A DNA stretch of 64,000 nucleotides, from NCBI GenBank assembly GCA_004556395.1, contig SFHK01000012.1, forward strand, positions 5,299-69,298, written 5' to 3'. The DNA is from Clostridiales bacterium. Lineage in GTDB: Bacteria > Bacillota > Clostridia > Christensenellales > Aristaeellaceae. The translations under genes were made by a program, and so were the position numbers. Below, piece by piece: positions 1-64,000 of this stretch. The notes below the pieces were generated by a model. The model was given only the letters and a program-made list of their open reading frames with translations. It did not search any database and was not told the origin of the DNA. How positions within the stretch are numbered: position 1 is the first letter of the stretch; every line of letters starts with the position of its first letter.

Positions 1-206
1 TGAACCGAAAACTCCTGATTGAGCACGTTGAATTTCGTTTCCACTTCCATCAGCGCGCAGCGATAATATGCCATCAGCTCGCGGTACGGCTGGGCGGTAC
101 GGTCGAGCCACTCGATGCGGCTCATGTCCAGCCCCGCGCCCTGCTGCTGCCTGAGCGCCATTTTTTCAAGGACCGCTTTTTCAAGCGTTTGCTGTGTTGC
201 CTCCAC
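1..206 (-). CDS. small alarmone synthetase-like protein (RelA/SpoT-domain GTP pyrophosphokinase family), N-terminal fragment running off the window
   Basis: Minus-strand reading from GTG 204-206, with GGAGG 6 nt upstream. It gives VEATQQTLEKAVLEKMALRQQQGAGLDMSRIEWLDRTAQPYRELMAYYRCALMEVETKFNVLNQEFSV. This resembles the N-terminal helices of YjbM/YwaC (RelQ/RelP)-type synthetases. It is below the ORF-track length cut-off. Confidence 0.4.
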   Translation of the reverse strand, partial: MEATQQTLEKAVLEKMALRQQQGAGLDMSRIEWLDRTAQPYRELMAYYRCALMEVETKFNVLNQEFSV

Positions 207-450
207 GTCTGCACCTCCGTCGGTTGTTGCAGGGATAAGCTTCGACGTGCGCGGACGAAATTCCTGTTACAGCCGCCGGTTGTTACATTCCTTTCGGTTT
301 CCCGTCACAATCGCGCGAAAGCTCCCTCACGCCAGTATATTTCGCCGCCGCTGCGCGCGATTCCTGCCGTGTAAAAAGTATTCGAACCAATTGGCGCATT
401 CTGCTTTATCTGCTATAATAAAACCGCACAACTCGAAGGAGGGATTCACA

Positions 451-1599
451 ATGGATGATCGCAGCTGGGCAAACAGCGTTCTATCAAAATTAGATGCAAA
501 AATGACCTATGGCGTTCAGAAGGCGCAGACGCTGGACGGTATTCCCTACACCGTACAGGGCAGCGAATGGAAATCCAACGGCATCGGCTGGTGGACGAAC
601 GGCTTCTGGCCGGCGGAAATGTGGCAGATGTATCTGGCCACCGGCAAGGAGCTGTATCGCGCGGAAGCGCTGCGCGCCGAAACGCTGATGGACGAAGCGC
701 TCAAAAATTTCACCCGCCTGCACCATGACGTAGGCTTCCTGTGGCTGATCAACTCCGGCGTGCATTACGCGCTGGACGGCAACGCCGACAGCCTGACCCG
801 TATGCTGTTCGCCGGAAACATCCTCGCCGGACGCTATAACCCCAACGGCTTTATCCGCGCGTGGAACGACAACAACGACGGCACGCGCGCCGGCTGGTCG
901 ATCATCGACACGATGATGAACCTGCCCCTTCTGTACACGATGAGCGCCTACACGCACGATCCGCGCTTCGCGCTGATGGCGAAGTCCCACGCCGATCACG
1001 TGATTCAGAACTTCTTCAAGCCCGACGGCTCCGTGTACCACATCGTGTGCTACAACGCCGAAACCGGCGCCATCGAGGATACGCCCGCCGGACAGGGCTG
1101 CGCGCCCGGCAGCAGCTGGTCTCGCGGACAGTCCTGGGCCATGTACGGCTTCATGCTGAGCTATCTGCACACCGGCGACCGCAGGTACATCGCCGCTTCC
1201 CGCCGCGTGTCCGACTACTTCCTGAGCCATATGCCCGAGGATATGCTCGCGCCCGTGGACTTCTGCCAGAGCGCCGAGCCGCACCTGATCGACAACTGCG
1301 CCAACGGCATCGCCGCCTGCGGCCTGATCGAGCTCGCCAAGGCGATTCAGGACGAAGCGCCCGAAGCCGCCGAGAGCTACATGAACGCCGCCCGCGCCCT
1401 GCTGCGCGCGCTCGACGAGCATTGCGCCGACTGGACGGAGAAGACCCCCGCCGTGCTCACGCACTGCACCAGCGCGTATCACGACGAAGCCGGTCACCAT
1501 ATCGCCATGGACTACGGCGACTACTTCTTCATCGAAGGCGTTCGCAAGCTGGCCGGCGAGACCCGCCTGTTCTGGAAGCCCTTGGACTTCGCGAAATAA
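451..1599 (+). CDS. glycoside hydrolase family 88-like protein (unsaturated glucuronyl hydrolase type)
   Basis: ATG 451 follows GAAGGAGGG. The 382-aa product carries WWTNGFWPAEMW and GQSWAMYGF, typical of GH88/GH105 (alpha/alpha)6 hydrolases. Codons 1-112 of the track ORF (115-450) are Cys/Arg-rich and contain a TTGGCG-17-TATAAT promoter, so they are not coding. Confidence 0.8.
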   Translation: MDDRSWANSVLSKLDAKMTYGVQKAQTLDGIPYTVQGSEWKSNGIGWWTNGFWPAEMWQMYLATGKELYRAEALRAETLMDEALKNFTRLHHDVGFLWLINSGVHYALDGNADSLTRMLFAGNILAGRYNPNGFIRAWNDNNDGTRAGWSIIDTMMNLPLLYTMSAYTHDPRFALMAKSHADHVIQNFFKPDGSVYHIVCYNAETGAIEDTPAGQGCAPGSSWSRGQSWAMYGFMLSYLHTGDRRYIAASRRVSDYFLSHMPEDMLAPVDFCQSAEPHLIDNCANGIAACGLIELAKAIQDEAPEAAESYMNAARALLRALDEHCADWTEKTPAVLTHCTSAYHDEAGHHIAMDYGDYFFIEGVRKLAGETRLFWKPLDFAK

Positions 1600-1617
1600 A
1601 TCCCGTTTATAAATATT

Positions 1618-1659
1618 GGCCGGTACGGCGGAAATTCCGCTTCGTACCGGCCTTTTCTC
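1618..1659. terminator. intrinsic terminator between convergent genes
   Basis: GGCCGGTACGGCGG...CCGC..CGTACCGGCC hairpin followed by TTTTCTC. It sits between the GH88 stop and the ABC exporter stop. Confidence 0.7.
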
Positions 1660-3373
1660 ATTGCGATACCGTATATAGCGCGTAGAAATAGCCCTTTTTC
1701 TCCATCAGCTCTTCGAATTTCCCCGCCTCGTCGATTCGTCCATCCTTCAGAACGTAAATTCGGTCATATCGCCTCAGCAGCGTTTCTTCCAGCGCGTGCG
1801 TTACAATGATGCGCGTCACGTCCGTCAGGTCGAGAAGATCGTTCGTCACCTGATGCGCCGTCTGTGCGTCCAGTGCTGCCGTAGCCTCATCCGCCAGCAG
1901 CACGGACGACCGCTTCAGCAGACAGCGCGCAATGGAAATGCGCTGCTTCTCACCGCCGGACAGACTGTTTCCGTTCTCACCGCAAAGCGAGTCTTCCCCG
2001 CGCCGTGCCAGCAGCTCGCTCAGATGCGCATGCTGAATGGCGCTTTCAAGCCTGTCCTGCGGGAAGTCACGGAACATCGTCACATTGTCGCGGATGGACG
2101 CGTTGAACACGAACACGTTCTGCTGAATCACCGACATCAGCTCATACAGCGATTCCGGCGCCACGCTTCGAATCTCCGTGTCATCCAGATGAATTTTGCC
2201 CCTGTAGTCGGCGCTTCCGGCCATGAGCAGGTGCAGAAGCGTAGATTTTCCGCTGCCGCTGCCGCCCACGATGGCATAGGCCTTCCCGGCTTCAAACTCG
2301 GCGGAAATATCGCGCAGAACGTCCCTTCCGCCGTCATAACCGAAGGACACGCCTTCAAGCGTGATGCCGCGCGTCAGCTTTGAAACTCGCGCGCCTCCCT
2401 CCGGCGCGACGTTCTTCTCCAGCGCCGCCGCCAGCCTGTCGATCAGCCCAAGCGCCGCCTTTCGTCCCGACAGAAGCGACGGCAGCTGCGCGATGGGCGC
2501 AATGACATAGTTCATCAGGTTCACAAACATGATGACCATGCCCGCGGTGACCCCCGCGCCCGTGAGCGCGAGATACGCGCCCGCCAGCAGCACGCCCAGC
2601 TGCGCCGCGACGCCCGCCATCCCGCCGATCAGACTCACCAGCGCCTTCAGGCGCCGGCGGTCAAATTTCTCCTTCTCCAGCGCGCGGTTGCTCTCCGCGA
2701 ACAGGCGCACGATCTCCCGCTCCGCCTTGAAGGTCTTTACCACCGTAAACCCGCTCAGACAATCGGCAAGCGCGGCTGTAAAATCCCGGTTCCGGTCGGA
2801 AACCCGTCGTTCCGCCGCCTGAAGTCGGTTGCCGGTCAGCAGGGACGCGATCATGGGCAGCACTGTCAGCGCCGCGGCGATGGCCGTCAGAAGCGGAGAA
2901 AACCACAGCATCAGCGCAAGCGCTCCGAGAAACTTAACCGCGTTGGTGATCACGCTCAGCTGCTGCGACAGATAATCCGCCTCCACGCTCGCGGCGTCGT
3001 TTGTCAGCGCGGAAAGATAGGTCGCCGTGCTTTCATCCCGAAAGGAGGAAATGCTCTTTTCCGTCAGCTTCTGAAACGCGAAATCCCTGTACTGCCGTAT
3101 GGCCTTTTCTATAAAGCGCGGCTCGAACGCGTAATCCAGCAGCTTAAGCGCCACGCACAGTATCATAAATCCCCCGGTGAGCCACGCGAGCGCGCCCAGC
3201 GGCATGGCGTTGGTCGCGCCGCCTGCCGCGTCGATCAGCTGCTGCATAAGCCATGAAACGATCAGCGCCATAGAGCCTACCGAAAGCGCCGCAAACACGG
3301 AAAACCCGAAAGTCAGCCGGTTTCCCCGATAAAACTGCGCTTTCAACTGGTTTTTCAGCGATTTATTCCGCAT
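1658..3373 (-). CDS. ABC transporter, fused permease/ATP-binding exporter (type I exporter)
   Basis: The N-terminal half is a multi-TM exporter domain. Then come Walker A GGSGSGKST, signature LSGGEKQR and Walker B VLLADEATAALD. Start taken at M34 of the track ORF (ATG 3371-3373, AGGAG 10 nt upstream). Confidence 0.9.
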   Translation of the reverse strand: MRNKSLKNQLKAQFYRGNRLTFGFSVFAALSVGSMALIVSWLMQQLIDAAGGATNAMPLGALAWLTGGFMILCVALKLLDYAFEPRFIEKAIRQYRDFAFQKLTEKSISSFRDESTATYLSALTNDAASVEADYLSQQLSVITNAVKFLGALALMLWFSPLLTAIAAALTVLPMIASLLTGNRLQAAERRVSDRNRDFTAALADCLSGFTVVKTFKAEREIVRLFAESNRALEKEKFDRRRLKALVSLIGGMAGVAAQLGVLLAGAYLALTGAGVTAGMVIMFVNLMNYVIAPIAQLPSLLSGRKAALGLIDRLAAALEKNVAPEGGARVSKLTRGITLEGVSFGYDGGRDVLRDISAEFEAGKAYAIVGGSGSGKSTLLHLLMAGSADYRGKIHLDDTEIRSVAPESLYELMSVIQQNVFVFNASIRDNVTMFRDFPQDRLESAIQHAHLSELLARRGEDSLCGENGNSLSGGEKQRISIARCLLKRSSVLLADEATAALDAQTAHQVTNDLLDLTDVTRIIVTHALEETLLRRYDRIYVLKDGRIDEAGKFEELMEKKGYFYALYTVSQ

Positions 3374-4436
3374 TCTTATCCAACTCCTGCCATATTTCGT
3401 GCAGTTCCTCTCCACCAAGAGAGGCAACGGTTTCGCGAACGCCCTCCATGGCCGTGGCGCCGATGTCGTCATAGAAGCCCTTTTGTCTGTCGTTCACAAT
3501 AAACCGAAGCGCGCCAATCCGATAATCCGGCTCGGCGTCAAATCGCGCCGCCAATGCGCGGGCGCAGCGCAGCGCTTCCGCCGCACCCTCCCGATCCCCG
3601 AACTTCATCCTTGCGCACGCCAGACAGACCAGAAGCACGCCGTTCAGCTTGTCCACAAAGCACGGCGTGTTTCCGCCCCTGAGCCCATCGAAAACGCCGA
3701 TTCCCCAGTTCAGAATCGCCTTCGCCGAATCGTACTCCTTTTGCAGAAAATACGCGTTCGTATAGCCCATAATCGTGCGCATGAGCATGACCGTGCTCTT
3801 CATCAGCGCGTCGGAGAGAAACGGCAGCGCTTCATCCGGCCGTTTGCAGGCGGTCAGCATCCAGCCGATCAGATCGTCATAGACGCCGCCCGCGTTGTGG
3901 CGCTTCAAAAGCGCCAGCGCCTCCTCCGTTTCGCCCAGCAGCATTCGCATCTTTGCCATTTCACCGCAAATCGTGCTCTCGCTGATGCGCGGGTCGGTAT
4001 TCTGCGAAAGCAGCCGCCGCGCCGCCTCGTACCGCTCAAGTCCCCGGCGCAGAAGCGCGCGATCCCGATTTTCCACGCTGAACAGCAAATCCATCCTTGC
4101 TGCGTGGTATACCACGTCAAACGCGTTCGGATACTTCTTTAGCGCCTTCTCCGCCTCCGCAAGCCCCGCGCGATCCTTCCGATACGCATAGTCCTTCAGC
4201 CGCTCCACCGTCGCCCGCAGGCGATTGTCCTTCATTTCGTAGCCAAGCAGCACATCCACCGACGTGTCGAAGAAGTCCGCCAGCTCCATAATCAGGCTCA
4301 GCTCCGGCAGCGACAGCTTCGCTTCCCATTTGTACACCGCGCCAACCGTCACGCCCAGTACCTCGGCAAGCTGCTCCTGCGTCAGCCCCCGTTCTTTCCG
4401 GAATACGCGAATGTTCTCCGCAAGCCTGTTCGTCAT
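3363..4436 (-). CDS. XRE-family HTH transcriptional regulator with large helical TPR-like C-terminal domain
   Basis: N-terminus RKERGLTQEQLAEVLGVTVGAVYKWE is an HTH_XRE. The remaining ~290 aa are all-helical repeats. The stop overlaps the exporter start by 11 nt. Confidence 0.85.
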   Translation of the reverse strand: MTNRLAENIRVFRKERGLTQEQLAEVLGVTVGAVYKWEAKLSLPELSLIMELADFFDTSVDVLLGYEMKDNRLRATVERLKDYAYRKDRAGLAEAEKALKKYPNAFDVVYHAARMDLLFSVENRDRALLRRGLERYEAARRLLSQNTDPRISESTICGEMAKMRMLLGETEEALALLKRHNAGGVYDDLIGWMLTACKRPDEALPFLSDALMKSTVMLMRTIMGYTNAYFLQKEYDSAKAILNWGIGVFDGLRGGNTPCFVDKLNGVLLVCLACARMKFGDREGAAEALRCARALAARFDAEPDYRIGALRFIVNDRQKGFYDDIGATAMEGVRETVASLGGEELHEIWQELDKNAE

Positions 4437-4527
4437 ACAAAAAGCTCCCTCCTGCTCGTATGCATCGATTATAGCAGGAAGAAGCGCAAATGTGAACGCA
4501 CAATCCGTACGGGTCGTATTCTATTTT

Positions 4528-5364
4528 TTATACCTCTGGTATGGATTTCAGGCTTTCGCCCGTGTGAAACTCGCGCAGCCGTTCACCCAGAATGGGCTTC
4601 ATCTGCTCGCAGGCCTTCCGCCCCGTGCAATGGCAGGTATAATACACGCTGCCCGTCCGCTTCAGCGCTTCCGCCGTCCGGCGGATATACTCCGGCTTCT
4701 CATAGCGGCGCGTGGGCGGGTTATACAGATGGAAGCCGCCGATAATGGCATTCATTCCCGCGCCCGCGACCGTCTCCGCCCTTCTCTGGATATTGACGAT
4801 TCCCGCGTGCGAACAGCCGCTGAACAGAATTCGCTTTCCGTCCACGGTAAGAATCAGGCTCTGCTCATGCGCGAAATCGTCCCGCACAAGCCCGCCCGGC
4901 TTCCTCATGAACAGCTTCGTGTCGGAGGCCGGCAGCGGCATATCGCCTTTTACCTCTGAAAACACGGTCAGCTCGTCGTCGATCACCGTCTCCGCCTGCG
5001 TGAACACAAATCGATCGCCATGAACGAGCTTCGAATCCATCCCGGCGTTGAACGGAACGCCCAGCACCTTTATATAGTGCGGCTCCGTCGCCGACGGGCG
5101 CAGATAAATCCTTGCCCGGTCGTTCGCGGACAGGAACGCTTCCAGCCCGCCCGCGTGGTCGACATGTCCGTGCGACAGAATCACCGTGTCCACCGCCGCA
5201 ATGTCCACGCCCAGCTTCGCGGCGTTTTCAAGGAACAGCCTGTTCGGCCCCACGTCAAACAGCACCTTATGCTTTCCCGTTTCAAGATACAAACTCAGCC
5301 CATGCCTGCTTTCGCACGCGGGCGCCGCCGACGAATTTTCCACCAGCGCAGCCACTCGAAACAT
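4528..5364 (-). CDS. MBL-fold metallo-hydrolase
   Basis: SHGHVDHAGG (HxHxDH) motif and further His/Asp ligands. Start taken at M19 (MFRVAALVEN), with an AAGGGTG RBS and a TTGACA-17-TATCAT promoter upstream. Confidence 0.8.
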   Translation of the reverse strand: MFRVAALVENSSAAPACESRHGLSLYLETGKHKVLFDVGPNRLFLENAAKLGVDIAAVDTVILSHGHVDHAGGLEAFLSANDRARIYLRPSATEPHYIKVLGVPFNAGMDSKLVHGDRFVFTQAETVIDDELTVFSEVKGDMPLPASDTKLFMRKPGGLVRDDFAHEQSLILTVDGKRILFSGCSHAGIVNIQRRAETVAGAGMNAIIGGFHLYNPPTRRYEKPEYIRRTAEALKRTGSVYYTCHCTGRKACEQMKPILGERLREFHTGESLKSIPEV

Positions 5365-5418
5365 TTCATTCACCCTTTCCGTGTGCGCTATGATACGCAA
5401 AAAGCGGGCGTTTGTCAA

Positions 5419-5449
5419 GCAAAAAGGCCACTCCGCTCGGGAATGGCCC
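5419..5449 (-). terminator. intrinsic terminator after the opp-type ATPase gene
   Basis: On the minus strand: GGCCATTC..GAGTGGCC hairpin with one mismatch, followed by TTTTTGC. Confidence 0.5.
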
Positions 5450-5463
5450 TCAAATGCTTGGGC

Positions 5464-7542
5464 TTATGCCTGCTTTTCAATCTGCTCGCGATAACCGTCC
5501 AGCTCGCGCTCGTTGCCGTACACGAAATGGTCGGGCAGAATCTCGCACCACGTGGGCTTATCCACGCTGTAATCGTGCACGCTCGGGTCGTACACCAGCA
5601 GCTTCTTCTCGCGCTCCAGATACGGATTCGGATTGGGCACGGCGGAAAGCAGCGCCTGCGTGTAGGGATGCAGCGGATGCCGGAACAGCTCCTCGGCCTC
5701 GGCCAGCTCCACGATGCGTCCCTTGTGGATGACGGCGATGCGGTCGGAAATGAAGCGCACAACCGACAGATCGTGGGCGATGAACAGATAGGTAAGCCCC
5801 CTGTTCTTCTTGAGGTCGTTGAGCAGGTTCAGCACCTGTGCGCGGATGGATACGTCCAGCGCCGAGATCGGCTCGTCGGCCACGATGAACTCCGGACGCA
5901 TGATCAGGCTGCGCGCGATGCCGATGCGCTGACGCTGACCGCCCGAGAATTCGTGCGGGAAGCGGCTGGAGAACTCCGGCAGCAAACCGACCTCTTCCAG
6001 CGCCTTCTTCACCTGCTCCTGCCTGTCCTTCTGATCCTTGTACAGGTGGTGGTTGTACAGACCCTCGGAGATGATGTAGTCCACCTTCGCGCGCTCGTTC
6101 AGCGACGCCATCGGATCCTGGAAGATCATCTGGCACTTGCGGATGACGTTCAGATCCTGCTCCTTGGAAATTTTTCCGCTGATTCGCTCGCCGCGATATA
6201 GCACTTCGCCCGCCGTAATCGGATTGATGCGCACGATCGCGCGGCCGATCGTCGTTTTGCCGGAGCCGGACTCGCCGACCAGCGAGAACGTTTCGCCCTT
6301 GTAGATCGTGAAATTCACGTCATCCACGGCGACGAACTTCTTACGTCCCGCGCCGAAGGTGACCTGAAGGTTCTTCACCTCCACCAGCGGCTCGCGGTTC
6401 GGGTCGCGATGCGGATGCGCGATGCCCTCCGCACAGTCGGGATTCTTCGCGTTCGCGCTCATCTTGCGAATGCTGTCCGGCTGCTCAAGCTTGGGCGCGC
6501 GCGGGTCGAGCATCCACGTCTTTGCCTGATGCGTAGGCGTTACGTCGAACATCGGCGGCTCCTCAAGGAAGTCGATGTTCAGCGCCTTGCGGTTTCTGGG
6601 CGCGAACGAGTCGCCGACCACGCGGTTGAACAGGTTCGGCGGCGTTCCGTCGATGGCAGGCAGCTTTTCGCCCTTTACGCCCAGCTGCGGCAGCGCCGAC
6701 AAAAGCGCCCATGTATAGGGATGACGCGGGTCGAAGAAGATTTCCTGCACCATGCCGATCTCGATAATCTGCCCCGCGTACATGACCGCCACGCGGTCGG
6801 CCACGTTGGCGACGACGCCCAGATCGTGCGTGATGTAGATGATCGTCATGTGCTTTTCCCGCTGCAACTTGCGGATGAGCTCCAGAATCTGCGCCTGAAT
6901 TGTCACGTCCAGCGCCGTCGTGGGCTCATCGCAGATCAGAATCTGCGGGTTGCACGCCACGGCAATGGCGATCACGACGCGCTGACGCATGCCGCCGGAA
7001 AACTCGTGCGGGTACTGGTTGTAGCGCTTAGCGGGCTCCGGAATGCCGACCAGATCGAGAAGGCGAATCGCCTCAGCCTTGGCCTCGCGGCCGTGCAGGT
7101 TCTGGTTCAGCTCGATGGCCTCGCGAATCTGCGCGCCGATTTTCCTCAGCGGGTTCAGGCTCGTCATCGGGTCCTGCGTGACCATGGCAATCTTCTTGCC
7201 GCGGATGGTGCGCCACTGCGATTCGGTGGTATACTTGGCCAGATCCTTGCCGTCGTACAGGATGGAGCCGCCGGTCACGGAGCCGTTTTTGTCCAGCATG
7301 CCGACAAACGTCTTTGTGAACACCGACTTGCCCGAGCCGCTCTCGCCCACGATGGCCAGCGTCTCGCCGTCATACAGGTCGAGCGAGCAGCGGCGAATGG
7401 CGTTCAGCTTCTGGCCGCGCAGGGTGAACTGCACCTCCAGATCCTTCACGGAGAGAATCGGCTCCGTGCTCAGCACCTGCTGCGCGCGCTTTTTGAATTC
7501 CTGATCCAGAGAGGCGTTCTGAATGCTTCTGCTTTCTGCCAT
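5464..7542 (-). CDS. peptide/nickel-type ABC transporter ATP-binding protein, fused double ATPase (OppD-OppF-like)
   Basis: Two complete ABC domains in one chain: Walker A GESGSGKS twice, signatures FSGGMRQR and [11 protein letters not shown] 7540-7542 lies 7 nt after GGGAGGGG. The track start is a TTG two codons upstream. Confidence 0.9.
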
Positions 7543-7557
7543 TTTCAAGCCCCTCCC

Positions 7558-8694
7558 TTACACATGGTTGCGCGGGTCGCACGCATCGGAGAACGCGTTG
7601 CCCACAAGGTAGAACGTAACGGTGATCAGCGTCACAATCGCCGCCGGGAACACGAGCAGATACGGATAGGACATGAAGTTGCTGCGCGCGTCGCGGAGCA
7701 GGATGCCCAGAGACGGCGTGGAGATGTCCAGAAGTCCCAGATACGAAAGCGTGGTCTCATAAGCGATAATGCCCGGGATGGACAGCGCCAGTCTCAGCAC
7801 GATTACGCTGATCAGGTACGGGAAAATGTTCTTGGTGAGGATGCGCCACAGTCCCGTTCCCAGACAGCGGGAAGCGAGGTTGTACTCGCGGTCACGGTAC
7901 ATGAACACCAGATTGCGGATGTTTCGCGCCGTGCCCAGCCAGTAGAACGCGATCATGGCCACCGCCATAACAAGCGTGCTCTTGCCGATCATCAGGGCGA
8001 TCAGCGTCATGTAGATAATCGTGGGAATGTTGTCAATGAAGTTGTACAGCTCGGTAAAGAACCGATCCAGCTTGCGCACATAGCCCCACAGAAGGCCGAT
8101 GATCACGCCCACCAGAATCTGTCCGATGGAAACCGAAACCGACAGGATGATCGACGTGCGCGTGGCGCTCCATATCTGGCACCAGTAGTCGCAGCCGATG
8201 GAGTCCGTTCCGAACCAGTACTCCGAGTTGGGCGAGGTGAACATCTTCGACATATCCGCGTGATCCACGCGCACCGTCGCCGCGTCGTACTTGCTGAACG
8301 TGGGCGCGATAAACGTGAACGCAATCAGCAGGATGAACACGATGGCCATGCACACGGCGGTTTTCTTCTTGATGAAGTTGCGCCACACGCTCTTCCAGTA
8401 GGAATAGTTGGAATAGCCGATGCGCTCCGCTTCCTGCGAATGATACTCGGCAAACTGGAACAGCTGCTTCTCGGGCATACGGCTTCTGGAACGCGAATGG
8501 ACGCTGCCCTTGTTGTACTTCTTGTCCAAGTTCGTTTCCACCGCGCTCAGATCGGCGTCCAGCTTCACGCTTTTGGTGTTCTCGTCCGGCCCGAAGCCCT
8601 CCATCTCCTCTTCGCTGTTCGTGATGGGAAGCTCGCTCTGGGCCTCTACCTCGCTCTTAATGGTATTGATGTCCAAGTCCTTATGCTTCGCCAT
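7558..8694 (-). CDS. ABC transporter permease (OppC/DppC-like) with ~100-aa acidic N-terminal extension
   Basis: C-terminal ~270 aa is a typical BPD_transp_1 permease core. The N-terminal ~100 aa is hydrophilic and acidic (MAKHKDLDINTIKSEVEAQSELPITNSEEEMEGFGPDEN...). The start overlaps the upstream stop by 1 nt. Confidence 0.9.
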   Translation of the reverse strand: MAKHKDLDINTIKSEVEAQSELPITNSEEEMEGFGPDENTKSVKLDADLSAVETNLDKKYNKGSVHSRSRSRMPEKQLFQFAEYHSQEAERIGYSNYSYWKSVWRNFIKKKTAVCMAIVFILLIAFTFIAPTFSKYDAATVRVDHADMSKMFTSPNSEYWFGTDSIGCDYWCQIWSATRTSIILSVSVSIGQILVGVIIGLLWGYVRKLDRFFTELYNFIDNIPTIIYMTLIALMIGKSTLVMAVAMIAFYWLGTARNIRNLVFMYRDREYNLASRCLGTGLWRILTKNIFPYLISVIVLRLALSIPGIIAYETTLSYLGLLDISTPSLGILLRDARSNFMSYPYLLVFPAAIVTLITVTFYLVGNAFSDACDPRNHV

Positions 8695-10004
8695 TATCTC
8701 GCGCCTCCTTTTTCGGTCAGGCGGATTCGCGGATCCAGTATCATCATCAGCACGTCGCCCAGGAACAGACCCAGAATACCCAGCGACGCGTACAGGCTGA
8801 CAACCGCCAGCACCAGGTTCGTGTCATATTTCGCGATAGCGTCCGGCAGAAGGTTTCCGAGACCCGGCACGCCGAACATCTTCTCCACCAGGATGGAGCC
8901 GCCAACCGTCAAAAGCACGGAGTACGGCAGGTACTGCGCCAGCGGGAGGAACGCGTTTTTCATCACGTGCCGGAACATGACCTGCGTGGCGGACATGCCC
9001 TTGAGCTTGGCCAGACGGATGTAATCCTTGTTCAGCTCATCCACCATGTAGCGGCGCATCCACAGCATGTAGCTCGCGATCGAGCCCATGGAGAGCGACA
9101 CAATCGGCAGAACGGCCGAGCGGCTGTCCGTGATCGTGTACTGACTTGGCAGCTTGAACAGCCTCGCGCCCACGACCATGACGATGAAATACGTAACCAG
9201 ATGCGGCACGGCGTTGATGAAAATGGTGAAGCCCTGACCGATGCCGTCAAACAGACCGTCCTTGTAGCGCGCCTGCAGGATGCCCAGCGTCACGCCGATA
9301 ACCAGCGCGATGGCCAGCGCAATCAGGCCGATGCGCATCGAAACGCCAATCTTGGAAGCAATAATTTCTGTAACGGGAACGCCCGTCTGCACGCGGTGCG
9401 AATTGCCGAAGTTCAGCCACACGCGCATGTGCGTCAGGTAGTCCCAAGTATTTTCTGTCTTTTCATCCTTCACCGTCACTTCCTTGCCGGCCTTGCGAAC
9501 GGAGAAGGTGCCGCTGTGCTCGCCGCAGGTAAGCAGATAGTTGACCTTCTTTTCGATGGTCATATCCGTTTTGGCGAGAACGGTCTTCGGGTTGTCGGGA
9601 GATACGCTGACCTCCGTGAACGCAAACACGGGCGTATCCTCGGTTTCCGGCGCGTTTTTCTGCATCCGAATCTGCTCCGGCTTCAGCTTTGCCGCGTCGG
9701 ACGCGTTCTTCAGCGTAATAATCAGCGTGTTATCGTCCGCCATATCCACGGACTCAAAATAGTGCGCCCGATGCTCGGACTTGACGAGATTCTTATAGAA
9801 GCGCGCAAGCTGCACGAACGGGCTGTCGAGATAGCCGTCCGCCTTCAGGATCGCCTGCTGCTGCTCCTTCGTCAGCTTGATCAGCTGCTCCTCCGTGAAG
9901 TAGTAATCTGTGGGCAGAAGTCTCATAAGCAGAAAGACCGCTGATACCACCAGGAAAATCGTAAACAGCGACTGAAACAGGCGCTTGACGGTGTATTTGA
10001 ACAT
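8694..10004 (-). CDS. ABC transporter permease (OppB/DppB-like) with enlarged extracytoplasmic loop
   Basis: 436 aa. TM1 (LFTIFLVVSAVFLLMRLLP) is followed by a ~195-aa hydrophilic segment before the next TM (IGLIALAIALVIGVTLGIL). The C-terminal part is a normal OppB-type core. Confidence 0.9.
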   Translation of the reverse strand: MFKYTVKRLFQSLFTIFLVVSAVFLLMRLLPTDYYFTEEQLIKLTKEQQQAILKADGYLDSPFVQLARFYKNLVKSEHRAHYFESVDMADDNTLIITLKNASDAAKLKPEQIRMQKNAPETEDTPVFAFTEVSVSPDNPKTVLAKTDMTIEKKVNYLLTCGEHSGTFSVRKAGKEVTVKDEKTENTWDYLTHMRVWLNFGNSHRVQTGVPVTEIIASKIGVSMRIGLIALAIALVIGVTLGILQARYKDGLFDGIGQGFTIFINAVPHLVTYFIVMVVGARLFKLPSQYTITDSRSAVLPIVSLSMGSIASYMLWMRRYMVDELNKDYIRLAKLKGMSATQVMFRHVMKNAFLPLAQYLPYSVLLTVGGSILVEKMFGVPGLGNLLPDAIAKYDTNLVLAVVSLYASLGILGLFLGDVLMMILDPRIRLTEKGGAR

Positions 10005-10131
10005 TCAGCCATCCCCTTTTTCATGCCGTTTCCTCTGAGCTTTTCAAAAGCGGCACAGTGGTTTGAATAGACGAAAGAGACGGCTTCCGGAAGAAAGCCG
10101 CCCCTTCCGCTTGGGTTACCGGTGATTTCGA

Positions 10132-12024
10132 TTATTTCGCGGCGAACTCGGCGTACTCGGCCTGGGTGTAATAACCGTCAGCCTTGGTTTCCCAGTTCAC
10201 GTAGCGCTCGGACTGGTTGCCGTAAGCGGTGTAGATCTTGCTGTAGTCGCTTACACGGGTGATCGCCCAGACAACCTCGTAGGACCACGGGATGGCGAAC
10301 GCGTGCTCGAGCATGTAGGCTTCAGCCTTCGCGAACGCGGCGTAGCGAGCGTCGGTGTCATCAGTGATCGCCTTGGCGGCGTTGACCAGCTCGGTGAACT
10401 CCTTGTACTCGGCAATCAGCTTCTCATCGGTGGCGTTGTTGATCTTGGAGTAGTACTGAGAATAGTAGGCGTTGTCCTCGCCGTAGGTTTCCTGACCAAG
10501 GAAGTTGATCGGGTCAGCGAAGTCGGCGCCCCAGCCGTTGATGTAGATGGAGGCGAGCTGCGGGTCGCGAACCTCGGTGTTCAGCTTGGAAACGAAGGTC
10601 TTGGTGTCGAGCACAACCAGATCGTCGCCCAGGCAGGTCTTGATCAGGTTGGCGAACACATCGGCAGTCTCCTTCGCGGTGGTGGAGGAACCGGAGATGT
10701 AGTAGGCCATCTTCACGGGCAGCTCCACGCCGGCAGCCTTCAGCTCTTCGATGGCGGCAGCCTTGTAGGCAGCGGCCTTGTCGGCGTCGTAGCGGGCGAA
10801 CTTCTCGGTGGAGTACTGCAGACCCATTTCGTCGCGAACCAGCTGCGTGTAGTCAACGCCCTGGCTGTTCACGGCTACGACGTTGGCGGTGTAGCAGAAG
10901 TTCTGGCAGGACAGCGGGTTGATGGAGTTCGTGCGAGCCAGGTAGTTGGTGGCGTCAAGGCCGTAATACAGCGCCAGACGGAAGTTCTCGTTGGCAACGG
11001 CGGTGTTCCACGCGGTATCCGGCGTGCCGTCCTCGTTCTTCTTGTCGTAGCAGAGGTGGATCTGGTAGGAGTACTTGGTGGGACGACGCTCAACGAGGTA
11101 GTTGTGGAACGGATTGTTCTCGTCCTCGCTGATGGTCTTGAGCTTGGAAGCGCTCAGCTGAATCTGATCCAGCTCGCCGTTGGCGAACATCTCGTAGGCG
11201 ACGTCGATGGACTCGACCATCTTGATCGTCACGGTGTCAAACAGCTTCACGGAATCCTTGTTAATGTAGCTCTCGTTCTTGGTCAGAACCTTCTCGTTCT
11301 GGTAGATGTAGTTGGTGATGGTGTACGGGCCATTGTACCACATGGTCTCGTAGGTGGCGCCAAAGTAGCCGTCCACGCCGATTTCGGCGATCATGTCCGC
11401 GCTCAGCGGAGCCAGGCAGTTGTAGGTAGCCACGGACGGGAAGTAGGCCAGCTTATCCACGCAGTGATAGATCAGCGTGTAGTCGTCGGGCGCTTCGATG
11501 CCAACCATCTCAAGGAACTTGTCCAGGCCCAGCGCCTTGGCGGCGTCTTCGCCTTCGGTCTCCGTCAGTTCCTTGGTGTAGTTGTAGTAGTCCGCCGCGC
11601 CGGTGATCATCTCGATGGGCATCGAGGTGTTGGCCGACTTGTTCTTGGCGTAGTTCAGAACCCACTCCAGACCGGTGAGCCAGTCTTCGGACGTGCAGTC
11701 TGCCATGTACTCGCCCTTGTAGTCTACCCAGGTGATGCCTTCCTTCAGGTGGAAGACCCAGGTCTGGCCGCCGTCGGGAGAGGAGAAATCCTTCGCGGCC
11801 GCGGGAATCAGCTGACCCTTGCTGTCGTTGGTGAGCAGGTGCTCGTAGCAGTTGCTCAGAACGTTCAGGTCAACGGCTGCCTGAGAATAATGGTAGCAGA
11901 ACGTTTCCATTTCTCTGGCCTGCGTCTCGTAGTTGCGGAAGTTCTTGATCTCTTCTGCGGAAGCGAAATTCACGCAGCCGAAGATCAGAGCCAGCACCAG
12001 CACGAGCGTCAAAGTCTTCTTCAT
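10132..12024 (-). CDS. ABC transporter substrate-binding protein, family 5 (peptide/nickel type), probable lipoprotein
   Basis: 630 aa. Signal peptide MKKTLTLVLVLALIFGC has a lipobox-like FGC. Size and composition fit cluster-C/family-5 SBPs. It is the first gene of the opp-type operon. Confidence 0.85.
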   Translation of the reverse strand: MKKTLTLVLVLALIFGCVNFASAEEIKNFRNYETQAREMETFCYHYSQAAVDLNVLSNCYEHLLTNDSKGQLIPAAAKDFSSPDGGQTWVFHLKEGITWVDYKGEYMADCTSEDWLTGLEWVLNYAKNKSANTSMPIEMITGAADYYNYTKELTETEGEDAAKALGLDKFLEMVGIEAPDDYTLIYHCVDKLAYFPSVATYNCLAPLSADMIAEIGVDGYFGATYETMWYNGPYTITNYIYQNEKVLTKNESYINKDSVKLFDTVTIKMVESIDVAYEMFANGELDQIQLSASKLKTISEDENNPFHNYLVERRPTKYSYQIHLCYDKKNEDGTPDTAWNTAVANENFRLALYYGLDATNYLARTNSINPLSCQNFCYTANVVAVNSQGVDYTQLVRDEMGLQYSTEKFARYDADKAAAYKAAAIEELKAAGVELPVKMAYYISGSSTTAKETADVFANLIKTCLGDDLVVLDTKTFVSKLNTEVRDPQLASIYINGWGADFADPINFLGQETYGEDNAYYSQYYSKINNATDEKLIAEYKEFTELVNAAKAITDDTDARYAAFAKAEAYMLEHAFAIPWSYEVVWAITRVSDYSKIYTAYGNQSERYVNWETKADGYYTQAEYAEFAAK

Positions 12025-12098
12025 GTGGAACCCTCCTTTGAATCATTGGGAAGAGCCGCTTTCATCTTCTCTTCCCCTGCCGTTCAGCAGTTGCGTAT

Positions 12099-12127
12099 AT
12101 TATACGTAGGCGCCCCGCGTCTGTCAA
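12099..12127 (-). promoter_or_regulatory. sigma-70-type promoter of the opp-type operon
   Basis: Minus strand TTGACA (12122-12127), 17 nt, TATAAT (12099-12104), with an AT-rich tract upstream. Confidence 0.5.
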
Positions 12128-12324
12128 TAGCAAATTGCAATTTTCACATTTAAAAAATTCATTATTGCTGTCCGCGATTCGCGTACAGATTCGTTTTCCC
12201 TTGAAAAGCGCATGCGTTCATTTTTAACCGTGCATATGGATTTTCGATTTATCGATAATTCATGCTTGCAATCTGCGCGCGATGCGTATAAAATGAATAC
12301 AAACACGAATCGGAGGCGATTTTC

Positions 12325-12732
12325 ATGAAAAACCCCTTTCGCGGCACCTGGCAGCGCGCGCTTCTCAGGCCGCTGATCTATATGGCCACAAATCGCTTTT
12401 TAGCGGCGCTGGCGTTGCTTCTATTATATAACCGCTTTCTGGCGTCTCCGCTCGCGCTGCCCGGCTCCGCGGCAGTCTTGCTGGCGCTGGCGTTCGCCCT
12501 CGCCGCGTGGCTGGTGTATCTGCGCATGGACGGCGCGCACATTCCGCGCATGAAAAACGTGCGCTTCCGCCGCCGGAAGGATCCCCTTCGCAATTATACG
12601 GACATCAGCGACCATATAGACGACGCGCCGCCGACCGCGGACGATCTTGAGGACGACGAGCGCGACCTGATCAGCCTGCTGAGCAACCTGTTCTGTCTTG
12701 CAATTTTTGCGGTGCTTTCCTTCTTTCTGTAA
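12325..12732 (+). CDS. hypothetical membrane protein
   Basis: GGAGG RBS. It has three predicted hydrophobic helices and an acidic linker (DDAPPTADDLEDDERD). No recognisable family. Confidence 0.5.
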   Translation: MKNPFRGTWQRALLRPLIYMATNRFLAALALLLLYNRFLASPLALPGSAAVLLALAFALAAWLVYLRMDGAHIPRMKNVRFRRRKDPLRNYTDISDHIDDAPPTADDLEDDERDLISLLSNLFCLAIFAVLSFFL

Positions 12733-12748
12733 GGCTGCCGTTCATTCG

Positions 12749-12772
12749 GGGGATTATCTCCCCCTTTTTTTG
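12749..12772 (+). terminator. intrinsic terminator
   Basis: GGGGGA-TTATC-TCCCCC hairpin followed by TTTTTTT. Confidence 0.6.
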
Positions 12773-12828
12773 CGCCCGCGTCACATTTTCGCATTTTGGA
12801 TTGTGTTTATGGTGAAGGAGGTGAGCGC

Positions 12829-13326
12829 ATGAGAAACGGATCGCAGCGTACGGGCGATTCCGTGGCGGCGGCCATTGACCGATACGGCACGATGGTCTAC
12901 CGCCTGGCTTACGCAAGAACGCGCTCCGCAGCGGACGCCGACGACATTTTTCAGGAGGTTTTTCTGAAGCTTCTCACCCACGCGCCCGCATTTCAGTCCG
13001 ACGGCCACGAAAAGGCCTGGCTGATTCGCTCCACGGTGAACGCGTCGGTCAACCTGCTGAAAAGCGCCTGGCGGCGGCTTGAGGGCGCGCCGCTGCCCGA
13101 CTCCCCCACCGCGCCCGCGCCTCTGCGCGACGAGGCTCTTGCCGACGCGCTCGCGTCACTTTCCGCCAAATCGCGTGTCGTCATTCACCTGTATTACTAC
13201 GAAGGCATGACCACCGACGAAATCGCGGAAGCGCTGGGCGCGAAGCCCGCGTCAGTCCGCGCGCGGCTGTCGCGTGGAAGAAAGCAGCTGAAACGATTGC
13301 TGACGGAGCGGGAGGAGGAAATGTAG
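12829..13326 (+). CDS. ECF-type RNA polymerase sigma-70 family factor
   Basis: ATG 12829 follows GAAGGAGG. Region 2 (DADDIFQEVFLKLL) and region 4 HTH (VVIHLYYYEGMTTDEIAEALGAKPASVRARLSRGRKQL) are present. Confidence 0.85.
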   Translation: MRNGSQRTGDSVAAAIDRYGTMVYRLAYARTRSAADADDIFQEVFLKLLTHAPAFQSDGHEKAWLIRSTVNASVNLLKSAWRRLEGAPLPDSPTAPAPLRDEALADALASLSAKSRVVIHLYYYEGMTTDEIAEALGAKPASVRARLSRGRKQLKRLLTEREEEM

Positions 13327-14523
13327 ATGCTGAAGGAACGATACAACAAAGCGTTTGACCGCGTGAACGCGACCCAGACGCTGATTGAACAGACAAAAAG
13401 AGAGGTGTATGAAATGGCAAATCAGAAACAGATGCGCCGGGCGCGCTTCAGCGCCGCGCTGATTGCGGCAATCGTACTTACCGCCGCGCTTGCCGGTGTG
13501 GCGCTGGCGTCCGGCTGGTTCGGCTCCGTATTCTCCGCCATGAGCGGACGGCACCAGAACGGCGACCGCAGCGACTATCAGGCGCTCGAGGCCCTCGCCG
13601 ACCGCAGCGGCCAGCAGGGCGGCTTCACCTTCTCGGACGGCTCCACCTTCATCCTGCGGCTGAATGAATACTATTTTGACGGCGAGCAGGTGATTGCGGG
13701 CTTCACCATGCAATCCAACGCCGCCGGGCATATGATCGATCGAAACAGCGAGGAGTTTGCGCGCATGCAGACGTACATGCCCGAGGCTGCCCCGATGCCA
13801 AGATACGACGTCGCTCGTCGCCTGCTTCCCGACGCGCTGTACGACGCCTTCATGGCAGAATATAAGAAGGAAGGCAGCGCCTGCGCCGTCGTGTTCGACA
13901 TGTACATGGGCGACGGCGTGTCCATAAACGGCGAATACCTGTCTCCCGACATGGACGACGAAGGCGTTTTTGAAGACGGAACACGGTGGCGCTACTTCGA
14001 ATTTGAGCGTCCGCTGCCTGAGGAAATCCGTTCGCGGAAAGAATTGACGCTCAGCGCCCGCGTATACGGGCAGCGCACATTGTTCTACATGGACGAAAAC
14101 GGCGTGAAGACGGATTCGGACGTGAAAAACCGCGAGCACTTTGACGCGGAATGGACGGTGCGCCGCACGGAAGCCGACATTCGCCAGTACCGCGCCAGCG
14201 CCTCCGGCAGCGACTACGCCTCCGAAATCGAGCTGACCGTTTCCCCGGTGAACGCGCGCCTGACCATCGAAACGAAGGTTTCCGAGCGCTGGGAGAGTGC
14301 GGAGCTCGACGAATACGGCGGCCGCGACGGCATTGACTTCATCTGGATGTGGGAAATCTACGCCGACGGCGCAAAGCTCGACTCCGCCATCGAAACCGCG
14401 TCGCGCTACGGTGAAACCGCCACCTTCCCCGTCGGCAGCGCCGAAACCATCACCCTGCGTCCGGTCTACGTGATCTCCGGCGAGCACCCTGACGAGGAAG
14501 TCGTCATCCGCCTGCGCAAGTAA
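13327..14523 (+). CDS. putative anti-sigma factor (single-pass membrane protein, DUF4179-like arrangement)
   Basis: It starts on the nucleotide after the sigma stop codon. A short cytoplasmic N-terminus and one TM (FSAALIAAIVLTAALAGVALA) precede a ~330-aa extracytoplasmic domain of unknown fold. Confidence 0.6.
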   Translation: MLKERYNKAFDRVNATQTLIEQTKREVYEMANQKQMRRARFSAALIAAIVLTAALAGVALASGWFGSVFSAMSGRHQNGDRSDYQALEALADRSGQQGGFTFSDGSTFILRLNEYYFDGEQVIAGFTMQSNAAGHMIDRNSEEFARMQTYMPEAAPMPRYDVARRLLPDALYDAFMAEYKKEGSACAVVFDMYMGDGVSINGEYLSPDMDDEGVFEDGTRWRYFEFERPLPEEIRSRKELTLSARVYGQRTLFYMDENGVKTDSDVKNREHFDAEWTVRRTEADIRQYRASASGSDYASEIELTVSPVNARLTIETKVSERWESAELDEYGGRDGIDFIWMWEIYADGAKLDSAIETASRYGETATFPVGSAETITLRPVYVISGEHPDEEVVIRLRK

Positions 14524-14537
14524 ACCCAAACCCGTAC

Positions 14538-14582
14538 GCGCCGGAACCGCCCTCCATCCGCAGCGGCTCCGGCGCATTTTCC
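14538..14582 (+). terminator. intrinsic terminator (copy 1 of a duplicated element)
   Basis: GCGCCGGAACCGC...GCGGCTCCGGCGC hairpin followed by ATTTT. Confidence 0.5.
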
Positions 14583-14839
14583 TATTGTATTGCGCTCCGC
14601 TGAATATGGGAATTCCGCTCCAGCGGCACAAGGCCCTGCTTGTTCATCGGAAGCACGCCGTACAACAGCGCGACCATCGCTCTCCGGCGAATACGCCGGC
14701 AACGACTTCCTCTTCGCGTGAATATGCAAAGCCCATACCACAAACGCGCCGAATAGCCGTCTATCCGCAGCGGCTCCGGCGCGTTTCTTCCTATTATAAA
14801 ATGCGGCGGAGGATGGCTCTCCCGCCGCGCTTCGATTGA

Positions 14840-15679
14840 TTAGCCCATACCGCCCGTTTCGTAGATGATCTTCACGACCTCGCCGGTCACCGCATCGATA
14901 TACGCGCTCACATCGCCAACGATGCCGTCGCACATGAAGTTCCTATTGATTTCCCACATGCGCCGTCCCTCGCCGTTGACCACGCAGGCCATATACGGCT
15001 TGCCGGACGCCTGAAGCGCGTCCACGTCCGAGATCACGTCCTTCGCCGCTTCATAGTAGATTTCCAGCGCCTTTTCCTCGCTGAGGTCGCCCTCCCGCGG
15101 CTCGGCGTAGATAATATCCTGCATGTGCACGTTGTCCGCCGCGTCGCCGATCGTCGGCTTCAGGTATTCGCCTGTTTCCGGATATTCCGTCATGCGCCGC
15201 TTCTCAAACTCGCCGATCTTCTTCAGCTGCGCGATGATTTCGTCGTTCTTCCACGCGGTGCTCGCCTTTTCGGTGCCCTCATAGCTCCAGGTGGCGGTCG
15301 CCGTCTTGCCGTCGAACACAACCTCATATTCGCCGGTCTTTTCATCGCCGCCGAACACGACCTTCCAGCCGTCGTCGGTCTTTTCATAGCGGCCGTCCAT
15401 GAACGCGATGGCCTCGGCGTTCAGGCCGTACTTCTCCATCACGCTCGTGCGGGCCGTGTTCATCGCTTCCGCCTCCGGCGAACGGGTAATCGCCACCACG
15501 GCGAACGCGACGGCGGCCGTCAGAACGAACAGCACCGCGGCAATCAGCAGGGTCTTCACGGAAATTCGCTTGGTCATTTTCTCATCCTCCAATCGTTTCA
15601 GTACGTTTTCAGTGTGGATATTCGTCCATTCAACGCCTGAAAGCTGGGCATCCACGACCCTTTTGAACTCACTCTTCAT
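14840..15679 (-). CDS. putative anti-sigma factor (single-pass membrane protein)
   Basis: It overlaps the stop of the upstream ECF sigma by 11 nt. An N-terminal cytoplasmic segment and one TM (LLIAAVLFVLTAAVAFAVVAI) precede a ~210-aa extracytoplasmic domain. Confidence 0.55.
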   Translation of the reverse strand: MKSEFKRVVDAQLSGVEWTNIHTENVLKRLEDEKMTKRISVKTLLIAAVLFVLTAAVAFAVVAITRSPEAEAMNTARTSVMEKYGLNAEAIAFMDGRYEKTDDGWKVVFGGDEKTGEYEVVFDGKTATATWSYEGTEKASTAWKNDEIIAQLKKIGEFEKRRMTEYPETGEYLKPTIGDAADNVHMQDIIYAEPREGDLSEEKALEIYYEAAKDVISDVDALQASGKPYMACVVNGEGRRMWEINRNFMCDGIVGDVSAYIDAVTGEVVKIIYETGGMG

Positions 15680-16184
15680 CGAAATACCATCCTTCCAGTC
15701 GTTTGCGAAGCTGCTTCTCCGCGCTTTTCAGCCGATACTTGACGCTGCTCAGGCTGATGCCCAGCGCCTTCGCGATCTCGCCCAGCTTCAGATCCTGATA
15801 GTAGCGCAGAAGAATCACCTCGCGGTATCGGGGCTTCAGTTTTCTGACCTCCGTCAGCACCGTGCAGTCTGGATTCTCCGGCTCGCAGGCTCTTTCGGGC
15901 AAATCGTCCGGCGTCAGGCTGCCGTCTACTCGTCTGTGCCAGGAAGAGCGCAGGTAATCGCGGCAGGTGTTGATGGCGATCGACATCAGCCACGTTCGCT
16001 CGCTGCTCTGCCCTCGAAAGCCGCTCATCTGCCTGTACGCCTTCACAAACGCATCCTGCACCGCGTCCTCCGCCAGCGACGGATCGCCTAGCTGCAGGGT
16101 GCACATACGCAGAAGGGACGTGCCGTACTCGCGCATCATCCGTTCCAGACGAAGCTGCCTGTCCGCGCGTTCTCCGTCCTGCAT
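15669..16184 (-). CDS. ECF-type RNA polymerase sigma-70 family factor
   Basis: Start at M41 of the track ORF (ATG 16182-16184, AAAGGAGG RBS). Region 2 (AEDAVQDAFVKAY) and region 4 (EVILLRYYQDLKLGEIAKALGISLSSVKYRLKSAEKQL) are present. Confidence 0.85.
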   Translation of the reverse strand: MQDGERADRQLRLERMMREYGTSLLRMCTLQLGDPSLAEDAVQDAFVKAYRQMSGFRGQSSERTWLMSIAINTCRDYLRSSWHRRVDGSLTPDDLPERACEPENPDCTVLTEVRKLKPRYREVILLRYYQDLKLGEIAKALGISLSSVKYRLKSAEKQLRKRLEGWYFDEE

Positions 16185-16302
16185 GGCGTTTCGCCTCCTT
16201 TCACCCGTTAGACGAGGGAAACTGGAAAAAAGGTCAAAAAACAGAGAAAAAAGGGAACCGCCTCCCTCCCACCGGCATACGATGGGAAAAGGAGGCGGTT
16301 TC

Positions 16303-16488
16303 ATGAGCGCATGTCAATCCACGTCCTCAAGCCGTACATGCGGCCTGATTGCGAAAATCGCCGGGATCGTGCTGATGCTGGCGGGCGCGCTGGTTTTGTT
16401 GTTTTGCGTGCCGTGCTGGTTCTGGACGATGCTCTTAGGGCTGGCGCTGCTGGCGGGCGGGTTTCTCATTTTCCGCTTCTGCGGATAA
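16303..16488 (+). CDS. small hydrophobic protein (61 aa, two predicted TM helices)
   Basis: ATG 16303 lies 5 nt after AAAGGAGG. Product: MSACQSTSSSRTCGLIAKIAGIVLMLAGALVLLFCVPCWFWTMLLGLALLAGGFLIFRFCG. Confidence 0.45.
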   Translation: MSACQSTSSSRTCGLIAKIAGIVLMLAGALVLLFCVPCWFWTMLLGLALLAGGFLIFRFCG

Positions 16489-16543
16489 GGCCGCCCTTCG
16501 AGGGCTTCCCGTGGGAAAATCCGCCGCAGAGAACAAAAGACGG

Positions 16544-16595
16544 CGCAAAAACAGGAAGCACCGCCAAACCGGCAGCGCTTCCTGTCTTCATGACC
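16544..16595 (-). terminator. intrinsic terminator downstream of rpmB
   Basis: Minus strand ACAGGAAGCGCTGCCGG...GGTGCTTCCTGT hairpin followed by TTTTTGC. Confidence 0.6.
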
Positions 16596-16610
16596 GATGA
16601 ATCATGCGAA

Positions 16611-16802
16611 TCAGACCGCACGCTCCACCTTGCCGCTGCGCAGGCAGCGGGTGCATACGGACATGCGGGTCGCAGTTCCGTTCACAAGAACACGAACCTT
16701 CTGGGTGTTCGGAGCCCAGGTGCGGCGAGTCTTGCGATTGGAATGGCTGACGTTATTTCCGTATACGATGCCCTTATGGCAGATTTCACAGAATTTGCCC
16801 AT
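16611..16802 (-). CDS. rpmB: 50S ribosomal protein L28
   Basis: 63 aa, [38 protein letters not shown]..., a classic L28 sequence. GGAGG RBS. Confidence 0.95.
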
Positions 16803-16846
16803 CTCTCACACCTCCTTCAGGAGTTTGGCGCATCAAAACACTCGGT

Positions 16847-16875
16847 ATTATATCAGACTCCGCGCCAAAGTGCAA
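16847..16875 (-). promoter_or_regulatory. sigma-70-type promoter of rpmB
   Basis: Minus strand TTGCAC, 17 nt, TATAAT. Confidence 0.5.
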
Positions 16876-16926
16876 GTGAATTTCGTATGAATTTCGAGTT
16901 TTCGTGTAAAAATACGGAGAAACAAG

Positions 16927-16955
16927 TTGCGCCGCGCGCGAAAAGGGGCTACAAT
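16927..16955 (+). promoter_or_regulatory. promoter-like element P1 upstream of asp23-family gene
   Basis: TTGCGC, 17 nt, TACAAT. It is part of a ~30-nt direct duplication with P2. Confidence 0.4.
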
Positions 16956-16998
16956 AGCATGGGATGTGTTTTGAACGCCTTCCCTTTCGCGGACGCAC

Positions 16999-17027
16999 TT
17001 GCGCCCGCGCGCGAAAAATGCTATAAT
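16999..17027 (+). promoter_or_regulatory. promoter-like element P2 upstream of asp23-family gene
   Basis: TTGCGC, 17 nt, TATAAT. Confidence 0.5.
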
Positions 17028-17101
17028 AGTAACGGCGCAGCGTCTATCTGCGCGGCGCGGCAGGACGCCGTCGCCTCATTCCGGTCTTGGAGGTTTGAAA
17101 C

Positions 17102-17452
17102 ATGGACTGCAAGTTTACGACAGGTCTTGGACTTGTAACCGTCAATGAAGAAGTCATTCTAAAGGTGGCCGGTTATGCCGCGCTCGAATGTTACGGGATC
17201 GTGGGTATGGCCTCCAAGCGTACCACGGATGGAATCGTTCAGCTTCTGGGCATTGAAAACCTGGCGCGCGGCGTTCGCGTGCACATGGCGGACGACCACG
17301 TCGACGTGGATCTGTACATCATCGTTGAATACGGCATCTCCATTTCCGCCGTAGCGGCCACCCTGATCGACACGGTGAAATATAAGGTCGAGCACCTGAC
17401 AGGCGCGAAGGTCAGCAAGGTGAATGTCTCCGTGGAGGACATTCGCGTGTAA
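17102..17452 (+). CDS. Asp23/Gls24-family envelope stress (alkaline shock) protein, YloU-like
   Basis: 116 aa. VILKVAGYAALECYGIVGMASK ... VDLYIIVEYGISISAVA pattern of the Asp23 family. It sits in the conserved position between rpmB and yloV. Confidence 0.85.
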   Translation: MDCKFTTGLGLVTVNEEVILKVAGYAALECYGIVGMASKRTTDGIVQLLGIENLARGVRVHMADDHVDVDLYIIVEYGISISAVAATLIDTVKYKVEHLTGAKVSKVNVSVEDIRV

Positions 17453-17503
17453 AATACGCGCGCCGCAGAAGAGCAGCAGGCTTGACCCGGCGGCGCTGGA
17501 GGA

Positions 17504-19156
17504 ATGCAAATGGTCTTGAAATCGATAGACGGAGGCATGCTGAAGGAAATGTATCTTTCGGGATGCGCTCTTCTGAATCAGAATCGCGAGGCGGTCGACG
17601 CCCTCAACGTATTCCCCGTTCCGGACGGAGATACCGGAACCAACATGTCTCAGACGATGAACGCCGCGGTAAAGGAGCTGAACAGCCGGCCGTTTTCCAG
17701 CGTGTCGGATGTAGCCAGCGCCGCCGCCCGCGGTGCGCTGCGCGGCGCGCGCGGCAATTCCGGCGTTATTCTCAGCCAGATTCTTCGCGGCATCGCTTCC
17801 GCCCTTGAGGGACATGATGACATGGACGCCGCGCTGCTCGTGAAGGCGCTGCGCGCCGGCGCGCAAACGGCGTACAAGGCCGTCATGAAGCCCAAGGAGG
17901 GCACCATCCTCACCGTCGCACGCGTGATCGCCGAGGAGGTTGAATCGCGCTTCACCGGCAAGGAGGACATCATCGAAATCTTCACCATCGCCGTAAAGAG
18001 CGGCGACGCCATTCTAAAGCGCACGCCGGACATGCTCCCCGTGCTGAAGCAGGCCGGCGTGGTGGATTCCGGCGGCAAAGGCCTGATGGTCATCTACTCC
18101 GGCTTCCTCTCCGCCCTCACCGGCTCGCCGGTTGAGAGCCTTGCCGAAGCGCCCAGCGCGCCGCTGCCCGGCGATTTTGTGGACGACCACGAGTCGCTGG
18201 AGGAAATCACCTTCGGCTATTGTACGGAATTCATCGTCTCCCATCCCCGTCCGGACATCAAAAACGCCGACGTGACCCGTCTGCGCAAGCGTCTGGAACG
18301 CATCGGCGACTGCGTGCTGGTCATTTCCGACCTGTCGGTCGTGAAGGTGCATGTGCACACGAACGACCCGGGCAAGGCGCTGCAGATGGCGTTGGAGCTG
18401 GGCGAGCTGGATTCCATCAAAATCGACAACATGCTTGAGGAGCACCGCGAGCGCGTGGCCAAGCAGGCCGCGGCGCAGGCGGCCGTAAAGAACGAAGAGA
18501 AGGAATACGGCATCATCGCCGTGGCGCTGGGCGACGGCTTCTCGGAAATCTTCAAGGGACTGAATATCGACAAGATCGTGGACGGTGGCCAGACGATGAA
18601 CCCGAGCATCGACGAGATCAAGCAGGCCATCGATTCCACGAACGCCAAGAACGTGTTCGTGCTGCCGAACAACACCAACATCATCCTCGCCGCGCAGCAG
18701 GCCGCCGGGCTGACGGACAGAAACGTCATGGTGCTGCCCACCAAGTCGGTGCCCATGGGCATTTCGGCCGCGATCGCCTTCTCGCCCGACGCGACGCCGG
18801 AGGAGAATCTTTCCGAAATGAACGCCGCGGCGGAGCGCGTGCACACCGCCTCCATCACCTACGCCGTGCGCGACACGGTGTTCGACGGCCGCGAAATTCA
18901 CGCCAACGACATCATGGGCATGGTGGACAACCGCATCCGCGTGCTCGGCTCCGACGTGCACGACGTGGCGCTTGAGGTCGTGGATGGCATGGTGACGGAC
19001 GAGAGCAGCGTCATCACCGTGTATTACGGAAGCGACATTGCGGAGGACAAGGGCGCGGAGCTGGTTTCCGAACTGGAAGCCAAGTATCCCGACTGCGAGG
19101 TCGACCTGCAGAAGGGCGGACAGCCGCTGTACTACTACCTGATCTCCGTGGAATAA
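17504..19156 (+). CDS. DAK2-domain protein (YloV / FakA-like fatty-acid kinase ATP-binding subunit)
   Basis: 550 aa. The N-terminal DhaL/DAK2 domain has DGDTGTNM. Size and position upstream of recG match YloV/FakA. Confidence 0.85.
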   Translation: MQMVLKSIDGGMLKEMYLSGCALLNQNREAVDALNVFPVPDGDTGTNMSQTMNAAVKELNSRPFSSVSDVASAAARGALRGARGNSGVILSQILRGIASALEGHDDMDAALLVKALRAGAQTAYKAVMKPKEGTILTVARVIAEEVESRFTGKEDIIEIFTIAVKSGDAILKRTPDMLPVLKQAGVVDSGGKGLMVIYSGFLSALTGSPVESLAEAPSAPLPGDFVDDHESLEEITFGYCTEFIVSHPRPDIKNADVTRLRKRLERIGDCVLVISDLSVVKVHVHTNDPGKALQMALELGELDSIKIDNMLEEHRERVAKQAAAQAAVKNEEKEYGIIAVALGDGFSEIFKGLNIDKIVDGGQTMNPSIDEIKQAIDSTNAKNVFVLPNNTNIILAAQQAAGLTDRNVMVLPTKSVPMGISAAIAFSPDATPEENLSEMNAAAERVHTASITYAVRDTVFDGREIHANDIMGMVDNRIRVLGSDVHDVALEVVDGMVTDESSVITVYYGSDIAEDKGAELVSELEAKYPDCEVDLQKGGQPLYYYLISVE

Positions 19157-19202
19157 CGCGTTACATGCCGGGCGACGGCTTCCCGGAACAAACAACAGCT
19201 TT

Positions 19203-19238
19203 GGACGTTTTCGGCATGGCTCGAAAACGTCCTTTTTC
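19203..19238 (+). terminator. hairpin plus T-run between yloV-like gene and recG (terminator/attenuator)
   Basis: GGACGTTTTCG...CGAAAACGTCC followed by TTTTT, only 13 nt before the recG start. Confidence 0.5.
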
Positions 19239-19250
19239 AGGCGGTGCCAC

Positions 19251-21257
19251 ATGACAAACACCGGACTTACCAGCATTAAGGGGCTCGGCCCCAAGCGCGT
19301 GGAAGCGCTGAAGCTCGCCGGAATCCAGACGGCGCAGGACTTTCTGTATTACCTGCCGCGCGAATACCGCGACCTGACGCGCATCACGCCGCTGTGCGAG
19401 CTGCGCGTCGGCGAGCCGTGCGCCATGCGCGTATGCGTCGCCACTCCGGCCGCGACGGTTCGCGCGGGCGGCGTAATCCTCACCCGCGCCACCGTTTCCG
19501 ACGGCACCGAGGCGCTGCCCGCCGTGTGGTTTAATCAGCCGTGGCTGCGGGAGCAGCTGAAGGTCGGACGCGAGCTGCTTCTGTACGGGCACAGCGAGGT
19601 CAAAAACGGGCGGATGCAGATTTCCTGCCCCTCCATTGAAACGGAGCAGGGACTGGTTCCCGTCTACAAACCGATTCCCGGCATGCCCGCGAAAATGCTT
19701 CGAAGCGTCATCGCCGAAATTCTGGACAAAACCGCCCGCGACGAAGACCCGCTGCCCGAAGCCATTCGCGAGCGCTTCGGACTTCTGACGCTGAACGACG
19801 CGCTGCGCGGCGCGCATTTTCCGTCCTCCGCGGAGCGGCTGCGCGCGGCGCTGCACCGGCTGTCGTTCGAAAACCTGCTCCTGTTTCAGCTGGCCGTCGG
19901 CGTAATGCGCGAGCACGTGCGCGCGGGCACGGCCATTCCGTCTGGCGCTGACGACGAAGCCGCCTACTGGCGCGCGCTCCCCTTCCCGCCCACGGGCGCG
20001 CAAAGGCGCGTGCTGCACGAAATCGCCGCCGATATGGCCGGAACGAACGCCATGGCGCGACTGGTGCAGGGCGACGTGGGCTGCGGAAAGACCGCCGTCG
20101 CGTTCGGCGCGATTTATCTCGCCGCGCGCGCGGGCTGGCAGAGCGCCATGATGGCGCCGACGGAGATTCTGGCCGCGCAGCACTATGAAAGCGCGCGGGC
20201 GCAGCTGGAGCCGCTGGGCATATCCTGCGGGCTTCTGACGGGCAGCATGACGCAGAAGGCGCACCGGCTGGCGCGCGAAAACCTCGCGTCCGGCGAATGG
20301 ACGTGCGTGTTCGGCACGCACGCGCTGATCACCGAGGAGGTCGCTTACGCGCATCTGGGTCTCGTAATCACGGACGAGCAGCACCGTTTCGGCGTGCGTC
20401 AGCGCTTGCTATTAAGTCAGAAGGGCGAAAATCCGAACGTGCTCGTCATGTCCGCCACGCCGATCCCGCGCACGCTGTCGCTGATTCTCTATGGCGACCT
20501 CGACCTTTCCGTCATCGACGAGCTTCCGCCGGGACGGCAGCCCGTGAAAACGCGCATCGTGCCGGAGCGAAAGCGGCAGGATATGTACGGCTTCATCCGA
20601 AACGAGGTCATAAAGGGGCGGCAGGTCTATTTCGTCTGCCCGCTGGTGGAGGATTCCGAGGTGGTCGACGCGCAGAGCGCCGAGCTGCTTTTTGAAAGCC
20701 TGCGCGACGAGGCCTTCCCCGACCTGCGCGTTCTGCTGGCGCACGGAAAGATGCGTTCAAAGGAAAAGGACGAAGCCGTGGAGCGCTTCCGCCGCGGCGA
20801 AGCGGACATTCTGGTCTCCACGACGGTGATCGAGGTGGGCGTGAACGTCCCGAACGCCACGGTAATGGTCATCGAAAACGCCGAGCGCTTCGGCCTTGCC
20901 CAGCTGCATCAGCTGCGCGGGCGCGTGGGGCGCGGCACGGACGAAGCGTGGTGCTTCCTGATGGCGAACCGCTCCGAGAAGCTCAAAATCATGACCGAGA
21001 CGAACGACGGCTTCCGCATCGCCGAAAAGGATCTGGAGCTGCGCGGGCCCGGCGACATGTTCGGAACGCGTCAGTCCGGCGCGCTGGCCGAGGGAATCTC
21101 CGACGCGCTGGCCGACGCGCAGACGCTGAAGATCACCCACGAGCTGGCGCGCGAGGTTTTGCGCGCGGACGACGAAAACGCCGAAAGGAAAGCGCTTCTG
21201 CGCATGGCGCGGGCGTGGCTTGCGCGCAGGGGCGAAATCGCGCTGGCAATGAACTGA
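19251..21257 (+). CDS. recG: ATP-dependent DNA helicase RecG
   Basis: 668 aa. N-terminal wedge/OB region, Walker A GDVGCGKT, DEQHRFG (DEAH-type), and later helicase motifs (MSATPIPRT, QLHQLRGRVGRG). Confidence 0.92.
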   Translation: MTNTGLTSIKGLGPKRVEALKLAGIQTAQDFLYYLPREYRDLTRITPLCELRVGEPCAMRVCVATPAATVRAGGVILTRATVSDGTEALPAVWFNQPWLREQLKVGRELLLYGHSEVKNGRMQISCPSIETEQGLVPVYKPIPGMPAKMLRSVIAEILDKTARDEDPLPEAIRERFGLLTLNDALRGAHFPSSAERLRAALHRLSFENLLLFQLAVGVMREHVRAGTAIPSGADDEAAYWRALPFPPTGAQRRVLHEIAADMAGTNAMARLVQGDVGCGKTAVAFGAIYLAARAGWQSAMMAPTEILAAQHYESARAQLEPLGISCGLLTGSMTQKAHRLARENLASGEWTCVFGTHALITEEVAYAHLGLVITDEQHRFGVRQRLLLSQKGENPNVLVMSATPIPRTLSLILYGDLDLSVIDELPPGRQPVKTRIVPERKRQDMYGFIRNEVIKGRQVYFVCPLVEDSEVVDAQSAELLFESLRDEAFPDLRVLLAHGKMRSKEKDEAVERFRRGEADILVSTTVIEVGVNVPNATVMVIENAERFGLAQLHQLRGRVGRGTDEAWCFLMANRSEKLKIMTETNDGFRIAEKDLELRGPGDMFGTRQSGALAEGISDALADAQTLKITHELAREVLRADDENAERKALLRMARAWLARRGEIALAMN

Positions 21258-21322
21258 TTTTTCCAGTCTAAAATCCATGCGAAAGGCCACACTACCCACA
21301 GATCGAACGGGAGGTGACGGAC

Positions 21323-21538
21323 TTGAGCTCGAAAAACCGTTCCGGCAGACCGGAGACCGCGGACGCGCTGGATCAGCTGAAGCAGGAAACGGCCCGCGAA
21401 TTGGGTATCAATCTGAATCGCGCGCCGGGCGAAAAGCTGTCCGCGCAGGATGCCGGCAGAGTCGGCGGCCAGATGGTAAGAAAGCTGATACGGGAATACG
21501 AGAAAGCGAACCGCCGCCCGGATCGATCGGAAGATTGA
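21323..21538 (+). CDS. alpha/beta-type small acid-soluble spore protein
   Basis: TTG 21323 after GGGAGGTG gives MSSKNRSG..., parallel to the next paralogue. ETARELGINL and AGRVGGQMVRKLI are SASP germination-protease-site and DNA-binding motifs. Confidence 0.85.
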   Translation: MSSKNRSGRPETADALDQLKQETARELGINLNRAPGEKLSAQDAGRVGGQMVRKLIREYEKANRRPDRSED

Positions 21539-21554
21539 GAGGAGTGTGTGTTCC

Positions 21555-21761
21555 ATGTCCAGCAAGAATTCGAATCGAATCAATGTTCCCGAAGCCCGCA
21601 AAGCGATGTCCAACATGAAGCACGAAGTCGCCAGCGAACTTGGCATCACCCTGAGCGAGGGCTACAACGGCAACATCGCCGCCAAGGACGCCGGCCACAT
21701 CGGCGGCAACATGGTGAAGAAGATGATCGAAGCGCAGGAGCGCTCGATGAGCGGCAAGTAA
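21555..21761 (+). CDS. alpha/beta-type small acid-soluble spore protein
   Basis: MSSKNSNRINVPEARKAMSNMKHEVASELGI...AGHIGGNMVKKMIE. It lies 16 nt after the previous SASP gene. Confidence 0.9.
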   Translation: MSSKNSNRINVPEARKAMSNMKHEVASELGITLSEGYNGNIAAKDAGHIGGNMVKKMIEAQERSMSGK

Positions 21762-21788
21762 TCAACCCGCATTCCTTACAATAGCATG

Positions 21789-21822
21789 TGCCTCCCGTCG
21801 TTCGGCGGGAGGCATGATTTTT
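21789..21822 (+). terminator. intrinsic terminator after SASP pair
   Basis: TGCCTCCCG...CGGGAGGCA hairpin followed by TGATTTTT. Confidence 0.7.
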
Positions 21823-21833
21823 CAGAAACGCTC

Positions 21834-21862
21834 TTGACAAATACCGGAAGAGCCGATATAAT
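21834..21862 (+). promoter_or_regulatory. consensus sigma-70-type promoter of hisS-aspS leader
   Basis: TTGACA (21834-21839), 17 nt, TATAAT (21857-21862). Confidence 0.7.
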
Positions 21863-21868
21863 CGCAGA

Positions 21869-22104
21869 GTAAGAGGATATGGGTCTTGACCGGGAAGAGT
21901 ACCCGTTTTCCCCGCCAAAGAGAGGGCGCGCATGGTGAAAGCGCCCGCGGCGGAAGGCGGCGAACGACGCCCCGCGAGCCTCCGCGGAAAACCGCGGCGC
22001 GTCCCGGCGATAACGGGATTGAGATGGACGGAGAATCCGTTCAATCAGGGTGGCAACGCGAAACGGCCTTTCGCCCCTGCGCGGGGTGAAAGGCTTTATT
22101 TCTA
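21869..22104 (+). promoter_or_regulatory. T-box leader (tRNA-sensing riboswitch) with terminator/antiterminator
   Basis: AGAGA box and GGTGAAA distal-loop motif in Stem I. Stem III (GACGGAGAATCCGTT) is followed by the T-box sequence AATCAGGGTGGCAACGCG (22041-22060). The terminator is GCCTTTCGCCCC-TGCG-CGGGGTGAAAGGC plus TTTATTTCT. Confidence 0.85.
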
Positions 22105-22126
22105 TCTTTGAGGAGGAACGAATCAC

Positions 22127-23386
22127 ATGCTTACACAGGCGCCCAAGGGAACGCAGGATATGCTTCCGAAAGACAGTCATCGCTGGCACAAAATCGAAGA
22201 GACGATGCGCAGCGTATGTCATCTGGCCGGATACCGCGAAATCCGTACGCCCGTGTTCGAGCATACGGAGCTGTTTCAGCGCGGCGTGGGCGACACGACG
22301 GACGTCGTTCAGAAGGAAATGTACACCTTTACCGACAAGGGCAACCGCTCCATCACGCTGAAGCCCGAGGGAACTGCGGGCGCGGCGCGCGCCATGATCG
22401 AAGCGCATCTGTACGCCGAGCCGCTGCCGCAGAAGATGTACTACGTCTCCTGCCCCGTATTCCGCTACGAGAAGCCGCAGAGCGGCCGTCTGCGCGAGCA
22501 TCATCAGCTGGGCGTCGAGGTGTTCGGCGCAAAGGACGCAAGCGTCGACGCGGAAATCATCCGTCTGGCAATGGACGTGCTCGAGGGCGTGGGCGTGACG
22601 GGTCTTTCGCTGAACATCAACTCCATCGGCTGCCCCACCTGCCGCAAGGCGTATAACGACGCGCTGAAGGCGTTCCTCGCCCCCATCCTGCCGGAGCTGT
22701 GCGAGACCTGCCGCGGCCGCTACGACCGCAACCCCATGCGCATTCTGGACTGCAAGGAAGCCAGGTGCAAGGCGCTGGTGAAGGACGCGCCCGCGATGCT
22801 GGACATGCTGTGCGACGACTGCAAGGCGCACTTTGAGTCGCTCAAGCGCTACCTGACCGGTCTGGGACTCGACTACACCGTGGACAAGGGCATCGTGCGC
22901 GGTCTGGATTATTACACCAAGACGGTCTTTGAGATCATCACCAAAACGCCGGACGGCGGCGAGCTGACCGTGTGCGGCGGCGGCCGGTACGACGGCCTTG
23001 TTGGGCAGCTGGGCGGCCCGGAAATGTGCGGCATCGGTTTTGGCATGGGCGTGGAGCGAATCATCATGGTTCAGGACATGCTCGGCTATAAGGACGACGC
23101 GCCGGCGCTGGTGGACGCGTTCGTAGTCACGATGGGCGACGAAGCCCGCGTCGAGGGCGAAAAGGTCGTGCGCGAGCTGCGGCTTGCCGGCATTCCCGCC
23201 GACCTCGACCACTGCGCGCGCAGCATGAAAGCGCAGTTCAAGTACGCCGACAAGATCGGCGCGCGCCGCGTGCTGGTCATCGCGGGCGACGAGCTGGCCG
23301 CGGGCGTGGTGAAAATCCGCGATATGCAAAGCGGCACGGAAACCACCGTGGCGCGAAATGACGTTGTGTCTTCAATCAAAGGATAA
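22127..23386 (+). CDS. hisS: histidine--tRNA ligase
   Basis: 419 aa class II aaRS. MLTQAPKGTQDMLP start, FRYEKPQSGRLREHHQLGVE (motif 2 region), CGGGRYDGLV (HisRS signature), and a C-terminal anticodon-binding domain. Confidence 0.95.
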   Translation: MLTQAPKGTQDMLPKDSHRWHKIEETMRSVCHLAGYREIRTPVFEHTELFQRGVGDTTDVVQKEMYTFTDKGNRSITLKPEGTAGAARAMIEAHLYAEPLPQKMYYVSCPVFRYEKPQSGRLREHHQLGVEVFGAKDASVDAEIIRLAMDVLEGVGVTGLSLNINSIGCPTCRKAYNDALKAFLAPILPELCETCRGRYDRNPMRILDCKEARCKALVKDAPAMLDMLCDDCKAHFESLKRYLTGLGLDYTVDKGIVRGLDYYTKTVFEIITKTPDGGELTVCGGGRYDGLVGQLGGPEMCGIGFGMGVERIIMVQDMLGYKDDAPALVDAFVVTMGDEARVEGEKVVRELRLAGIPADLDHCARSMKAQFKYADKIGARRVLVIAGDELAAGVVKIRDMQSGTETTVARNDVVSSIKG

Positions 23387-23406
23387 ACATACAGGAGGAA
23401 TCGACC

Positions 23407-25170
23407 ATGTTTCAGTCCCGAACCCACACCTGCGGCGAGCTGCGGCTTGCGAACGCCGGTGAAAAGGTAACCATCGTCGGCTGGATGGAAAACGTGCGCG
23501 AAGTCGGCAGCACGCTGGCCTTCGTGGTTCTTCGCGATTTCTACGGCACCACGCAGGTCGTCGTGGAAAACAACGAGGAAGTCATGAAAACGATCAAATC
23601 GCTGAACTGCGAAAGCACCATTTCCGTCACCGGCACGGTGCGCGAGCGCTCCAGCAAGAACACGAAAATCCCCACCGGCGAAATCGAAGTGGTTCCGGAG
23701 TCGGTCGAGGTGCTCGGCCGCTGCATCTACAACGAGCTGCCCTTCGAGATCAACCGCTCCCGCGAAGCCGATGAAAACGCTCGTCTACGCTATCGCTTCC
23801 TCGACCTGCGCAACCCGGCCGTGAAAAAGAACATCGTGCTGCGCTGCCAGGTTGTCGCGGCGCTGCGCCGTTCGATGACCGAGCACGGCTTCCTTGAGAT
23901 CACCACCCCCATCCTCACCTGCTCCTCGCCCGAGGGCGCGCGCGACTATCTGGTGCCCTCCCGCCTGAACCCGGGCAAGTTCTACGCCCTGCCGCAGGCG
24001 CCGCAGCAGTTCAAGCAGCTTCTGATGACCTCCGGCTTCGACCGCTATTTCCAGATCGCGCCGTGCTTCCGCGACGAGGACGCGCGCGCCGACCGCTCCC
24101 CCGGCGAGTTCTATCAGCTGGATATGGAAATGGCGTTCGCCGGACAGGAAGACGTGTTCGCCGTGATCGAGGACGTGTTCCCGCCCATCTTCTCCGAGTA
24201 CGGCAAGTACTCCGTCGCGTCGAAGGCGCCGTTCAAGCGCATCAAGTATAACGACGCCATGGAGCGCTACGGCTCCGACAAGCCCGACCTGCGCATCAGC
24301 CTTGTGGTGGACGACGTGACCCAGCTTTCGCAGGGCATCGGCTTTGAGGCCTTCGACGGCAGCGTGGTCAAGGCCATCGTCGCGCCCGGCTTCGACAAGC
24401 CGCGCAAGTTCATCGACGGCCTGTGCAATGACGTGCTCGCCGCCACCGAAAACAAGTGCTACTGGTTCAAGGTAAACGACGATATGTCCTTCGCGGGCGG
24501 CGTGGCGAAGTTCTTTGCCGCGAAGCACGACGAGGTCGTGAGCGCGCTGAACCTTCAGCCCGGCGCGTGCGTGTTCCTGTGCGCGGGCAAGAAGCTGATT
24601 GCGCAAAAGACCGCGGGCGTGATTCGCAAGACCGTCGGCAACGCCGTCGAGCAGTATATCGACCGCGAGCGCTATGAGTTCTGCTGGATCGTCGACTTCC
24701 CGATGTACGAAATCGGCGAGGAATCCGGCCAGCTGGAATTCTGCCACAACCCCTTCTCCATGCCCAACGGCGGCATGAAGGCGCTGGAAGAGAAGGATCC
24801 GCTGGAGATTTCCGCCTTCCAGTACGATCTGGTCTGCAACGGCGTGGAGCTTTCCTCCGGCGCTGTCCGCAACCACGATCCCGAAATCATGATCAAGGCG
24901 TTTGAGCTGGTGGGTCTGGGCGAGGCCGACGTGAAGGCCAAGTTCCCGGCCATGTACAACGCGTTCTGCTACGGCGCGCCGCCGCATGCCGGCATCGCGC
25001 CGGGCGTAGACCGCATGGTCATGCTGATGGCGGGCGAGGAATCGATCCGCGAGATCATCCCCTTCCCCATGAACAAGAACGCGCAGGATCTGATGATGGG
25101 CGCGCCGTCCGAGGTCGATCCTAAGCAGCTTGCGGACGTACACATCGCCATCGTCAAGCCCGAGAAATAA
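23407..25170 (+). CDS. aspS: aspartate--tRNA ligase
   Basis: 587 aa. N-terminal OB anticodon-binding domain, FRDEDARADRSPGEFYQLD (motif 2), inserted GAD-like domain, GAPPHAGIAPGVDRMVML (motif 3). Confidence 0.95.
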   Translation: MFQSRTHTCGELRLANAGEKVTIVGWMENVREVGSTLAFVVLRDFYGTTQVVVENNEEVMKTIKSLNCESTISVTGTVRERSSKNTKIPTGEIEVVPESVEVLGRCIYNELPFEINRSREADENARLRYRFLDLRNPAVKKNIVLRCQVVAALRRSMTEHGFLEITTPILTCSSPEGARDYLVPSRLNPGKFYALPQAPQQFKQLLMTSGFDRYFQIAPCFRDEDARADRSPGEFYQLDMEMAFAGQEDVFAVIEDVFPPIFSEYGKYSVASKAPFKRIKYNDAMERYGSDKPDLRISLVVDDVTQLSQGIGFEAFDGSVVKAIVAPGFDKPRKFIDGLCNDVLAATENKCYWFKVNDDMSFAGGVAKFFAAKHDEVVSALNLQPGACVFLCAGKKLIAQKTAGVIRKTVGNAVEQYIDRERYEFCWIVDFPMYEIGEESGQLEFCHNPFSMPNGGMKALEEKDPLEISAFQYDLVCNGVELSSGAVRNHDPEIMIKAFELVGLGEADVKAKFPAMYNAFCYGAPPHAGIAPGVDRMVMLMAGEESIREIIPFPMNKNAQDLMMGAPSEVDPKQLADVHIAIVKPEK

Positions 25171-25266
25171 TTCCGCTTCGAAGGAAGCTGTTGCACCGTT
25201 TCGTGTAGCAGCTTTCTTCGCGCAAGCCCTCGCAAGCAAGCCTTCATTGAAAGGAGCCTTCCCGTC

Positions 25267-26160
25267 ATGCGCGAACGAACCCGCGACTGGCTGCGAAAAT
25301 GCCTGACCATCGCGCTGGGCGTGCTCGTCATGTCCGTCGCCTACAACATGTTCCTCGTGCCCGCGAAGATCGCGCCCGGCGGCGTATCCGGCGCGGCGAC
25401 CATCGTGTATTATCTGACCGGTCTGCCCATCGGCGCGGTTTCGCTGGCCATGAACGTGCCGCTGTTCATTCTGGGCTGGCGGCAGGAGGGGCGCGATTTC
25501 ATCGTGCGCACCCTGCTTTCCACGGTGCTGCTGTCCCTTGCGCTGGACACGCTGAAGTTTCCGCGCATCACGGAAGACCCGATGCTGTCCGCGCTGTTCG
25601 GCGGAGTCATTCTCGGCCTCGGCCTTGGCCTCGTGTTCATGAGCGACGCGACCACCGGCGGCACCGACCTTGCGGCGAAGATGATTCAGCGCCGCCTGCC
25701 CCGGCTTTCGATGGCGTGGGTGCTGTTCGGGCTGGACATGATCGTCACCATCGCCGCCATGATCGCGTTTTCGCCGGAAGAGGGTCTGTACGCGCTGATC
25801 ACCATCTACGTGGGCACCAAGATCGCCGATTTCATGCTGGAGGGCATGCGCAGCGCCCGCGCGTTCACCGTCGTTTCCCCGCACCACGAGGCCATCGCCC
25901 GCCGCGTGATGATCGAAATGAACCGCGGTGTCACCTGCTGGAACGCCACCGGCATGTACTCCGGTCAGGAAGTCACGGTTCTTTACTGCGTTGTCTCCAA
26001 TCGCGAGGTCACGCGCGTCAAACATATCATCCTGTCCGAGGATAAAAACGCATTCATCGTCATCGCCGACGCGCACGAGGTCGGCGGCGAGGGCTTCACC
26101 TTTAATCGCCCCACCATTCCCCTGCTGCCCTGCAAGCGCAAGCCGCAGGCCCCCTCCTGA
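25267..26160 (+). CDS. YitT-family membrane protein (DUF161 repeats plus C-terminal DUF2179)
   Basis: PAKIAPGGVSGAATIVYY and TTGGTDLAAKMI repeats typical of YitT, with a soluble C-terminal domain. Confidence 0.8.
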   Translation: MRERTRDWLRKCLTIALGVLVMSVAYNMFLVPAKIAPGGVSGAATIVYYLTGLPIGAVSLAMNVPLFILGWRQEGRDFIVRTLLSTVLLSLALDTLKFPRITEDPMLSALFGGVILGLGLGLVFMSDATTGGTDLAAKMIQRRLPRLSMAWVLFGLDMIVTIAAMIAFSPEEGLYALITIYVGTKIADFMLEGMRSARAFTVVSPHHEAIARRVMIEMNRGVTCWNATGMYSGQEVTVLYCVVSNREVTRVKHIILSEDKNAFIVIADAHEVGGEGFTFNRPTIPLLPCKRKPQAPS

Positions 26161-26177
26161 TTTTCGCCTTTTCCCTT

Positions 26178-26210
26178 CGCGCGTCCGGCTGTTGCCGGGC
26201 GCGTTTTTTC
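26178..26210 (+). terminator. intrinsic terminator after yitT-family gene
   Basis: CGCGCGTCCGGC-TGTT-GCCGGGCGCG hairpin with one mismatch, followed by TTTTTT. Confidence 0.6.
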
Positions 26211-26575
26211 TGAAAAAGCGCGACTGCTACGGATACGAGATTTCCGAGTTTCTTTCCGGCCACATCGACATTTCGGACGGAACGGTGTACCCGATTCTCC
26301 GAAAGCTGAAGGTGGACGGAATGCTCACCACCTATCTTCAGGAGGAAAGCGGCGGGCCGCCGCGCAAATACTACAAGCTGACCGAGCTTGGCCTTGAAAC
26401 CTACGAAGCCGACCGCGCGCTGGCCGGAAGGGCCTTCTATATTCCCGGCGCGCTGAACCGCGTCCTCTCCGCGCTCGGAAAGGTCATCCCGCGCACGTGG
26501 ATCGCGTCGATCGTGTATCGCCGCTGGAAATACGCGCAGTGCAAATGGCTGAACCACACCTGCCCGTCGAATTAA
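26192..26575 (+). pseudogene. PadR-family transcriptional regulator remnant (5'-truncated, C-terminus atypical)
   Basis: CYGYEISEFLSGHIDISDGTVYPILRKLKVDGMLTTYLQEESGGPPRKYYKLTELG is a clear PadR winged helix. There is no room for helix alpha1. The only possible start (TTG 26192) lies inside the yitT terminator hairpin, and the C-terminal 55 aa look non-native. Confidence 0.45.
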
Positions 26576-26809
26576 GGCAACACCGCACAAATGAGGTGGT
26601 CGGCCGGCGAATGGATTTTTCGTCAGATGCAAATGCAAATCTCGAAGGTTTACTGGAGGTAAATCGAGAAATTTGCATGCCGCAGATGGCGGAAAAGACA
26701 TCACCCCCTGACGATCTCTCAGACCCTTCGGAGACAGCCCCTTACACCTTAATTCCCATTCCACACACGAATTTCTTCGCCCATTGATTTCTGTTTTGAT
26801 CCCTCGGCT

Positions 26810-29641
26810 TTATTCCGCATACACCGCATGCCACTTGCCCGCGTGCTCGGGCTTGATGATCACGCGAAGCGCAGCTTCCTCCGCGAGGACGGGCACCGAC
26901 GCGCTGGTTTTGAAATAGTCGCGGTCGCACACGCCCGCCTTGGGATGCTCGAAGCCGGGCAGGCGCGGAAGCGTGAACGTGCCCGGACGATCCGCCTTCA
27001 GAAGAATCAGATGCTTCACACCGTCCGCCAGACGCGACGGCTCCATCTCGGCAAAGCACAGCTCGGCCGGTTCGGAGAACAGCACGTACCGTCGGCCGTC
27101 CACCTCAATGCCGTCCGTGCCGCTTCCGGCGAAGCCGTTCAGCGTGCCCTCCGCGTTCACGCGGAAGCTGATTGCGTCGGTGGCGCGGCAGGTTACGCGA
27201 CTCCCGTTGAGCGCGGCGTTCTTCAGTTCGATTTCAATCGGCGGCAGCTCGCGCCCCTCAAGCAGGCGCCTGTCCTTTTCCTCATCGCGGAAGAAGCTGC
27301 CGTACCAGTCCTCGGCGAAGGTGCGATAATGGTTCGCCACGGTGACGCAGCCGTTTTCAAACCGGTTCATCAGATATCGCGCGCTCGCGGGTCTCGACGC
27401 GGCCTCCAGACTGTCCGGCGCGTAGGCGTTCATGCGCGAAAGAATGTCAAACAGCGTGGAAACGTCTTTGCCCGTAGACTGCGACTGATCGTCGCGCGGG
27501 CGGAAGCCCAGATAGACCGCTTCGCCCTTTCCCCTGCGGATTCGCGCGCCAACGGGACGATCGCCCAGCGTGGCCACGACCTCGGCCTCCGCGGGCACGA
27601 CCGGGTAGAACGCGTCCGGCAGCAGTCCGGTGCGCGCTTCCATGGGCGAGATTCCTTCGAACGAGCCGATGAACGTAATCTTCGCGTCCTCGCTGCGCAC
27701 GCCCGCGTTGAGCGTGGCGACGGACGCGAGCCCGAACACCTGCTGGAACGCGCCCTTGGCGCTCTCCCCGTCCTCAAAGCGCAGCGGCGCGGGGCCTGTC
27801 CACAGCAGCTTTCCGCCGCGGACGATGAAATCGGACAGCAGTTCCACCGTCTTCCGGTCTACAAACGGCTCAAACATCGCCACGACGGCGCGATACGCGC
27901 GGCCGCGCACGTGCAGAAGCGCGTCGTTCGACGGCACGGCATAGGCGAGCAGCTTTTCCTGCGTGATGTAGTCGCAATAGCCGTATTGCACCATCCAGCT
28001 GCCAAAGCGCTCCTCGGCATAGTTCAGCTGCGTGGGATACAGAACCAGCACGTCGGACAGCCGGTGCCGCAGGTTCTGCACCATGGCATGTTCAAGGCTG
28101 CCGGTGCCATACGCCGCGCCGACGGCGGCAAAGCGGCGGGACACAGACGCGGGAGAGCCCCAGTTGGCGCAGTACGCGCGGTCGAACCGGTTCAGCGCGC
28201 CCAGCGAACAGGCAAAGGCCTGCGCGTAGTAATCGCGGTCGATATTGCCGCCCTCCGGATGGTCGGTGCCCGAGCCGGTCAGGTATTCGTTCCAGCGGAA
28301 ATAGTCGCCGCAGGCGGATTGATTTTCGCGGATGGTCGAGCTCCACACATAGGGCTTGTCGTAATCGTAGCGGCAGATTTCTCGACGGTTCTGCTCCGAA
28401 AACGCGAAATCCTCAGCGAAATGGTCGCACGTGGGCGATTCCTGCCACGTGGCGTGCGCGCGAGTCATGATCGGCTTTTCAAAGATGGATTCGGCATACG
28501 CCTTCGCGTCCATCGACAGCCCCACGACGCGCTCCGACAGCATTTCAAAATAGCGCTTGCGGAACAGCACGGTGTCGTACGCGCCCGCCGCGTCCGGCCC
28601 CATCATGTGGTTGTGGAACCGGCCGTCCTCATGCTTCGTGTACAGGAAGTACACCATGTGCCCGGCAAAATCGCGGAAGCGCTCGCCGTAGCGCGCGGCG
28701 AAGGTATCGATCAGAGAATCCGTCACGTAACGGGTCTGAATCTCCGTCGGGCCGAAATGCTCCGTCAGATCCCAATCGAACTGAATGTGCATTTCATCGG
28801 AATAGAAGCCCTGATAGGAGATGCCGTTTTTCGCGTGTTTATCCAGCACCTCCTTCATGTAATCCAGCGCGTCGGGCGCGAAATAATCCTGCTCCGGCGT
28901 CTGGTATTCCGCTAAAATCATCACGCGGTCGCGCCGCAGTCCCGTCCTTCCGTGCACGGTCATGCGGTCGTAGGCATAGCCCGCGCCCGTCAGATGGTAG
29001 GAATTCTCCTCCACGCGGTACGCCGCCGTGTCCGAAATGTCGATCACGGAGTCATACGGAACGTAAAAGTCGCGTCCGTTTTCCGCGGGACGCTCGTCAA
29101 AGGCCAGCACGCGCACGCTTCGCAGCTTCAGCGCGATCGGCCCCTTGTTGTTGTACCACTGCCGCTGGCGGCGCATTTCCACGCGGTATTCGCCGTTCAC
29201 GAGCGCGCCCTCGGCCATCTGCCAGGTATAGCCGGTGTCCTTGTGCGTTTTCACATAGCCGCCGCCCAGATCCAGCGGCGAAATCACCGACGCGCCGAAC
29301 GCCATGCCATAGCGCGCCGCGTATTCGCAGATGACCCTGTAGGCCTTTATGGTCAGCGGACTGTCCGGGTAATTCTCGCGTTTGCTTCCGCCGAAGAAGA
29401 AGTCATAGGAAACCTCCACGCGCGTAACCCCGCGGGCGTGCGCGTCGCGCATGAAGGAATCCAGCGTCGTCCCCGCGGGATACAGCCCCTTCTTTTCGCC
29501 GGAAAAGCCGCGCTCCTCGTCGTCAAACAACGGCATTTCGGGATGCTCGGCAATGCGCCGAAGCTGCTTTTCGTCGGTCAGAATCAGCGTCGCCTGATGA
29601 TCATACAGGCGAAAAACCCCTTCGTCCTTGATGATATTCAT
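26810..29641 (-). CDS. large uncharacterised cytoplasmic protein (943 aa), possibly glycoside hydrolase/phosphorylase-like multidomain enzyme
   Basis: Uninterrupted ORF with coding-like composition, its own TTGAAG-17-TATAAT promoter, and no signal peptide. Start taken at the second ATG (29639-29641), with GGAGG upstream. The middle part (RGGKLLWTGPAP...GEAVYLGF) resembles the class I glutamine-amidotransferase-like middle domain of GH42/GH112 enzymes. Confidence 0.6.
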   Translation of the reverse strand: MNIIKDEGVFRLYDHQATLILTDEKQLRRIAEHPEMPLFDDEERGFSGEKKGLYPAGTTLDSFMRDAHARGVTRVEVSYDFFFGGSKRENYPDSPLTIKAYRVICEYAARYGMAFGASVISPLDLGGGYVKTHKDTGYTWQMAEGALVNGEYRVEMRRQRQWYNNKGPIALKLRSVRVLAFDERPAENGRDFYVPYDSVIDISDTAAYRVEENSYHLTGAGYAYDRMTVHGRTGLRRDRVMILAEYQTPEQDYFAPDALDYMKEVLDKHAKNGISYQGFYSDEMHIQFDWDLTEHFGPTEIQTRYVTDSLIDTFAARYGERFRDFAGHMVYFLYTKHEDGRFHNHMMGPDAAGAYDTVLFRKRYFEMLSERVVGLSMDAKAYAESIFEKPIMTRAHATWQESPTCDHFAEDFAFSEQNRREICRYDYDKPYVWSSTIRENQSACGDYFRWNEYLTGSGTDHPEGGNIDRDYYAQAFACSLGALNRFDRAYCANWGSPASVSRRFAAVGAAYGTGSLEHAMVQNLRHRLSDVLVLYPTQLNYAEERFGSWMVQYGYCDYITQEKLLAYAVPSNDALLHVRGRAYRAVVAMFEPFVDRKTVELLSDFIVRGGKLLWTGPAPLRFEDGESAKGAFQQVFGLASVATLNAGVRSEDAKITFIGSFEGISPMEARTGLLPDAFYPVVPAEAEVVATLGDRPVGARIRRGKGEAVYLGFRPRDDQSQSTGKDVSTLFDILSRMNAYAPDSLEAASRPASARYLMNRFENGCVTVANHYRTFAEDWYGSFFRDEEKDRRLLEGRELPPIEIELKNAALNGSRVTCRATDAISFRVNAEGTLNGFAGSGTDGIEVDGRRYVLFSEPAELCFAEMEPSRLADGVKHLILLKADRPGTFTLPRLPGFEHPKAGVCDRDYFKTSASVPVLAEEAALRVIIKPEHAGKWHAVYAE

Positions 29642-29665
29642 ACGCGCCTCCATCGTTTTTTCTCA

Positions 29666-29694
29666 ATTATACCGGAAATATCATCAGACTTCAA
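29666..29694 (-). promoter_or_regulatory. sigma-70-type promoter of the 943-aa orphan gene
   Basis: Minus strand TTGAAG, 17 nt, TATAAT. Confidence 0.5.
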
Positions 29695-29751
29695 GGGTAA
29701 TCATGACTGTATTCGAACAAATTCTATGCAATTTTTCCAATAGCAGGGCGT

Positions 29752-30372
29752 TCATTCCTCCCGGACAGCCGCCGCCATCCACATATGCTTGCGCGCGCCG
29801 TATTTTCCCGTGCTGTCCCTTTGAAGCCGCACGATACGGAAGCCCGAAAGAAGCACTTCCAATTCCTCCTTCGAAAAATACCGACGGGCGCAGCCGCGAG
29901 TCACGTAATAATCCGTATCAAGCCGCACATCCTCGGGCGCGGGCACGTATTCCTCCCGCGCGTTCACGCGCAGAAACAGCCAGCCGCCCGGCGCGAGCAC
30001 GCGATGAAGCTCCGCGAAAATCTCCCGCGTCTTTTGCAGCGGGAAATAGTGCAGGCAGAGATCGGCCACGACCGCTTCAAAAGTGCCTTTGCCAAACGCC
30101 ATCGGCTCCGTCAGATCGAGCCGCATCGTCTCCGCGCCCGGATAGCGCTGCTTCAGGCGATTCAGCGCCGCGTCCGAAAGATCGCAGGAGAGCACGGACG
30201 CGCACGCGCTTCGCAGAAAGCCGCTGTCCGCTCCGTCGCCCGCGCCCAGCTCGAGCACGCGCCCGGCGCGCGCCAGCACGTCCCGAAAAGTATCCAGCCA
30301 GCCGTCATAGCTCGCGTCCGCGTGCGCTCCGTTCGAATAGAGCGCGTCCCAGTAGCCGCCCACATTGTCCAT
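29752..30372 (-). CDS. class I SAM-dependent methyltransferase
   Basis: VLELGAGDGADSGFL (motif I) and LAPGGWLFL (post-II region). Start at M29 of the track ORF (MDNVGGYWDALY). Confidence 0.8.
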   Translation of the reverse strand: MDNVGGYWDALYSNGAHADASYDGWLDTFRDVLARAGRVLELGAGDGADSGFLRSACASVLSCDLSDAALNRLKQRYPGAETMRLDLTEPMAFGKGTFEAVVADLCLHYFPLQKTREIFAELHRVLAPGGWLFLRVNAREEYVPAPEDVRLDTDYYVTRGCARRYFSKEELEVLLSGFRIVRLQRDSTGKYGARKHMWMAAAVREE

Positions 30373-30541
30373 ATTGCATACCTCTCGCCGCGTTTTTTGT
30401 TTCAGTATACACCCATCCAATAAATCCTCCGCGTATTTCACGAAATTTTTTCGCACAGTGGACGGAATCCTTGATTTTATGTCATGATTCTTAACATTGT
30501 TTCTGTAAAATATTGTTAATTATACACAGGGAGGCCGTTTC

Positions 30542-30952
30542 ATGAGCGCGCACGCCATTTTACAGAAATACATGCTTCAGGAATTGACCATTCGCAACGA
30601 AATGCCCGAGCGTCCGGGCGAGCCTTTGCAGCTGAAGCCGGAGATTCGCTTTCAGGTGTTCAAGCAGTCGGAGGGCAAGCCCATCGCCGCGGAGCTGACG
30701 CTGGAAATCGGCAGCATGGACGACAACTCGCCCCTTTACATCAAGGTGAAGATGCGCGGGCTGTTCGCCGTTCTCGCCCGCGGCGAGGACGACCGGAAGC
30801 TGGACGCCGCCGATTTGCACCGGCAGGCGCTGATCATTCTGTTCAACTATGCGCGAACGCTGATTGCCGGCGCCACGCAGATGGGCGGCATGGCGCCGTT
30901 CAGCCTGCCCCCCATGAACCCGGACAACATCAACATACAGAAGCAGGACTAA
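30542..30952 (+). CDS. SecB-like (protein-export chaperone SecB family fold) protein
   Basis: 136 aa. By eye it is co-linear with E. coli SecB: LQKYMLQELTIRNEMPERP ~ FQIQRIYTKDISFEAPNAP, LYIKVKMRGLFAV ~ FLCEVQQGGIFSI, ILFNYARTLIAGATQMGGMAPFSLPPMNP ~ [29 protein letters not shown]. Confidence 0.55.
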   Translation: MSAHAILQKYMLQELTIRNEMPERPGEPLQLKPEIRFQVFKQSEGKPIAAELTLEIGSMDDNSPLYIKVKMRGLFAVLARGEDDRKLDAADLHRQALIILFNYARTLIAGATQMGGMAPFSLPPMNPDNINIQKQD

Positions 30953-30965
30953 GGAGGCTACACAC

Positions 30966-32474
30966 ATGGCACGGGAGAAGCGTTTTTCAAAGAAGGAATG
31001 GAGCTGGATCATGTACGACTGGGCCAACTCCGTATACGCCACGAACATCATGGCCGCCATTTACCCCACCATCTTCGCGTCCACCATCCCGGGCGGCGAC
31101 ATTCGCTGGGGCTACGGCACGTCCATCGCCACGTTCATCGTGGCCATCCTCGCCCCGTTCCTCGGCGCGGTGGCCGACTATAAGGGCATGAAGAAAAAGC
31201 TGTTCACGCTGTTCGCCCTGCTCGGCATCGTGTTCACGCCGCTGATGGCCGCGCTGGGCAGCTGGAAGCTGTGCCTTGTCGGCTATGTGGTTTCGCGCAT
31301 CGGCTTTTCCGGCTCGTGCCTGTTCTACGATTCCTTCCTGACCGACGTGACCACCGACGAGCGCATGGATCACGTCTCCTCGTGGGGCTACGCCATGGGC
31401 TACATCGGCGGAAGCACGATTCCCTTCGTCCTCTCCATTGCCATGCTTCTCTTCTTCGATTACAACCGCTTCTCGCAGGTCTTCTCCGTGCTGATCGTGA
31501 GCGCGTGGTGGGCGTTGTTCTCCATTCCATTCTTCCGCAACGTGAAGCAGGAGCACTATGTGGAGAAAACCGAGCCCGTCTCGCCCGCGCGCATTTTCCG
31601 AAACGTGATCGGCACGTTCAAGGAAATCTGCCTGCGCCGCGGCCTTCTGTTCTTCGTCATCGCGTATTTCTTCTACATTGACGGCGTAAACACCGTCATC
31701 TCCATTTCCACCGCCTACGGCTCGACGCTCGGCCTCGGCTCCACCGGCATGATTCTGGCGCTGCTCGTTACGCAGATTGTGGCTGTGCCCTGCTCGATCT
31801 GGTTTGCGAAGCTCTCCGCGCGGTTCTCCACGCGGAAGGCGCTGATGGGCGCTGTGATCATGTACGTGATCATCTGCTTAGTCGGCTTCTACATGGGTTT
31901 CTCGATGGAGCCCAGCCAGAAGGCCTACGAGACCGCCATCCACGCAGCCGCCCAGCCGTATGAAGCCGCCAACCCGGACAAAGCCGAAGCGCTGGAAAGC
32001 TATGTGACCCGCGCCGGCGCCGCGCTTTTGCGCGAAAATCCGGAGACGGAGCTTCAGCAGCTCGAATCCGAATGCGCCGCCCTCGAGCTTGACGGCGTAG
32101 CCCTTTCGGACGCTCTTCTGAACGCATGGCGTGAAAATACCGCGCTGGCGGAGGAATACAACGCCTGCATCCACGTTTCCACCATTCTCTTCTGGTGCAT
32201 GGCCGTGCTCGTCGGGACGGTGCAGGGCGGCATTCAGGCGGTCTCGCGCTCGTACTTCGGCAAGCTCGTTCCCAAGGAGCGCTCCAACGAATTCTTCGGC
32301 TTCTTCGACATTTTCGGCAAGTGCGCCTGCGTCATCGGCCCGGCGCTGTACGCCGTAATCGCGGAGGCCAGCGGCCGTTCCAGCTATGGCATCATCGGAA
32401 TTGCCATGCTGTTCTTCTTAGGTCTCGTCACGCTGATTCTCGGTCGCAAGGATCTGGACGCTCTGGCAAAGTAA
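30966..32474 (+). CDS. MFS transporter (UMF1/Atg22-like family) with a soluble insertion
   Basis: 502 aa with multiple TM helices. N-terminus KKEWSWIMYDWANSVYATNIM is typical of UMF1-family MFS. A ~85-aa hydrophilic helical insert spans residues ~315-400. It lies 13 nt after the SecB-like gene. Confidence 0.75.
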   Translation: MAREKRFSKKEWSWIMYDWANSVYATNIMAAIYPTIFASTIPGGDIRWGYGTSIATFIVAILAPFLGAVADYKGMKKKLFTLFALLGIVFTPLMAALGSWKLCLVGYVVSRIGFSGSCLFYDSFLTDVTTDERMDHVSSWGYAMGYIGGSTIPFVLSIAMLLFFDYNRFSQVFSVLIVSAWWALFSIPFFRNVKQEHYVEKTEPVSPARIFRNVIGTFKEICLRRGLLFFVIAYFFYIDGVNTVISISTAYGSTLGLGSTGMILALLVTQIVAVPCSIWFAKLSARFSTRKALMGAVIMYVIICLVGFYMGFSMEPSQKAYETAIHAAAQPYEAANPDKAEALESYVTRAGAALLRENPETELQQLESECAALELDGVALSDALLNAWRENTALAEEYNACIHVSTILFWCMAVLVGTVQGGIQAVSRSYFGKLVPKERSNEFFGFFDIFGKCACVIGPALYAVIAEASGRSSYGIIGIAMLFFLGLVTLILGRKDLDALAK

Positions 32475-32523
32475 TTCCCCTTCACGCAGCAGGCCGCGCG
32501 CGAGTTTTTTCCTCGCACGCGGC

Positions 32524-32766
32524 CTATTGGTTTTCCAGCTTCTCTTTTTCCCTTGCCCGCACCTGCTCCGGGTCGTTCATCACCGGCAGACCCGCCGCCA
32601 TCAGCGCGTATTTCCAGATGCGGAACCGCGCCTTGATGCGCGCCGCCTCCGGAACCTCCCCCACCTTCGGCGAACGCCCCAGCTCCCGCGCCCGCGCGAG
32701 CAGCGGCGCGAGAATCGCCCTGTCATCCGCGGTCAGCGGCTGCCCGGGCTTCCATTGTCCGTTCAT
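32524..32766 (-). CDS. small protein consisting of one homing-endonuclease-associated (HNH_repeat-like) repeat
   Basis: 80 aa, AAAGGAG RBS. LLARARELGRSPKVGEVPEAARIKARFRIWKYALMAAGL matches the repeat pattern (..ELGRxPTxxE....I..RFGSWxxALxxAGL). No nuclease domain. Confidence 0.55.
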   Translation of the reverse strand: MNGQWKPGQPLTADDRAILAPLLARARELGRSPKVGEVPEAARIKARFRIWKYALMAAGLPVMNDPEQVRAREKEKLENQ

Positions 32767-32962
32767 GGCCGACTCCTTTCCAAAAACATCATTTTCTTCT
32801 TCATTATAGCCGTTCTCCGCGCGCTGTCAAGCGCTTTTGCATGGAATCCCGATGTAAGGCATTTTCGTTCCGACTCTGTTAATTCGTATTTTTTCCTCTT
32901 GACAGCCACGCAAGTCTCCATATAATACAGTCAATGAGGATAACAGAAGGGAGGCGGCTATC

Positions 32963-33259
32963 ATGCGCCGAAGCGTTCGAATTCTGACGGGGCTTCTCTG
33001 CCTTCTGTTTGCCGCCGTTCTGCTGTCCTGCAGCGTGCTAGCGGCCGTTCACCCGCAGCACGAATGCACGGTCAAAAATTGCTGCGTCTGCGCGCTCCTT
33101 TCCAGCTGGGCGCAGGTTTTGCGCGGCATGGCGGCCGTGCTGATGATCTGGTACGCCCTGCGTCTCGCGGCGCGCGCGTTTTTCGCCGTTCATTCCGCGC
33201 GGCTGAACGATGTATCTACTGTCACGCCCGTCACGCTTAGAGTCAAGCTTTCGAATTAA
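32963..33259 (+). CDS. small membrane protein with HxxHEC-x4-CCxC motif
   Basis: 98 aa. GGGAGG RBS and a TTGACA-16-TATAAT promoter upstream. N-terminal TM/signal, then HPQHECTVKNCCVCALL, then a second hydrophobic helix. Confidence 0.55.
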   Translation: MRRSVRILTGLLCLLFAAVLLSCSVLAAVHPQHECTVKNCCVCALLSSWAQVLRGMAAVLMIWYALRLAARAFFAVHSARLNDVSTVTPVTLRVKLSN

Positions 33260-33370
33260 TTGAATCTTCGCCGCAGGCATTTTCTGCCTGTCACGGGATG
33301 GCTTTGCCGTTTTTTTCAGGCAAAAGCCCTGTTTTGTCATACCCCGAACAACTGAATGAGGTGAAGATTC

Positions 33371-34327
33371 ATGAAAAAGCTTTTCGCGCTTCTGATGGCG
33401 CTCGTATTTGCATGCACATTTCTGACCGCGGTCTGTGAGACCGCAGCGCCCCTGCGCATCGTCTGCACCACCTTTCCCCAGTACGACTGGACGCGCCAGC
33501 TTCTCGGCGACCGCACGGACGACGTAGAACTGACCCTGCTTCTTGACAACGGCATCGACCTGCACAACTATCAGCCCACGGCGGACGACATCATCAAAAT
33601 CGCCCGCAGCGACCTGTTCATTTATGTGGGCGGCGAATCGGACGCATGGGTGAACGACCTGCTGGAAACATCCCAGAATTCGCACGTAAAGGCTCTTTCC
33701 ATGCTGGCCTGCGTCGACGCGAAGGAAGAGGAAGCCGTCGAGGGCATGCAGGAGGAAGCGCACGAGTGCGGACACGCGCATCACGAAGCCGAGTACGACG
33801 AGCACGTCTGGCTCTCCCTGCGAAACGCCGAAACGATCACCCGCGCCATCGCCGACGCGCTGTGCGAGGCGGATCCCGCGCACGCGGAGACGTACTGCGC
33901 CAACGCGGACGCATATATCGCCCAGCTTGCCGATCTGGACGCGCAGTACGCCGACATGGTGCGGCATGCCGCGCGCACCGCAATTCTGTTCGCTGACCGC
34001 TTCCCGTTCCGCTATCTGGCTGACGATTACGGCCTGACCTATTACGCCGCGTTCGCGGGCTGCTCGGCGGAAACCGAGGCCAGCTTCAAAACCATCGCCT
34101 TCCTCGCAAAGAAGGTCGACGAGCTGAACCTGCCCGCCGTGCTGGCAATCGAGGGCGGAAATCACGCCATCGCCGAAACGGTCGTCGCCAGCACGCAGGC
34201 AAAAGATCAAGTGATTCTGTCCGTGAACTCCCTTCAGTCCATGACCGAAGCCGACGTACAGCGCGGCGAAAGCTACCTTAGCGTTATGACCCAGAACCTC
34301 GCGATTCTGACGCACGCGCTCAACTAA
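33371..34327 (+). CDS. znuA: metal ABC transporter substrate-binding lipoprotein (ZnuA/TroA-like, His-rich loop)
   Basis: 318 aa. Signal with VFAC lipobox-like site. Cluster A-I SBP with acidic/His-rich loop EEAHECGHAHHEAEYDEH, typical of zinc-specific members. Confidence 0.8.
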   Translation: MKKLFALLMALVFACTFLTAVCETAAPLRIVCTTFPQYDWTRQLLGDRTDDVELTLLLDNGIDLHNYQPTADDIIKIARSDLFIYVGGESDAWVNDLLETSQNSHVKALSMLACVDAKEEEAVEGMQEEAHECGHAHHEAEYDEHVWLSLRNAETITRAIADALCEADPAHAETYCANADAYIAQLADLDAQYADMVRHAARTAILFADRFPFRYLADDYGLTYYAAFAGCSAETEASFKTIAFLAKKVDELNLPAVLAIEGGNHAIAETVVASTQAKDQVILSVNSLQSMTEADVQRGESYLSVMTQNLAILTHALN

Positions 34328-34405
34328 TCCGAATTTCTCAAAGGGCGGCTGTCCGCACGGCTGCCCTCCCTCTCCTTTTAGCCTTTAGCAAAGAAGTGAT
34401 CACTC

Positions 34406-35119
34406 ATGCAAATCATCTGCAATAACATAGTCCTTGGATATGAAAATCACATTGTTTCGCAAAACATCTCCTTTTCCGTGGCGCGGGGCGAGTACCTGTG
34501 CATCGTCGGCGAAAACGGCGCGGGAAAAAGCACGCTCATGAAAGCGATTCTGGGGCTGCATCCGCCGGTTTCCGGCCAGCTTTCCTTCGGCGATGGCCTG
34601 AAGCAGAACGAAATCGGCTATCTGCCCCAGCAGACCAGCCTTCAGCGCGATTTCCCGGCTTCGGTTCAGGAGGTTGTGCTCTCCGGCTGCCTGAACCGCT
34701 GCGGCCTGCGCCCGTTTTACAACCGCGCGGAGCGCGAGCTTTCGCGCAGCCGCATGGAACGGCTCGGCGTCCTGCCCCTGCGCAATCGCTGCTATCGCGA
34801 GCTGTCCGGCGGCCAGCAGCAGCGCGTACTTCTGGCGCGCGCCCTGTGCGCCACGCGCCGGCTTCTTCTGCTGGACGAGCCGGTTTCCGGTCTTGATCCC
34901 GCCGCGACGGCAGACATGTACGCCATCATTCGCCGGCTGAACCGCGAGGACGGCATCACCGTCGTGATGATTTCCCACGACATTTCCTCCGCCGTGCGCG
35001 AAGCGGATCACATCCTGCATCTTTCCCACCACCCGCTGTTCTTCGGAACCACGGAGGAATACCTGAAAAGTGACGTAGCGAAGGCGTTTCTGCGCGCGGA
35101 GGAGGGAATCACTGCATGA
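34406..35119 (+). CDS. znuC: metal ABC transporter ATP-binding protein
   Basis: Walker A GENGAGKST, signature LSGGQQQR, Walker B LLLLDEP. Confidence 0.85.
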   Translation: MQIICNNIVLGYENHIVSQNISFSVARGEYLCIVGENGAGKSTLMKAILGLHPPVSGQLSFGDGLKQNEIGYLPQQTSLQRDFPASVQEVVLSGCLNRCGLRPFYNRAERELSRSRMERLGVLPLRNRCYRELSGGQQQRVLLARALCATRRLLLLDEPVSGLDPAATADMYAIIRRLNREDGITVVMISHDISSAVREADHILHLSHHPLFFGTTEEYLKSDVAKAFLRAEEGITA

Positions 35120-35958
35120 ACATCCTGAATACGCTGATCGAATACTTCCGGTTTCCCTTTGTGCGCTACGCGCTGATCGCGGGCGTGCTGATCGCACTGT
35201 GCTCGTCCCTGCTGGGCGTGACACTGGTGCTGAAGCGCCTTTCGTTCATCGGCGACGGTCTGTCGCACGTGGCCTTTGGCGCGATGGCCATTGCCACGGC
35301 GCTGAGCGTTTCCAGCGACATGCTGATCGTCATGCCGATCACGATTGTATGCGCCATCCTGCTTTTGCGCAGGAACGGCACGAAGAACGTGCGCGGCGAC
35401 GCGGCGCTGGCCATGCTCTCCGTGGGCGCGCTGGCGCTCGGCTATCTGGTGCTCAACGTGTTTTCCAAGTCGGCCAACCTGTCCGCCGACGTATGCTCCA
35501 CGCTGTTCGGCTCCACCTCCATCCTGACGCTGAAGCGCTACGAGGTGTGGCTGTGCGTGGGCATGTCCGCGCTGGTCGTGCTGCTGTTCACGCTCTTCTA
35601 CCACAAAATCTTCGCCGTCACCTTTGACGAATCGTTCGCTTCCGCCACGGGCACGCCGACCGGCGTGTACGACCTGCTGATCGCGATCGTAACCGCCATC
35701 GTCATCGTGCTGTCCATGAATCTGGTCGGCTCGCTGCTCACCTCGGCGCTGATCGTCTTCCCCACGCTCTCCGCCATGCACGTGTTCAAAAGCTATAAGC
35801 GCGTGGTGCTCTGCGCCGCCGCGCTGTCCGTGCTGTGCGCCGTGTCCGGCATCCTGTTTTCCATTCTCGCGTCCACGCCGGTCGGCGCAACCATTGTTGC
35901 CGCGGATCTTCTCGCGTTCCTCATCTTCTCCATCCTTGGACGACTGAAAGGAAAATGA
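35116..35958 (+). CDS. znuB: metal ABC transporter permease (ABC-3 family)
   Basis: 280 aa polytopic protein with 4-nt overlap with the ATPase gene. ABC-3/ZnuB-type sequence (SFIGDGLSHVAFGAMA). Confidence 0.85.
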   Translation: MNILNTLIEYFRFPFVRYALIAGVLIALCSSLLGVTLVLKRLSFIGDGLSHVAFGAMAIATALSVSSDMLIVMPITIVCAILLLRRNGTKNVRGDAALAMLSVGALALGYLVLNVFSKSANLSADVCSTLFGSTSILTLKRYEVWLCVGMSALVVLLFTLFYHKIFAVTFDESFASATGTPTGVYDLLIAIVTAIVIVLSMNLVGSLLTSALIVFPTLSAMHVFKSYKRVVLCAAALSVLCAVSGILFSILASTPVGATIVAADLLAFLIFSILGRLKGK

Positions 35959-36395
35959 TCATGAAAAAATCTCTTCCGATTTTGCTTTGCATACTCTGCC
36001 TGCTCCTGACCGCCTGCGGCTCGACCTCGGATACGCGCGCGGCGGACGACGCCTCCCTTCCCGAAACCGACCTGACCGCCATGAGCGCCACCGTGGCGTA
36101 TTCCTACGCGCAGAATCTGGCCAGCGCGCCCGACCAGTTTCTCGGCCAGCGCTTTCGCATCCGCGGAACCTACGACGAGCAGCTCTGGGACGTGACGGGG
36201 CTTACCTACCATTATATCGTCATCACGGACGTAAGCTCCTGCTGCATGCAAGGCTTGGAATTTGTGCTGACAGACGAAAGCGCCAGCTATCCGCAGGTCG
36301 GCGAGGAATTTGAAATCAGCGGCGTTCTGAGCACCTATGTTGAAAATGGAACGCTCTACGCCCAGATTACCGCCGACCAATACCAGCGTTTTTAA
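35955..36395 (+). CDS. lipoprotein of unknown function with SSCCMQGLEF motif
   Basis: The ATG overlaps the znuB-like stop (ATGA). MIMKKSLPILLCILCLLLTAC lipobox. ~125-aa mature domain with a vicinal Cys pair. Confidence 0.6.
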   Translation: MIMKKSLPILLCILCLLLTACGSTSDTRAADDASLPETDLTAMSATVAYSYAQNLASAPDQFLGQRFRIRGTYDEQLWDVTGLTYHYIVITDVSSCCMQGLEFVLTDESASYPQVGEEFEISGVLSTYVENGTLYAQITADQYQRF

Positions 36396-36419
36396 CGCGT
36401 TCGTATCCAACGCCGTTAA

Positions 36420-36578
36420 TTCAGCTTCATCGGCTGGTCGCTCCTGTGCACGCTTACGCTGGGCGTCGGCACCCCGTGGGTCTCTCCCTATCGGAAAATC
36501 GCCGAGACCGCGTTCTATCTGGACGTTACGAGCCGCGCGAACGCCATGCCGCGCCCGGATGGAAGCGCCGAAGCCTGA
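36420..36578 (+). pseudogene. possible C-terminal remnant of a membrane-protein gene
   Basis: Open frame without a start: FSFIGWSLLCTLTLGVGTPWVSPYRKIAETAFYLDVTSRANAMPRPDGSAEA*. It is preceded directly by an in-frame stop. The GxGxxWxxPY...FY pattern resembles C-termini of DUF975-type proteins. Confidence 0.25.
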
Positions 36579-36594
36579 ATGAACGATTCCCTGT

Positions 36595-36640
36595 AAAAAC
36601 AAAGACGGCCGGGATGTTTTTCCCAGCCGTCTATTTTCTT
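36595..36640. terminator. bidirectional intrinsic terminator
   Basis: GACGGC(C)GGGA-loop-TCCC(A)GCCGTC hairpin flanked by AAAAACAAA and TATTTTCTT. Confidence 0.7.
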
Positions 36641-36644
36641 ATGC

Positions 36645-37385
36645 TTAGCCTTTGATGAACCGCGCCAGAAACTCGCGCGTTTCCGGCTTCTGCGGATTCC
36701 CAAAGATCTGCTCCGGCGTTCCATCCTCGCAGATCACACCCCGGTTCATATAGACCACGCGGTTGCTCACGTCCCGCGCGAATGCCATCTCGTGCGTAAC
36801 CACCAGCATCGTCATGCCGTCCTGCGCCAGCAGCCGCATGGCGTTCAGCACCTCGCCCACCATTTCCGGGTCGAGCGCGCTGGTCGGCTCGTCAAACAGC
36901 AGAATTTCGGGCTGCATGGCCAGCGCCCGGGCAATCGCCACGCGCTGCTTCTGCCCGCCGGAAATCTGCTGCGGACGGGCGTTCGCATACGGCGCCATGC
37001 CCACGCGATCCAGATACCGCATGGCCGTTTCCCGCGCCGCTTCCTTCTTTTTCTTCAGCACGTGAATCTGCCCCACCGTGCAATTTTCCAGCACGGTCAT
37101 GTTGTTAAACAGGTTGAAGGACTGAAACACCATGCCCACCTTCGCGCGGTACGCGGCGACGTTTCCGCGGCCGGAGGTCATATCCTCGTTATGATACAGG
37201 ATGCGCCCGGACGTGGGCAGCTCCAGCAGATTGATGCAGCGCAGAAGCGTGCTCTTTCCGGAGCCGGACGCGCCGATGATCGACGTTACGTCGCCCGGAT
37301 GTACGGAAAAATCGATGTCGCGCAGAATTTCCCGCTTGCCGAAGGACTTGGACAGATGCTCTACCCGCAAAATCGCCTCGCTCAT
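36645..37385 (-). CDS. polar amino acid ABC transporter ATP-binding protein
   Basis: [29 protein letters not shown]. Start at M9 ([15 protein letters not shown]), overlapping the permease stop (ATGA). Confidence 0.9.
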
Positions 37386-38242
37386 CGTCTCTCCTCCTCC
37401 GTTTCGCACGCATGCTCCCGGTTCTGCTCGTCATAGGGGCTGCCCTTGTCGGGATAGTTGTAGGTTCCGGCGGTCGAAATCAGCGGGTCGCCCTTCACAA
37501 GCTCGTAGCTGCCCTTGCCGTCCATGCGCTTTTCCATCGCGCGCAGCAAAAGCGAGGCCGTCAGCGTCACCGTGAGGTAGCCCAGCATCTCAATCGCCGC
37601 CGACGGGAAATACTTGTACGTCGCGCCGGTAATGGCCTTGTGGACGGAGAAGAACTCCGTGAAGCCGATGATGAACATGACCGACGTATCCTTCACGTTG
37701 ATAATGAAGTTATTGCCGATCTGCGGCATGATGTTGCGCAGCGCCTGCGGCAGAATCACGCTGGTCATCGTCTGAAAATGGTTCATGCCGATAGCCTTCG
37801 CGCCCTCCGCCTGCCCGCGGTCGACAGAAAGAATGCCGCCGCGCACCGATTCCGCCATATACGCGCCCGTGTTGATCGAGACCACCAGTATCGAAACCAC
37901 CCACAGGTTGCGAAAGCGCATGGCGTTATTCGTGAAATACGGAAGGCCGAAGTAGATGAACACCGCCTGCAGCATCATGGGCGTTCCGCGGAACACCTCG
38001 ATATACACGCGAATGATCGCCCGCAGAATTCCAAGCAGCCCCTTCTTGACCGCCCGGTCGTTCTTCGCGACGGGAATTGTCTGAAGAATGCCGCATACGA
38101 AGCCGATCACGCAGCCCAAGAGCGTACCGATTACGGCCAGCAGCAGCGTGTTGCCCATGCCCGCGAAATACGTGGACGCGCTTTTGCTCCACAGAGAAGC
38201 AATATCGCCAAAGAGCTGAGACAGTCTGTCCATAGCGTACAT
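37382..38242 (-). CDS. polar amino acid ABC transporter permease
   Basis: HEQRo-family permease core ([45 protein letters not shown]) with a ~50-aa hydrophilic C-terminal tail. Confidence 0.9.
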
Positions 38243-38266
38243 TCCCTTCCCTCTGTCCGCCGTCCG

Positions 38267-39103
38267 TTATCCGTTGATGGGCTGAATGGCCGTCGCTTCC
38301 GCCATCATGGCGTTGAAGTCGTCCACCGTCATTGTGGAAAGCACCGCGTCGAGCGCGTCCTTCAGCACGGCGTTGCCCTTCATCACGGAGATGCCGATGT
38401 TGATCTCTTCCTCCGAAACCACGAAGTTGTCCTCGCTTCCGGAGAAGTCCAGCAGAACCATATCGGGATACACGGCCAGCGCGCCCTGCGCCGTGGGAAT
38501 ATCGGTGCAGACGAAGTCCACTGCGCCGGTTTCCAGCGCCATCAGCATGGCGGGCGCGGACTCGGCGGCGGGCTGAATCTCCGCGTTCGGAATCTGCGGC
38601 AGGCACACGCTGTACCAGATCGTTCCCAGCTGAGAGGTGCAATAGCCGCTCAGTTCGGAAATGCCCTTCGCCTCCGCCTGCGGCGTGCCCTGCCTGGCAA
38701 GGCACACGATGCTGGCATACAGATACGGGCCGGCGAAGTCCACCATCTCCGCGCGCGCCGCCGTCATGGACTGACCGGCGATAACCGCGTCCACCACGCC
38801 GGACAGCACCGCCGGAACCAGCGAATCCCAGTCCAGACGCACGATTTCCAGCTTCCAGCCGTTGGCCTCGCACAGCTTCTTGGCCATCATCACGTCGTAG
38901 CCGTTGGCGTATTCATTGCTGCCGGAGATCGGCACCGCGCCGTTGGAATCATCGCTCTGCGACCAGTTGTACGGCGCGTAGTTGCATTCCATCGCCACCG
39001 TCAGAACACCGTCCTCCACGCCGGAGGGTACGCCAGCCTGCGCGCCGGAGAGCAGCGCGGTCATCATCAGGATTACCAGTGCCATTGCAAGCATTCTTCT
39101 CAT
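38267..39103 (-). CDS. polar amino acid ABC transporter substrate-binding protein
   Basis: Start at M28 of the track ORF (MRRMLAMALVILMMTALLSGAQA signal peptide). SBP_bac_3-type sequence (APYNW, DAVIAGQSMT). Confidence 0.85.
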   Translation of the reverse strand: MRRMLAMALVILMMTALLSGAQAGVPSGVEDGVLTVAMECNYAPYNWSQSDDSNGAVPISGSNEYANGYDVMMAKKLCEANGWKLEIVRLDWDSLVPAVLSGVVDAVIAGQSMTAARAEMVDFAGPYLYASIVCLARQGTPQAEAKGISELSGYCTSQLGTIWYSVCLPQIPNAEIQPAAESAPAMLMALETGAVDFVCTDIPTAQGALAVYPDMVLLDFSGSEDNFVVSEEEINIGISVMKGNAVLKDALDAVLSTMTVDDFNAMMAEATAIQPING

Positions 39104-39152
39104 GTTCGTTTCCGCCTTTCCTTTGTTTGTGTCGCCGTTTCCGGCCGCGTTA

Positions 39153-39398
39153 CAAAAAATGAACCGCTTTGTCAAGCGGTTCATGGAAAATGCGGAAACG
39201 TCTGCGAAAAAGCTTCACAAACTCCGTATCAGCCCTTGATAGCGCTTCACAAAAACATGTGACAGTCCGCCGCGTATTTCACGGCGACCCAGCCATCCGG
39301 GCTTCAGGCCAAACCCGAACGCTTCGGCGATGCTTCCTTTCCCTCCGGCAAACGGCCTCGTGACCCGAAAGTACTCTTAAACCTCGCGCCTCTATCCA
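39153..39398 (-). promoter_or_regulatory. lysine riboswitch (L-box) with intrinsic terminator
   Basis: Minus strand ATAGAGGCGCGAGGTTTAAGAGTA...GCATCGCCGAAGCG...CTGGGTCGCCGTGAAATACGCGGCGGACTGTCAC matches conserved L-box blocks (GAGGCGCG, GAGTA, CGCCGAAG, CTGG, ACTGTCAC). Downstream is the hairpin ATGAACCGCTT-GACA-AAGCGGTTCAT plus TTTTTTG. Confidence 0.85.
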
Positions 39399-39417
39399 AG
39401 CGATTCAATTTTGCGTT

Positions 39418-39446
39418 ATCATACCATCCCATTGCGGGAATGTCAA
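39418..39446 (-). promoter_or_regulatory. sigma-70-type promoter of the L-box leader
   Basis: Minus strand TTGACA, 17 nt, TATGAT. Confidence 0.6.
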
Positions 39447-39512
39447 GCGGTTTTATTGCATTCCGACGTTAAATCCGTTCGCATTTCCCGCGCCGCGCGG
39501 AAAGCCCGGGAT

Positions 39513-40196
39513 TTACTCCCTCTCCTCCCCGCCGTGCACCGGCTGCGGCAGAGCGTCGGCCTCCTCGAACGCGGCCTCCTGCGGATGATGATCCACCGCG
39601 TCCAGCGTAAACGCCGACACCTCGAAGGCGTTGCGCACGATGTACTCGCCGTTGTCCATCAGCTTCTGATACTCGCGCGACTGCAAACGCCCGCCGATTC
39701 GCAGGTGGTCGCCCACATGGAAGCGCGAAGCGTATTGCGCGTTTCTTCCCCACGCAATGCAGGGAATGTAGTCCGACTTGCCGAACGCGCGGTTGACCGC
39801 CAGCATCATGTCGCAGATTTCGCGGCCGAACGGCGTGGAACGATAGACCGGCGGCTTGCACAGCGCGCCGCAAAGCTCCACGCGGTTGAGCGTTTCGTTG
39901 TCGTTGGTCGGCGTGACGCTCTGCGCGAACAGCGTAATCATCAGCCGCCCCGCGCCCTCAATCACCTTGTTGTAGGAGCGCACCTGTCCCGTCATCAGCA
40001 GAAGCGAATCCAGCGGCACGCCGGACTCGGCGATCAGCTTGCCCGGAAGCGTGACCGGCAGACGATCCACCGCGCCGGACAGGCGCTTTACCAGCAGCGT
40101 TCCCGTGTAAAACGGCTCGTTCATCACTTCATGAGACAGCTCCGGCGCGCGTTCCAGTCGCCCGCACGCCGTCATACGGTTGTTGGGATTTTCCAT
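39513..40196 (-). CDS. SSB-like protein with two OB-fold-like halves
   Basis: Start at M16 (MENPNNRMTACGRL). The second half, NRVELCGALCKPPVYRSTPFGREICDMMLAVNRAFGKSDYIPCIAWGRNAQ...GGRLQSREY, is of the SSB/OB type. The first half repeats the pattern more weakly. There is no acidic D-D-D-I/L-P-F tail. Confidence 0.5.
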   Translation of the reverse strand: MENPNNRMTACGRLERAPELSHEVMNEPFYTGTLLVKRLSGAVDRLPVTLPGKLIAESGVPLDSLLLMTGQVRSYNKVIEGAGRLMITLFAQSVTPTNDNETLNRVELCGALCKPPVYRSTPFGREICDMMLAVNRAFGKSDYIPCIAWGRNAQYASRFHVGDHLRIGGRLQSREYQKLMDNGEYIVRNAFEVSAFTLDAVDHHPQEAAFEEADALPQPVHGGEERE

Positions 40197-40308
40197 CGTA
40201 TCACCTCGTATCCTGATGTTTCCCGTGTTCAGGTACATCATATGAAGGTGTCGCCCGCTTTATGCCCTCACGCGTCTCTTACGGTCAATTTTCTTTTCCA
40301 ATTTTATT

Positions 40309-41901
40309 TCAGACGCGGATCGCCCGGCCGCATTTCGCGTTCGGCAGAATCCGCCCGTCCTTCAGAAGCGCTTCGCCATTGACGAACACAGCTTCTATGC
40401 CGAAGGAACATTCCTGATCCGGCACGGCGTTCTTCAGCGCCGCTTCGTCAAACACCGTCACGTCGGCATAGCAGCCCTCGCGCAGATACCCGCGGTCGCG
40501 GATGCCGAACCGCTCGGCGCTCGCGCCCGTCATGCGGTGAATCGTATTTGGCATCGTGTCGCCCAGCCCCAGCAGCGAATCCCGCAGGAATTTCGGGAAG
40601 CAGTCGTAAATCGCCGGGTTCTGCACGCCGTAATCCTCCACCCACGCGTCCGTCATATACAGGCACTTGTCGTTCTTCTCAAATTCGTGAATGATCTCGT
40701 CGGTGGTGTACGGCCCCATGTTCACGCGCCCCTGATAATCCGACTCGCGGCAGAGCTTCAGATACATCTTCAAATCGCTCATATGGTTTTCCTGCGCCAG
40801 CTGATGCACCGTCTTGCCCTCGTATTGCTCATAGCCCGGGCCGATGTACGCAACCTCGATGTCATTGAATCCAAAGCCCAGCAGCTTCACCGCCGCGAAC
40901 ACCAGCGCCGCCAGCCGCAGCCGGTTCCACGGCTTTTTCCGCTCCGCGTCCGACATGCCGCGATACCACGTGGGCAGAATCACCGTGATGACTGAAACGC
41001 CCTTCTTTTCGTTGTAAATATCGAACTGCGCCCGCACACCCTCCGCGCACAGACGGTCGATAATCCGAAGCGCTTCATCCTTGTCGCCGAAGCTGCCGCG
41101 GCCGACGAAAATCAGGTGTGAAAATTGCAATTTGAGCTTCGTTCCCTTCGCGATGCGCGCCAGCTCGTCCATCGCCCGCAGCAGATGCGAGCGCCCCAGA
41201 AGCTCGGGATAGGACGTGGAAATTCGAGACTCCGCGCGCGGATGCACGGTCAGCGGCTTGTCGTACTTCACGCACAGCTCCGCGACCCTGCGAAGCTCCG
41301 CTTCGTCGGCGAACATGCCCGGGCTGTACATCAGTCCCAGCGAAACGCCCGCCGCGCCCATCTTCAGGTTTTCTTCCAGAATGGCGAGCATTCTTTCCTG
41401 TTCCTGCGCCGTCAGCTTCCGGTTTTCCTCCCCGGCCACGCTGGCGCGCGCGGAACAATGCCCGGCCAGCACGGCGATATTGCACGGAACCTTCCCGTCT
41501 ACCGCGTCGAAAAACCGCGCTGCGTCGGGATAAACGCCCGTCGTCTGCCCGCGATAGCCGAACAGCCCGCCGCCCATCCGCTTCACGTTCGGCGTGCCAT
41601 CCTCAAAGCCAATGGCCGAAAGCCCGCAGTTGCCCGTCACAAAGGAGGTTATCCCCTGCCGAATAAACGGCTCGAAATACGGCTGCGGATTTTTATGAAT
41701 GGCGAACCAGTCGTTGTGCGAATGCACGTCGATAAACCCCGGCGCAACGGACTTTCCCCGCAGATCGTAAACCGCGTCCGCCGCCTCGTCAATCTCCGGC
41801 GCAATCCGCGCAATCCGCTCTCCGTCGATCAGAAGATCTCCAACCCACGGCTCCGCCCCCGTGCCATCGTAAATCCGCCCGCTTTTCAAAAGCGTTCGCA
41901 T
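40309..41901 (-). CDS. N-acyl-D-amino-acid deacylase family amidohydrolase (D-aminoacylase-like)
   Basis: 530 aa. GDLLIDGERIARIAP...VAPGFIDVHSHND metal-binding start typical of D-aminoacylases, with a C-terminal beta-barrel extension. Confidence 0.8.
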   Translation of the reverse strand: MRTLLKSGRIYDGTGAEPWVGDLLIDGERIARIAPEIDEAADAVYDLRGKSVAPGFIDVHSHNDWFAIHKNPQPYFEPFIRQGITSFVTGNCGLSAIGFEDGTPNVKRMGGGLFGYRGQTTGVYPDAARFFDAVDGKVPCNIAVLAGHCSARASVAGEENRKLTAQEQERMLAILEENLKMGAAGVSLGLMYSPGMFADEAELRRVAELCVKYDKPLTVHPRAESRISTSYPELLGRSHLLRAMDELARIAKGTKLKLQFSHLIFVGRGSFGDKDEALRIIDRLCAEGVRAQFDIYNEKKGVSVITVILPTWYRGMSDAERKKPWNRLRLAALVFAAVKLLGFGFNDIEVAYIGPGYEQYEGKTVHQLAQENHMSDLKMYLKLCRESDYQGRVNMGPYTTDEIIHEFEKNDKCLYMTDAWVEDYGVQNPAIYDCFPKFLRDSLLGLGDTMPNTIHRMTGASAERFGIRDRGYLREGCYADVTVFDEAALKNAVPDQECSFGIEAVFVNGEALLKDGRILPNAKCGRAIRV

Positions 41902-42036
41902 TGCCGCTCATCCCTCCGCTGCATCTTTCCAAATTCTTCCCTCTGTATTTCAGTATACCATACTCCCGCATATACATCAAGTCATCCATCGCATGATGGC
42001 GGCATTCTCCGTAAGCATGGCTCTATAATAAAAGAA

Positions 42037-42073
42037 CAAAAAAAAGAGTCTGAAACTTTCGTTTCAAACTCTT
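42037..42073 (-). terminator. intrinsic terminator after tRNA array
   Basis: Minus strand AAGAGTTTGAAAC-GAAA-GTTTCAGACTCTT followed by TTTTTTTT. Confidence 0.8.
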
Positions 42074-42076
42074 CCG

Positions 42077-42149
42077 TACACCTTCAGGGGCTCGAACCCT
42101 GGACACCCTGATTAAGAGTCAGGTGCTCTACCAACTGAGCTAAAGGTGC
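42077..42149 (-). tRNA. tRNA-Lys (anticodon CTT)
   Basis: The reverse complement GCACCTTTAGCTCAGTTGGTAGAGCACCTGACTCTTAATCAGGGTGTCCAGGGTTCGAGCCCCTGAAGGTGTA folds as a cloverleaf. Anticodon loop is CTCTTAA. Confidence 0.9.
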
Positions 42150-42153
42150 ATGA

Positions 42154-42226
42154 AGCGGTAGACGAGACTCGGACTCGCGACCTCCACCTTGGCAAGGTGG
42201 CGCTCTACCAACTGAGCTACTACCGC
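42154..42226 (-). tRNA. tRNA-Gly (anticodon GCC)
   Basis: GCGGTAGTAGCTCAGTTGGTAGAGCGCCACCTTGCCAAGGTGGAGGTCGCGAGTCCGAGTCTCGTCTACCGCT. Anticodon loop is TTGCCAA, discriminator U. Confidence 0.9.
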
Positions 42227-42230
42227 GCGC

Positions 42231-42301
42231 AGCGGGTGATGGGAATCGAACCCACGTATCCAGCTTGGAAGGCTGGCGCTCTGCCATTGAGTTACACCCG
42301 C
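42231..42301 (-). tRNA. tRNA-Gly (anticodon TCC)
   Basis: GCGGGTGTAACTCAATGGCAGAGCGCCAGCCTTCCAAGCTGGATACGTGGGTTCGATTCCCATCACCCGCT. Anticodon loop is CTTCCAA. Confidence 0.9.
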
Positions 42302-42311
42302 AGGCTCGAAA

Positions 42312-42384
42312 AGCGGTAGACGAGACTCGGACTCGCGACCTCCACCTTGGCAAGGTGGCGCTCTACCAACTGAGCTACTACCGC
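42312..42384 (-). tRNA. tRNA-Gly (anticodon GCC), identical second copy
   Basis: Sequence identical to 42154-42226. Confidence 0.9.
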
Positions 42385-42406
42385 AAACCGCAATCAAGCG
42401 TGATAT

Positions 42407-42435
42407 ATAATACCACATCATGGCATATAACGCAA
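42407..42435 (-). promoter_or_regulatory. sigma-70-type promoter of the tRNA array
   Basis: Minus strand TTGCGT, 17 nt, TATTAT, about 20 nt upstream of the first tRNA. Confidence 0.55.
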
Positions 42436-42474
42436 TACCTGTCGCGATTTTTTACATTCGAGCAAAAACAGGCT

Positions 42475-43332
42475 TCAGTACACGAAGCGAATCAGTTTAT
42501 AGCTTGCGCGGTTGTCGAGGTCGGAAGCGAGTACCATGGCGAATCCGCTTCTGGAAGAGCGCTGATAGAGGCTTGCCGCCTGGCTGCCCGTCAGCTTCAT
42601 GACGTCGTTGTTCCAGTCCTCTCCCTCGCCGTACACGTCAAAATACACGCGATACCAGTCGCTTCCCAGGTATTCCGCACCCGTTACAGACGCAAAGCCA
42701 TCCGGCACGTGGCCGCCGGTCTCCTGCCAGTACAGATAATCGCCGTCCAGATCGAGGTACCTCACGCGGATGTCGTCCACCGTAACGCCGAAGTACTTAC
42801 GAAGCACGGGATTGATGTATTTTGTCGCAAGGCGAACGTTGTTGCCGTTCGCGTAATCTCCCCATTCCACCTTGCGGTTCTGATTGAACCAGATATGACT
42901 GGCTGCGAACTCCACCATGGCCGCCGGGCTCGCGTGATTCACGTCAAACACACCCTCGCAGTAGTAGCTAAGGCTTGTCTCGGTAAAATTGCTGAGAAAC
43001 AGGTTCATGTCGGCCCGCTGGGCGTCCGTCAGCGTGACCGCGTGTCCATGCGTCGTCGCGTCGTCAAGATACCGGCGAAGCACGTAGCCCCGCCTGCCGT
43101 CCGCCCACACGCGCACGAACTCGCCGTTGTCATCCTCAAGGCACACGATCTTTTGGCCGAGAGGTATGCGCGCCAGCGCGTCCGCGCTCTTGGACGCCTC
43201 CTCTCGAAGCGTCACGTATTCCTTGCAGTTCACCACGCGCAGCTCGTCGCCCACCTCAAATTCGGCGGCCGCGCCCGCCGCCAGCGTCAGCGCCATAAGA
43301 ACGACCAGTACTGCGATTCGCCTTTTATTCAT
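42475..43332 (-). CDS. secreted SH3b-domain protein of unknown function
   Basis: Signal peptide MNKRRIAVLVVLMALTLAAGAAA. The N-terminal segment LRVVNCKEYVTLREEASKSADALARIPLGQKIVCLEDDNGEFVRVWADGRRGYV is bacterial SH3-like. The C-terminal ~190 aa are unassigned. Confidence 0.6.
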   Translation of the reverse strand: MNKRRIAVLVVLMALTLAAGAAAEFEVGDELRVVNCKEYVTLREEASKSADALARIPLGQKIVCLEDDNGEFVRVWADGRRGYVLRRYLDDATTHGHAVTLTDAQRADMNLFLSNFTETSLSYYCEGVFDVNHASPAAMVEFAASHIWFNQNRKVEWGDYANGNNVRLATKYINPVLRKYFGVTVDDIRVRYLDLDGDYLYWQETGGHVPDGFASVTGAEYLGSDWYRVYFDVYGEGEDWNNDVMKLTGSQAASLYQRSSRSGFAMVLASDLDNRASYKLIRFVY

Positions 43333-43479
43333 CGAATCCCGCCCTTCTTTTTGTTTTTTGTTATTTTACCATAAAACGCCGACGATTTCAATCTTTTTTC
43401 CATTCTTCCGCAATTTATAGAAGGAAAACGCGCGTCCGGCTCGAATATTCCTCTTATCACGGAAAGGAGATTTTCCGCC

Positions 43480-44520
43480 ATGCAGCTGAATTTGAATCCA
43501 TATCTTGAGGATATCGAAAGCCGCCTTGACGCGGCGGAGGAAGCGCGCCTGTGGGACGAATGGCTCGGCTGGACGCGCCACGAAAACGGCGTGAAGCCCT
43601 TTTTGCCGCAGCCGCGCACGGCCAGGCCAAGCGCACTGGAATGGCCGCACGTGAACATCAACGACGCGCTGGACGACGACGATCTCGCCATCTATCGCGA
43701 GCTTGAGGGCGTGAACCAGCGTCTCGCCGAGGGCTCCTGCCACATCCTGCGCGTTCGTGCGAACTACGGCGTGGGCAACATCGCGTCCGCCTTCGGCCCG
43801 GAGCTGTTCGTCATGCCCCGCGAGACGGACACGCTGCCGAACGTGCGCCCCTTCGGCGAGGAAGCCATGTACGCGCTGCTCGACCGCCCCGCGCCCGACC
43901 TTTCGTGCGGGAACTTCCCGAAAATCATGCGCATCTACGACCGGTTTGTGGAAATCGGCCGCAAATATCCGAAATTCGGCGCTTTCGTGCGTCTGGAGCA
44001 GCCCGATTTGCAGGGGCCGATGGACAACCTGGAGCTTCTGTGGGGCAGTTCGGTCTTCTACGCGCTGTACGACGACCCGGACACGATCCACGCGCTGCTT
44101 GGGCGCATCACAAATCTCATCGAGTCCGCGATGGACGAATGGCTGCGCCACTGTCCGAACGGGCGCGGCATTGCCACCTATTTCCGTCATGTGGAAAAGG
44201 GAGCCATCGCCCTGCGCGACGACAGCGCCATGAACCTTTCGCCGGACTTCTTCAGCGAGTTTATCGCGCCGTATGACGGCCGGCTTCTGCGCAAATACGG
44301 CGGCATCATGCACTTCTGCGGCCGAGGCGACCATTTCATCGAGCGGCTCGCGAAGCTCGAGGGCCTGAACGGCATCAACATGAGCCAGCCGCACCTGAAC
44401 GACATGGACAAGGTGTTCGCCGCCACGATCGACAAGGGGCTGCATCTCTCCCTGTCCACGCCGTCCTTTGACATCGGAAAGCACGACGGCTCGAACCTTC
44501 TGTTCCTCGATTCGATGTAA
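43480..44520 (+). CDS. uroporphyrinogen decarboxylase (URO-D)-like TIM-barrel family protein, function unknown
   Basis: 346 aa, AAAGGAG RBS. ANYGVGNIASAFGPEL and IMHFCGRGDHFIERLAKLEGLNGINMSQP resemble URO-D/MtaA-like family blocks. This is a weak call made by eye. Confidence 0.4.
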   Translation: MQLNLNPYLEDIESRLDAAEEARLWDEWLGWTRHENGVKPFLPQPRTARPSALEWPHVNINDALDDDDLAIYRELEGVNQRLAEGSCHILRVRANYGVGNIASAFGPELFVMPRETDTLPNVRPFGEEAMYALLDRPAPDLSCGNFPKIMRIYDRFVEIGRKYPKFGAFVRLEQPDLQGPMDNLELLWGSSVFYALYDDPDTIHALLGRITNLIESAMDEWLRHCPNGRGIATYFRHVEKGAIALRDDSAMNLSPDFFSEFIAPYDGRLLRKYGGIMHFCGRGDHFIERLAKLEGLNGINMSQPHLNDMDKVFAATIDKGLHLSLSTPSFDIGKHDGSNLLFLDSM

Positions 44521-44526
44521 GCCGCG

Positions 44527-45672
44527 TCAGGCTTCCCTGTTCAGCAGTTTCCACGCGTTTTCCGCAACCACGCGCTCCTCGTCGGCCGGGATCACGAACA
44601 CAGCCGTTCGTCCCCGGCCGATCATGCGCTCGTTTGCAAGATTCTTCGACTCGTCGATTTCAACGCCGAGGAAGCCGAGCGACTCGCAGATTTCCCGCCG
44701 GGATGCCGCGTCGTTTTCGCCGATGCCGCCGGTGAACGCCAGCGCGTCCAGTCCGCCCATTTCCGCGGCAAACGCGCCGATATAGCGGCGCACATCGCTG
44801 GTGAACACGCGAATCGCCAGCGCCGCGCGCTCGTTCCCCCGCCCTGCCGCCGCGCGAAGGTCACGCATATCTCCGCTCATTCCCGCGATTCCGGCCAGAC
44901 CGCCCTTCTTTTCAAGCCCGGCCAGAACCTCGTCATACGGCATGCCCTCGCGCAGAAGGAACGGCATGATATATGGGTCGATGTCTCCCGCGCGGTTCAC
45001 ATGCGTCACACCCGCCTGAAGCGAAAGGCCAAACGACGTATCGACGCTTTTCCCATCCCTTATAGCGCAGATCGAGCTGCTTCCACCCAGATGGCAGGAC
45101 ACGACGCGCGAATAGCCCGCCAGCTGCGAAGCGATATGGGAATGCGACGCGCCGTGATAGCCCATGCGCGCCACGCCGTATTTTTCATACCACTCATACG
45201 GCACGCCGTACACGCGCCGGTGGAATGGCACCGTCCGGTGAAACGCTGTCTCAAACGACGCTACGTGCACCGCGTTCGGCGCAAGCCTTTGAAACGCCTC
45301 GATCGCGCCGATATAGGCGCGGTTATGCACCGGCGCGACGGACAGAAACGCGCGCATGCCGTCCATCACGTTCTCGTCGATCACGTGCACGCCCGGGAAG
45401 CCCTTCGAGAGCACGGCCTTATACGCCACCGCGTCCACGTCCTCCGCGCCGCCGAGATCGCGAAGGAAGCGCTCGATGCCCTCCTCATAGGTGCGCGCCC
45501 GCGCCTTGTCGTCCGTTACCCTGCGGCCGTCCGCGCTTTCAAAGAAATAAAGGCTCCCCGCCTCCGCGCCGACGCGCTCCACCCTGCCGCGCGCCAGTAC
45601 CGTTTCCTCCGGAAACGCGTATACCTTGAATTTCAGCGACGTGCTGCCCGCGTTGCAAACCAGTATCTTCAT
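44527..45672 (-). CDS. acetate/propionate-family kinase
   Basis: Start at M60 of the track ORF (MKILVCNAGSTSLKFKVY, GGAGGAAAAG RBS). 381 aa with ASKHA fold motifs (NAGSTSLK, MGYHGASH, FTGGIGEN). Confidence 0.85.
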   Translation of the reverse strand: MKILVCNAGSTSLKFKVYAFPEETVLARGRVERVGAEAGSLYFFESADGRRVTDDKARARTYEEGIERFLRDLGGAEDVDAVAYKAVLSKGFPGVHVIDENVMDGMRAFLSVAPVHNRAYIGAIEAFQRLAPNAVHVASFETAFHRTVPFHRRVYGVPYEWYEKYGVARMGYHGASHSHIASQLAGYSRVVSCHLGGSSSICAIRDGKSVDTSFGLSLQAGVTHVNRAGDIDPYIMPFLLREGMPYDEVLAGLEKKGGLAGIAGMSGDMRDLRAAAGRGNERAALAIRVFTSDVRRYIGAFAAEMGGLDALAFTGGIGENDAASRREICESLGFLGVEIDESKNLANERMIGRGRTAVFVIPADEERVVAENAWKLLNREA

Positions 45673-45703
45673 ATTCTTTTCCTCCGGTTGGTTTTCCACC
45701 ATC

Positions 45704-45732
45704 AGTATACCAATCTTTTGGCGCGTGCGCAA
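45704..45732 (-). promoter_or_regulatory. sigma-70-type promoter of the kinase gene
   Basis: Minus strand TTGCGC, 17 nt, TATACT. Confidence 0.5.
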
Positions 45733-45739
45733 GTTTTGC

Positions 45740-45768
45740 TTGCGCGGATTTTGCGCGCGTGTTATACT
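45740..45768 (+). promoter_or_regulatory. sigma-70-type promoter of the nitroreductase gene
   Basis: TTGCGC, 17 nt, TATACT. Its -35 hexamer is the inverted partner of the divergent promoter's -35. Confidence 0.5.
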
Positions 45769-45808
45769 AATCCATGAATCAGATACATTTTCAGGGAGGG
45801 AAACGGAC

Positions 45809-46327
45809 ATGTACGAAGTATTGAAAGCCATTGCCGACCGGCGCTCCATTCGCAGCTATACCGACGAACCCGTAAGCGACGAGATGCTCAAGAAGCTGAT
45901 TGACGCCGCCGAGCAGGCGCCCAGCGCCATGAACCGCCAGCCGATTCATTTCACATTCGTTCGCGACAAAGCGATTCTAAAGGCTTTCTCGGACGAAGCG
46001 CGCGCGCATCTGTCCGACCCGTCCATGGACATCCTGCGCGGCTCGAAGCTCGTGTGCTTCCTGTTCGCCGAGATTCCCGGCGTGTTCACGCCCATCGACG
46101 CGGGCATCGCCGTGGAGAACCTCGCGCTGGCCGCGCATGATCTGGAACTGGGCAGCGTCATTCTGGGCATGCCCCGCGAAGCCTTTACCGGCGACCGCGC
46201 GGCCTACTGGTATGAAACGCTCCACGCGCCCGCGGGCAGCGAGTTCGCCATCGCCATCGGCATCGGCCACCCCGCCGCGAGCAAGGAAGCGCACCCTGTG
46301 CGCGAGGGCCTAATCACCATTCTATAA
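45809..46327 (+). CDS. nitroreductase-family protein
   Basis: ATG 45809 follows GGGAGGG. MYEVLKAIADRRSIRSYTDEPVSDEMLKKLIDAAEQAPSAMNRQP is the classic nitroreductase N-terminus. Confidence 0.85.
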   Translation: MYEVLKAIADRRSIRSYTDEPVSDEMLKKLIDAAEQAPSAMNRQPIHFTFVRDKAILKAFSDEARAHLSDPSMDILRGSKLVCFLFAEIPGVFTPIDAGIAVENLALAAHDLELGSVILGMPREAFTGDRAAYWYETLHAPAGSEFAIAIGIGHPAASKEAHPVREGLITIL

Positions 46328-46351
46328 GCACACAGAAGGAGAGATTCGTTC

Positions 46352-47491
46352 ATGATCGAATATCGTTTTGCCGCGCCGGAGCACCGCGCCGACCTGATCG
46401 ATTTTATCAACTATGTGTTCTCCCAGAACTCGGTTCCCCACGATTTCAAAACGCTGATTCCGAAGGTCTACGCCGACGGACGCGGCTATGACGGCATTCA
46501 CGCCATCGTGCTGGACGACGGGCGCGTGAAGGGCGTTGTGGGACAGTATCCGGTTCACGCGTCCTTCGGCGGCGCGCCGCTGGAAATCGGCTATATCGGT
46601 TCCGTCTCCACGCATCCCTACGCGCGCGGCAGCGGCTACATGATTAAAATGATGGAAATGCAGGCCGAGCACGCGAAGGAAACCGGTATCGATGTGATGA
46701 TGCTGGGCGGCCAGCGCCAGCGATATGAATACTACGGCTACAGCCCCGTGGGCTGCCAGTATACCTATCAGGTAAACGCCGCGAACGTTCGTCACGCGCT
46801 CAGAAGTGTCGACGCGTCGACGGTTGGCTGGAAGCGCTTCGCAGACGCGGCGGAAGCGGAGATCGACCTTGCGTACCGCCTGTATCAGCAGCAGCCCATC
46901 ACGGGCGTGCGCAGCCGCGAGGATTTCGAGCTGATCATGCGCACGTGGCGTGCCGAGCCGTATCTGCTTCTGCACGAAGCGGAGGTTCTGGGCTATATGG
47001 TCGTGAGCGGCACGGATTCCGTATCCGAGCTGGTCGTTTCCGACGTAAGCTGCGTTCCCGCGCTGATCAAGGGCTGGTTCGCCGCAAACGGTCTCAAGAA
47101 TATGAGCTTCAGCGTGGCTGCCTTCGACACGGCGCTGAACCGCGTTCTTGCCGCGTTTGCGGAGGGGTATCAGGTATCCAACTGCACGCAGGCGCGCATC
47201 GTGAATCTCGCGAACGTGCTTCGCGCCTGCCTGACGCTCAAAATGCGCGCGGGCGCGCTCTCCGACGGCGAGGTCATCCTGCAGATGGACGACGAAGCGC
47301 CCGTGCTCGCGCGCGCGAAGGACGGCCAGATCACCGTGCAGGAGACGGACGCCGCGCCCAACGTGCACCTGCCGAGACTTGAAATGCAGCAGCTGCTCTT
47401 CGCGTCCAACCGCTTCGCCGCGCCCGACGTTTCCTGCCCCGTGGACTGGTTCCCGCTGCCGCTGTTCCTCTACGGCGCGGATCATTTTTAA
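46352..47491 (+). CDS. GNAT-family N-acetyltransferase (Eis-like, with C-terminal SCP2-like domain)
   Basis: 379 aa. Acetyl-CoA motif region IGSVSTHPYARGSGYMIKMM. Size and architecture are as in Eis-type enzymes. Confidence 0.7.
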   Translation: MIEYRFAAPEHRADLIDFINYVFSQNSVPHDFKTLIPKVYADGRGYDGIHAIVLDDGRVKGVVGQYPVHASFGGAPLEIGYIGSVSTHPYARGSGYMIKMMEMQAEHAKETGIDVMMLGGQRQRYEYYGYSPVGCQYTYQVNAANVRHALRSVDASTVGWKRFADAAEAEIDLAYRLYQQQPITGVRSREDFELIMRTWRAEPYLLLHEAEVLGYMVVSGTDSVSELVVSDVSCVPALIKGWFAANGLKNMSFSVAAFDTALNRVLAAFAEGYQVSNCTQARIVNLANVLRACLTLKMRAGALSDGEVILQMDDEAPVLARAKDGQITVQETDAAPNVHLPRLEMQQLLFASNRFAAPDVSCPVDWFPLPLFLYGADHF

Positions 47492-47494
47492 GCC

Positions 47495-48022
47495 ATGGTC
47501 GTCGAAACCGAGCGCCTGCTTCTTATTCCCCTCACGTCCGAGCAGCTGAGGCTCTGGATCTGTGACCTCGCCGCACTTGAGCGGACGCTTTCTTGTACCT
47601 ACCGCGGCATGCCGCTCGATACGGCGTTTACCGAGGATGGTTTCTCCTTCACCCTCGGCGATCTGGTTCAAGCGCAAGCGGAGCGCTGTGTCAACGCGTA
47701 TCCGTTCGGCACATACTGGTGGCTTGTGCGAAAAATCGATCTCACTGCCGTAGGTACGATCGATTTCAAAACAGCTCCGAACGAAGCCGGACAGGTTGAA
47801 ATCGGCTACGGTCTCTCCCCCGCCTTCGAACATCGCGGTTACATGACGGAAGCCGTTCGCGTCTTAACCGAATGGACTCTGAAGCAGCCCGGCGCAGCGA
47901 CTGTCGTCTCTCTGGTGGAAACGGACAATCGCCCGTCTCGAAGCGTCATGTCCCGTGCAGGTTTCCGCGAAACCTGCACGGAGGATGGCTTTTGCCGATA
48001 CGAATTCACGCGCAACCTTTGA
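47495..48022 (+). CDS. GNAT-family N-acetyltransferase (RimJ/RimL-like)
   Basis: 175 aa. TERLLLIPLT start and EIGYGLSPAFEHRGYMTEAV acetyl-CoA-binding block. Confidence 0.75.
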   Translation: MVVETERLLLIPLTSEQLRLWICDLAALERTLSCTYRGMPLDTAFTEDGFSFTLGDLVQAQAERCVNAYPFGTYWWLVRKIDLTAVGTIDFKTAPNEAGQVEIGYGLSPAFEHRGYMTEAVRVLTEWTLKQPGAATVVSLVETDNRPSRSVMSRAGFRETCTEDGFCRYEFTRNL

Positions 48023-48030
48023 AATTACAT

Positions 48031-48080
48031 AAAACGGAACCGGAAAAATGTTCAATCGTCCTTCTTTCCGGTTCCGTTTT
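48031..48080. terminator. bidirectional intrinsic terminator
   Basis: AAAACGGAACCGGAAA...TTTCCGGTTCCGTTTT, a perfect long hairpin flanked by A/T runs between convergent genes. Confidence 0.8.
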
Positions 48081-48090
48081 ATTATTTAAT

Positions 48091-48969
48091 TCATTTATTC
48101 CAGAAGTTCGGCGCGAACTCGCCGCCGCGGCACCATTTCAGGTAGCTGAGCGCATGCATCTGGCCGGTGCACTCCCAGTCGCCGCTGAACAGCGGGTCGT
48201 GATAACCCTCGATGCTGACGCAGCCCTTATAGCCCGCCATTTGCAGGATGGTGAAAATCTGCCGCCAGTCCGTATCGCCAAGGCCGGGGAAACGGGAAAT
48301 AATCGCGTGATTCCTGCCCATGAAGCCCTCGGACGCAAGCACGTCGCGGTTCACCGTCGCGTCCTTGCCGTGCACATGGAACACCTTGCCCGCGTATCTG
48401 CGCAGGTTCGCGATCGGGTCGATCAGCTGCGCGATCTGATGCGCGGGCTCCCATTCGAGTCCCAGCGCGTCCGACGGCACCGCGTCAAACATCATGTCCC
48501 ACGCGCGCGGGTTAAAGCCGATGTTGCAGGTGTTGTTCCTCCACGTGCCGCCCATCGGACAGTTCTCAATGGCGATGCGCACGCCCCTGTCCTCGGCGCG
48601 GCGCGCCAGCTCCCCGAACACCTCTTTGAAGCGCGGCATGGCCTCGTCCACCGACTTGCCCTCATACGCGCCCGCGAAGGTCGATACCGTGTCCGTGCCG
48701 AAATCGCGCGCCGCGTCGATGCACTCGCACAGCGTGTCAAAGTGGCTCTGCTGCTCCAGCGCGTTGCAATAAAAGCCCAGCGCGGAGATCTTCACGTTCT
48801 TTTCCTCGCTGAACGCCTTTACGCGCGGCGCCATCTCGCGCAGGTTCGCGTCCTTCAGCGTCATATGGAAGTTCACCGTGAAGCACTCAAAGCCCTTCCC
48901 GGCCAGCGGCGGCGCCCAGTCAAAAAACAAGTTTCCGGGAATGCAGGTTCCGACGGCAATCTGATTCAT
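48091..48969 (-). CDS. sugar phosphate isomerase/epimerase (xylose isomerase-like TIM barrel)
   Basis: Start at M18 (MNQIAVGTCIPGN, GGAGGGAG RBS). Typical AP_endonuc_2 family blocks (RIAIENCP, HVHGKD, VSIEGYHD). Confidence 0.8.
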   Translation of the reverse strand: MNQIAVGTCIPGNLFFDWAPPLAGKGFECFTVNFHMTLKDANLREMAPRVKAFSEEKNVKISALGFYCNALEQQSHFDTLCECIDAARDFGTDTVSTFAGAYEGKSVDEAMPRFKEVFGELARRAEDRGVRIAIENCPMGGTWRNNTCNIGFNPRAWDMMFDAVPSDALGLEWEPAHQIAQLIDPIANLRRYAGKVFHVHGKDATVNRDVLASEGFMGRNHAIISRFPGLGDTDWRQIFTILQMAGYKGCVSIEGYHDPLFSGDWECTGQMHALSYLKWCRGGEFAPNFWNK

Positions 48970-49048
48970 GATCTGTTTTCTCCCTCCGGACATATCTCTG
49001 TATGAAAGCAGCCGCCGCACCGGTTCGGAACGACGGCCGCATATTGGA

Positions 49049-50470
49049 TTAGTGGAGCACCGAAACGGCGTCGGCGATCGTCTTTTCGAGCGCCTCGCGA
49101 CCGTACTTGTCGACCTCCGCTTTGTTCTTCTCGCCGTGGGTCAGGCAGCCCGCGCCGCCGATGCAGCCGCCGACGCACGCCATACCCTCGACGAAATTGG
49201 CGTCGAGCACGTTTTTGCTCATCTTCAGAAGCGCCATGCGGCAGGCTTCAATGCCGTCGCACGAGCAGGCCTTCAGTTCAAAATCGATGTTCTGCTCCTT
49301 CAGACCCTCGGCCACCGCGTCCGCCAGACCGCCGCAGCGGGCGAAGATGCGGCCATAGTAGGACGCGTTGTCCAGCACGCCCTCTTCCAGCGTGGTAATG
49401 TCCAGATCGCGGCTGTCAAACAGCGCCTGCAGCTCTTCGAACGTCATGACCGCGTCGATATACGGGCGCACGGTATCCAGCTGCGCTTCCATCTTCTTCG
49501 CCGTGCACGGGCCGATGAACACGATCTTGGCGTTGTCCGTCGTTTCCTTTATATACTTGGCCAGCGTCGCCATCGGAGACAGGTTGCTGGAGATATACGG
49601 CACGAGCTTCGGGAACGCCTGCTGGATATACCTGACGAACGCCGGGCAGCAGGAGCTCGTGAGCCTGCCCTTTTCGGCCAGCTCGCGCGATTCCTTCTGC
49701 GCGACCATATCCGCGCCGAGCGCCGCCTCCACGACCGTGTGGAAGCCCAGCTCCTTGAGGCCGGTGATGACCTGCCCGAGCTTGGCATAGGTGAACTGAC
49801 TGGAAATGGACGGCGCGACCAGCGCGTACAGCTTGTAGTTCGCGCCGCAGTTGCTTTCCTTGATCAGCCTGATCACGTCCAGAATGAAGCTCTTGTCCAC
49901 AATCGCACCGAACGGGCACTGATACACGCACGCGCCGCAGGAGGTGCACTTGTCGTTGTCGATCACGGCGGCCTTGTTCTCGTTCACGGCGATAGCCTTG
50001 ACCTTGCAGGCGTTCTGACAGGGGCGAATGCGGTTGACGATGGCCGTGTACGGGCACACCTTCGCGCACGCGCCGCACTCCACGCACTTGGTCTTGTCGA
50101 TGTGCGCCACGTGCATATGGTCGAAAGAAATCGCCCCGCGGCGGCATACGTCTTCGCAGCGATGCGCCAGACAGCCTCGGCAGGCGTTCGTCACTTCGTA
50201 GCCGCCCACCGGACATTCATCACAGGCAATGTCGATGACCTCGATCACGTTGGGGTTCTCGCTCGACCCGCCCATGGCCATGCGCACGCGCTCGGCAAGA
50301 ATGGCGCGCTCCTTATACACGCAGCAGCGCATCGTCGGCGTGGTGCCGGGTACGATGGTATACGGGATTCGGGTGATGTTCTCAATCAGCTTATCGTCCC
50401 ATGCCAGCCGCGCCACTTCCCTAAGAACCTTGTATTTCAGATGCTGTACCTTGGTATCAAACTTGCGCAT
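49049..50470 (-). CDS. [FeFe] hydrogenase, catalytic-type (Cys-rich N-terminus plus 2x[4Fe-4S] plus H-domain; group B-like, HfsD/HydA2-like)
   Basis: H-cluster motifs L1 LTSSCCPAF, L2 IGPCTAKKME, L3 VEGMACVGGCIGGAG. Upstream are ferredoxin-type CxxCxxCxxxCP motifs. Confidence 0.85.
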   Translation of the reverse strand: MRKFDTKVQHLKYKVLREVARLAWDDKLIENITRIPYTIVPGTTPTMRCCVYKERAILAERVRMAMGGSSENPNVIEVIDIACDECPVGGYEVTNACRGCLAHRCEDVCRRGAISFDHMHVAHIDKTKCVECGACAKVCPYTAIVNRIRPCQNACKVKAIAVNENKAAVIDNDKCTSCGACVYQCPFGAIVDKSFILDVIRLIKESNCGANYKLYALVAPSISSQFTYAKLGQVITGLKELGFHTVVEAALGADMVAQKESRELAEKGRLTSSCCPAFVRYIQQAFPKLVPYISSNLSPMATLAKYIKETTDNAKIVFIGPCTAKKMEAQLDTVRPYIDAVMTFEELQALFDSRDLDITTLEEGVLDNASYYGRIFARCGGLADAVAEGLKEQNIDFELKACSCDGIEACRMALLKMSKNVLDANFVEGMACVGGCIGGAGCLTHGEKNKAEVDKYGREALEKTIADAVSVLH

Positions 50471-50485
50471 GGAAGCGTGCCTCCT

Positions 50486-51658
50486 CTAAAAGTAACTGAC
50501 CTTGATTCGCTTGCCCATCTTCCTCAGACACTCGGAAAGCTCCTTTACAAGGTTCATCTTGATGCTGAAGTTGATCGGCAGATCCGGGTTCTGGTGCGCC
50601 GGGTTAATGGCGCGTCCCACGAAGAAATTGATGTCCGTCGCCTCTTCAAACAGCAGGCGGCTGATCAGCGACGCGCCGTCGCGCTTCAGCGACCAGTGGG
50701 CGTAGCTTTCGTTGTCCTTCAGGTAGTCCTTCGCGTTTTCGAGCACCTTGTTGATCGTGATCACGCCCTCCGTGACCAGATCGACGCCCTCGATCTCCGC
50801 AATCGGCGGCACGTCGGATTCCTCGAAATTCAGCGTGGGGCGCAAAGGCTTGCCCAGATACTTCGCCGCGATAGTGGACGTGGTGCCGCCGCACACGATG
50901 TGCTTGCCCTCCTTGGAGAAGAACAGGCTCATCATGCGGTCGTTGTCGTCTCGGCTCGCCGGCGGGCCGAACAGGATGTTCATCGGCTCGCGCTTGCGGA
51001 TGCGCACGACACACGCCGTCGCATCGTCGCCGGGCTTATGGCCGTACAGCTTGTCGCATTCATCCACCAGAATCGTGGACAGCGTTTTCGCCGTATACCC
51101 CGCCGGAGCGATCGACTCCATGAAGGAGATAATGTCCTCGCGCTGCCAGCCGAAGTTGTACGCCACGCCGATGCCGGCGTGCGGGCAGCCGTCGGACATG
51201 GCGACGAAGATGTCGTTTTCCTTCAGCGTGACGACGGATTTGAAAATCTGCTTCCCGCCGATGGTCGTTTCCGTCTTGGGATAATCGTAGTTGGCGAAGT
51301 CGCGAATCAGAATCACGTGCGGATTGTCATACTGAATGATCTCCGCGCGCTCGTTGTTGATGATATGAATGATGGTGAACGTGGAATACGCCACGCCGCG
51401 CACGGAGCACACGGGCAGCGTGGCGGCGATGGTGCCGACGCAGTCCTCCAGCGAAAGCCCCTCCGCCATCATCGTGGAGATGATGGTGGAGGTCAGCGTG
51501 GACAGAATCGACGCCTTTACGCCGCTTCCCAGTCCGTCCGCCAGCACGACGATCACGGAGCTGTCGTTCTGCTCCACGATGTCCACATGGTCGCCGCACA
51601 GCTGCTCGCCGTAATGGTTCACGCTTTTGTAGCCGATATCCGCGCACAGATTATTCAT
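50486..51658 (-). CDS. PP2C/SpoIIE-family protein phosphatase (HfsC-like)
   Basis: GEQLCGDHVDIVEQNDSSVIVVLADGLGSGVKASILS is the SpoIIE/PP2C metal-binding block. It overlaps the HydS-like stop by 8 nt. Confidence 0.8.
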   Translation of the reverse strand: MNNLCADIGYKSVNHYGEQLCGDHVDIVEQNDSSVIVVLADGLGSGVKASILSTLTSTIISTMMAEGLSLEDCVGTIAATLPVCSVRGVAYSTFTIIHIINNERAEIIQYDNPHVILIRDFANYDYPKTETTIGGKQIFKSVVTLKENDIFVAMSDGCPHAGIGVAYNFGWQREDIISFMESIAPAGYTAKTLSTILVDECDKLYGHKPGDDATACVVRIRKREPMNILFGPPASRDDNDRMMSLFFSKEGKHIVCGGTTSTIAAKYLGKPLRPTLNFEESDVPPIAEIEGVDLVTEGVITINKVLENAKDYLKDNESYAHWSLKRDGASLISRLLFEEATDINFFVGRAINPAHQNPDLPINFSIKMNLVKELSECLRKMGKRIKVSYF

Positions 51659-53336
51659 TTGTGATCGACTCCTTCAGCTTCGTAAGCGCGATCTTGGTTT
51701 CCGCCGCGGTCTCGCCCAGCAGGGACGCGATTTCCTGAACGATGCGCATCTGCTTGTCGACGACCTTGTCGGCGATTTCCACCGTCTGACGGCTGATGCT
51801 TTCCTTCTTCTCGCGCTCGTTCTCCTCGTCGGTCACGTCGCGCATGATGCAGATCAGCAGCTTATACTCGCGGTCAAACAGAATCGTCTGCTCGACGTAG
51901 CGCTTGTATTCCGCCAGATACGTGCGCTGGTCGCGAATGCTGCGGCCGCTGTCGCGCACCTGCATGAAGGGAAGCGGGTCGAGAATGCGAACCACCTGGT
52001 CGCCCAGCACATCGGAGGTACTGCGGATATTCATGATGCGGCGCGCCGCCTGATTGATCTGCTGAACCTCCAGATTCTCGTTGAGCACAATCAGGCCGTT
52101 GGGCGTGTTGTTGACGATGCTGTCGGAAAAGCTTTCCGCCTTTTCCTTCAGATACGGCAGACACATGGCGATTTCGGCCTTGCCCTGATAAATGGCAATC
52201 GCCTTTTCGCGGCAGGTGTTGTAGCCGCAGGAGCCGCAGTTCAGCTCGTCCTCCTTGCGGGTCTTGCCCATCTGGCGCAGGATCGACTGAATCTCCTGCT
52301 CGTCGGGCGTCTTCGTGTGGCGGTCGATGTACTCGAAGCTCTTGTGAATCGCCATCTCCTCCGGCTGATCGACGTCAAAATCCTCGCTGCCGGCGTAGTT
52401 CACGATGGCCATATAATCCTGAACCGGCGCGCGATGGTATTTCTCCATGACCGGGCCGCCGATGCAGGAGCCGACGCACGCGGACATTTCGATGAAGCTG
52501 TGGTGCACCTTGCCGCTTTCAATGTCCTTCAGCGCGGCGATGCAGTTCTCCACGCCGTCCAGCGCCATATAGCGGTAGCCGGGCGCGTCCTGCTTCATGG
52601 TCTTGAGAATGCCGCCGGTCGTCGGGAAGAAGCGCGCGCGGCTCTTTTCGCTGGCCACACGGTGCTGACCGATCGAAATGTTCTTTTCTCTCAGCCACTC
52701 GGTAAGCTCCTCGAACGTAAGCACCGCGTCCACGATGTCCTTGTACTTCTGCGCCTCGTCCTTCTTGGCCACGCAGGGGCCGATGAACACCGTCTTGCAG
52801 CCCGGGTAACGCTTTTTCAGATCCAGACAGTGCGCCTGCATCGGGGAAACGACGTCGGCCAGATACGGCAAAAGCTGCGGGTAATACTTCTGAATCAGCA
52901 GGTTGATCGAATGGCAGCAGGAGGAAATCACGACGTCCCTGTCGCCTCTTTCGAGCATGTTTTCATACTCGGTTTTTACGATCGTCGCGCCGACGGCGGT
53001 CTCCTCCGCGCCGGCGAAGCCCAGCGCCTTCAGCGCCGCGTCCATATCCTCGATGCCGCAGTCGTCATAGTTGGCGGCGAAGGAGGGCGCCAGCGAAACG
53101 TATACCGGCTCCCTGCCCTGCAGAAGCACCTTCACGCGCTCGGTGTCGTTGACAATTTCCTTCGCGTTCTGCGGGCATACCACAAAGCAGTGGCCGCACA
53201 GGATGCACTCGTCGCCGATGATATGCGCCTGATTGCCGGAGAAGCGGATGGACTTCACCGGGCAATGCCGGATGCACTTGTAGCAGTTCTTGCAGTTGGA
53301 TTTCTTGAGCATCAAACAATCGGACACGCCTATCAT
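51651..53336 (-). CDS. sensory-type [FeFe] hydrogenase homologue with C-terminal PAS domain (HydS / HfsB-like, group C)
   Basis: N-terminal 2x[4Fe-4S]. The H-domain has altered motifs ISSCCHS, IGPCVAKKDE, EMSACVGSCIGGP. An extra CGSCGYNTC cluster and a PAS-like domain (NTPNGLIVLNENLEVQQINQAARRIM) follow. The exact start is uncertain (53336, GTG 53327 or ATG 53312). Confidence 0.85.
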   Translation of the reverse strand: MIGVSDCLMLKKSNCKNCYKCIRHCPVKSIRFSGNQAHIIGDECILCGHCFVVCPQNAKEIVNDTERVKVLLQGREPVYVSLAPSFAANYDDCGIEDMDAALKALGFAGAEETAVGATIVKTEYENMLERGDRDVVISSCCHSINLLIQKYYPQLLPYLADVVSPMQAHCLDLKKRYPGCKTVFIGPCVAKKDEAQKYKDIVDAVLTFEELTEWLREKNISIGQHRVASEKSRARFFPTTGGILKTMKQDAPGYRYMALDGVENCIAALKDIESGKVHHSFIEMSACVGSCIGGPVMEKYHRAPVQDYMAIVNYAGSEDFDVDQPEEMAIHKSFEYIDRHTKTPDEQEIQSILRQMGKTRKEDELNCGSCGYNTCREKAIAIYQGKAEIAMCLPYLKEKAESFSDSIVNNTPNGLIVLNENLEVQQINQAARRIMNIRSTSDVLGDQVVRILDPLPFMQVRDSGRSIRDQRTYLAEYKRYVEQTILFDREYKLLICIMRDVTDEENEREKKESISRQTVEIADKVVDKQMRIVQEIASLLGETAAETKIALTKLKESITNE

Positions 53337-53340
53337 TCCT

Positions 53341-53589
53341 TTACTTCAGTTTCGCCAGCACCTTTTCCTGGAAGAAGTCGCGAAAGCCTTCCTTGGTGAC
53401 GCCCGGGTAAACGTCGTCGTCTACGGTGATGGTGACGCCGTTGCGATTGCATCGGCCGGTGCAGAAGCTCCCTGCCAGCGTCACGTCTCTCTCCAGATGG
53501 TTATCCTCAATGGCCTTTTTCAGAAGGCCTACGATATCCATCGAGCCCTTCAGGTGACAGGAGCTGCCAACGCACACCTGGATGATCAT
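53341..53589 (-). CDS. thioredoxin-like [2Fe-2S] ferredoxin
   Basis: 82 aa. VCVGSSCHLKGS ... FCTGRCNRNG four-Cys pattern. Confidence 0.8.
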   Translation of the reverse strand: MIIQVCVGSSCHLKGSMDIVGLLKKAIEDNHLERDVTLAGSFCTGRCNRNGVTITVDDDVYPGVTKEGFRDFFQEKVLAKLK

Positions 53590-53831
53590 TATTTCACCTT
53601 CTCAAGCACGTTCTCTTTGAAAAACTCGTCCACGGTGTCGGGCGAGACGGAATAAATCTCGTCGCCGATCGCCACGCAGACGCCCTGCTGGCACTTGCCC
53701 ATGCAGAAGGTGCCGCCCAGCTCCACCTTGTCGGAAACGTTGTTCTCGGCAATCAGCTTCTGAAGCGAAGCGACGACCAGGCGGGAACCTTTCAGGTGAC
53801 AGGAGCTGCCGATGCAAACCGTGATTTTCAT
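53589..53831 (-). CDS. thioredoxin-like [2Fe-2S] ferredoxin (paralogue)
   Basis: Start at M7 (MKITVCIGSSCHLKGS; GAAGGAGG RBS). FCMGKCQQG second Cys pair. 1-nt overlap with the next gene. Confidence 0.8.
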   Translation of the reverse strand: MKITVCIGSSCHLKGSRLVVASLQKLIAENNVSDKVELGGTFCMGKCQQGVCVAIGDEIYSVSPDTVDEFFKENVLEKVK

Positions 53832-53845
53832 GAGAAGAACCTCCT

Positions 53846-54583
53846 TCATATGTTTCGCGGGGAAAAGATCTTTGGTATCAGAAACGCTCGTTCACGTTCG
53901 TTCGCCATCATGGTGCGCGACGCCGCGACCAGCGGCGTCCACTGCGCAATTTCCCGGGGATCGCTGTCCAGCCGCGAGCGATAGGCGTTCGCCATTTCCG
54001 CACTCTCCTCCATCTCAAGCAGAAGAAGCGTCACCGCGTCGTCCGCCGCGGCCCGCCCACGGCAGGCGCGCGCCCAGTCCACCACGGCAAAGCCGTCGTC
54101 CGCGCATTCGATCACGTTGGAAAGCATCAGATCGCCATGGCAGGGAGACGCGCCGTCCGGCATGCGCGACGTGCGCGCGATCAGCTCCGCCTTCGCGTCC
54201 TCCGCCAGCGGCGCGCGCGCGATCAGGCGCGATACGCGGCTTTTCAGCGACTCGAGGCCGTTGAGCTTGGAGGCGTGAATCTGCGTGCGCACCTGCGCCA
54301 GCGTTCGAATCGCGCTGTCCCGCTCCTCCGGGTGCCTGCGCACGCGGTCGGAAAGCGTGCGGCCGTATATGAACCGGGAGGCAATCGCCCAGCCGTCCGG
54401 CACGCGCTCGGCCGCCAGCACCTCCGGCACCGGCAGACCCGCGTCCCGCGCCGCCGCCTGATTGGCCGCTTCGCGCAGAACGTCCGCCGCCGCGACGCGG
54501 CCGGTAAAGACCTTGATGCACGTATCCCCATCCTGGTAAACGGTCTTATTGTTTCGAACCGCGATGACCCTGTCGAGATTCAT
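53846..54583 (-). CDS. phosphotransferase-family protein (APH/choline-kinase/protein-kinase-like fold)
   Basis: 245 aa. Brenner-type catalytic loop CHGDLMLSNVI and VVDWARACRG (DxD/DFG-equivalent). Start ATG 54581-54583 after AGGTGA. Confidence 0.7.
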   Translation of the reverse strand: MNLDRVIAVRNNKTVYQDGDTCIKVFTGRVAAADVLREAANQAAARDAGLPVPEVLAAERVPDGWAIASRFIYGRTLSDRVRRHPEERDSAIRTLAQVRTQIHASKLNGLESLKSRVSRLIARAPLAEDAKAELIARTSRMPDGASPCHGDLMLSNVIECADDGFAVVDWARACRGRAAADDAVTLLLLEMEESAEMANAYRSRLDSDPREIAQWTPLVAASRTMMANERERAFLIPKIFSPRNI

Positions 54584-54605
54584 GCACACTCACCTTTCGG
54601 CGCGC

Positions 54606-54619
54606 AGTCGTATACGACT
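54606..54619. promoter_or_regulatory. perfect 14-bp palindrome at the predicted transcription start of the hydrogenase operon (candidate operator)
   Basis: AGTCGTA|TACGACT, 4-17 nt downstream of the -10 hexamer on the minus strand. Confidence 0.35.
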
Positions 54620-54622
54620 CTA

Positions 54623-54651
54623 ATTGTATCGCCATACGCCCGCCCGCGCAA
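54623..54651 (-). promoter_or_regulatory. sigma-70-type promoter of the kinase-Fd-Fd-hydS-PP2C-hydA operon
   Basis: Minus strand TTGCGC, 17 nt, TACAAT. Confidence 0.5.
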
Positions 54652-54670
54652 GTACATCTTTGATATATTG

Positions 54671-55612
54671 TCATTGCTCTTTGCGATATGCCCTGAACAC
54701 CTCGCGCCGCACGTCGCAAAGCTCGGTCAGGAAGCGCTTTTCCATGTCCGTCAGCTTGAGGTCACGCCGGTAGAACAGCTCGTCCCGATACACGGTGCGC
54801 GCGAAAGCCACCGTGCGCTGCTCAAGCCCATAGCGGGAAAGCGTGCGCGGCGTGAGCGGCGCCGTCCACACATAGCTCTGCGGCTGCACGGAAAGAATTT
54901 CCAGCCGCGCCGCGCGCGACGGCGTGAGCACCCGGCGGAAATCGCCGTCCGGATACTGCTCGCGCCGAACCTCCTCGGGCGCCATCGACGGCACGTCGAA
55001 ATCGCCGGGCGCGACCTCGATCAGCGTTTTGAGTTCGTCCTCCGTCACCGGGTCGGCCGACGCGAGCGGGCTGTCCTTTGAATAGGCCAGCACCGGCGTA
55101 AACTCGACGATGCGCTCGTGAAACAACCCGCCTGCCTCCATCTGCTGCCGGAAGCGCGGGAAATAGTTGCCCGTGCAACGCGCGATGCCGATTCGGCACT
55201 CGCCCTCGGCGACGGCGCGAATGGCCGCCGCCGCGCCCGTCTCGCGGTAGTCCAGCTCCGCGGGATCGGCCGTCAGCGCGTTCAGCGTGTTCAGAAACGC
55301 CTCCGCCACATAGCAGGACGGCGGAACGCAGGCCGAGAAGCGCTGCTTCACCTGCGTTTCCTCGCGGTAGAACGCTTCCATCTCATCGATTTCACCGAGG
55401 ATTCTGCGCGCGCGCTCCAGAAAGACCTCGCCCTCCGAGGTAGGCACCATGCCGCGCGCCGTGCGTTCAAACAGGGTAATGCCCAGCGTCCCCTCGAGAT
55501 CCCGGATGGCTCGGCTCAGGTTGGGCTGGTTCATATATAATGTCTCCGACGCCCGGCTGATGGAGCCGGCTCTGGCCACCTCCACAGCATAGCGCATATG
55601 CAGGATGTTCAC
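54671..55612 (-). CDS. LysR-family transcriptional regulator
   Basis: GTG 55610-55612 lies 7 nt after GGAGG and gives (M)NILHMRYAVEVARAGSISRASETLYMNQPNLSRAIRDLE, a canonical LysR HTH. The upstream ATGs of the track ORF lie at or before the predicted TSS. Confidence 0.85.
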   Translation of the reverse strand: MNILHMRYAVEVARAGSISRASETLYMNQPNLSRAIRDLEGTLGITLFERTARGMVPTSEGEVFLERARRILGEIDEMEAFYREETQVKQRFSACVPPSCYVAEAFLNTLNALTADPAELDYRETGAAAAIRAVAEGECRIGIARCTGNYFPRFRQQMEAGGLFHERIVEFTPVLAYSKDSPLASADPVTEDELKTLIEVAPGDFDVPSMAPEEVRREQYPDGDFRRVLTPSRAARLEILSVQPQSYVWTAPLTPRTLSRYGLEQRTVAFARTVYRDELFYRRDLKLTDMEKRFLTELCDVRREVFRAYRKEQ

Positions 55613-55652
55613 ACGCGTACCTCCGTTCACCGTCCGGTGATTCATGACTTCT

Positions 55653-55681
55653 ATTATACAGCCTTTCGCGCTTTTTCTCAA
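55653..55681 (-). promoter_or_regulatory. sigma-70-type promoter of the LysR gene
   Basis: Minus strand TTGAGA, 17 nt, TATAAT. Confidence 0.5.
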
Positions 55682-55818
55682 CCATTATAAGCGCTAAATT
55701 TCGCGCACGCTACCTTTCTTTCCTCGCTTCACGCGCGTTTTCCGGCGCGGAAACCCGCCGCGCGTCTCGTTCGGGGCGATATATCCCGTGCGACAATGCC
55801 GTTATCTCAAAAAAGTAT

Positions 55819-55847
55819 TTGCACACATGCCTGTAATGGTATATAAT
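55819..55847 (+). promoter_or_regulatory. sigma-70-type promoter of the dehydrogenase-fumC-hdr-flx operon
   Basis: TTGCAC, 17 nt, TATAAT, 45 nt upstream of the first ATG. Confidence 0.55.
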
Positions 55848-55891
55848 AATCGTGGGTATTCCCGAACATATAGAGAAAGAGGGATTTTTTC

Positions 55892-56866
55892 ATGGCCGTC
55901 AACAAAATCACCGTGATCGGTGCCGGCAGCGTGGGTTCCACGACCGCGTTTGCGCTTGCTCTCAAGAACATTGCCAACGAGATCGTCATCATCGACATCA
56001 ACGAAGACAAGGCGCTGGGCGAAGCCATGGATATTCATCAGGGCACGCCCCTGTTCAGCGAGCCGGTCAACGTTTACGCCGGCGACTACAAGTCCGCCGT
56101 GGGCAGCGACATCGTCGTCATCACCTCCGGCGTGGCCCGCAAGCCCGGCCAGACGCGCATCGACCTTGCGCAGACCAACGTAAACATCATCAAGCAGATT
56201 ACCCCCCAGATCGTCCGCTCCTGCCCGGACGCGACCTACGTCATCGTCGCCAACCCGGTGGACATTCTGACCTACGTTTTCAGCAAGGTTTCCGGCATTC
56301 CGCAGAACCGCATCATCGGCTCCGGCACGCTGCTGGACACCGCGCGTCTGCGCGCCCGCATCGCCGAGTATCTGTCCGTTTCCCAGAAGAACGTGCACGC
56401 CTACGTTTTCGGCGAGCACGGCGAGACCAGCTTCGTGCCGTGGTCGATCGCCGAGGTTTCCACGATCAGCCTTGCCGACTATAAGGAACTGATCAAGCTC
56501 GATCAGGGCATCATGGTCGACCTCGACTACGACGAGATCGACAACTATATGCGCTCCTCCGGCGGCAAGATCATCCGCCGCAAGGGCTGCACCAACTACG
56601 CCATCGCCGTGTCCGTGTGCGGCATCTGCGAATGCCTGCAGGGCGGCGTGAACGCGGTCGTCACCGTTTCCACGATGCTGAGCGGCGAATACGGCATTTC
56701 CGACGTGTGCCTGTCCCTGCCGATGCTGCTGGGCAACGGAAAGGTTCAGGGCCGCATCACGCCCCGCCTGACGGACGAGGAGCTCGAGAAGCTGCACCAC
56801 AGCGCCGACGCGCTGAAGGCCGTCATCGCGCAGATCGACCTCACGATGCCCGAGACGAAGGCATAA
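55892..56866 (+). CDS. L-2-hydroxyacid dehydrogenase of the LDH/MDH family (LDH-like scaffold with Arg at the substrate-selectivity position; predicted malate dehydrogenase)
   Basis: NKITVIGAGSVGSTTAFAL Rossmann start, SGVARKPGQTRIDL loop (Arg where LDHs carry Gln), IGSGTLLDTARLR, GEHGETSFVPWS. Confidence 0.75.
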   Translation: MAVNKITVIGAGSVGSTTAFALALKNIANEIVIIDINEDKALGEAMDIHQGTPLFSEPVNVYAGDYKSAVGSDIVVITSGVARKPGQTRIDLAQTNVNIIKQITPQIVRSCPDATYVIVANPVDILTYVFSKVSGIPQNRIIGSGTLLDTARLRARIAEYLSVSQKNVHAYVFGEHGETSFVPWSIAEVSTISLADYKELIKLDQGIMVDLDYDEIDNYMRSSGGKIIRRKGCTNYAIAVSVCGICECLQGGVNAVVTVSTMLSGEYGISDVCLSLPMLLGNGKVQGRITPRLTDEELEKLHHSADALKAVIAQIDLTMPETKA

Positions 56867-56879
56867 GGGAGGCCAAAGC

Positions 56880-58244
56880 ATGAATTATCGCATTGAGCGG
56901 GATTCCATGGGCGAGATGCAGGTGCCCGCGGATCGCTACTGGGGCGCGCAGACGCAGCGCAGCTTCCAGAACTTCAAAATCGGCGGCGAGATCATGCCGC
57001 GCGAAATCACCCACGCCTTCGGCATTCTGAAGAAGGCCGCGGCAATTGCCAACCATGAATTCGGCAAGCTGGACGACCGCCGTCTGGACGTGATCAGCCG
57101 CGCCTGCGACGAGGTGATTTCCGGTTCCCTGAACGACCACTTCCCGCTGGTCGTATGGCAGACCGGCAGCGGCACGCAGTCCAACATGAACGCCAACGAG
57201 GTCATTGCCAACCGCGGCAACGAAATCGCGGGCGAAAAGCTTCTGCATCCCAACGATCACGTGAACATGTCCCAGAGCTCGAACGACACCTTCCCCACCG
57301 CCATGCACATCGCCGCGGTTACGATCATCCGCGAAAAACTGCTGCCGGCGATGGATGGCCTGATTGAAACGTTCAAGCGGCTGGAGGCCGAGAACGAGGG
57401 CATCGTGAAGACGGGCCGCACGCATCTGCAGGATGCGACGCCCATCCGCTTCTCTCAGGAAATCTCCGGCTGGCGCAACATGATCGAAAAGACGCGCGCG
57501 ATGATCGAAGCCGCGCTTCCGGGCATCAGCGAGCTGGCGCTGGGCGGCACCGCCGTCGGCACCGGCCTCAACTGCCCCAGGGAGTTCGGCCCCGTGGTCG
57601 CCCGCGTTGTAAGCGAGCTGACCGGCTATCCCTTCACCAGCGCCGCCAACAAGTTCCACGCGCTGACCAGCAAGGACGATCTGGTGTTCATGCACGGCGC
57701 GCTGAAGGCGCTGGCCGCGAACCTGATGAAGATTGCCAACGACGTGCGCTGGCTGGCAAGCGGCCCGCGCGACGGTCTGGGCGAAATCTTCATTCCGGAA
57801 AACGAGCCCGGCTCCTCCATCATGCCCGGCAAGGTAAATCCCACCCAGTGCGAAAGCCTGACGATGGTCGCCGTTCAGGTCATGGCCAACGACGTGGCCG
57901 TGGGCATGGCGGCCAGCCAGGGCAACTTCGAGCTGAACGTGTTCATGCCGGTTCTGATTTACAACTTCCTGCAGTCCGCGCGCCTGCTGGCCGACGGCAT
58001 CAATTCCTTCAATAAGAATTGCGTCTCCGGCATTCGCGCCAACCGCGAAAAGATGCACCACAACCTGTATAACTCCCTGATGCTGGTCACGGCGCTCAAT
58101 CCGTACATCGGCTACGACAACGCCGCCAAGACCGCCAAGAAGGCCTACAAGGAGAACATCTCCCTGAAGGAAGCGTGCGTGCAGCTCGGCTTCCTGACCG
58201 CGGAGCGGTTTGACGAGGTCTTTAACCCCGAGAACATGGCATAA
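56880..58244 (+). CDS. fumC: class II fumarate hydratase
   Basis: 454 aa. GSSIMPGKVNPTQCE signature of the fumarase/aspartase family and the FumC-type N-terminus MNYRIERDSMGEMQVPADRYWGAQTQRS. Confidence 0.92.
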   Translation: MNYRIERDSMGEMQVPADRYWGAQTQRSFQNFKIGGEIMPREITHAFGILKKAAAIANHEFGKLDDRRLDVISRACDEVISGSLNDHFPLVVWQTGSGTQSNMNANEVIANRGNEIAGEKLLHPNDHVNMSQSSNDTFPTAMHIAAVTIIREKLLPAMDGLIETFKRLEAENEGIVKTGRTHLQDATPIRFSQEISGWRNMIEKTRAMIEAALPGISELALGGTAVGTGLNCPREFGPVVARVVSELTGYPFTSAANKFHALTSKDDLVFMHGALKALAANLMKIANDVRWLASGPRDGLGEIFIPENEPGSSIMPGKVNPTQCESLTMVAVQVMANDVAVGMAASQGNFELNVFMPVLIYNFLQSARLLADGINSFNKNCVSGIRANREKMHHNLYNSLMLVTALNPYIGYDNAAKTAKKAYKENISLKEACVQLGFLTAERFDEVFNPENMA

Positions 58245-58256
58245 GGAGACGGCTCT

Positions 58257-59051
58257 ATGAAATTCAGTTACTTTCCCGGCTGTACGCTGAAAACCAAGGC
58301 GCGCGACCTCGATAAATGGGGACGCGAAAGCGCTTTGAAGCTGGGCGTAGAGCTGCGCGAAATCGAGGAGTGGCAGTGCTGCGGCGCGGTGTACCCGCAG
58401 GTGGAGGATGAAATCGCCTCCCGCCTGTCCTCCGTGCGCGCGCTGATGGACGCGCGAGCGCATGGAGAGGATCTGCTGACGCTCTGCTCCGCCTGTCACC
58501 ATGTGATCAAGCGCATGAACCACGACATGAAGGAAAACGAGTACGTGCGCACCCGCGTGAACAACTATCTGAAGCCCGACGTTCCCTACGCGGGCGAGAC
58601 GAAGGTGGTTCACTACCTCGAGATGCTGCGCGACACCGTGGGCTTCGACGAGATCAAAAAGCAGGTTGTGAACCCGCTGAAGGGCCGCAAAATCGGCGCG
58701 TACTACGGCTGCCTGCTGCTTCGCCCCTCCGCCGTGATGGCGTTTGACAATCCCGAGCATCCCACGATCATCGAGGATTTCCTTTCCGCCATCGGCGCGA
58801 CGAGCGTGAAATACGAGTTCCGCAACGAGTGCTGCGGCGGCTACATCGCGCTGGAGGATCGCGCGCAGGCCGCGAAGCAGGTAGAGCGCGTCCTGTCCAG
58901 CGCCGCCGGCCGCGGCTGCGAGGCGCTGGTCACCGCCTGCCCGCTGTGCATGTACAACCTGAAGCAGAACGCGGGCGAGCACGCGCTTCCGGTTTACTAT
59001 TTCACCGAGCTGCTGGCTGAGGCGCTGGGTGTAAAGGAGGAACAGGCATGA
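58257..59051 (+). CDS. hdrB: heterodisulfide reductase subunit B-like protein (two CCG domains)
   Basis: YFPGCTL...WQCCG...LCSACHH and YYGCLL...NECCGG...ACPLCMYN. These are two CCG (Cys-rich) repeats. Confidence 0.85.
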   Translation: MKFSYFPGCTLKTKARDLDKWGRESALKLGVELREIEEWQCCGAVYPQVEDEIASRLSSVRALMDARAHGEDLLTLCSACHHVIKRMNHDMKENEYVRTRVNNYLKPDVPYAGETKVVHYLEMLRDTVGFDEIKKQVVNPLKGRKIGAYYGCLLLRPSAVMAFDNPEHPTIIEDFLSAIGATSVKYEFRNECCGGYIALEDRAQAAKQVERVLSSAAGRGCEALVTACPLCMYNLKQNAGEHALPVYYFTELLAEALGVKEEQA

Positions 59052-59440
59052 ACGCAAACGAACAGATGCTTCAGGAGACCGTGACGCGCATCAGCGGCGT
59101 AAACGTGCGCAAGTGCATGCGCTGCGGAAAATGCAGCGGCACCTGTCCCGCCTACGGCGAGATGGAATATCATCCGCATCAGTTTGTCTATATGGTGGAA
59201 AAGGGACAGATTGAGAAGCTGATGGCCTCCAAATCGCTCTACAAGTGCCTGACCTGCCTGGCGTGCGTGGATCGCTGCCCGCGCGGCGTGGAGCCGGCGA
59301 AGCTGGTCGAAGCCGTGCGCCTGATGGTCATCCGCCAGCAGGGCATGAATCACCTGAAGCCCGACGACCTTCCGGGCAAACTCGACGACGAAATCCCGCA
59401 GCAGGCGCTTATGGCCGCCATGCGCAAGTACAGCAAATAA
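59048..59440 (+). CDS. hdrC: heterodisulfide reductase subunit C-like protein (2x[4Fe-4S])
   Basis: CMRCGKCSGTCP and CLTCLACVDRCP motifs, with 4-nt overlap with hdrB. Confidence 0.85.
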   Translation: MNANEQMLQETVTRISGVNVRKCMRCGKCSGTCPAYGEMEYHPHQFVYMVEKGQIEKLMASKSLYKCLTCLACVDRCPRGVEPAKLVEAVRLMVIRQQGMNHLKPDDLPGKLDDEIPQQALMAAMRKYSK

Positions 59441-59455
59441 AGGAGACGAATCAAT

Positions 59456-61441
59456 ATGCAGAGAATCGGCGTATTTGTTTGCTGGTGCGGCAGCAACATC
59501 GCGGCAACCGTCGACGTACAGGCGGTCGCCGAGGCGATGAAGCGCGAGCCGGGCGTGGTTTACGCCGCGAATTACCAGTATATGTGCTCCGAAGGCGGAC
59601 AGAAGCTGATCTCCGACGCCATTCATGAATACAACCTGACGGGCGTGGTCATCTGCTCCTGCTCTCCCCGCATGCACGAAGCCACCTTCCGCAAGACCGC
59701 GCAGCGCGCCGGTCTGAACCCCTATATGGTGGAAATCGCCAACATCCGCGAGCATTGCTCCTGGATTCATAAGGACAAGGCCGAAGCGACGGAGAAGGCC
59801 ATCATTCTGGCCCGCACCGCCGTCGCCAAGGTGCAGCTGAACGCGCCCCTCACCCCCGGCGAGAGCCCCGTGACCAAGCGCGCGCTCGTCATCGGCGGCG
59901 GTATCGCCGGCATTCAGACGGCGCTGGACATTGCCGACGCCGGCTTTGAAGTGGATATCGTCGAAAAGACGCCCACCATCGGCGGCCGCATGGCGCAGCT
60001 GGACAAGACCTTCCCCACCCTCGACTGCGCGGCCTGTATCCTCACCCCCAAGATGGTGGACGCGGCGCAGAATGAGAAGATCGACCTGCTCACCTATTCC
60101 GAGGTTGAGTCGGTCAGCGGCTTCGTTGGCAACTTCACGGTGAAGATTCGCAAAAAGGCGCGCTATGTCGACTCGACCAAGTGCACCGGCTGCGGCGCCT
60201 GCACCGAAAAGTGCCCCTCCCGCAAGGGTCTGAACGAATTCAACATGGGTCTCAACACCCGTGGCGCGATTTATATCCCCTTCGCGCAGGCCATCCCGAA
60301 CGTAGCCACGATCGATCCCACCCAGTGCCTGAAGCTGAAGAGCGGCAAGTGCGGCCTGTGCGAGAAGATCTGCTCCGCGAAGGCGATCGACTACACGCAG
60401 AAGGACGAGATCATCGAGCGTCAGTACGGCGCGATCGTCGCCGCCACCGGCTTTAAGCCCATCGACGCTTCCAAGTACGACGAGTACGGCTACTCGGACA
60501 ATCCCGACGTCGTCACGTCGCTGGAATTCGAGCGCCTGATGAACGCGGCCGGCCCCAACAAGGGCGTTCTGCTGCGTCCCTCCGACAAGCAGCATCCGCA
60601 CGACATCGTGTTCATCCAGTGCGTCGGCTCCCGCTGCGACGACCATCGCGGCAAGAGCTACTGCTCCAAGATCTGCTGCATGTACACCGCCAAGCACGCG
60701 ATGCTGGTGCGCGAGAAGTATCCCGACACCAACGTGCACGTGTTCTACATCGACGTGCGTACGCCGGGCAAGAACTTCGACGAGTTCTACCGCCGCGCCG
60801 TCGAGCAGTATGGCGTCGAGTACATCAAGGGCATGGTCGGCAAGGTCTGGAAGAACGGCGACAAGCTGATGGTGCAGGGCAGCGACCTTCTGAACGGCGA
60901 GCAGCTTCTGCTTGAAACCGACATGGTCGTGCTCGCCACCGCGATCGAGCCGGATCCCTCCGCCCGTTCCGTGGCCACGATGCTCACCGCCAGCATGGAC
61001 ACCAACGACTTCTTCACCGAAGCGCACGCGAAGCTGCGCCCCGTGGAAAGCCCGACCGCCGGCGTGTTCCTCTCCGGCACCTGCCAGGGCCCGAAGGACG
61101 TTCCGGAAACCGTCGCGCAGGCCAGCGCGGCCGCCTCGAAGGTCATCGGCCTTCTGAGCAAGGACAAGATGATCACCAACCCGTGTGTCGCCCAGTCCAA
61201 CGAGCTTCTGTGCAACGGCTGCTCGACGTGCGAGCGCGTGTGCCCCTATGGCGCCATCACCTACGTGGACAAGGAAGTCCGCGGCCCCGAGGTTCGCGGC
61301 GTGAAGCGCGTGGCGCAGGTCAACCCGGCCGTATGCCAGGGCTGCGGCGCGTGCACGGTCTCCTGTCCGTCCGGCGCGATGGATCTGAAGGGCTTCACCA
61401 ATCGAGAAATCATGGCGGAGGTTGACGCGATATGCAAGTAA
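59456..61441 (+). CDS. hdrA: heterodisulfide reductase subunit A-like FAD/Fe-S flavoprotein
   Basis: 661 aa. N-terminal Cys cluster domain, GGGIAGIQTALDIADAG FAD dinucleotide fold, inserted and C-terminal ferredoxin domains (CTGCGACTEKCP, CGLCEKIC, CNGCSTCERVCP, CQGCGACTVSCP). Confidence 0.9.
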   Translation: MQRIGVFVCWCGSNIAATVDVQAVAEAMKREPGVVYAANYQYMCSEGGQKLISDAIHEYNLTGVVICSCSPRMHEATFRKTAQRAGLNPYMVEIANIREHCSWIHKDKAEATEKAIILARTAVAKVQLNAPLTPGESPVTKRALVIGGGIAGIQTALDIADAGFEVDIVEKTPTIGGRMAQLDKTFPTLDCAACILTPKMVDAAQNEKIDLLTYSEVESVSGFVGNFTVKIRKKARYVDSTKCTGCGACTEKCPSRKGLNEFNMGLNTRGAIYIPFAQAIPNVATIDPTQCLKLKSGKCGLCEKICSAKAIDYTQKDEIIERQYGAIVAATGFKPIDASKYDEYGYSDNPDVVTSLEFERLMNAAGPNKGVLLRPSDKQHPHDIVFIQCVGSRCDDHRGKSYCSKICCMYTAKHAMLVREKYPDTNVHVFYIDVRTPGKNFDEFYRRAVEQYGVEYIKGMVGKVWKNGDKLMVQGSDLLNGEQLLLETDMVVLATAIEPDPSARSVATMLTASMDTNDFFTEAHAKLRPVESPTAGVFLSGTCQGPKDVPETVAQASAAASKVIGLLSKDKMITNPCVAQSNELLCNGCSTCERVCPYGAITYVDKEVRGPEVRGVKRVAQVNPAVCQGCGACTVSCPSGAMDLKGFTNREIMAEVDAICK

Positions 61442-61881
61442 CGGAAAACAAGGCGTTCAAGCCCCTGATCGTCGCCTTCTGCTGCAACTGGTGCAGCTAC
61501 GCGGGCGCGGATCTGGCGGGCACCAGCCGTCTGACCTATCCGGCGGATGTGAAGATCATCCGCGTGCCCTGCTCCTGCCGCGTGAATCCGCTGTTCATCC
61601 TGCGCGCGTTCCAGCGCGGCGCGGACGGCGTGATCATCTGCGGCTGCCATCCGGGCGACTGCCACTACACCACCGGCAACTACTATGCCCGCCGCCGCAT
61701 GACGACGCTGTTCAGCATGCTGGACTATCTGGGCATTGAGCGCGCGCGCACCCGCGTGGAGTGGGTTTCCGCCGCCGAGGGCGTGAAGTTCGCTTCCGTC
61801 ATGAACGACTTCGTCAAGACCGTAACCGAGCTTGGCGAGAATGTGAAGTTGGGGGATCTGAGATGCAAGGAATCGCTGTAA
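61432..61881 (+). CDS. mvhD: MvhD/FlxD-like hydrogenase iron-sulfur (delta) subunit
   Basis: 149 aa. IVAFCCNWCSYAGADLAG...IRVPCSCRVNP...ICGCHPGDCHY, the canonical MvhD pattern. 10-nt overlap with hdrA. Confidence 0.9.
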   Translation: MQVTENKAFKPLIVAFCCNWCSYAGADLAGTSRLTYPADVKIIRVPCSCRVNPLFILRAFQRGADGVIICGCHPGDCHYTTGNYYARRRMTTLFSMLDYLGIERARTRVEWVSAAEGVKFASVMNDFVKTVTELGENVKLGDLRCKESL

Positions 61882-62801
61882 GAATGTTGAATGTTGCGCG
61901 CGAAAAGCTCGCCTCCGGCGAAGTGAAGCGCGTGCTCGGCTGGGAAAAAGGCGAATTCTGGTATGATCTCACGCCCGCCTTTTTCGAAACGGAAGAGAGC
62001 CTGAACGGCTTCGTATACAACGGCTTCTCCGGCGCGAACCTGAGCAAATACCTGATCAAGGCGCGCGACTGGGAAGGCAAGACGCTCGTGTTCCTGAAGC
62101 CCTGCGACACGCTGAGCTTCAACCAGCTTCTGACCGAGCACCGCATCGACCGCGAAAAAGTCTACGTCGTGGGCGCGGGCTGCAAGGGCATGCTGGACTA
62201 TAATAAGATGAAGAAACTCGGCATCCGCAAGGAAGCCGACGTAACCGACCGTCAGGCCGTGCTGCTTGGCAAGTGCCTCGCCTGCAAGGGCAAGACCTTC
62301 TACGCCTTCGATGAGGTGATCGACGATGAAGAAGCTCAGAAGCCCATCGAGGTCGAGGATCGCTTTAACGAGGTAAAAAAGATCGAAGCTCTCTCCCCCG
62401 AGGAGCGCTTCGCCTTCTGGCGCTCGCAGCTGTCCAAGTGCATCCGCTGCAACGCCTGCCGCAACGTATGCCCGGCGTGCTCCTGCGTGAAGTGCGTGTT
62501 TGACAACCCGAACTCCGGCGTCGCCTCCAAGGCCAACCCGGACGACTTCGAGGAGAACCTGTTCCACATCATCCGCGCGTTCCACGTGGCCGGTCGCTGC
62601 ACCGACTGCGGCGAATGCAGCCGCGTGTGCCCGCAGGGCATCCCGCTGCACCTTCTGAACCGCAAGTTCATCAAGGACATCGACGAGCTCTACGGCGACT
62701 ATCAGGCCGGTCTCGAACCCGGCTCCCGCGCGCCGCTTGTCAACTTTGACAAGAACGATCCCGACCCGAAAATCGTAATGGAAAGGGGCGAAAACGCGTG
62801 A
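61863..62801 (+). CDS. Fe-S protein, FlxC-like (sulfhydrogenase beta / AsrA-related 4Fe-4S protein)
   Basis: ATG 61863 overlaps the mvhD-like gene by 19 nt. CIRCNACRNVCPACSC and CTDCGECSRVCPQG cluster motifs. Confidence 0.7.
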   Translation: MQGIAVRMLNVAREKLASGEVKRVLGWEKGEFWYDLTPAFFETEESLNGFVYNGFSGANLSKYLIKARDWEGKTLVFLKPCDTLSFNQLLTEHRIDREKVYVVGAGCKGMLDYNKMKKLGIRKEADVTDRQAVLLGKCLACKGKTFYAFDEVIDDEEAQKPIEVEDRFNEVKKIEALSPEERFAFWRSQLSKCIRCNACRNVCPACSCVKCVFDNPNSGVASKANPDDFEENLFHIIRAFHVAGRCTDCGECSRVCPQGIPLHLLNRKFIKDIDELYGDYQAGLEPGSRAPLVNFDKNDPDPKIVMERGENA

Positions 62802-63835
62802 AGAAGCTTTCCATGACGCGCCTGACCGAGGCCTTCGATCGCATCTCTGCCGCGCAGAAGCTGTACCTGCCCATCGAGAAGGCCGAGCAGGTCAATTTTG
62901 ACGAGTACGCGCCCGGCGCAAACGTGCGTCTGGACGTAACCAAGACCGTGAAGTCCGCCAAGGACGCGTTCTTCCCGCAGTGCGAGGATTTCGCGCACTT
63001 CCACATGGACGGCAAGTCCATCAATGTGAAGCCCGTCGCGCCCGAAAGCGAGCCCTTCACCGTGTTCGGCGTTCGCGCCTGCGACGCGCGCAGCTTCAAG
63101 GGCGTGCTCGATCTGGTCTTCCTGTCCGATCCGCTCGATCCCTACTACGCCGCGCGCCGTGAGCACGGCACGCTCGTGGTGCTGGCCTGCGGCAACCCCG
63201 AGGAAAGCTGCTTCTGCCAGACCTTCGGCGTAAATCCCGCTGAAAGCGCCGACGGCGACGCCAACGCGTGGATCGTGGGCGACACCATGTACCTGAAGGC
63301 CGTCACCGAAAAGGGCGAAAAGCTGCTGGCTCTGTTGGGCGACCTGCTTTCCGACGCGGACGACCAGCCCGTGGAAGCGGAAAAGGCGCGCATCCATGAG
63401 GAAATGGCGAAGCTGCCGCTGGCCGATCTTTCCGTGGAATCCCTGAAGGACGGCGCCATGATGGAAGAGTTCAACTCTCCCCGCTGGAAGGATCTCTCCG
63501 CCGCCTGCCTGGGCTGCGGCTCCTGCACGTTCGTCTGCCCCACCTGCCAGTGCTACGACATCCGCGATTTCAACACCGGTCACGGCGTGCAGCGCTACCG
63601 CTGCTGGGACAGCTGCATGTATTCCGACTTCACGCTGATGGCGCACGGCAGCAACCGTCCGACCCAGCTGGAGCGCTTCCGTCAGCGCTTCATGCACAAG
63701 CTGGTCTACTTCCCCATGAACAACGACGGCGTTTTCTCCTGCGTCGGCTGCGGCCGCTGCGTGGAAAAGTGCCCGATTCACATGAATATCGTCAAGGTCA
63801 TCAAGGCGCTGGGAGGAAAGAAACATGTCGATTGA
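62798..63835 (+). CDS. Fe-S protein, FlxB-like (AsrA / sulfhydrogenase subunit beta family)
   Basis: 345 aa. CLGCGSCTFVCPTCQCYD and CVGCGRCVEKCP motifs and the RFRQRFMHK block typical of AsrA/HydB-like proteins. 4-nt overlap upstream. Confidence 0.75.
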   Translation: MKKLSMTRLTEAFDRISAAQKLYLPIEKAEQVNFDEYAPGANVRLDVTKTVKSAKDAFFPQCEDFAHFHMDGKSINVKPVAPESEPFTVFGVRACDARSFKGVLDLVFLSDPLDPYYAARREHGTLVVLACGNPEESCFCQTFGVNPAESADGDANAWIVGDTMYLKAVTEKGEKLLALLGDLLSDADDQPVEAEKARIHEEMAKLPLADLSVESLKDGAMMEEFNSPRWKDLSAACLGCGSCTFVCPTCQCYDIRDFNTGHGVQRYRCWDSCMYSDFTLMAHGSNRPTQLERFRQRFMHKLVYFPMNNDGVFSCVGCGRCVEKCPIHMNIVKVIKALGGKKHVD

Positions 63836-64000
63836 GAATCTGGTTCCCCAGCTCGGCGTGGTCACGGCCATCCGCACCGACACGCCCGACATCAAAACCT
63901 TCCGCGTGAACGCGCTCGGCGGCGGCAAGGTGTTTGAGCACAAGCCCGGCCAGTGCGCCATGCTCTCCATCCCCGGCGTGGGTGAAGCGATGTTCTCCAT
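63825..64000 (+). CDS. FAD/NAD(P)-binding oxidoreductase, FlxA-like (AsrB / sulfhydrogenase gamma family), N-terminal fragment cut by window end
   Basis: ATG 63825 follows GGGAGGAAAG. MSIENLVPQLGVVTAIRTDTPDIKTFRVNALGGGKVFEHKPGQCAMLSIPGVGEAMFS is the ferredoxin-reductase-type FAD-binding beta-barrel start (PGQ..ML). Confidence 0.65.
   Translation, partial: MSIENLVPQLGVVTAIRTDTPDIKTFRVNALGGGKVFEHKPGQCAMLSIPGVGEAMFS

Follow-up and report, generated by a model that had tools for sequence, protein, structure and literature searches.

A gene cluster resembling the H2-responsive hydrogenase cluster of Ruminococcus albus, with a divergent kinase-fold gene and without adhE, in a Clostridiales bacterium

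Organization of the locus

The window, i.e., the whole 64-kb stretch of DNA analysed here, contains a minus-strand cluster of six genes. It encodes a kinase-fold protein, two ferredoxins, a putative H2-sensing hydrogenase (HydS), a PP2C phosphatase and a second [FeFe] hydrogenase (HydA) (Table 1). All six ORFs had been proposed in a preliminary description made from the sequence; they were present at the positions listed, and profile matches agreed with the identities assigned there. The gene junctions of 14, −1, 4, −8 and 15 nt follow from the ORF coordinates. The gene of ferredoxin 1 has an AGGAGG ribosome-binding site 8 nt upstream of its start, and ferredoxin 2 is 45% identical to ferredoxin 1. 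The LysR gene upstream of the cluster, an orthologue of the one in the R. albus cluster, is a conserved part of the locus, since most related loci have a LysR gene in this place too.

Table 1. Features of the hydS locus and their positions in the window.
Feature	Position	Strand	Evidence
lysR, LysR-family regulator	54671–55612	−	PF00126 HTH_1, E 6e-21; probable start GTG at 55612
lysR promoter-like site, TTGAGA-17-TATAAT	55681–55653	−	11/12 positions matched
Candidate sigma-70 promoter of the six-gene operon, TTGCGC-17-TACAAT	54623–54651	−	Read from sequence
14-bp palindrome AGTCGTATACGACT	54606–54619		Downstream of the operon −10 box
APH/choline-kinase-fold phosphotransferase, 245 aa	53846–54583	−	PF01636, E 1.6e-16
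Ferredoxin 1, thioredoxin-like [2Fe-2S], 80 aa	53589–53831	−	PF01257, E 7.3e-8
Ferredoxin 2, thioredoxin-like [2Fe-2S], 82 aa	53341–53589	−	PF01257, E 3e-8
HydS, putative H2-sensing group C [FeFe] hydrogenase	51651–53336	−	Fe_hyd_lg_C, 7.9e-50; PF04060, 3.8e-10
SpoIIE/RsbU-type PP2C phosphatase	50486–51658	−	PF07228 SpoIIE
HydA, group B monomeric [FeFe] hydrogenase	49049–50470	−	TIGR04105 FeFe_hydrog_B1, 567 bits vs cut-off 450
Terminator-like GC-rich hairpin, 11-bp stem, then UUUCAU	49000–49040	−	RNA fold −31.2 kcal/mol, z = −2.4

The six genes had been placed behind one promoter. A sigma-70-like site was indeed found in the 87-nt gap between lysR and the kinase gene, but a single operon promoter is plausible only; lysR is located upstream on the same strand. 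A sequence scan revealed no terminator-like sites between the operon genes on the operon strand. The hairpin 3' of hydA (at 49008–49040 together with its UUUCAU), which probably marks the end of the operon, was missed by the consensus terminator scan because its U tract is short. The cluster genes of the organism appear in metatranscriptome contigs from pig gut, i.e., they are expressed as far as these assembled and possibly DNA-containing contigs can tell. The contigs cover lysR, the kinase gene, the ferredoxin genes and hydS and run from lysR into hydS, with the kinase depth below the hydS depth in two runs.

The palindrome AGTCGTATACGACT after the −10 box was considered as an operator, and this was dropped. 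The nearest relatives do not keep it perfectly: 1–2 positions differ in L008 and L013, loci of the same or a near species, so its significance is doubtful.

HydS, PP2C phosphatase and HydA

HydS begins with a 2x[4Fe-4S] domain, after which come the modified H-cluster domain, an FeS domain with four Cys and a PAS-like domain; the helix at its C-terminus is highly conserved. The motifs quoted in the preliminary description, namely SSCCH, GPC, EMSAC and CGSCGYNTC of HydS, SSCCP and EGMACVGGC of HydA and HGD of the kinase, were all found in the translations. The sensor-type substitutions of HydS are Met to Gly in the xPC motif and Met to Ser in the ExMxC motif. The GPC motif had been taken for a non-canonical H-cluster mark of HydS, but the catalytic HydA carries GPC too, so this substitution is not specific to sensors. 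The PAS domain claimed for HydS was recovered as PAS-like matches, but these are weak (E about 1e-3) and below the gathering threshold. HydA is orthologous to HydA2/HfsD and has canonical H-cluster motifs.

The phosphatase consists of a SpoIIE/RsbU-type domain (residues 1–225) and a further, uncharacterised domain of some 165 aa at the C-terminus. All 119/119 orthologues share the metal-binding Asp residues of the phosphatase domain. Foldseek showed SpoIIE, the RsbU domain of Rv1364c and RsbX to be structurally closest to the PP2C domain, which relates it to the SpoIIE-SpoIIAA-SpoIIAB and RsbU-RsbV-RsbW partner-switching modules. These modules include a STAS substrate and a GHKL anti-sigma kinase, whereas the operon of the window has neither and its sole kinase-like gene is of the APH fold. 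A profile search gave no STAS or HATPase_c matches among the six operon proteins and LysR. The C-terminal domain had no Pfam match at E values up to 10 and only chance-level PDB sequence matches, and its pLDDT in the AF2 model was 42–60. An invariant CGGTTS motif of this domain was considered as a phosphosite of the kinase and rejected, since clusters that lack the kinase conserve it just as well, which makes it uninformative here.

Kinase-fold protein

The first protein of the operon exceeds the PF01636 threshold (61 bits vs cut-off 23.2) and keeps the Brenner motif HxDxxxxN (H149-G-D151...N156), the metal-binding D169, K24 and E38. Its ATG start is backed by the family-conserved N-terminus MNLDRVIAVRN. 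Of 149 orthologues, 148 have the full catalytic set of K, E, HGD, N and D. Although the protein is divergent (36–41% identity), its dN/dS relative to L013 is 0.125, and the GC3 of the gene is 0.81, like that of its neighbours. Homologues of about 40% identity occur in clusters of this type. The protein is a divergent orthologue of Rumal_3402 of R. albus that has kept its catalytic residues and evolves under purifying selection.

The preliminary description left a choice between a small-molecule kinase and a protein kinase, to be made by HMM and structure searches. The AF2 model (pLDDT 91) had APH(3')-Ia/IIb, APH(4), Cph and LicA as best PDB matches (TM about 0.66), and the best PDB match by sequence was the choline kinase LicA. 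No match to PF00069 (Hanks-type Ser/Thr kinases) was found in the protein, and the model has only about 8 residues from D169 to the next helix, leaving no activation loop. The modelled fold is thus nearest to that of small-molecule kinases such as APH(3') and choline kinase, so that "protein kinase" is an assumption, although the enzyme may still have protein-kinase activity. The curated NCBIfam equivalog cut-offs for antibiotic and thiamine kinases were missed by far (APH(3'), 25 vs 205 bits; APH(6), 21 vs 325; ThiK, 28 vs 299), which speaks for the preliminary description, where a clear antibiotic-kinase specificity was named as evidence against it.

The Pfam family name APH and the APH(3') enzymes among the best structural matches could suggest that an aminoglycoside or other antibiotic resistance gene adjoins the operon by chance. 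We find this hardly credible: besides the APH(3') and APH(6) scores given above, the protein is only 16–20% identical to solved APHs, synteny is kept across more than 100 loci, codon usage is native and, in R. albus, the orthologous gene responds to H2 along with its cluster.

Comparison with known systems

The closest studied counterpart, to which the cluster is orthologous, is located on the megaplasmid pRUMAL01 of R. albus 7, where Rumal_3399–3407 encode LysR, followed by Rex, AdhE, a phosphotransferase, two ferredoxins, HydS, a SpoIIE phosphatase and HydA2. Both loci have the order kinase-Fd-Fd-HydS-PP2C-HydA, an upstream LysR gene on the same strand and an 8-nt overlap of hydS with the phosphatase gene, which is also found in Monoglobus and locus L001. 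The identities are 69.5% for HydS (Rumal_3405), 78% for PP2C, 77% for HydA (HydA2), 42% for LysR (RUMAL_RS17345; over 306 aa, ungapped) and 36% for the kinase (Rumal_3402), so the kinase has diverged much further than the other proteins encoded there. HydDB places Rumal_3405 in group C3 (Greening et al. 2019, supplement). The window thus contains the elements of an R. albus-type cluster, namely HydS, PP2C directly downstream, a terminal group B hydrogenase and upstream [2Fe-2S] ferredoxins, but rex and adhE, which in R. albus precede the kinase gene, are absent; tblastn revealed no AdhE or Rex homologues in the whole window.

The eight-gene unit of R. albus is on when H2 accumulates and about 100-fold down when a partner removes H2 (Greening et al. 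2019). In Table S7 of Greening et al. (2019), the expression of all genes of Rumal_3400–3407 is 90–130-fold lower when an H2 consumer is grown alongside, and in RNA-seq Rumal_3402 ("aminoglycoside phosphotransferase") was about 114-fold repressed at low H2 (Greening et al. 2019). The kinase gene had been described as a member of the operon rather than a separately expressed gene, and the co-regulation of its orthologue with the whole R. albus cluster is in line with this. According to its citation in PMC5707799, Zheng et al. (2014) proposed that HydS signals to a neighbouring Ser/Thr kinase. Since HydS-to-kinase signalling was thus suggested in 2014, and the R. albus cluster has the same kinase gene, a kinase/phosphatase pair is not a new idea. 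A literature search for a sensory hydrogenase with SpoIIE, and for Rumal_3402, found nothing.

The assignment of the Fd-HydS-PP2C-HydA core to the type of hfsABCD and of R. albus hydS-hydA2 was borne out by orthology, gene order and profile matches. The hfsABCD genes of Thermoanaerobacterium saccharolyticum (Shaw et al. 2009; Eminoglu et al. 2017) encode counterparts of the core, namely a small Fe-S protein, a PAS-containing HydS-like HfsB, a PP2C-like HfsC and a HydA2-like HfsD; they were published as four genes without a kinase, and the difference from the window rests on that description. Tsac_0415, located beside adhE in T. saccharolyticum, was considered as the kinase counterpart and rejected, since the published description is of a function-unknown protein whose gene is divergently transcribed relative to adhE.

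It could be supposed that the locus encodes a multisubunit ferredoxin-linked hydrogenase of the Hfs type, in which HydS and the ferredoxins are catalytic or electron-transferring and the kinase and phosphatase are incidental. In T. saccharolyticum, hfsABCD was originally presented as the principal hydrogenase, and a paper of 2026 continues to weigh HfsABC as a functional hydrogenase without HfsD; HydS of the window retains both SSCC cysteines. However, besides the sensor-type substitutions HydS has a PAS-like and an additional FeS domain, the group C enzymes characterised so far have very low activity (2024 review), and deletion of hfsB in Thermoanaerobacterium raised hydrogenase activity and altered adhE expression and ADH activity. 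We therefore consider a catalytic role of HydS improbable.

According to their descriptions, TmHydS of Thermotoga maritima and TamHydS of Thermoanaerobacter mathranii share with HydS a modified H-cluster environment, an extra Fe-S cluster, PAS and putative sensing. These were studied as isolated proteins only, and we take their gene neighbourhoods to differ from that of the window. According to a 2024 review, it is not known by which mechanism group C hydrogenases transduce their signal. The logic resembles that of the regulatory [NiFe] hydrogenase system HoxBC-HoxJ-HoxA of Ralstonia eutropha, where a low-activity H2 sensor and a kinase control hydrogenase expression, but the proteins are unrelated, with a histidine kinase and response regulator in place of the Ser/Thr-type phosphatase and kinase candidates of the window.

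Gene neighbourhoods across relatives

Two samples of loci were compared. The HydS-centred sample comprised the best 80 matches, which correspond to 80 species genomes and are all at least 71% identical; 69 loci were informative. As the idea in the preliminary description requires, the kinase gene is kept beside hydS clusters: it lies directly upstream of the ferredoxin genes in 57/69 of these loci, i.e., in about 80% of close hydS clusters. It is absent from the other 12 hydS-PP2C clusters and from the Monoglobus cluster. The LysR-kinase-Fd form of the window was found in 5/69 loci, and the HydS-like gene of Acetoanaerobium has a different gene context. Note that adhE was never found directly before the ferredoxin genes; the kinase gene intervenes in 42/42 HydS-centred loci.

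The kinase-centred sample contained 53 resolvable loci from a scan with a closer kinase set. Here adhE adjoins the kinase gene in 49/53 loci and hydS in 42/53, and no kinase gene lacks both neighbours. In 11/53 loci, adhE-kinase pairs occur with no hydS or PP2C gene within about 6 kb. Since both kinase-less hydS-PP2C clusters and sensor-less adhE-kinase pairs exist, the kinase and PP2C, as judged by gene content, are separable modules and not an obligate pair. By the same counts, adhE is the most constant and strongest genomic partner of the kinase, closer than PP2C.

Kinases beside both adhE and hydS have a median identity of 74% to the R. albus protein (minimum 52%). Those without adjacent adhE include the most divergent ones (36% in the window and L013, 50% in L023 and 49% in L025) and four further ones with 65–73% identity.

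These data bear on the possibility that the kinase functionally belongs to adhE and not to HydS-PP2C, with AdhE or an ethanol-branch metabolite as its substrate and no part for PP2C, so that the copy in the window would be a leftover of an ancestral adhE-kinase module that lost adhE, possibly retargeted. The sensor-less pairs, the constant position of the kinase gene between adhE and the ferredoxin genes, the accumulation of the most divergent kinases with a resolvable upstream context in clusters without adjacent adhE, and the small-molecule kinases as nearest structures, with LicA as the best match by sequence, are consistent with it. On the other hand, the window kinase retains all catalytic residues and a low dN/dS in the absence of adhE from the 64 kb, and is thus not decaying. 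The kinase and PP2C share one operon at about 80% of loci, and the four kinases of 65–73% identity are well preserved without an adjacent adhE. In addition, we know of no metabolite kinase that is needed for AdhE function. This explanation deserves attention, but we hold it to be somewhat unlikely.

Interpretation

By gene content, order and orthology, the locus is a reduced form, lacking rex and adhE, of the R. albus-type H2-responsive cluster in an uncultured pig-gut bacterium, and with moderate confidence we assign to it signalling by HydS and PP2C and a kinase arm on the ethanol/H2 branch. The two [2Fe-2S] ferredoxins would feed or poise HydS, which may use its PAS-like and C-terminal regions to report H2 or the redox state to the co-translated PP2C. 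PP2C would then alter the phosphorylation of some protein, and the output may set the expression or activity of the ferredoxin-dependent HydA and, where present, AdhE. The APH-fold enzyme is presumably an active phosphotransferase, a conserved yet dispensable accessory of the HydS system, and most likely the kinase arm, with a target within the ethanol/H2 branch that may be AdhE itself or a regulator; PP2C may reverse the phosphorylation that it makes. In the lineage of the window, adhE was probably lost from the locus and the kinase diverged strongly while staying under selection. Since adhE is absent from the window, an AdhE-directed role here would need a target encoded elsewhere.

The preliminary description went further and proposed an H2-responsive kinase/PP2C pair. 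The kinase is conserved and, in R. albus, co-regulated with the cluster, but the idea had been published before, the two proteins are not an obligate pair and the fold is like that of small-molecule kinases. In its strict form, the APH-fold kinase and the HydS-coupled PP2C would antagonise each other on a single phosphoprotein that belongs to the ethanol/H2 branch, and in the adhE-less lineage of the window the kinase would have been retargeted. We offer this tentatively and think it rather unlikely. The first candidate target would be AdhE by genomic linkage, with LysR, HydA and the conserved C-terminal domain of PP2C as alternatives. If true, it would mean that H2 partial pressure routes fermentation post-translationally, through a eukaryote-like kinase/PP2C switch read by an [FeFe] hydrogenase.

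The window itself is no new category of system, because its kinase gene is already present in the R. albus cluster that has been studied. What is new is the comparative linkage: the kinase occurs in about 80% of close hydS clusters, always accompanies adhE and is also found in sensor-less adhE-kinase pairs. This linkage, together with these pairs, favours AdhE as the phospho-target to test. The hydS systems appear to decide between ethanol and extra H2 in gut and rumen Clostridia, a choice that matters for methane emission and for the yield of biofuels.

Gene content and signals of the operon

Six closely spaced minus-strand ORFs were found at 49049–54583, and their families were assigned using Pfam and NCBIfam scans (see the table). 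The preliminary description had annotated these six genes correctly, and all the gene junctions and motifs that it quoted are present in the sequence. It had also listed GPC among the non-canonical motifs that mark the sensory hydrogenase. This motif was found in HydS, but the catalytic HydA carries it too, and thus the GPC substitution is not a marker of the sensor. Matches of HydS to PAS domains were weak and below the Pfam threshold.

Features of the hydS operon and its surroundings (window positions)
Feature	Position	Strand	Length	Evidence or remark
APH-family phosphotransferase (kinase)	53846–54583	-	245 aa	PF01636, E 1.6e-16
Two thioredoxin-like [2Fe-2S] ferredoxins		-	80–82 aa	PF01257
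HydS-type protein		-	561 aa	Fe_hyd_lg_C, 7.9e-50; four-Cys 'FeS' domain PF04060, 3.8e-10
HydS C-terminal segment (residues ~516–561)	51651–51790	-	~45 aa	almost invariant
SpoIIE-family PP2C phosphatase		-	390 aa
PP2C C-terminal domain (residues ~226–390)	50486–50980	-	~165 aa	invariant CGGTTS motif
Monomeric group B [FeFe] hydrogenase (HydA)		-	473 aa	TIGR04105, 567 bits (cut-off 450)
LysR-type regulator	54671–55612	-		upstream of the operon; strong promoter-like site
TTGCGC-17-TACAAT site and good ribosome-binding site	lysR-kinase gap		87 nt (gap)	read from the sequence
Perfect palindrome AGTCGTATACGACT	54606–54619		14 bp	between the candidate -10 box and the kinase ribosome-binding site
GC-rich hairpin followed by UUUCAU	3' of hydA
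Polymorphic intergenic region	49026–49064			downstream of hydA
Antisense ORF	48968–51664	+	898 aa
Antisense ORF	52317–53399	+	360 aa
L-lactate/malate dehydrogenase-family protein, class II fumarase, CCG-domain protein	55892–59051	+		divergent from lysR
Further Fe-S proteins	59–63 kb

The palindrome differs by one mismatch in the relatives' locus L008 and by two in L013. Variation was also seen in three pig-gut metatranscriptomes downstream of hydA, where one nucleotide is deleted at 49026, TAC is inserted after 49039 and several bases are substituted, all within and beside the terminator-like hairpin. The two long antisense ORFs, which overlap the operon, have no family support and are of the spurious type expected in 60% GC DNA. 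The gene run divergent from lysR may form a further redox-balancing unit; its Pfam calls were taken from the collinear locus L008.

Comparison with the Ruminococcus albus cluster

A tblastn search of plasmid records with the kinase and HydS revealed a match in pRUMAL01 of Ruminococcus albus 7, where LysR, Rex, AdhE, a 'phosphotransferase' (249 aa), two (2Fe-2S) ferredoxin-domain proteins, a HydS-like protein, a SpoIIE family phosphatase and HydA2 are annotated. Zheng et al. 2014 studied this cluster as the hydS-hydA2 unit. Its gene order is kept in the window from the kinase to HydA, with LysR upstream in both; however, adhE and rex are absent throughout the 64 kb of the window. The identity is 69.5% for HydS, 78% for PP2C and 77% for HydA, compared with 42% for LysR (306 aa, gapless) and 36% for the kinase. 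In the species-level collection, the closest genome was the uncultured Oscillospiraceae MAG of locus L013 (HydS 94% identical); the metagenome locus L093 was the window's own contig again.

The only kinase-like gene of the R. albus cluster, Rumal_3402, is the orthologue of the window kinase. According to its citation in PMC5707799, the work of Zheng et al. 2014 contains the proposal that HydS passes its signal to an adjacent Ser/Thr kinase. The idea of a kinase acting with the sensor has therefore already been published for the orthologous gene and is not new. Greening et al. 2019 reported that a 'putative eight-gene cluster' was 111-fold down when Wolinella removed H2. Their Table S7 gives Rumal_3400 to Rumal_3407 gene by gene: the 'Aminoglycoside phosphotransferase' Rumal_3402 changed -113.8-fold (2042 to 18), Rex -130, AdhE -121, the ferredoxins -109 and -107, HydS -122, SpoIIE -101 and HydA2 -90. 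The change of Rumal_3402 is in line with those of its neighbours, and thus the R. albus kinase gene is co-regulated with the whole operon at a similar expression level, which speaks against the separate kinase transcript considered in the preliminary description.

In the window's organism, metatranscriptome contigs from two pig-gut runs (52219–55021 in one, 53224–55473 in the other) span hydS, ferredoxin and kinase genes and extend into lysR, and in two further runs the depth over the kinase was below that over hydS. As assembled contigs, with depths given by the assembler and DNA possibly carried over, these data show expression and are compatible with a single transcript without proving it. 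The RNA and DNA runs containing the window sequence came mostly from pig gut.

Gene neighborhood of the kinase

Using a HydS alignment, genomes were scanned at one per species and the best 80 loci (HydS 71–94% identical) were kept; they were annotated through blastp and hmmsearch comparisons with the proteins of the window and of R. albus. At least 900 bp was available upstream of the first ferredoxin gene in 69 of them. The kinase, whose co-occurrence with hydS had been put forward for checking, was found directly 5' of the ferredoxin genes in 57 of these 69 loci and was absent in 12. The upstream orders among the 57 included LysR-Rex-AdhE-kinase (20), LysR-AdhE-kinase (11), LysR-kinase as in the window (5) and Rex-kinase (2). 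The kinase is also absent from the Monoglobus cluster (HydS 55% identical), and published descriptions of the Thermoanaerobacterium hfs operon give four genes and no kinase.

A scan of metagenome contigs centred on the kinase gave 79 loci besides the window's own contig, with both flanks resolvable in 53. In most of these (38/53), the kinase was preceded by adhE and followed by the Fd-HydS cluster; four loci had a hydS cluster without adhE, and none had the kinase with neither. In the other 11 loci (L102, L111, L119, L124, L125, L132, L138, L145, L148, L156 and L163), adhE was upstream and no ferredoxin, hydS, PP2C or hydA cluster was found within ~6 kb downstream; the kinases of these pairs, at about 6001–6750 in most, are 60–72% identical to the R. 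albus protein. In neither sample did adhE directly precede the ferredoxin genes without an intervening kinase. These counts indicate that the kinase tracks adhE (49/53) at least as closely as hydS/PP2C (42/53), and the pairs lacking a sensor cluster indicate that it forms a module with adhE independent of the H2 sensor. Both kinase without PP2C and PP2C without kinase occur among the sampled loci.

Sequence and structure of the kinase

The kinase belongs to a large family: when 1.84 billion representative proteins were searched with a profile, 501 clusters were found at E <= 1e-30 and 3002 at E <= 1e-10, nearly all of them ~245–255 aa in length. The adhE- and hydS-flanked kinases are 52–81% identical to the R. 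albus protein (median 74%), and the window kinase shares only 36–41% identity with the bulk of the family. It nevertheless retains K24, E38, H149-G-D151, N156 and D169, all of which are conserved without change in 148 of 149 orthologues. Its dN/dS against the L013 orthologue is 0.125, compared with 0.02 to 0.09 for the five other operon genes and lysR, and its GC3 (0.81) is in line with that of its neighbors. From these features, we conclude that it is a native and functional, but fast-evolving, orthologue. The other strongly divergent kinases with resolvable upstream context (L023 and L025) also belong to clusters without adjacent adhE.

The single exception among the orthologues, L091:1091–1777 from a Christensenellaceae MAG, lies in a Rex-kinase-Fd-Fd-HydS cluster, with upstream sequence too short to judge its context. 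It is highly divergent (23–29% identity), its catalytic HGD is changed to HGK and ~20 residues are deleted before the motif; it may be a pseudokinase.

Modeling of the window kinase using AF2 led to a confident model (pLDDT 91). The nearest solved structures were APH(3')-Ia/IIa/IIb, APH(4)-Ia, capreomycin phosphotransferase, the choline kinase LicA and B. subtilis YtaA (TM ~0.66, 15–20% identity), and the best PDB sequence matches were LicA (5.6e-8), hygromycin kinase and Bud32. The model contains no activation segment after D169. Antibiotic kinase specificity, which had been raised as an alternative, was not borne out, with scores far under the cut-offs of the curated APH(3'), APH(6) and thiamine kinase models. 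Taken together, sequence and model identify the protein as an APH/ChoK-type kinase that is neither a recognizable resistance enzyme nor a Hanks-type protein kinase. The fold does not support a protein substrate. Protein-kinase activity exists in this fold class, in YihE/SrkA and the CotS family, so the window enzyme may have it too.

PP2C and HydS

The N-terminal 225 residues of the phosphatase are predicted to adopt a PP2C fold closest to SpoIIE, the Rv1364c RsbU domain and RsbX, and the metal-binding aspartates are invariant. SpoIIE, RsbU and RsbX relatives act on STAS-domain proteins phosphorylated by GHKL kinases; Pfam and NCBIfam scans found neither encoded in the cluster. The C-terminal domain is extremely conserved (~85% across 120 homologues), is without sequence matches in Pfam or PDB and models poorly (AF2 pLDDT 42–60 over much of its length). 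An 8-nt overlap between the end of hydS and the beginning of the PP2C gene was present in each cluster examined (window, R. albus, Monoglobus and the relatives' locus L001), which suggests co-translation and a physical complex. The conservation of the HydS C-terminal segment extends to an Acetoanaerobium homologue only 38% identical overall; this segment may be a docking helix for a partner protein.

Significance

There is partial support for the H2-responsive kinase/PP2C phospho-switch proposed for this operon. In clusters of this type, the kinase is a conserved and co-regulated member, but its pairing with PP2C is not obligate. Its tightest partner is adhE, which is absent from the window, and this provides a useful lead: AdhE is the first candidate target of the kinase to test.

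Follow-up and report, generated by a model that had tools for sequence, protein, structure and literature searches.

What would a heterodisulfide reductase–Flx (Hdr-Flx) complex do when its genes directly follow those of a malate dehydrogenase and a fumarase in an uncultured human-gut Clostridia bacterium? In the 64,000-nucleotide stretch of DNA analysed here (the window), nine co-directional genes occupy the + strand from position 55892 to the window end. Their placement in the original prediction was borne out by ORF listing together with Pfam and NCBIfam scans, and its eight junctions (+13, +12, −4, +15, −10, −19, −4 and −11 nt) proved exact. For flxC and flxB the start codon is uncertain: recorded gene calls use ATGs 21 and 15 nt downstream, which turn two junctions into +2 and +11 and leave the operon picture unchanged. 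Further subunits had been expected beyond position 64000. We extended the locus with same-species contigs of 99.2–99.4% nucleotide identity to the window, which carry the remainder of flxA followed by frdB, frdA and p100. Coordinates beyond the window are those of contig L001, whose positions 1–12569 correspond to window 51432–64000 at 99.4% identity (window coordinate = L001 + 51431). Judged from this sequence, the window appears to cover nine of the twelve genes of one operon, counted from its 5′ end: mdh-fumC-hdrB-hdrC-hdrA-flxD-flxC-flxB-flxA-frdB-frdA-p100.

The transcriptional signals agree with the earlier description. A single consensus-like, sigma-70-like promoter (TTGCAC-17-TATAAT; + strand, 55819–55847) has its hexamers at 55819–55824 and 55842–55847, separated by a 17-nt spacer, and lies 44 nt upstream of the mdh start codon; a consensus scan of L001 ends the second hexamer at L001 4416, that is, window 55847. 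From mdh to the operon end, a scan of L001 detected no + strand terminator-like site within the operon, including at the fumC–hdrB boundary, where a transcript end would have separated the two groups of genes. The sole + strand terminator of the operon lies at L001 15862–15887, 16 nt past the twelfth gene, p100. Divergent from the operon, as described previously, is a LysR-family transcriptional regulator gene (54671–55645, − strand; Pfam HTH_1, E 6e-21), which reaches 55681 with an alternative TTG start and is a 324-aa gene call on same-species contigs. Its product is a candidate regulator of the operon. An inverted-repeat search of the lysR–mdh intergenic region returned an imperfect palindrome, GCGCTAAATTTCGCGC (55691–55706, unstranded), which we infer to be a candidate LysR box.

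The genes at the two ends of the operon would together cover the reductive C4 branch, oxaloacetate to malate to fumarate to succinate. The first (55892–56866, + strand; 324 aa; Pfam Ldh_1_N and Ldh_1_C) is an L-lactate dehydrogenase (LDH) by NCBIfam naming (TIGR01771, 337 bits, cutoff 304). Its R83 is an Arg at the substrate-specificity position, Q102 of the Bacillus stearothermophilus LDH; alignment with the LDH 4m1q sets 'vaRkpgqtr' against 'aaQkpgetr'. This Arg is kept in 49/49 operon-linked orthologues, among which R89, D149, R152 and H176 are also invariant. An LDH-clade enzyme with Arg at position 102 is predicted to be an NAD-dependent malate dehydrogenase (MDH) that reduces oxaloacetate. 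The second gene (56880–58244, + strand) encodes a 454-aa class II fumarate hydratase, FumC (TIGR00979, 726 bits, cutoff 665; Pfam Lyase_1 and FumaraseC_C). Beyond the window, the frdB-like gene (L001 13235–13909, + strand; 224 aa) encodes Fer2 and two Fer4 domains, with a single 2Fe-2S motif and a pair of 4-Cys [4Fe-4S] motifs, and the frdA-like gene (L001 13922–15520, + strand) encodes a Pfam FAD_binding_2 flavoprotein. When the PDB was searched with the latter by sequence and by fold, both routes returned SdhA/FrdA flavoproteins, led by 7d6v_A and 1nek_A (sequence) and 1kf6_A (fold). Its residues H318, T334, E335, R359, H431 and R465 align with H242, T254, E255, R286, H354 and R399 of Escherichia coli SdhA, and these six fumarate-binding or catalytic residues are invariant in 81 sequences. 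FrdAB is best described as a predicted soluble fumarate reductase, without a membrane anchor and with non-covalently bound FAD. The last gene, p100 (L001 15544–15846, + strand; ORF/gene table), encodes a 100-aa membrane protein whose fold resembles SemiSWEET and the mitochondrial pyruvate carrier (MPC), and which is probably a succinate exporter.

Between these ends lie the seven Hdr-Flx genes, all on the + strand. The HdrB-like subunit (58257–59051; 264 aa; Pfam CCG twice) scores equally with the NCBIfam models HdrB (142 bits) and SdhE (139 bits), both below cutoff, the SdhE model being a methylmenaquinol:fumarate reductase subunit; its closest solved structures are the HdrB chains 8rvv_B and 5odc_B. 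The HdrC-like ferredoxin (59048–59440; 130 aa; Pfam Fer4_8 and Fer4_17) has HdrC TIGR03290 as its top NCBIfam match and carries eight Cys in two CxxCxxCxxxC [4Fe-4S] motifs. The flavoprotein HdrA (59456–61441; 661 aa; top NCBIfam match HdrA2 at 802 bits, below that model's cutoff) can be aligned from end to end, without change of order, to Methanothermobacter wolfeii HdrA 5odc_A (699 bits, residues 3–658 against 5–648). Every Cys-containing motif in this alignment with the bifurcating methanogen enzyme has Cys on both sides; we take the cluster-ligating motifs to be those of the 5ODC structure. HdrA is presumed to hold the bifurcating FAD site. FlxD (61432–61881; 149 aa; Pfam FlpD, E 5e-55) is an MvhD-like [2Fe-2S] protein found in identical form in 667 blocks of a public assembly collection. 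The FlxC-like Fe-S protein (61863–62801; 312 aa, shortened to 305 aa if translation begins with the ATG at 61884; Pfam Fer4_8 and Fer4_9) has weak AsrA and FrdB-type NCBIfam matches, and GGGGGA lies 6 nt ahead of its ATG at 61863. The FlxB-like Fe-S protein (62798–63835; 345 aa, shortened to 340 aa if translation begins with the ATG at 62813; Pfam Fer4_22, E 1e-29) belongs to the AsrA/sulfhydrogenase-beta family, with NCBIfam ShyB, HydB and AsrA matches below cutoffs. The ORF of flxA, for the NAD(P)H/FAD/[2Fe-2S] subunit, is cut by the window end (63825–64000); the complete gene ends at L001 13221 and encodes 275 aa with FAD_binding_6, NAD_binding_1 and DHODB_Fe-S_bind domains.

Comparison with related species-level genomes (56 loci with enough flank and 24 further truncated ones) confirmed that the locus is real and coherent and that its arrangement is more than chance. 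The order hdrB-hdrC-hdrA-flxD-flxC-flxB-flxA-frdB-frdA is invariant in 56/56 loci, and the truncated loci are suffixes consistent with it. Adjacency of the dehydrogenase and fumarase genes to Hdr-Flx, on which the original prediction was built, is likewise kept in relatives. A fumarase gene is present at 52/56 loci: either class II fumC lies upstream or, where it is missing there, the alpha and beta genes of a class I fumarase lie downstream. An R102-type MDH gene is present at 48/56. The slot after frdA is taken by an Asp-Al_Ex (AAE-family) transporter gene at 29 loci and by p100 at 14. Because the nine-gene block is invariant and tight while fumarase type, MDH and transporter vary, it has the pattern expected of the subunits of one enzyme.

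From the observed gene content, operon structure, synteny across species and conserved residues of active sites and clusters, we favour as the probable function a soluble NADH-dependent fumarate reductase built on Hdr-Flx, with probable bifurcation to ferredoxin. MDH would reduce oxaloacetate, FumC would dehydrate malate and FrdAB would reduce the resulting fumarate. NADH would be oxidised at FlxA, and FlxB, FlxC and FlxD would relay electrons to the FAD of HdrA, where the pair would be split. The high-potential electron would pass through HdrC and the non-cubane clusters of HdrB, directly to FrdB, the FAD of FrdA and fumarate, whereas the low-potential electron would go to ferredoxin. The net reaction of such a complex would be 2 NADH + fumarate + Fd(ox) → 2 NAD+ + succinate + Fd(red, 2 e−), with Fd(red) re-oxidised by hydrogenase or Rnf. 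Fumarate (+33 mV) would thus take the place of the heterodisulfide CoM-S-S-CoB in methanogens, or of crotonyl-CoA in Bcd-Etf. The top NCBIfam match of FrdB is the N-terminal part of TfrB, a profile covered in succession by FrdB (18–152), HdrC (122–220) and HdrB (408–487); in this scheme HdrB and FrdB would jointly form a split TfrB. That HdrB, the operon's one CCG protein, matches the fumarate reductase subunit SdhE as well as it matches HdrB also speaks for this reading. A link of Hdr-Flx to C4-dicarboxylate redox, such as an NADH/ferredoxin-linked fumarate reaction, had been foreseen, and the adjoining frdB and frdA genes fit it. The C4 wiring stands, with one correction: since a dedicated FrdAB catalytic module is present, the chemistry need not occur at the CCG protein.

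This operon type is not a new idea. It matches the 'succinate operon' of Pseudoclostridium thermosuccinogenes, which comprises genes for fumarate hydratase, a hypothetical membrane protein, seven Flx-Hdr proteins and two fumarate reductase proteins. Their expression is that of one unit and rises ~4-fold under CO2 limitation (PMC7282089). An electron-bifurcating fumarate reductase has been proposed for it, a proposal that PMC7282089 credits to Koendjbiharie & van Kranenburg (Preprints 2019). The original prediction knew of no characterised case: for biochemistry this holds, as the literature searched held no such data on the complex or its homologues, but a description had been proposed in 2019–2020.

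The same complex might instead be a non-bifurcating NADH:fumarate reductase, in which Hdr-Flx merely wires NADH to FrdAB and ferredoxin is not reduced. Even for the Desulfovibrio Flx-Hdr prototype, NADH-driven bifurcation is not known to have been demonstrated in vitro. With fumarate/succinate at +33 mV and NAD at −320 mV (PMC5861303), NADH to fumarate is exergonic unaided, so bifurcation is not a thermodynamic requirement. Moreover, distant FrdAB relatives (46% identity; L088 and L089) have one NuoF-like NADH dehydrogenase gene as their sole partner, which suggests that the module can function without Hdr, in simple NADH:fumarate reductases. However, a wire made of seven additional subunits would be needlessly elaborate, HdrA aligns with the bifurcating methanogen enzyme in full length and in all its Cys motifs, and the abolition of P. 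thermosuccinogenes succinate formation by high H2 fits obligatory ferredoxin reduction (PMC7282089). We consider a simple wire unlikely.

Electrons might also travel in two thiol-mediated steps, as in methanogen Hdr plus Tfr, with Flx-Hdr reducing some disulfide and the thiols reducing fumarate via FrdAB. Both HdrB CCG motifs are complete (C9-X31-C41C42-X34-C77xxC80 and C152-X39-C192C193-X34-C228xxC231), with 10/10 motif Cys invariant in 57 sequences; because the only established role of such non-cubane clusters is, to our knowledge, thiol/disulfide chemistry, a thiol intermediate is conceivable. In addition, FrdA is nearest to TfrA of thiol:fumarate reductase (best NCBIfam match, 338 bits, followed by SdhA/FrdA and NadB models). 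Yet thiol oxidation of the Tfr type needs its own CCG domains, and the Pfam scan of FrdB found Fer2 and two Fer4 domains and no CCG domain; HdrB is the only CCG protein of the operon. No DsrC/TusE-like carrier gene, which could have explained the Hdr function conventionally, occurs in or after the operon on same-species contigs. A thiol route is thus distinctly improbable.

Mere co-regulation, in which Flx-Hdr acts on a disulfide (DsrC-like or other) encoded elsewhere and FrdAB has another donor, would follow the Desulfovibrio prototype, which is reported to be linked to DsrC (Ramos et al. 2015), but is very hard to square with a block from hdrB to frdA that stays intact and tightly spaced while its flanks change. 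Some gut FAD_binding_2 reductases act on other enoates, but it is scarcely credible that the substrate of FrdA is such an enoate or, as for NadB, L-aspartate: NadB models score nearly equal to SdhA/FrdA models, urocanate reductase is among the PDB matches and Pfam Succ_DH_flav_C was not detected, against which stand six of six invariant fumarate/succinate-site residues, an FrdB-type Fe-S partner that always adjoins, and the recurrent fumarase and oxaloacetate-specific MDH genes. If the NADH-dependent, bifurcating fumarate reductase that we favour is correct, it would allow Clostridia that lack quinones to recover energy from the reduction of fumarate.

The operon cut by the 3′ end of the window runs on into genes for an FrdA-like flavoprotein (FrdA) and an FrdB-like Fe–S protein (FrdB). 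An open reading frame list together with Pfam and NCBIfam scans bore out the nine genes, all on the + strand between 55892 and the end of the window, that the original prediction had read from the sequence alone. All eight intergenic junctions took identical values; the starts of flxC and flxB are uncertain by 21 and 15 nt, which is immaterial to the junction picture. In order, the genes encode an LDH/MDH-family dehydrogenase (55892–56866), a class II fumarate hydratase, FumC (56880–58244; TIGR00979 equivalog at 726 bits, the cutoff being 665), an HdrB-like protein carrying two CCG domains (58257–59051), HdrC (59048–59440), HdrA (59456–61441), an MvhD/FlxD protein (61432–61881), two AsrA-like Fe–S proteins (61863–62801 and 62798–63835) and a ninth product, the gene for which starts at 63825 and is cut by the window end. 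The promoter TTGCAC-17-TATAAT (55819–55847) and the divergent LysR-family gene (54671–55645) were likewise found where predicted. An inverted-repeat search of the lysR–mdh intergenic region returned an imperfect 16-nt palindrome, GCGCTAAATTTCGCGC (55691–55706), which is a candidate LysR operator.

Contigs that match window positions 51432–64000 over 12.6 kb at 99.2–99.4% nucleotide identity, and are therefore from the same species, carry the remainder of flxA (275-aa product with FAD_binding_6, NAD_binding_1 and DHODB_Fe-S_bind domains), followed by frdB (224 aa, one 2Fe–2S motif and two CxxCxxCxxxC motifs), frdA (532 aa, FAD_binding_2) and the gene for p100, a protein of 100 aa that has three transmembrane helices (15544–15846 on the same-species contig L001; adding 51431 converts L001 positions to window numbering, here 66975–67277). 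A + strand scan of 13 kb detected a single terminator-like hairpin, which has an 11-bp stem with a T-rich tail behind it and lies 16 nt past the p100 stop codon in these contigs, in agreement with the predicted lack of an internal terminator. Because this lone + strand terminator follows p100 and a separate promoter lies beyond it, the transcription unit is predicted to comprise 12 genes. Past the terminator, a gene for a 112-aa membrane protein with Pfam hints below threshold only (L001 15919–16324) is served by a separate, perfect extended sigma-70 promoter, TTGACA-16-(TG)TATAAT; this promoter and the strong terminator separate it from p100, and we rejected it as a thirteenth operon gene. 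The cluster is a real feature and a coherent pathway operon. The public assembly collection contains 667 blocks with an identical FlxD protein (23 contigs read; the six places shown were all metagenome contigs). The exact look-up of the FlxB-like protein in that collection gave no match, probably owing to start-codon choice or allelic differences.

The product of the first gene presents an annotation trap, passing the NCBIfam L-lactate dehydrogenase equivalog cutoff (TIGR01771; 337 bits, cutoff 304) and missing the malate dehydrogenase subfamily cutoff by 2 bits (281 versus 283). Alignment with the lactate dehydrogenase structure 4m1q places R83 at the Q102 specificity position. This Arg was present in 49/49 operon-linked orthologues, in which R89, D149, R152 and H176, the equivalents of catalytic R109, D168, R171 and H195, were likewise invariant, as in an LDH-like malate dehydrogenase. 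The change Q102R reportedly turned the lactate dehydrogenase of Bacillus stearothermophilus into a malate dehydrogenase in the hands of Wilks et al. in 1988. We therefore rejected L-lactate dehydrogenase as the identity of the first gene product despite its passing TIGR01771, and the Arg is predicted to specify oxaloacetate. PDB entry 1y6j, deposited as a Clostridium thermocellum ‘L-lactate dehydrogenase’, has the same Arg.

FrdA retains the residues of a fumarate site. Its H318, T334, E335, R359, H431 and R465 align with H242, T254, E255, R286, H354 and R399 of E. coli SdhA (1nek_A), the residues that bind dicarboxylate and shuttle protons in complex II, and all six are invariant, together with N127, among 81 FrdA family members. 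An AlphaFold model of FrdA (mean pLDDT 72) best matched E. coli FrdA and various SdhA structures. FrdAB thus shares with quinol:fumarate reductase and succinate dehydrogenase the flavoprotein fold, the active site and an Fe–S subunit with a 2Fe–2S motif. It differs from these enzymes in that N127 replaces the histidine that carries covalent 8α-N3-histidyl FAD (SdhA H45), the Succ_DH_flav_C C-terminal domain (PF02910) was not detected in FrdA by the Pfam scan, a conserved N-terminal extension of 88 aa is present and the second Fe–S motif of FrdB has four Cys instead of the 3Fe–4S pattern, so that FrdB carries two CxxCxxCxxxC motifs. Nor is a membrane anchor or quinone site encoded in the operon, as judged from the L001 gene table. 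A classical quinol:fumarate reductase subunit was rejected for FrdA on the replaced histidine and the missing anchor and 3Fe–4S motif, and L-aspartate oxidase was rejected given the conserved fumarate-site residues. The best NCBIfam match of FrdA was TfrA of thiol:fumarate reductase (NF004900), but the score of 338 bits, with 718 as the cutoff, covered profile positions 6–420 of 546 only and fell short of TfrA equivalog status. The best match of FrdB was the N-terminal part of TfrB, a protein in which an FrdB-like domain is fused to two CCG domains; FrdB, at 224 aa, has no CCG domain, and the CCG domains are located in the separate HdrB-like protein.

FrdAB relatives with 46% identity and the same N-terminal extension occur in two loci, L088 and L089 (9366–12891), as a frdB–frdA–nuoF-like trio in which the NuoF-like NADH dehydrogenase subunit has Complex1_51K and NADH_4Fe-4S domains; the contig around the trio has many cytochrome c genes. 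This trio is possibly a simple soluble NADH:fumarate reductase. The more distant FrdAB relatives (43–46% identity) are not linked to Hdr. Given these Hdr-free relatives and the NuoF-like trio, FrdAB looks like a transferable soluble unit, able to dock with more than one kind of NADH-oxidising module. The 727-aa cluster representative P0122, residues 217–727 of which align with FrdA, has about 216 extra N-terminal residues and may be an FrdB–FrdA fusion or a merged gene call.

All seven families of the Flx–Hdr module were assigned by Pfam and NCBIfam, in the order hdrBCA-flxDCBA. The same seven families (an NAD(P)H/FAD/2Fe–2S FlxA, two AsrA-like Fe–S proteins, an MvhD-like FlxD, HdrA, HdrB and HdrC) make up the FlxABCD–HdrABC of Desulfovibrio vulgaris, for which Ramos et al. 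reportedly proposed DsrC as the acceptor in 2015. By comparison with Desulfovibrio, the gene order is inverted here, frdBA is joined to the operon in every relative examined and no DsrC/TusE gene is near. A DsrC/TusE-like carrier had been named beforehand as the finding that would count against a C4-dicarboxylate role, and the result at the locus was negative: no such gene lies within 10 kb either side in the same-species contigs, and at the locus we found neither DsrC nor another protein disulfide as acceptor. As a downstream candidate such a carrier was rejected, because both small downstream proteins are membrane proteins, neither of them above any Pfam gathering cutoff. HdrB has two complete CCG motifs, the ten Cys of which are all invariant in 57 sequences; its CC-to-C spacing of 34 residues falls one short of the 35–36 in the quoted pattern CX31-39CCX35-36CXXC. 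HdrA is collinear over its full length with the bifurcating HdrA of M. wolfeii (5odc_A, 699 bits), with Cys matched in every motif, so that the HdrB motifs and the HdrA domain set and aligned Cys are those of methanogen-type HdrABC. In NCBIfam, HdrB scores alike against the HdrB equivalog (142 bits, cutoff 345) and the SdhE model (139 bits), SdhE being the subunit of methylmenaquinol:fumarate reductase that carries the CCG domains, and HdrA reaches 802 bits against an equivalog cutoff of 1100. As these cutoffs are unreached, HdrB and HdrA are classed by sequence as homologues, not equivalogs, of CoM-S-S-CoB reductase.

We next consider how widely this arrangement is kept. A scan of one genome per species, with the FrdA-family alignment as query, found FrdA relatives in at least 596 species-level genomes. 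The best 80 of these loci (FrdA 70–83% identity) belong almost exclusively to Clostridia from the guts of humans, ruminants and other animals, and include the isolates Christensenella tenuis, Yeguia hominis and Ohessyouella blattaphilus. In a tblastn census of these best 80, the block hdrB-hdrC-hdrA-flxD-flxC-flxB-flxA-frdB-frdA was collinear on one strand in 56/56 loci reaching hdrB, and the other 24 were contig-end suffixes of the same order. The adjacency of mdh and fumC is also conserved, with both genes upstream of the core in 35 of the 56 loci, mdh only in 13, fumC only in 3 and neither in 5. Loci lacking fumC have, downstream of frdA, the genes for class I fumarase alpha (PF05681) and beta (PF05683); a fumarase gene of either class was present in 52/56 loci, and in 39/41 with at least 3 kb downstream. 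The flavoprotein was observed under the label ‘FAD-dependent oxidoreductase’ and HdrA under ‘CoB--CoM heterodisulfide reductase’, and annotation pipelines likely mislabel most parts of the operon. Three metagenome-assembled genomes labelled Bacteroidaceae (L051), Treponema (L068) and Planctomycetota (L075) also carry the operon, complete in the first two and cut at flxC in the third, with FrdA 70–74% identical to the Clostridia versions; binning contamination is a more likely source of these labels than lateral transfer.

The slot after frdA is taken by an Asp-Al_Ex (AAE-family) transporter gene in 29 loci and by p100 in 14. The AAE family includes SucE, the succinate exporter of Corynebacterium glutamicum. 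About 1,400 proteins belong to the p100 family, for which Pfam has no model. In an AlphaFold model (pLDDT 87), the fold of p100 is similar to those of SemiSWEET and the mitochondrial pyruvate carrier, with TM-scores of 0.65–0.71 and E-values that are weak (about 0.1), as is to be expected when a protein has three helices. The model is suggestive of a transporter, no further, and makes p100 a candidate new small carboxylate transporter; the gene sits in the same slot as the AAE-family gene of other species.

Given the enzymes assigned, the operon very probably encodes the conversion of oxaloacetate to succinate, with Hdr–Flx feeding FrdAB. The invariance of the nine-gene block amid variable accessory genes points to one enzyme made up of Flx, Hdr and FrdAB, in which Flx would be the NADH input, Hdr would split electrons at its FAD and FrdAB would be the fumarate output. 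Reportedly, from the work of Heim et al. in 1998 and Wagner et al. in 2017, Methanothermobacter has TfrAB alongside MvhADG–HdrABC. The likeness lies in FrdA being closest to TfrA, in FrdB, HdrC and HdrB covering successive parts of the TfrB profile in NCBIfam, and in the overall chemistry, from a low-potential reductant through Hdr to fumarate. The differences are that the FrdB and CCG parts fused in TfrB are separate genes here and that all scores, including that for TfrA, fall below the equivalog cutoffs. In methanogens, CoM-SH and CoB-SH are the diffusible mediator and there are two sets of CCG domains; here there is one. Electrons would run directly from HdrC through HdrB to FrdB, with no diffusible thiol, because a methanogen-like Hdr plus Tfr relay needs two CCG sites, because the succession along TfrB makes HdrB plus FrdB resemble a split TfrB, and because it is established that SdhAB of type E enzymes pairs with a CCG protein; there SdhE, the model against which HdrB scores, fills this place. 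The non-cubane HdrB clusters would then be re-purposed as a pure electron relay into FrdB. We put the chances at about even that the complex bifurcates to ferredoxin without a thiol intermediate; they are likewise even that HdrABC–FlxABCD–FrdAB forms one soluble supercomplex that carries out flavin-based electron bifurcation, with fumarate as the high-potential acceptor, no thiol or disulfide intermediate and the HdrB clusters as relay.

The net reaction would be 2 NADH + fumarate + Fd(ox) → 2 NAD+ + succinate + Fd(red). With a ferredoxin potential set at about −450 mV, our own calculation makes the reaction exergonic by roughly 40 kJ/mol. The standard potentials are +33 mV for fumarate/succinate and −320 mV for NAD (PMC5861303). 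Succinate oxidation by confurcation was rejected on standard potentials, as its donors would, with ferredoxin at the same value, average about −210 mV against −320 mV for NAD. The predicted energetic logic is the same as that of Bcd–EtfAB and caffeyl-CoA reductase–Etf, in which NADH is able to reduce ferredoxin because a C=C bond near 0 mV is reduced exergonically at the same time (PMC5861303); the proteins (Etf, acyl-CoA dehydrogenase) are unrelated, and the analogy is functional only.

Upstream, the lysR gene adjoins a hydrogenase and regulator block on the − strand (49049–54589), comprising genes for an [FeFe] hydrogenase (49049–50470), a PP2C/SpoIIE-type phosphatase (50486–51658), a HydS-like homologue of sensory hydrogenases that has an additional PF04060 Fe–S motif (51651–53336), two NuoE-like 2Fe–2S proteins (53341–53849) and an APH-family kinase (53846–54589). 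This block resembles the putative H2-sensing module of Ruminococcus albus. The placement of a ferredoxin-consuming hydrogenase beside a predicted ferredoxin-producing fumarate reductase may not be coincidence.

The suggestion that the Hdr–Flx complex is wired to C4-dicarboxylate redox chemistry is correct, as the module shares one operon with frdBA, but it is not new. The ‘succinate operon’ of Pseudoclostridium thermosuccinogenes (CDQ83_RS03365–RS03315) contains a fumarate hydratase gene, seven Flx–Hdr genes, two fumarate reductase genes and a gene for a small hypothetical protein, ‘potentially a succinic acid transporter’ (PMC7282089). Set against that description, the L001 gene table matches in content and order, with one promoter and one terminator. 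In P. thermosuccinogenes, operon expression rises about 4-fold under CO2 limitation, and no succinate is formed at high H2, which fits a ferredoxin reduction that is obligatory (PMC7282089). The function proposed there is likewise a coupling of fumarate reduction to that of ferredoxin (PMC7282089, citing a preprint by Koendjbiharie and van Kranenburg, Preprints 2019, 10.20944/preprints201912.0288.v1). The operon is thus of a predicted kind, already proposed for P. thermosuccinogenes, and is not surprising given that work. Of the novelty claimed in the original prediction, what stands is that the combination is biochemically uncharacterised: our literature search found no biochemical characterisation of an Hdr-linked fumarate reductase. 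Apart from PMC7282089 it returned only a 2024 preprint, which called STRING links between HdrA and the succinate dehydrogenase flavoprotein in Firmicutes ‘unusual’. Two things set the present operon apart from that of P. thermosuccinogenes: its first gene, for an R102-type malate dehydrogenase, and its host, a mesophilic and uncultured Clostridia species of the human gut. New beyond PMC7282089 are this operon-encoded R102 malate dehydrogenase, the alternation of class I and class II fumarases and of AAE transporter and p100, the breadth of distribution in gut Clostridia and the residue-level support.

The operon offers a candidate, open to direct test, for a bifurcating enzyme of a new class, which it would represent if the supercomplex reading is true. 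Should the mechanism be borne out, fumarate would be added to crotonyl-CoA, caffeyl-CoA and CoM-S-S-CoB on the list of compounds whose reduction drives that of ferredoxin. Succinate has known roles in cross-feeding and host signalling, and the operon is common and could supply a significant amount of gut succinate that annotation at present overlooks. If true, the supercomplex reading would provide the main succinate route and an energy gain for quinone-free gut and rumen Clostridia, and would explain how Clostridia without quinones or a membrane-bound fumarate reductase gain energy from making succinate.
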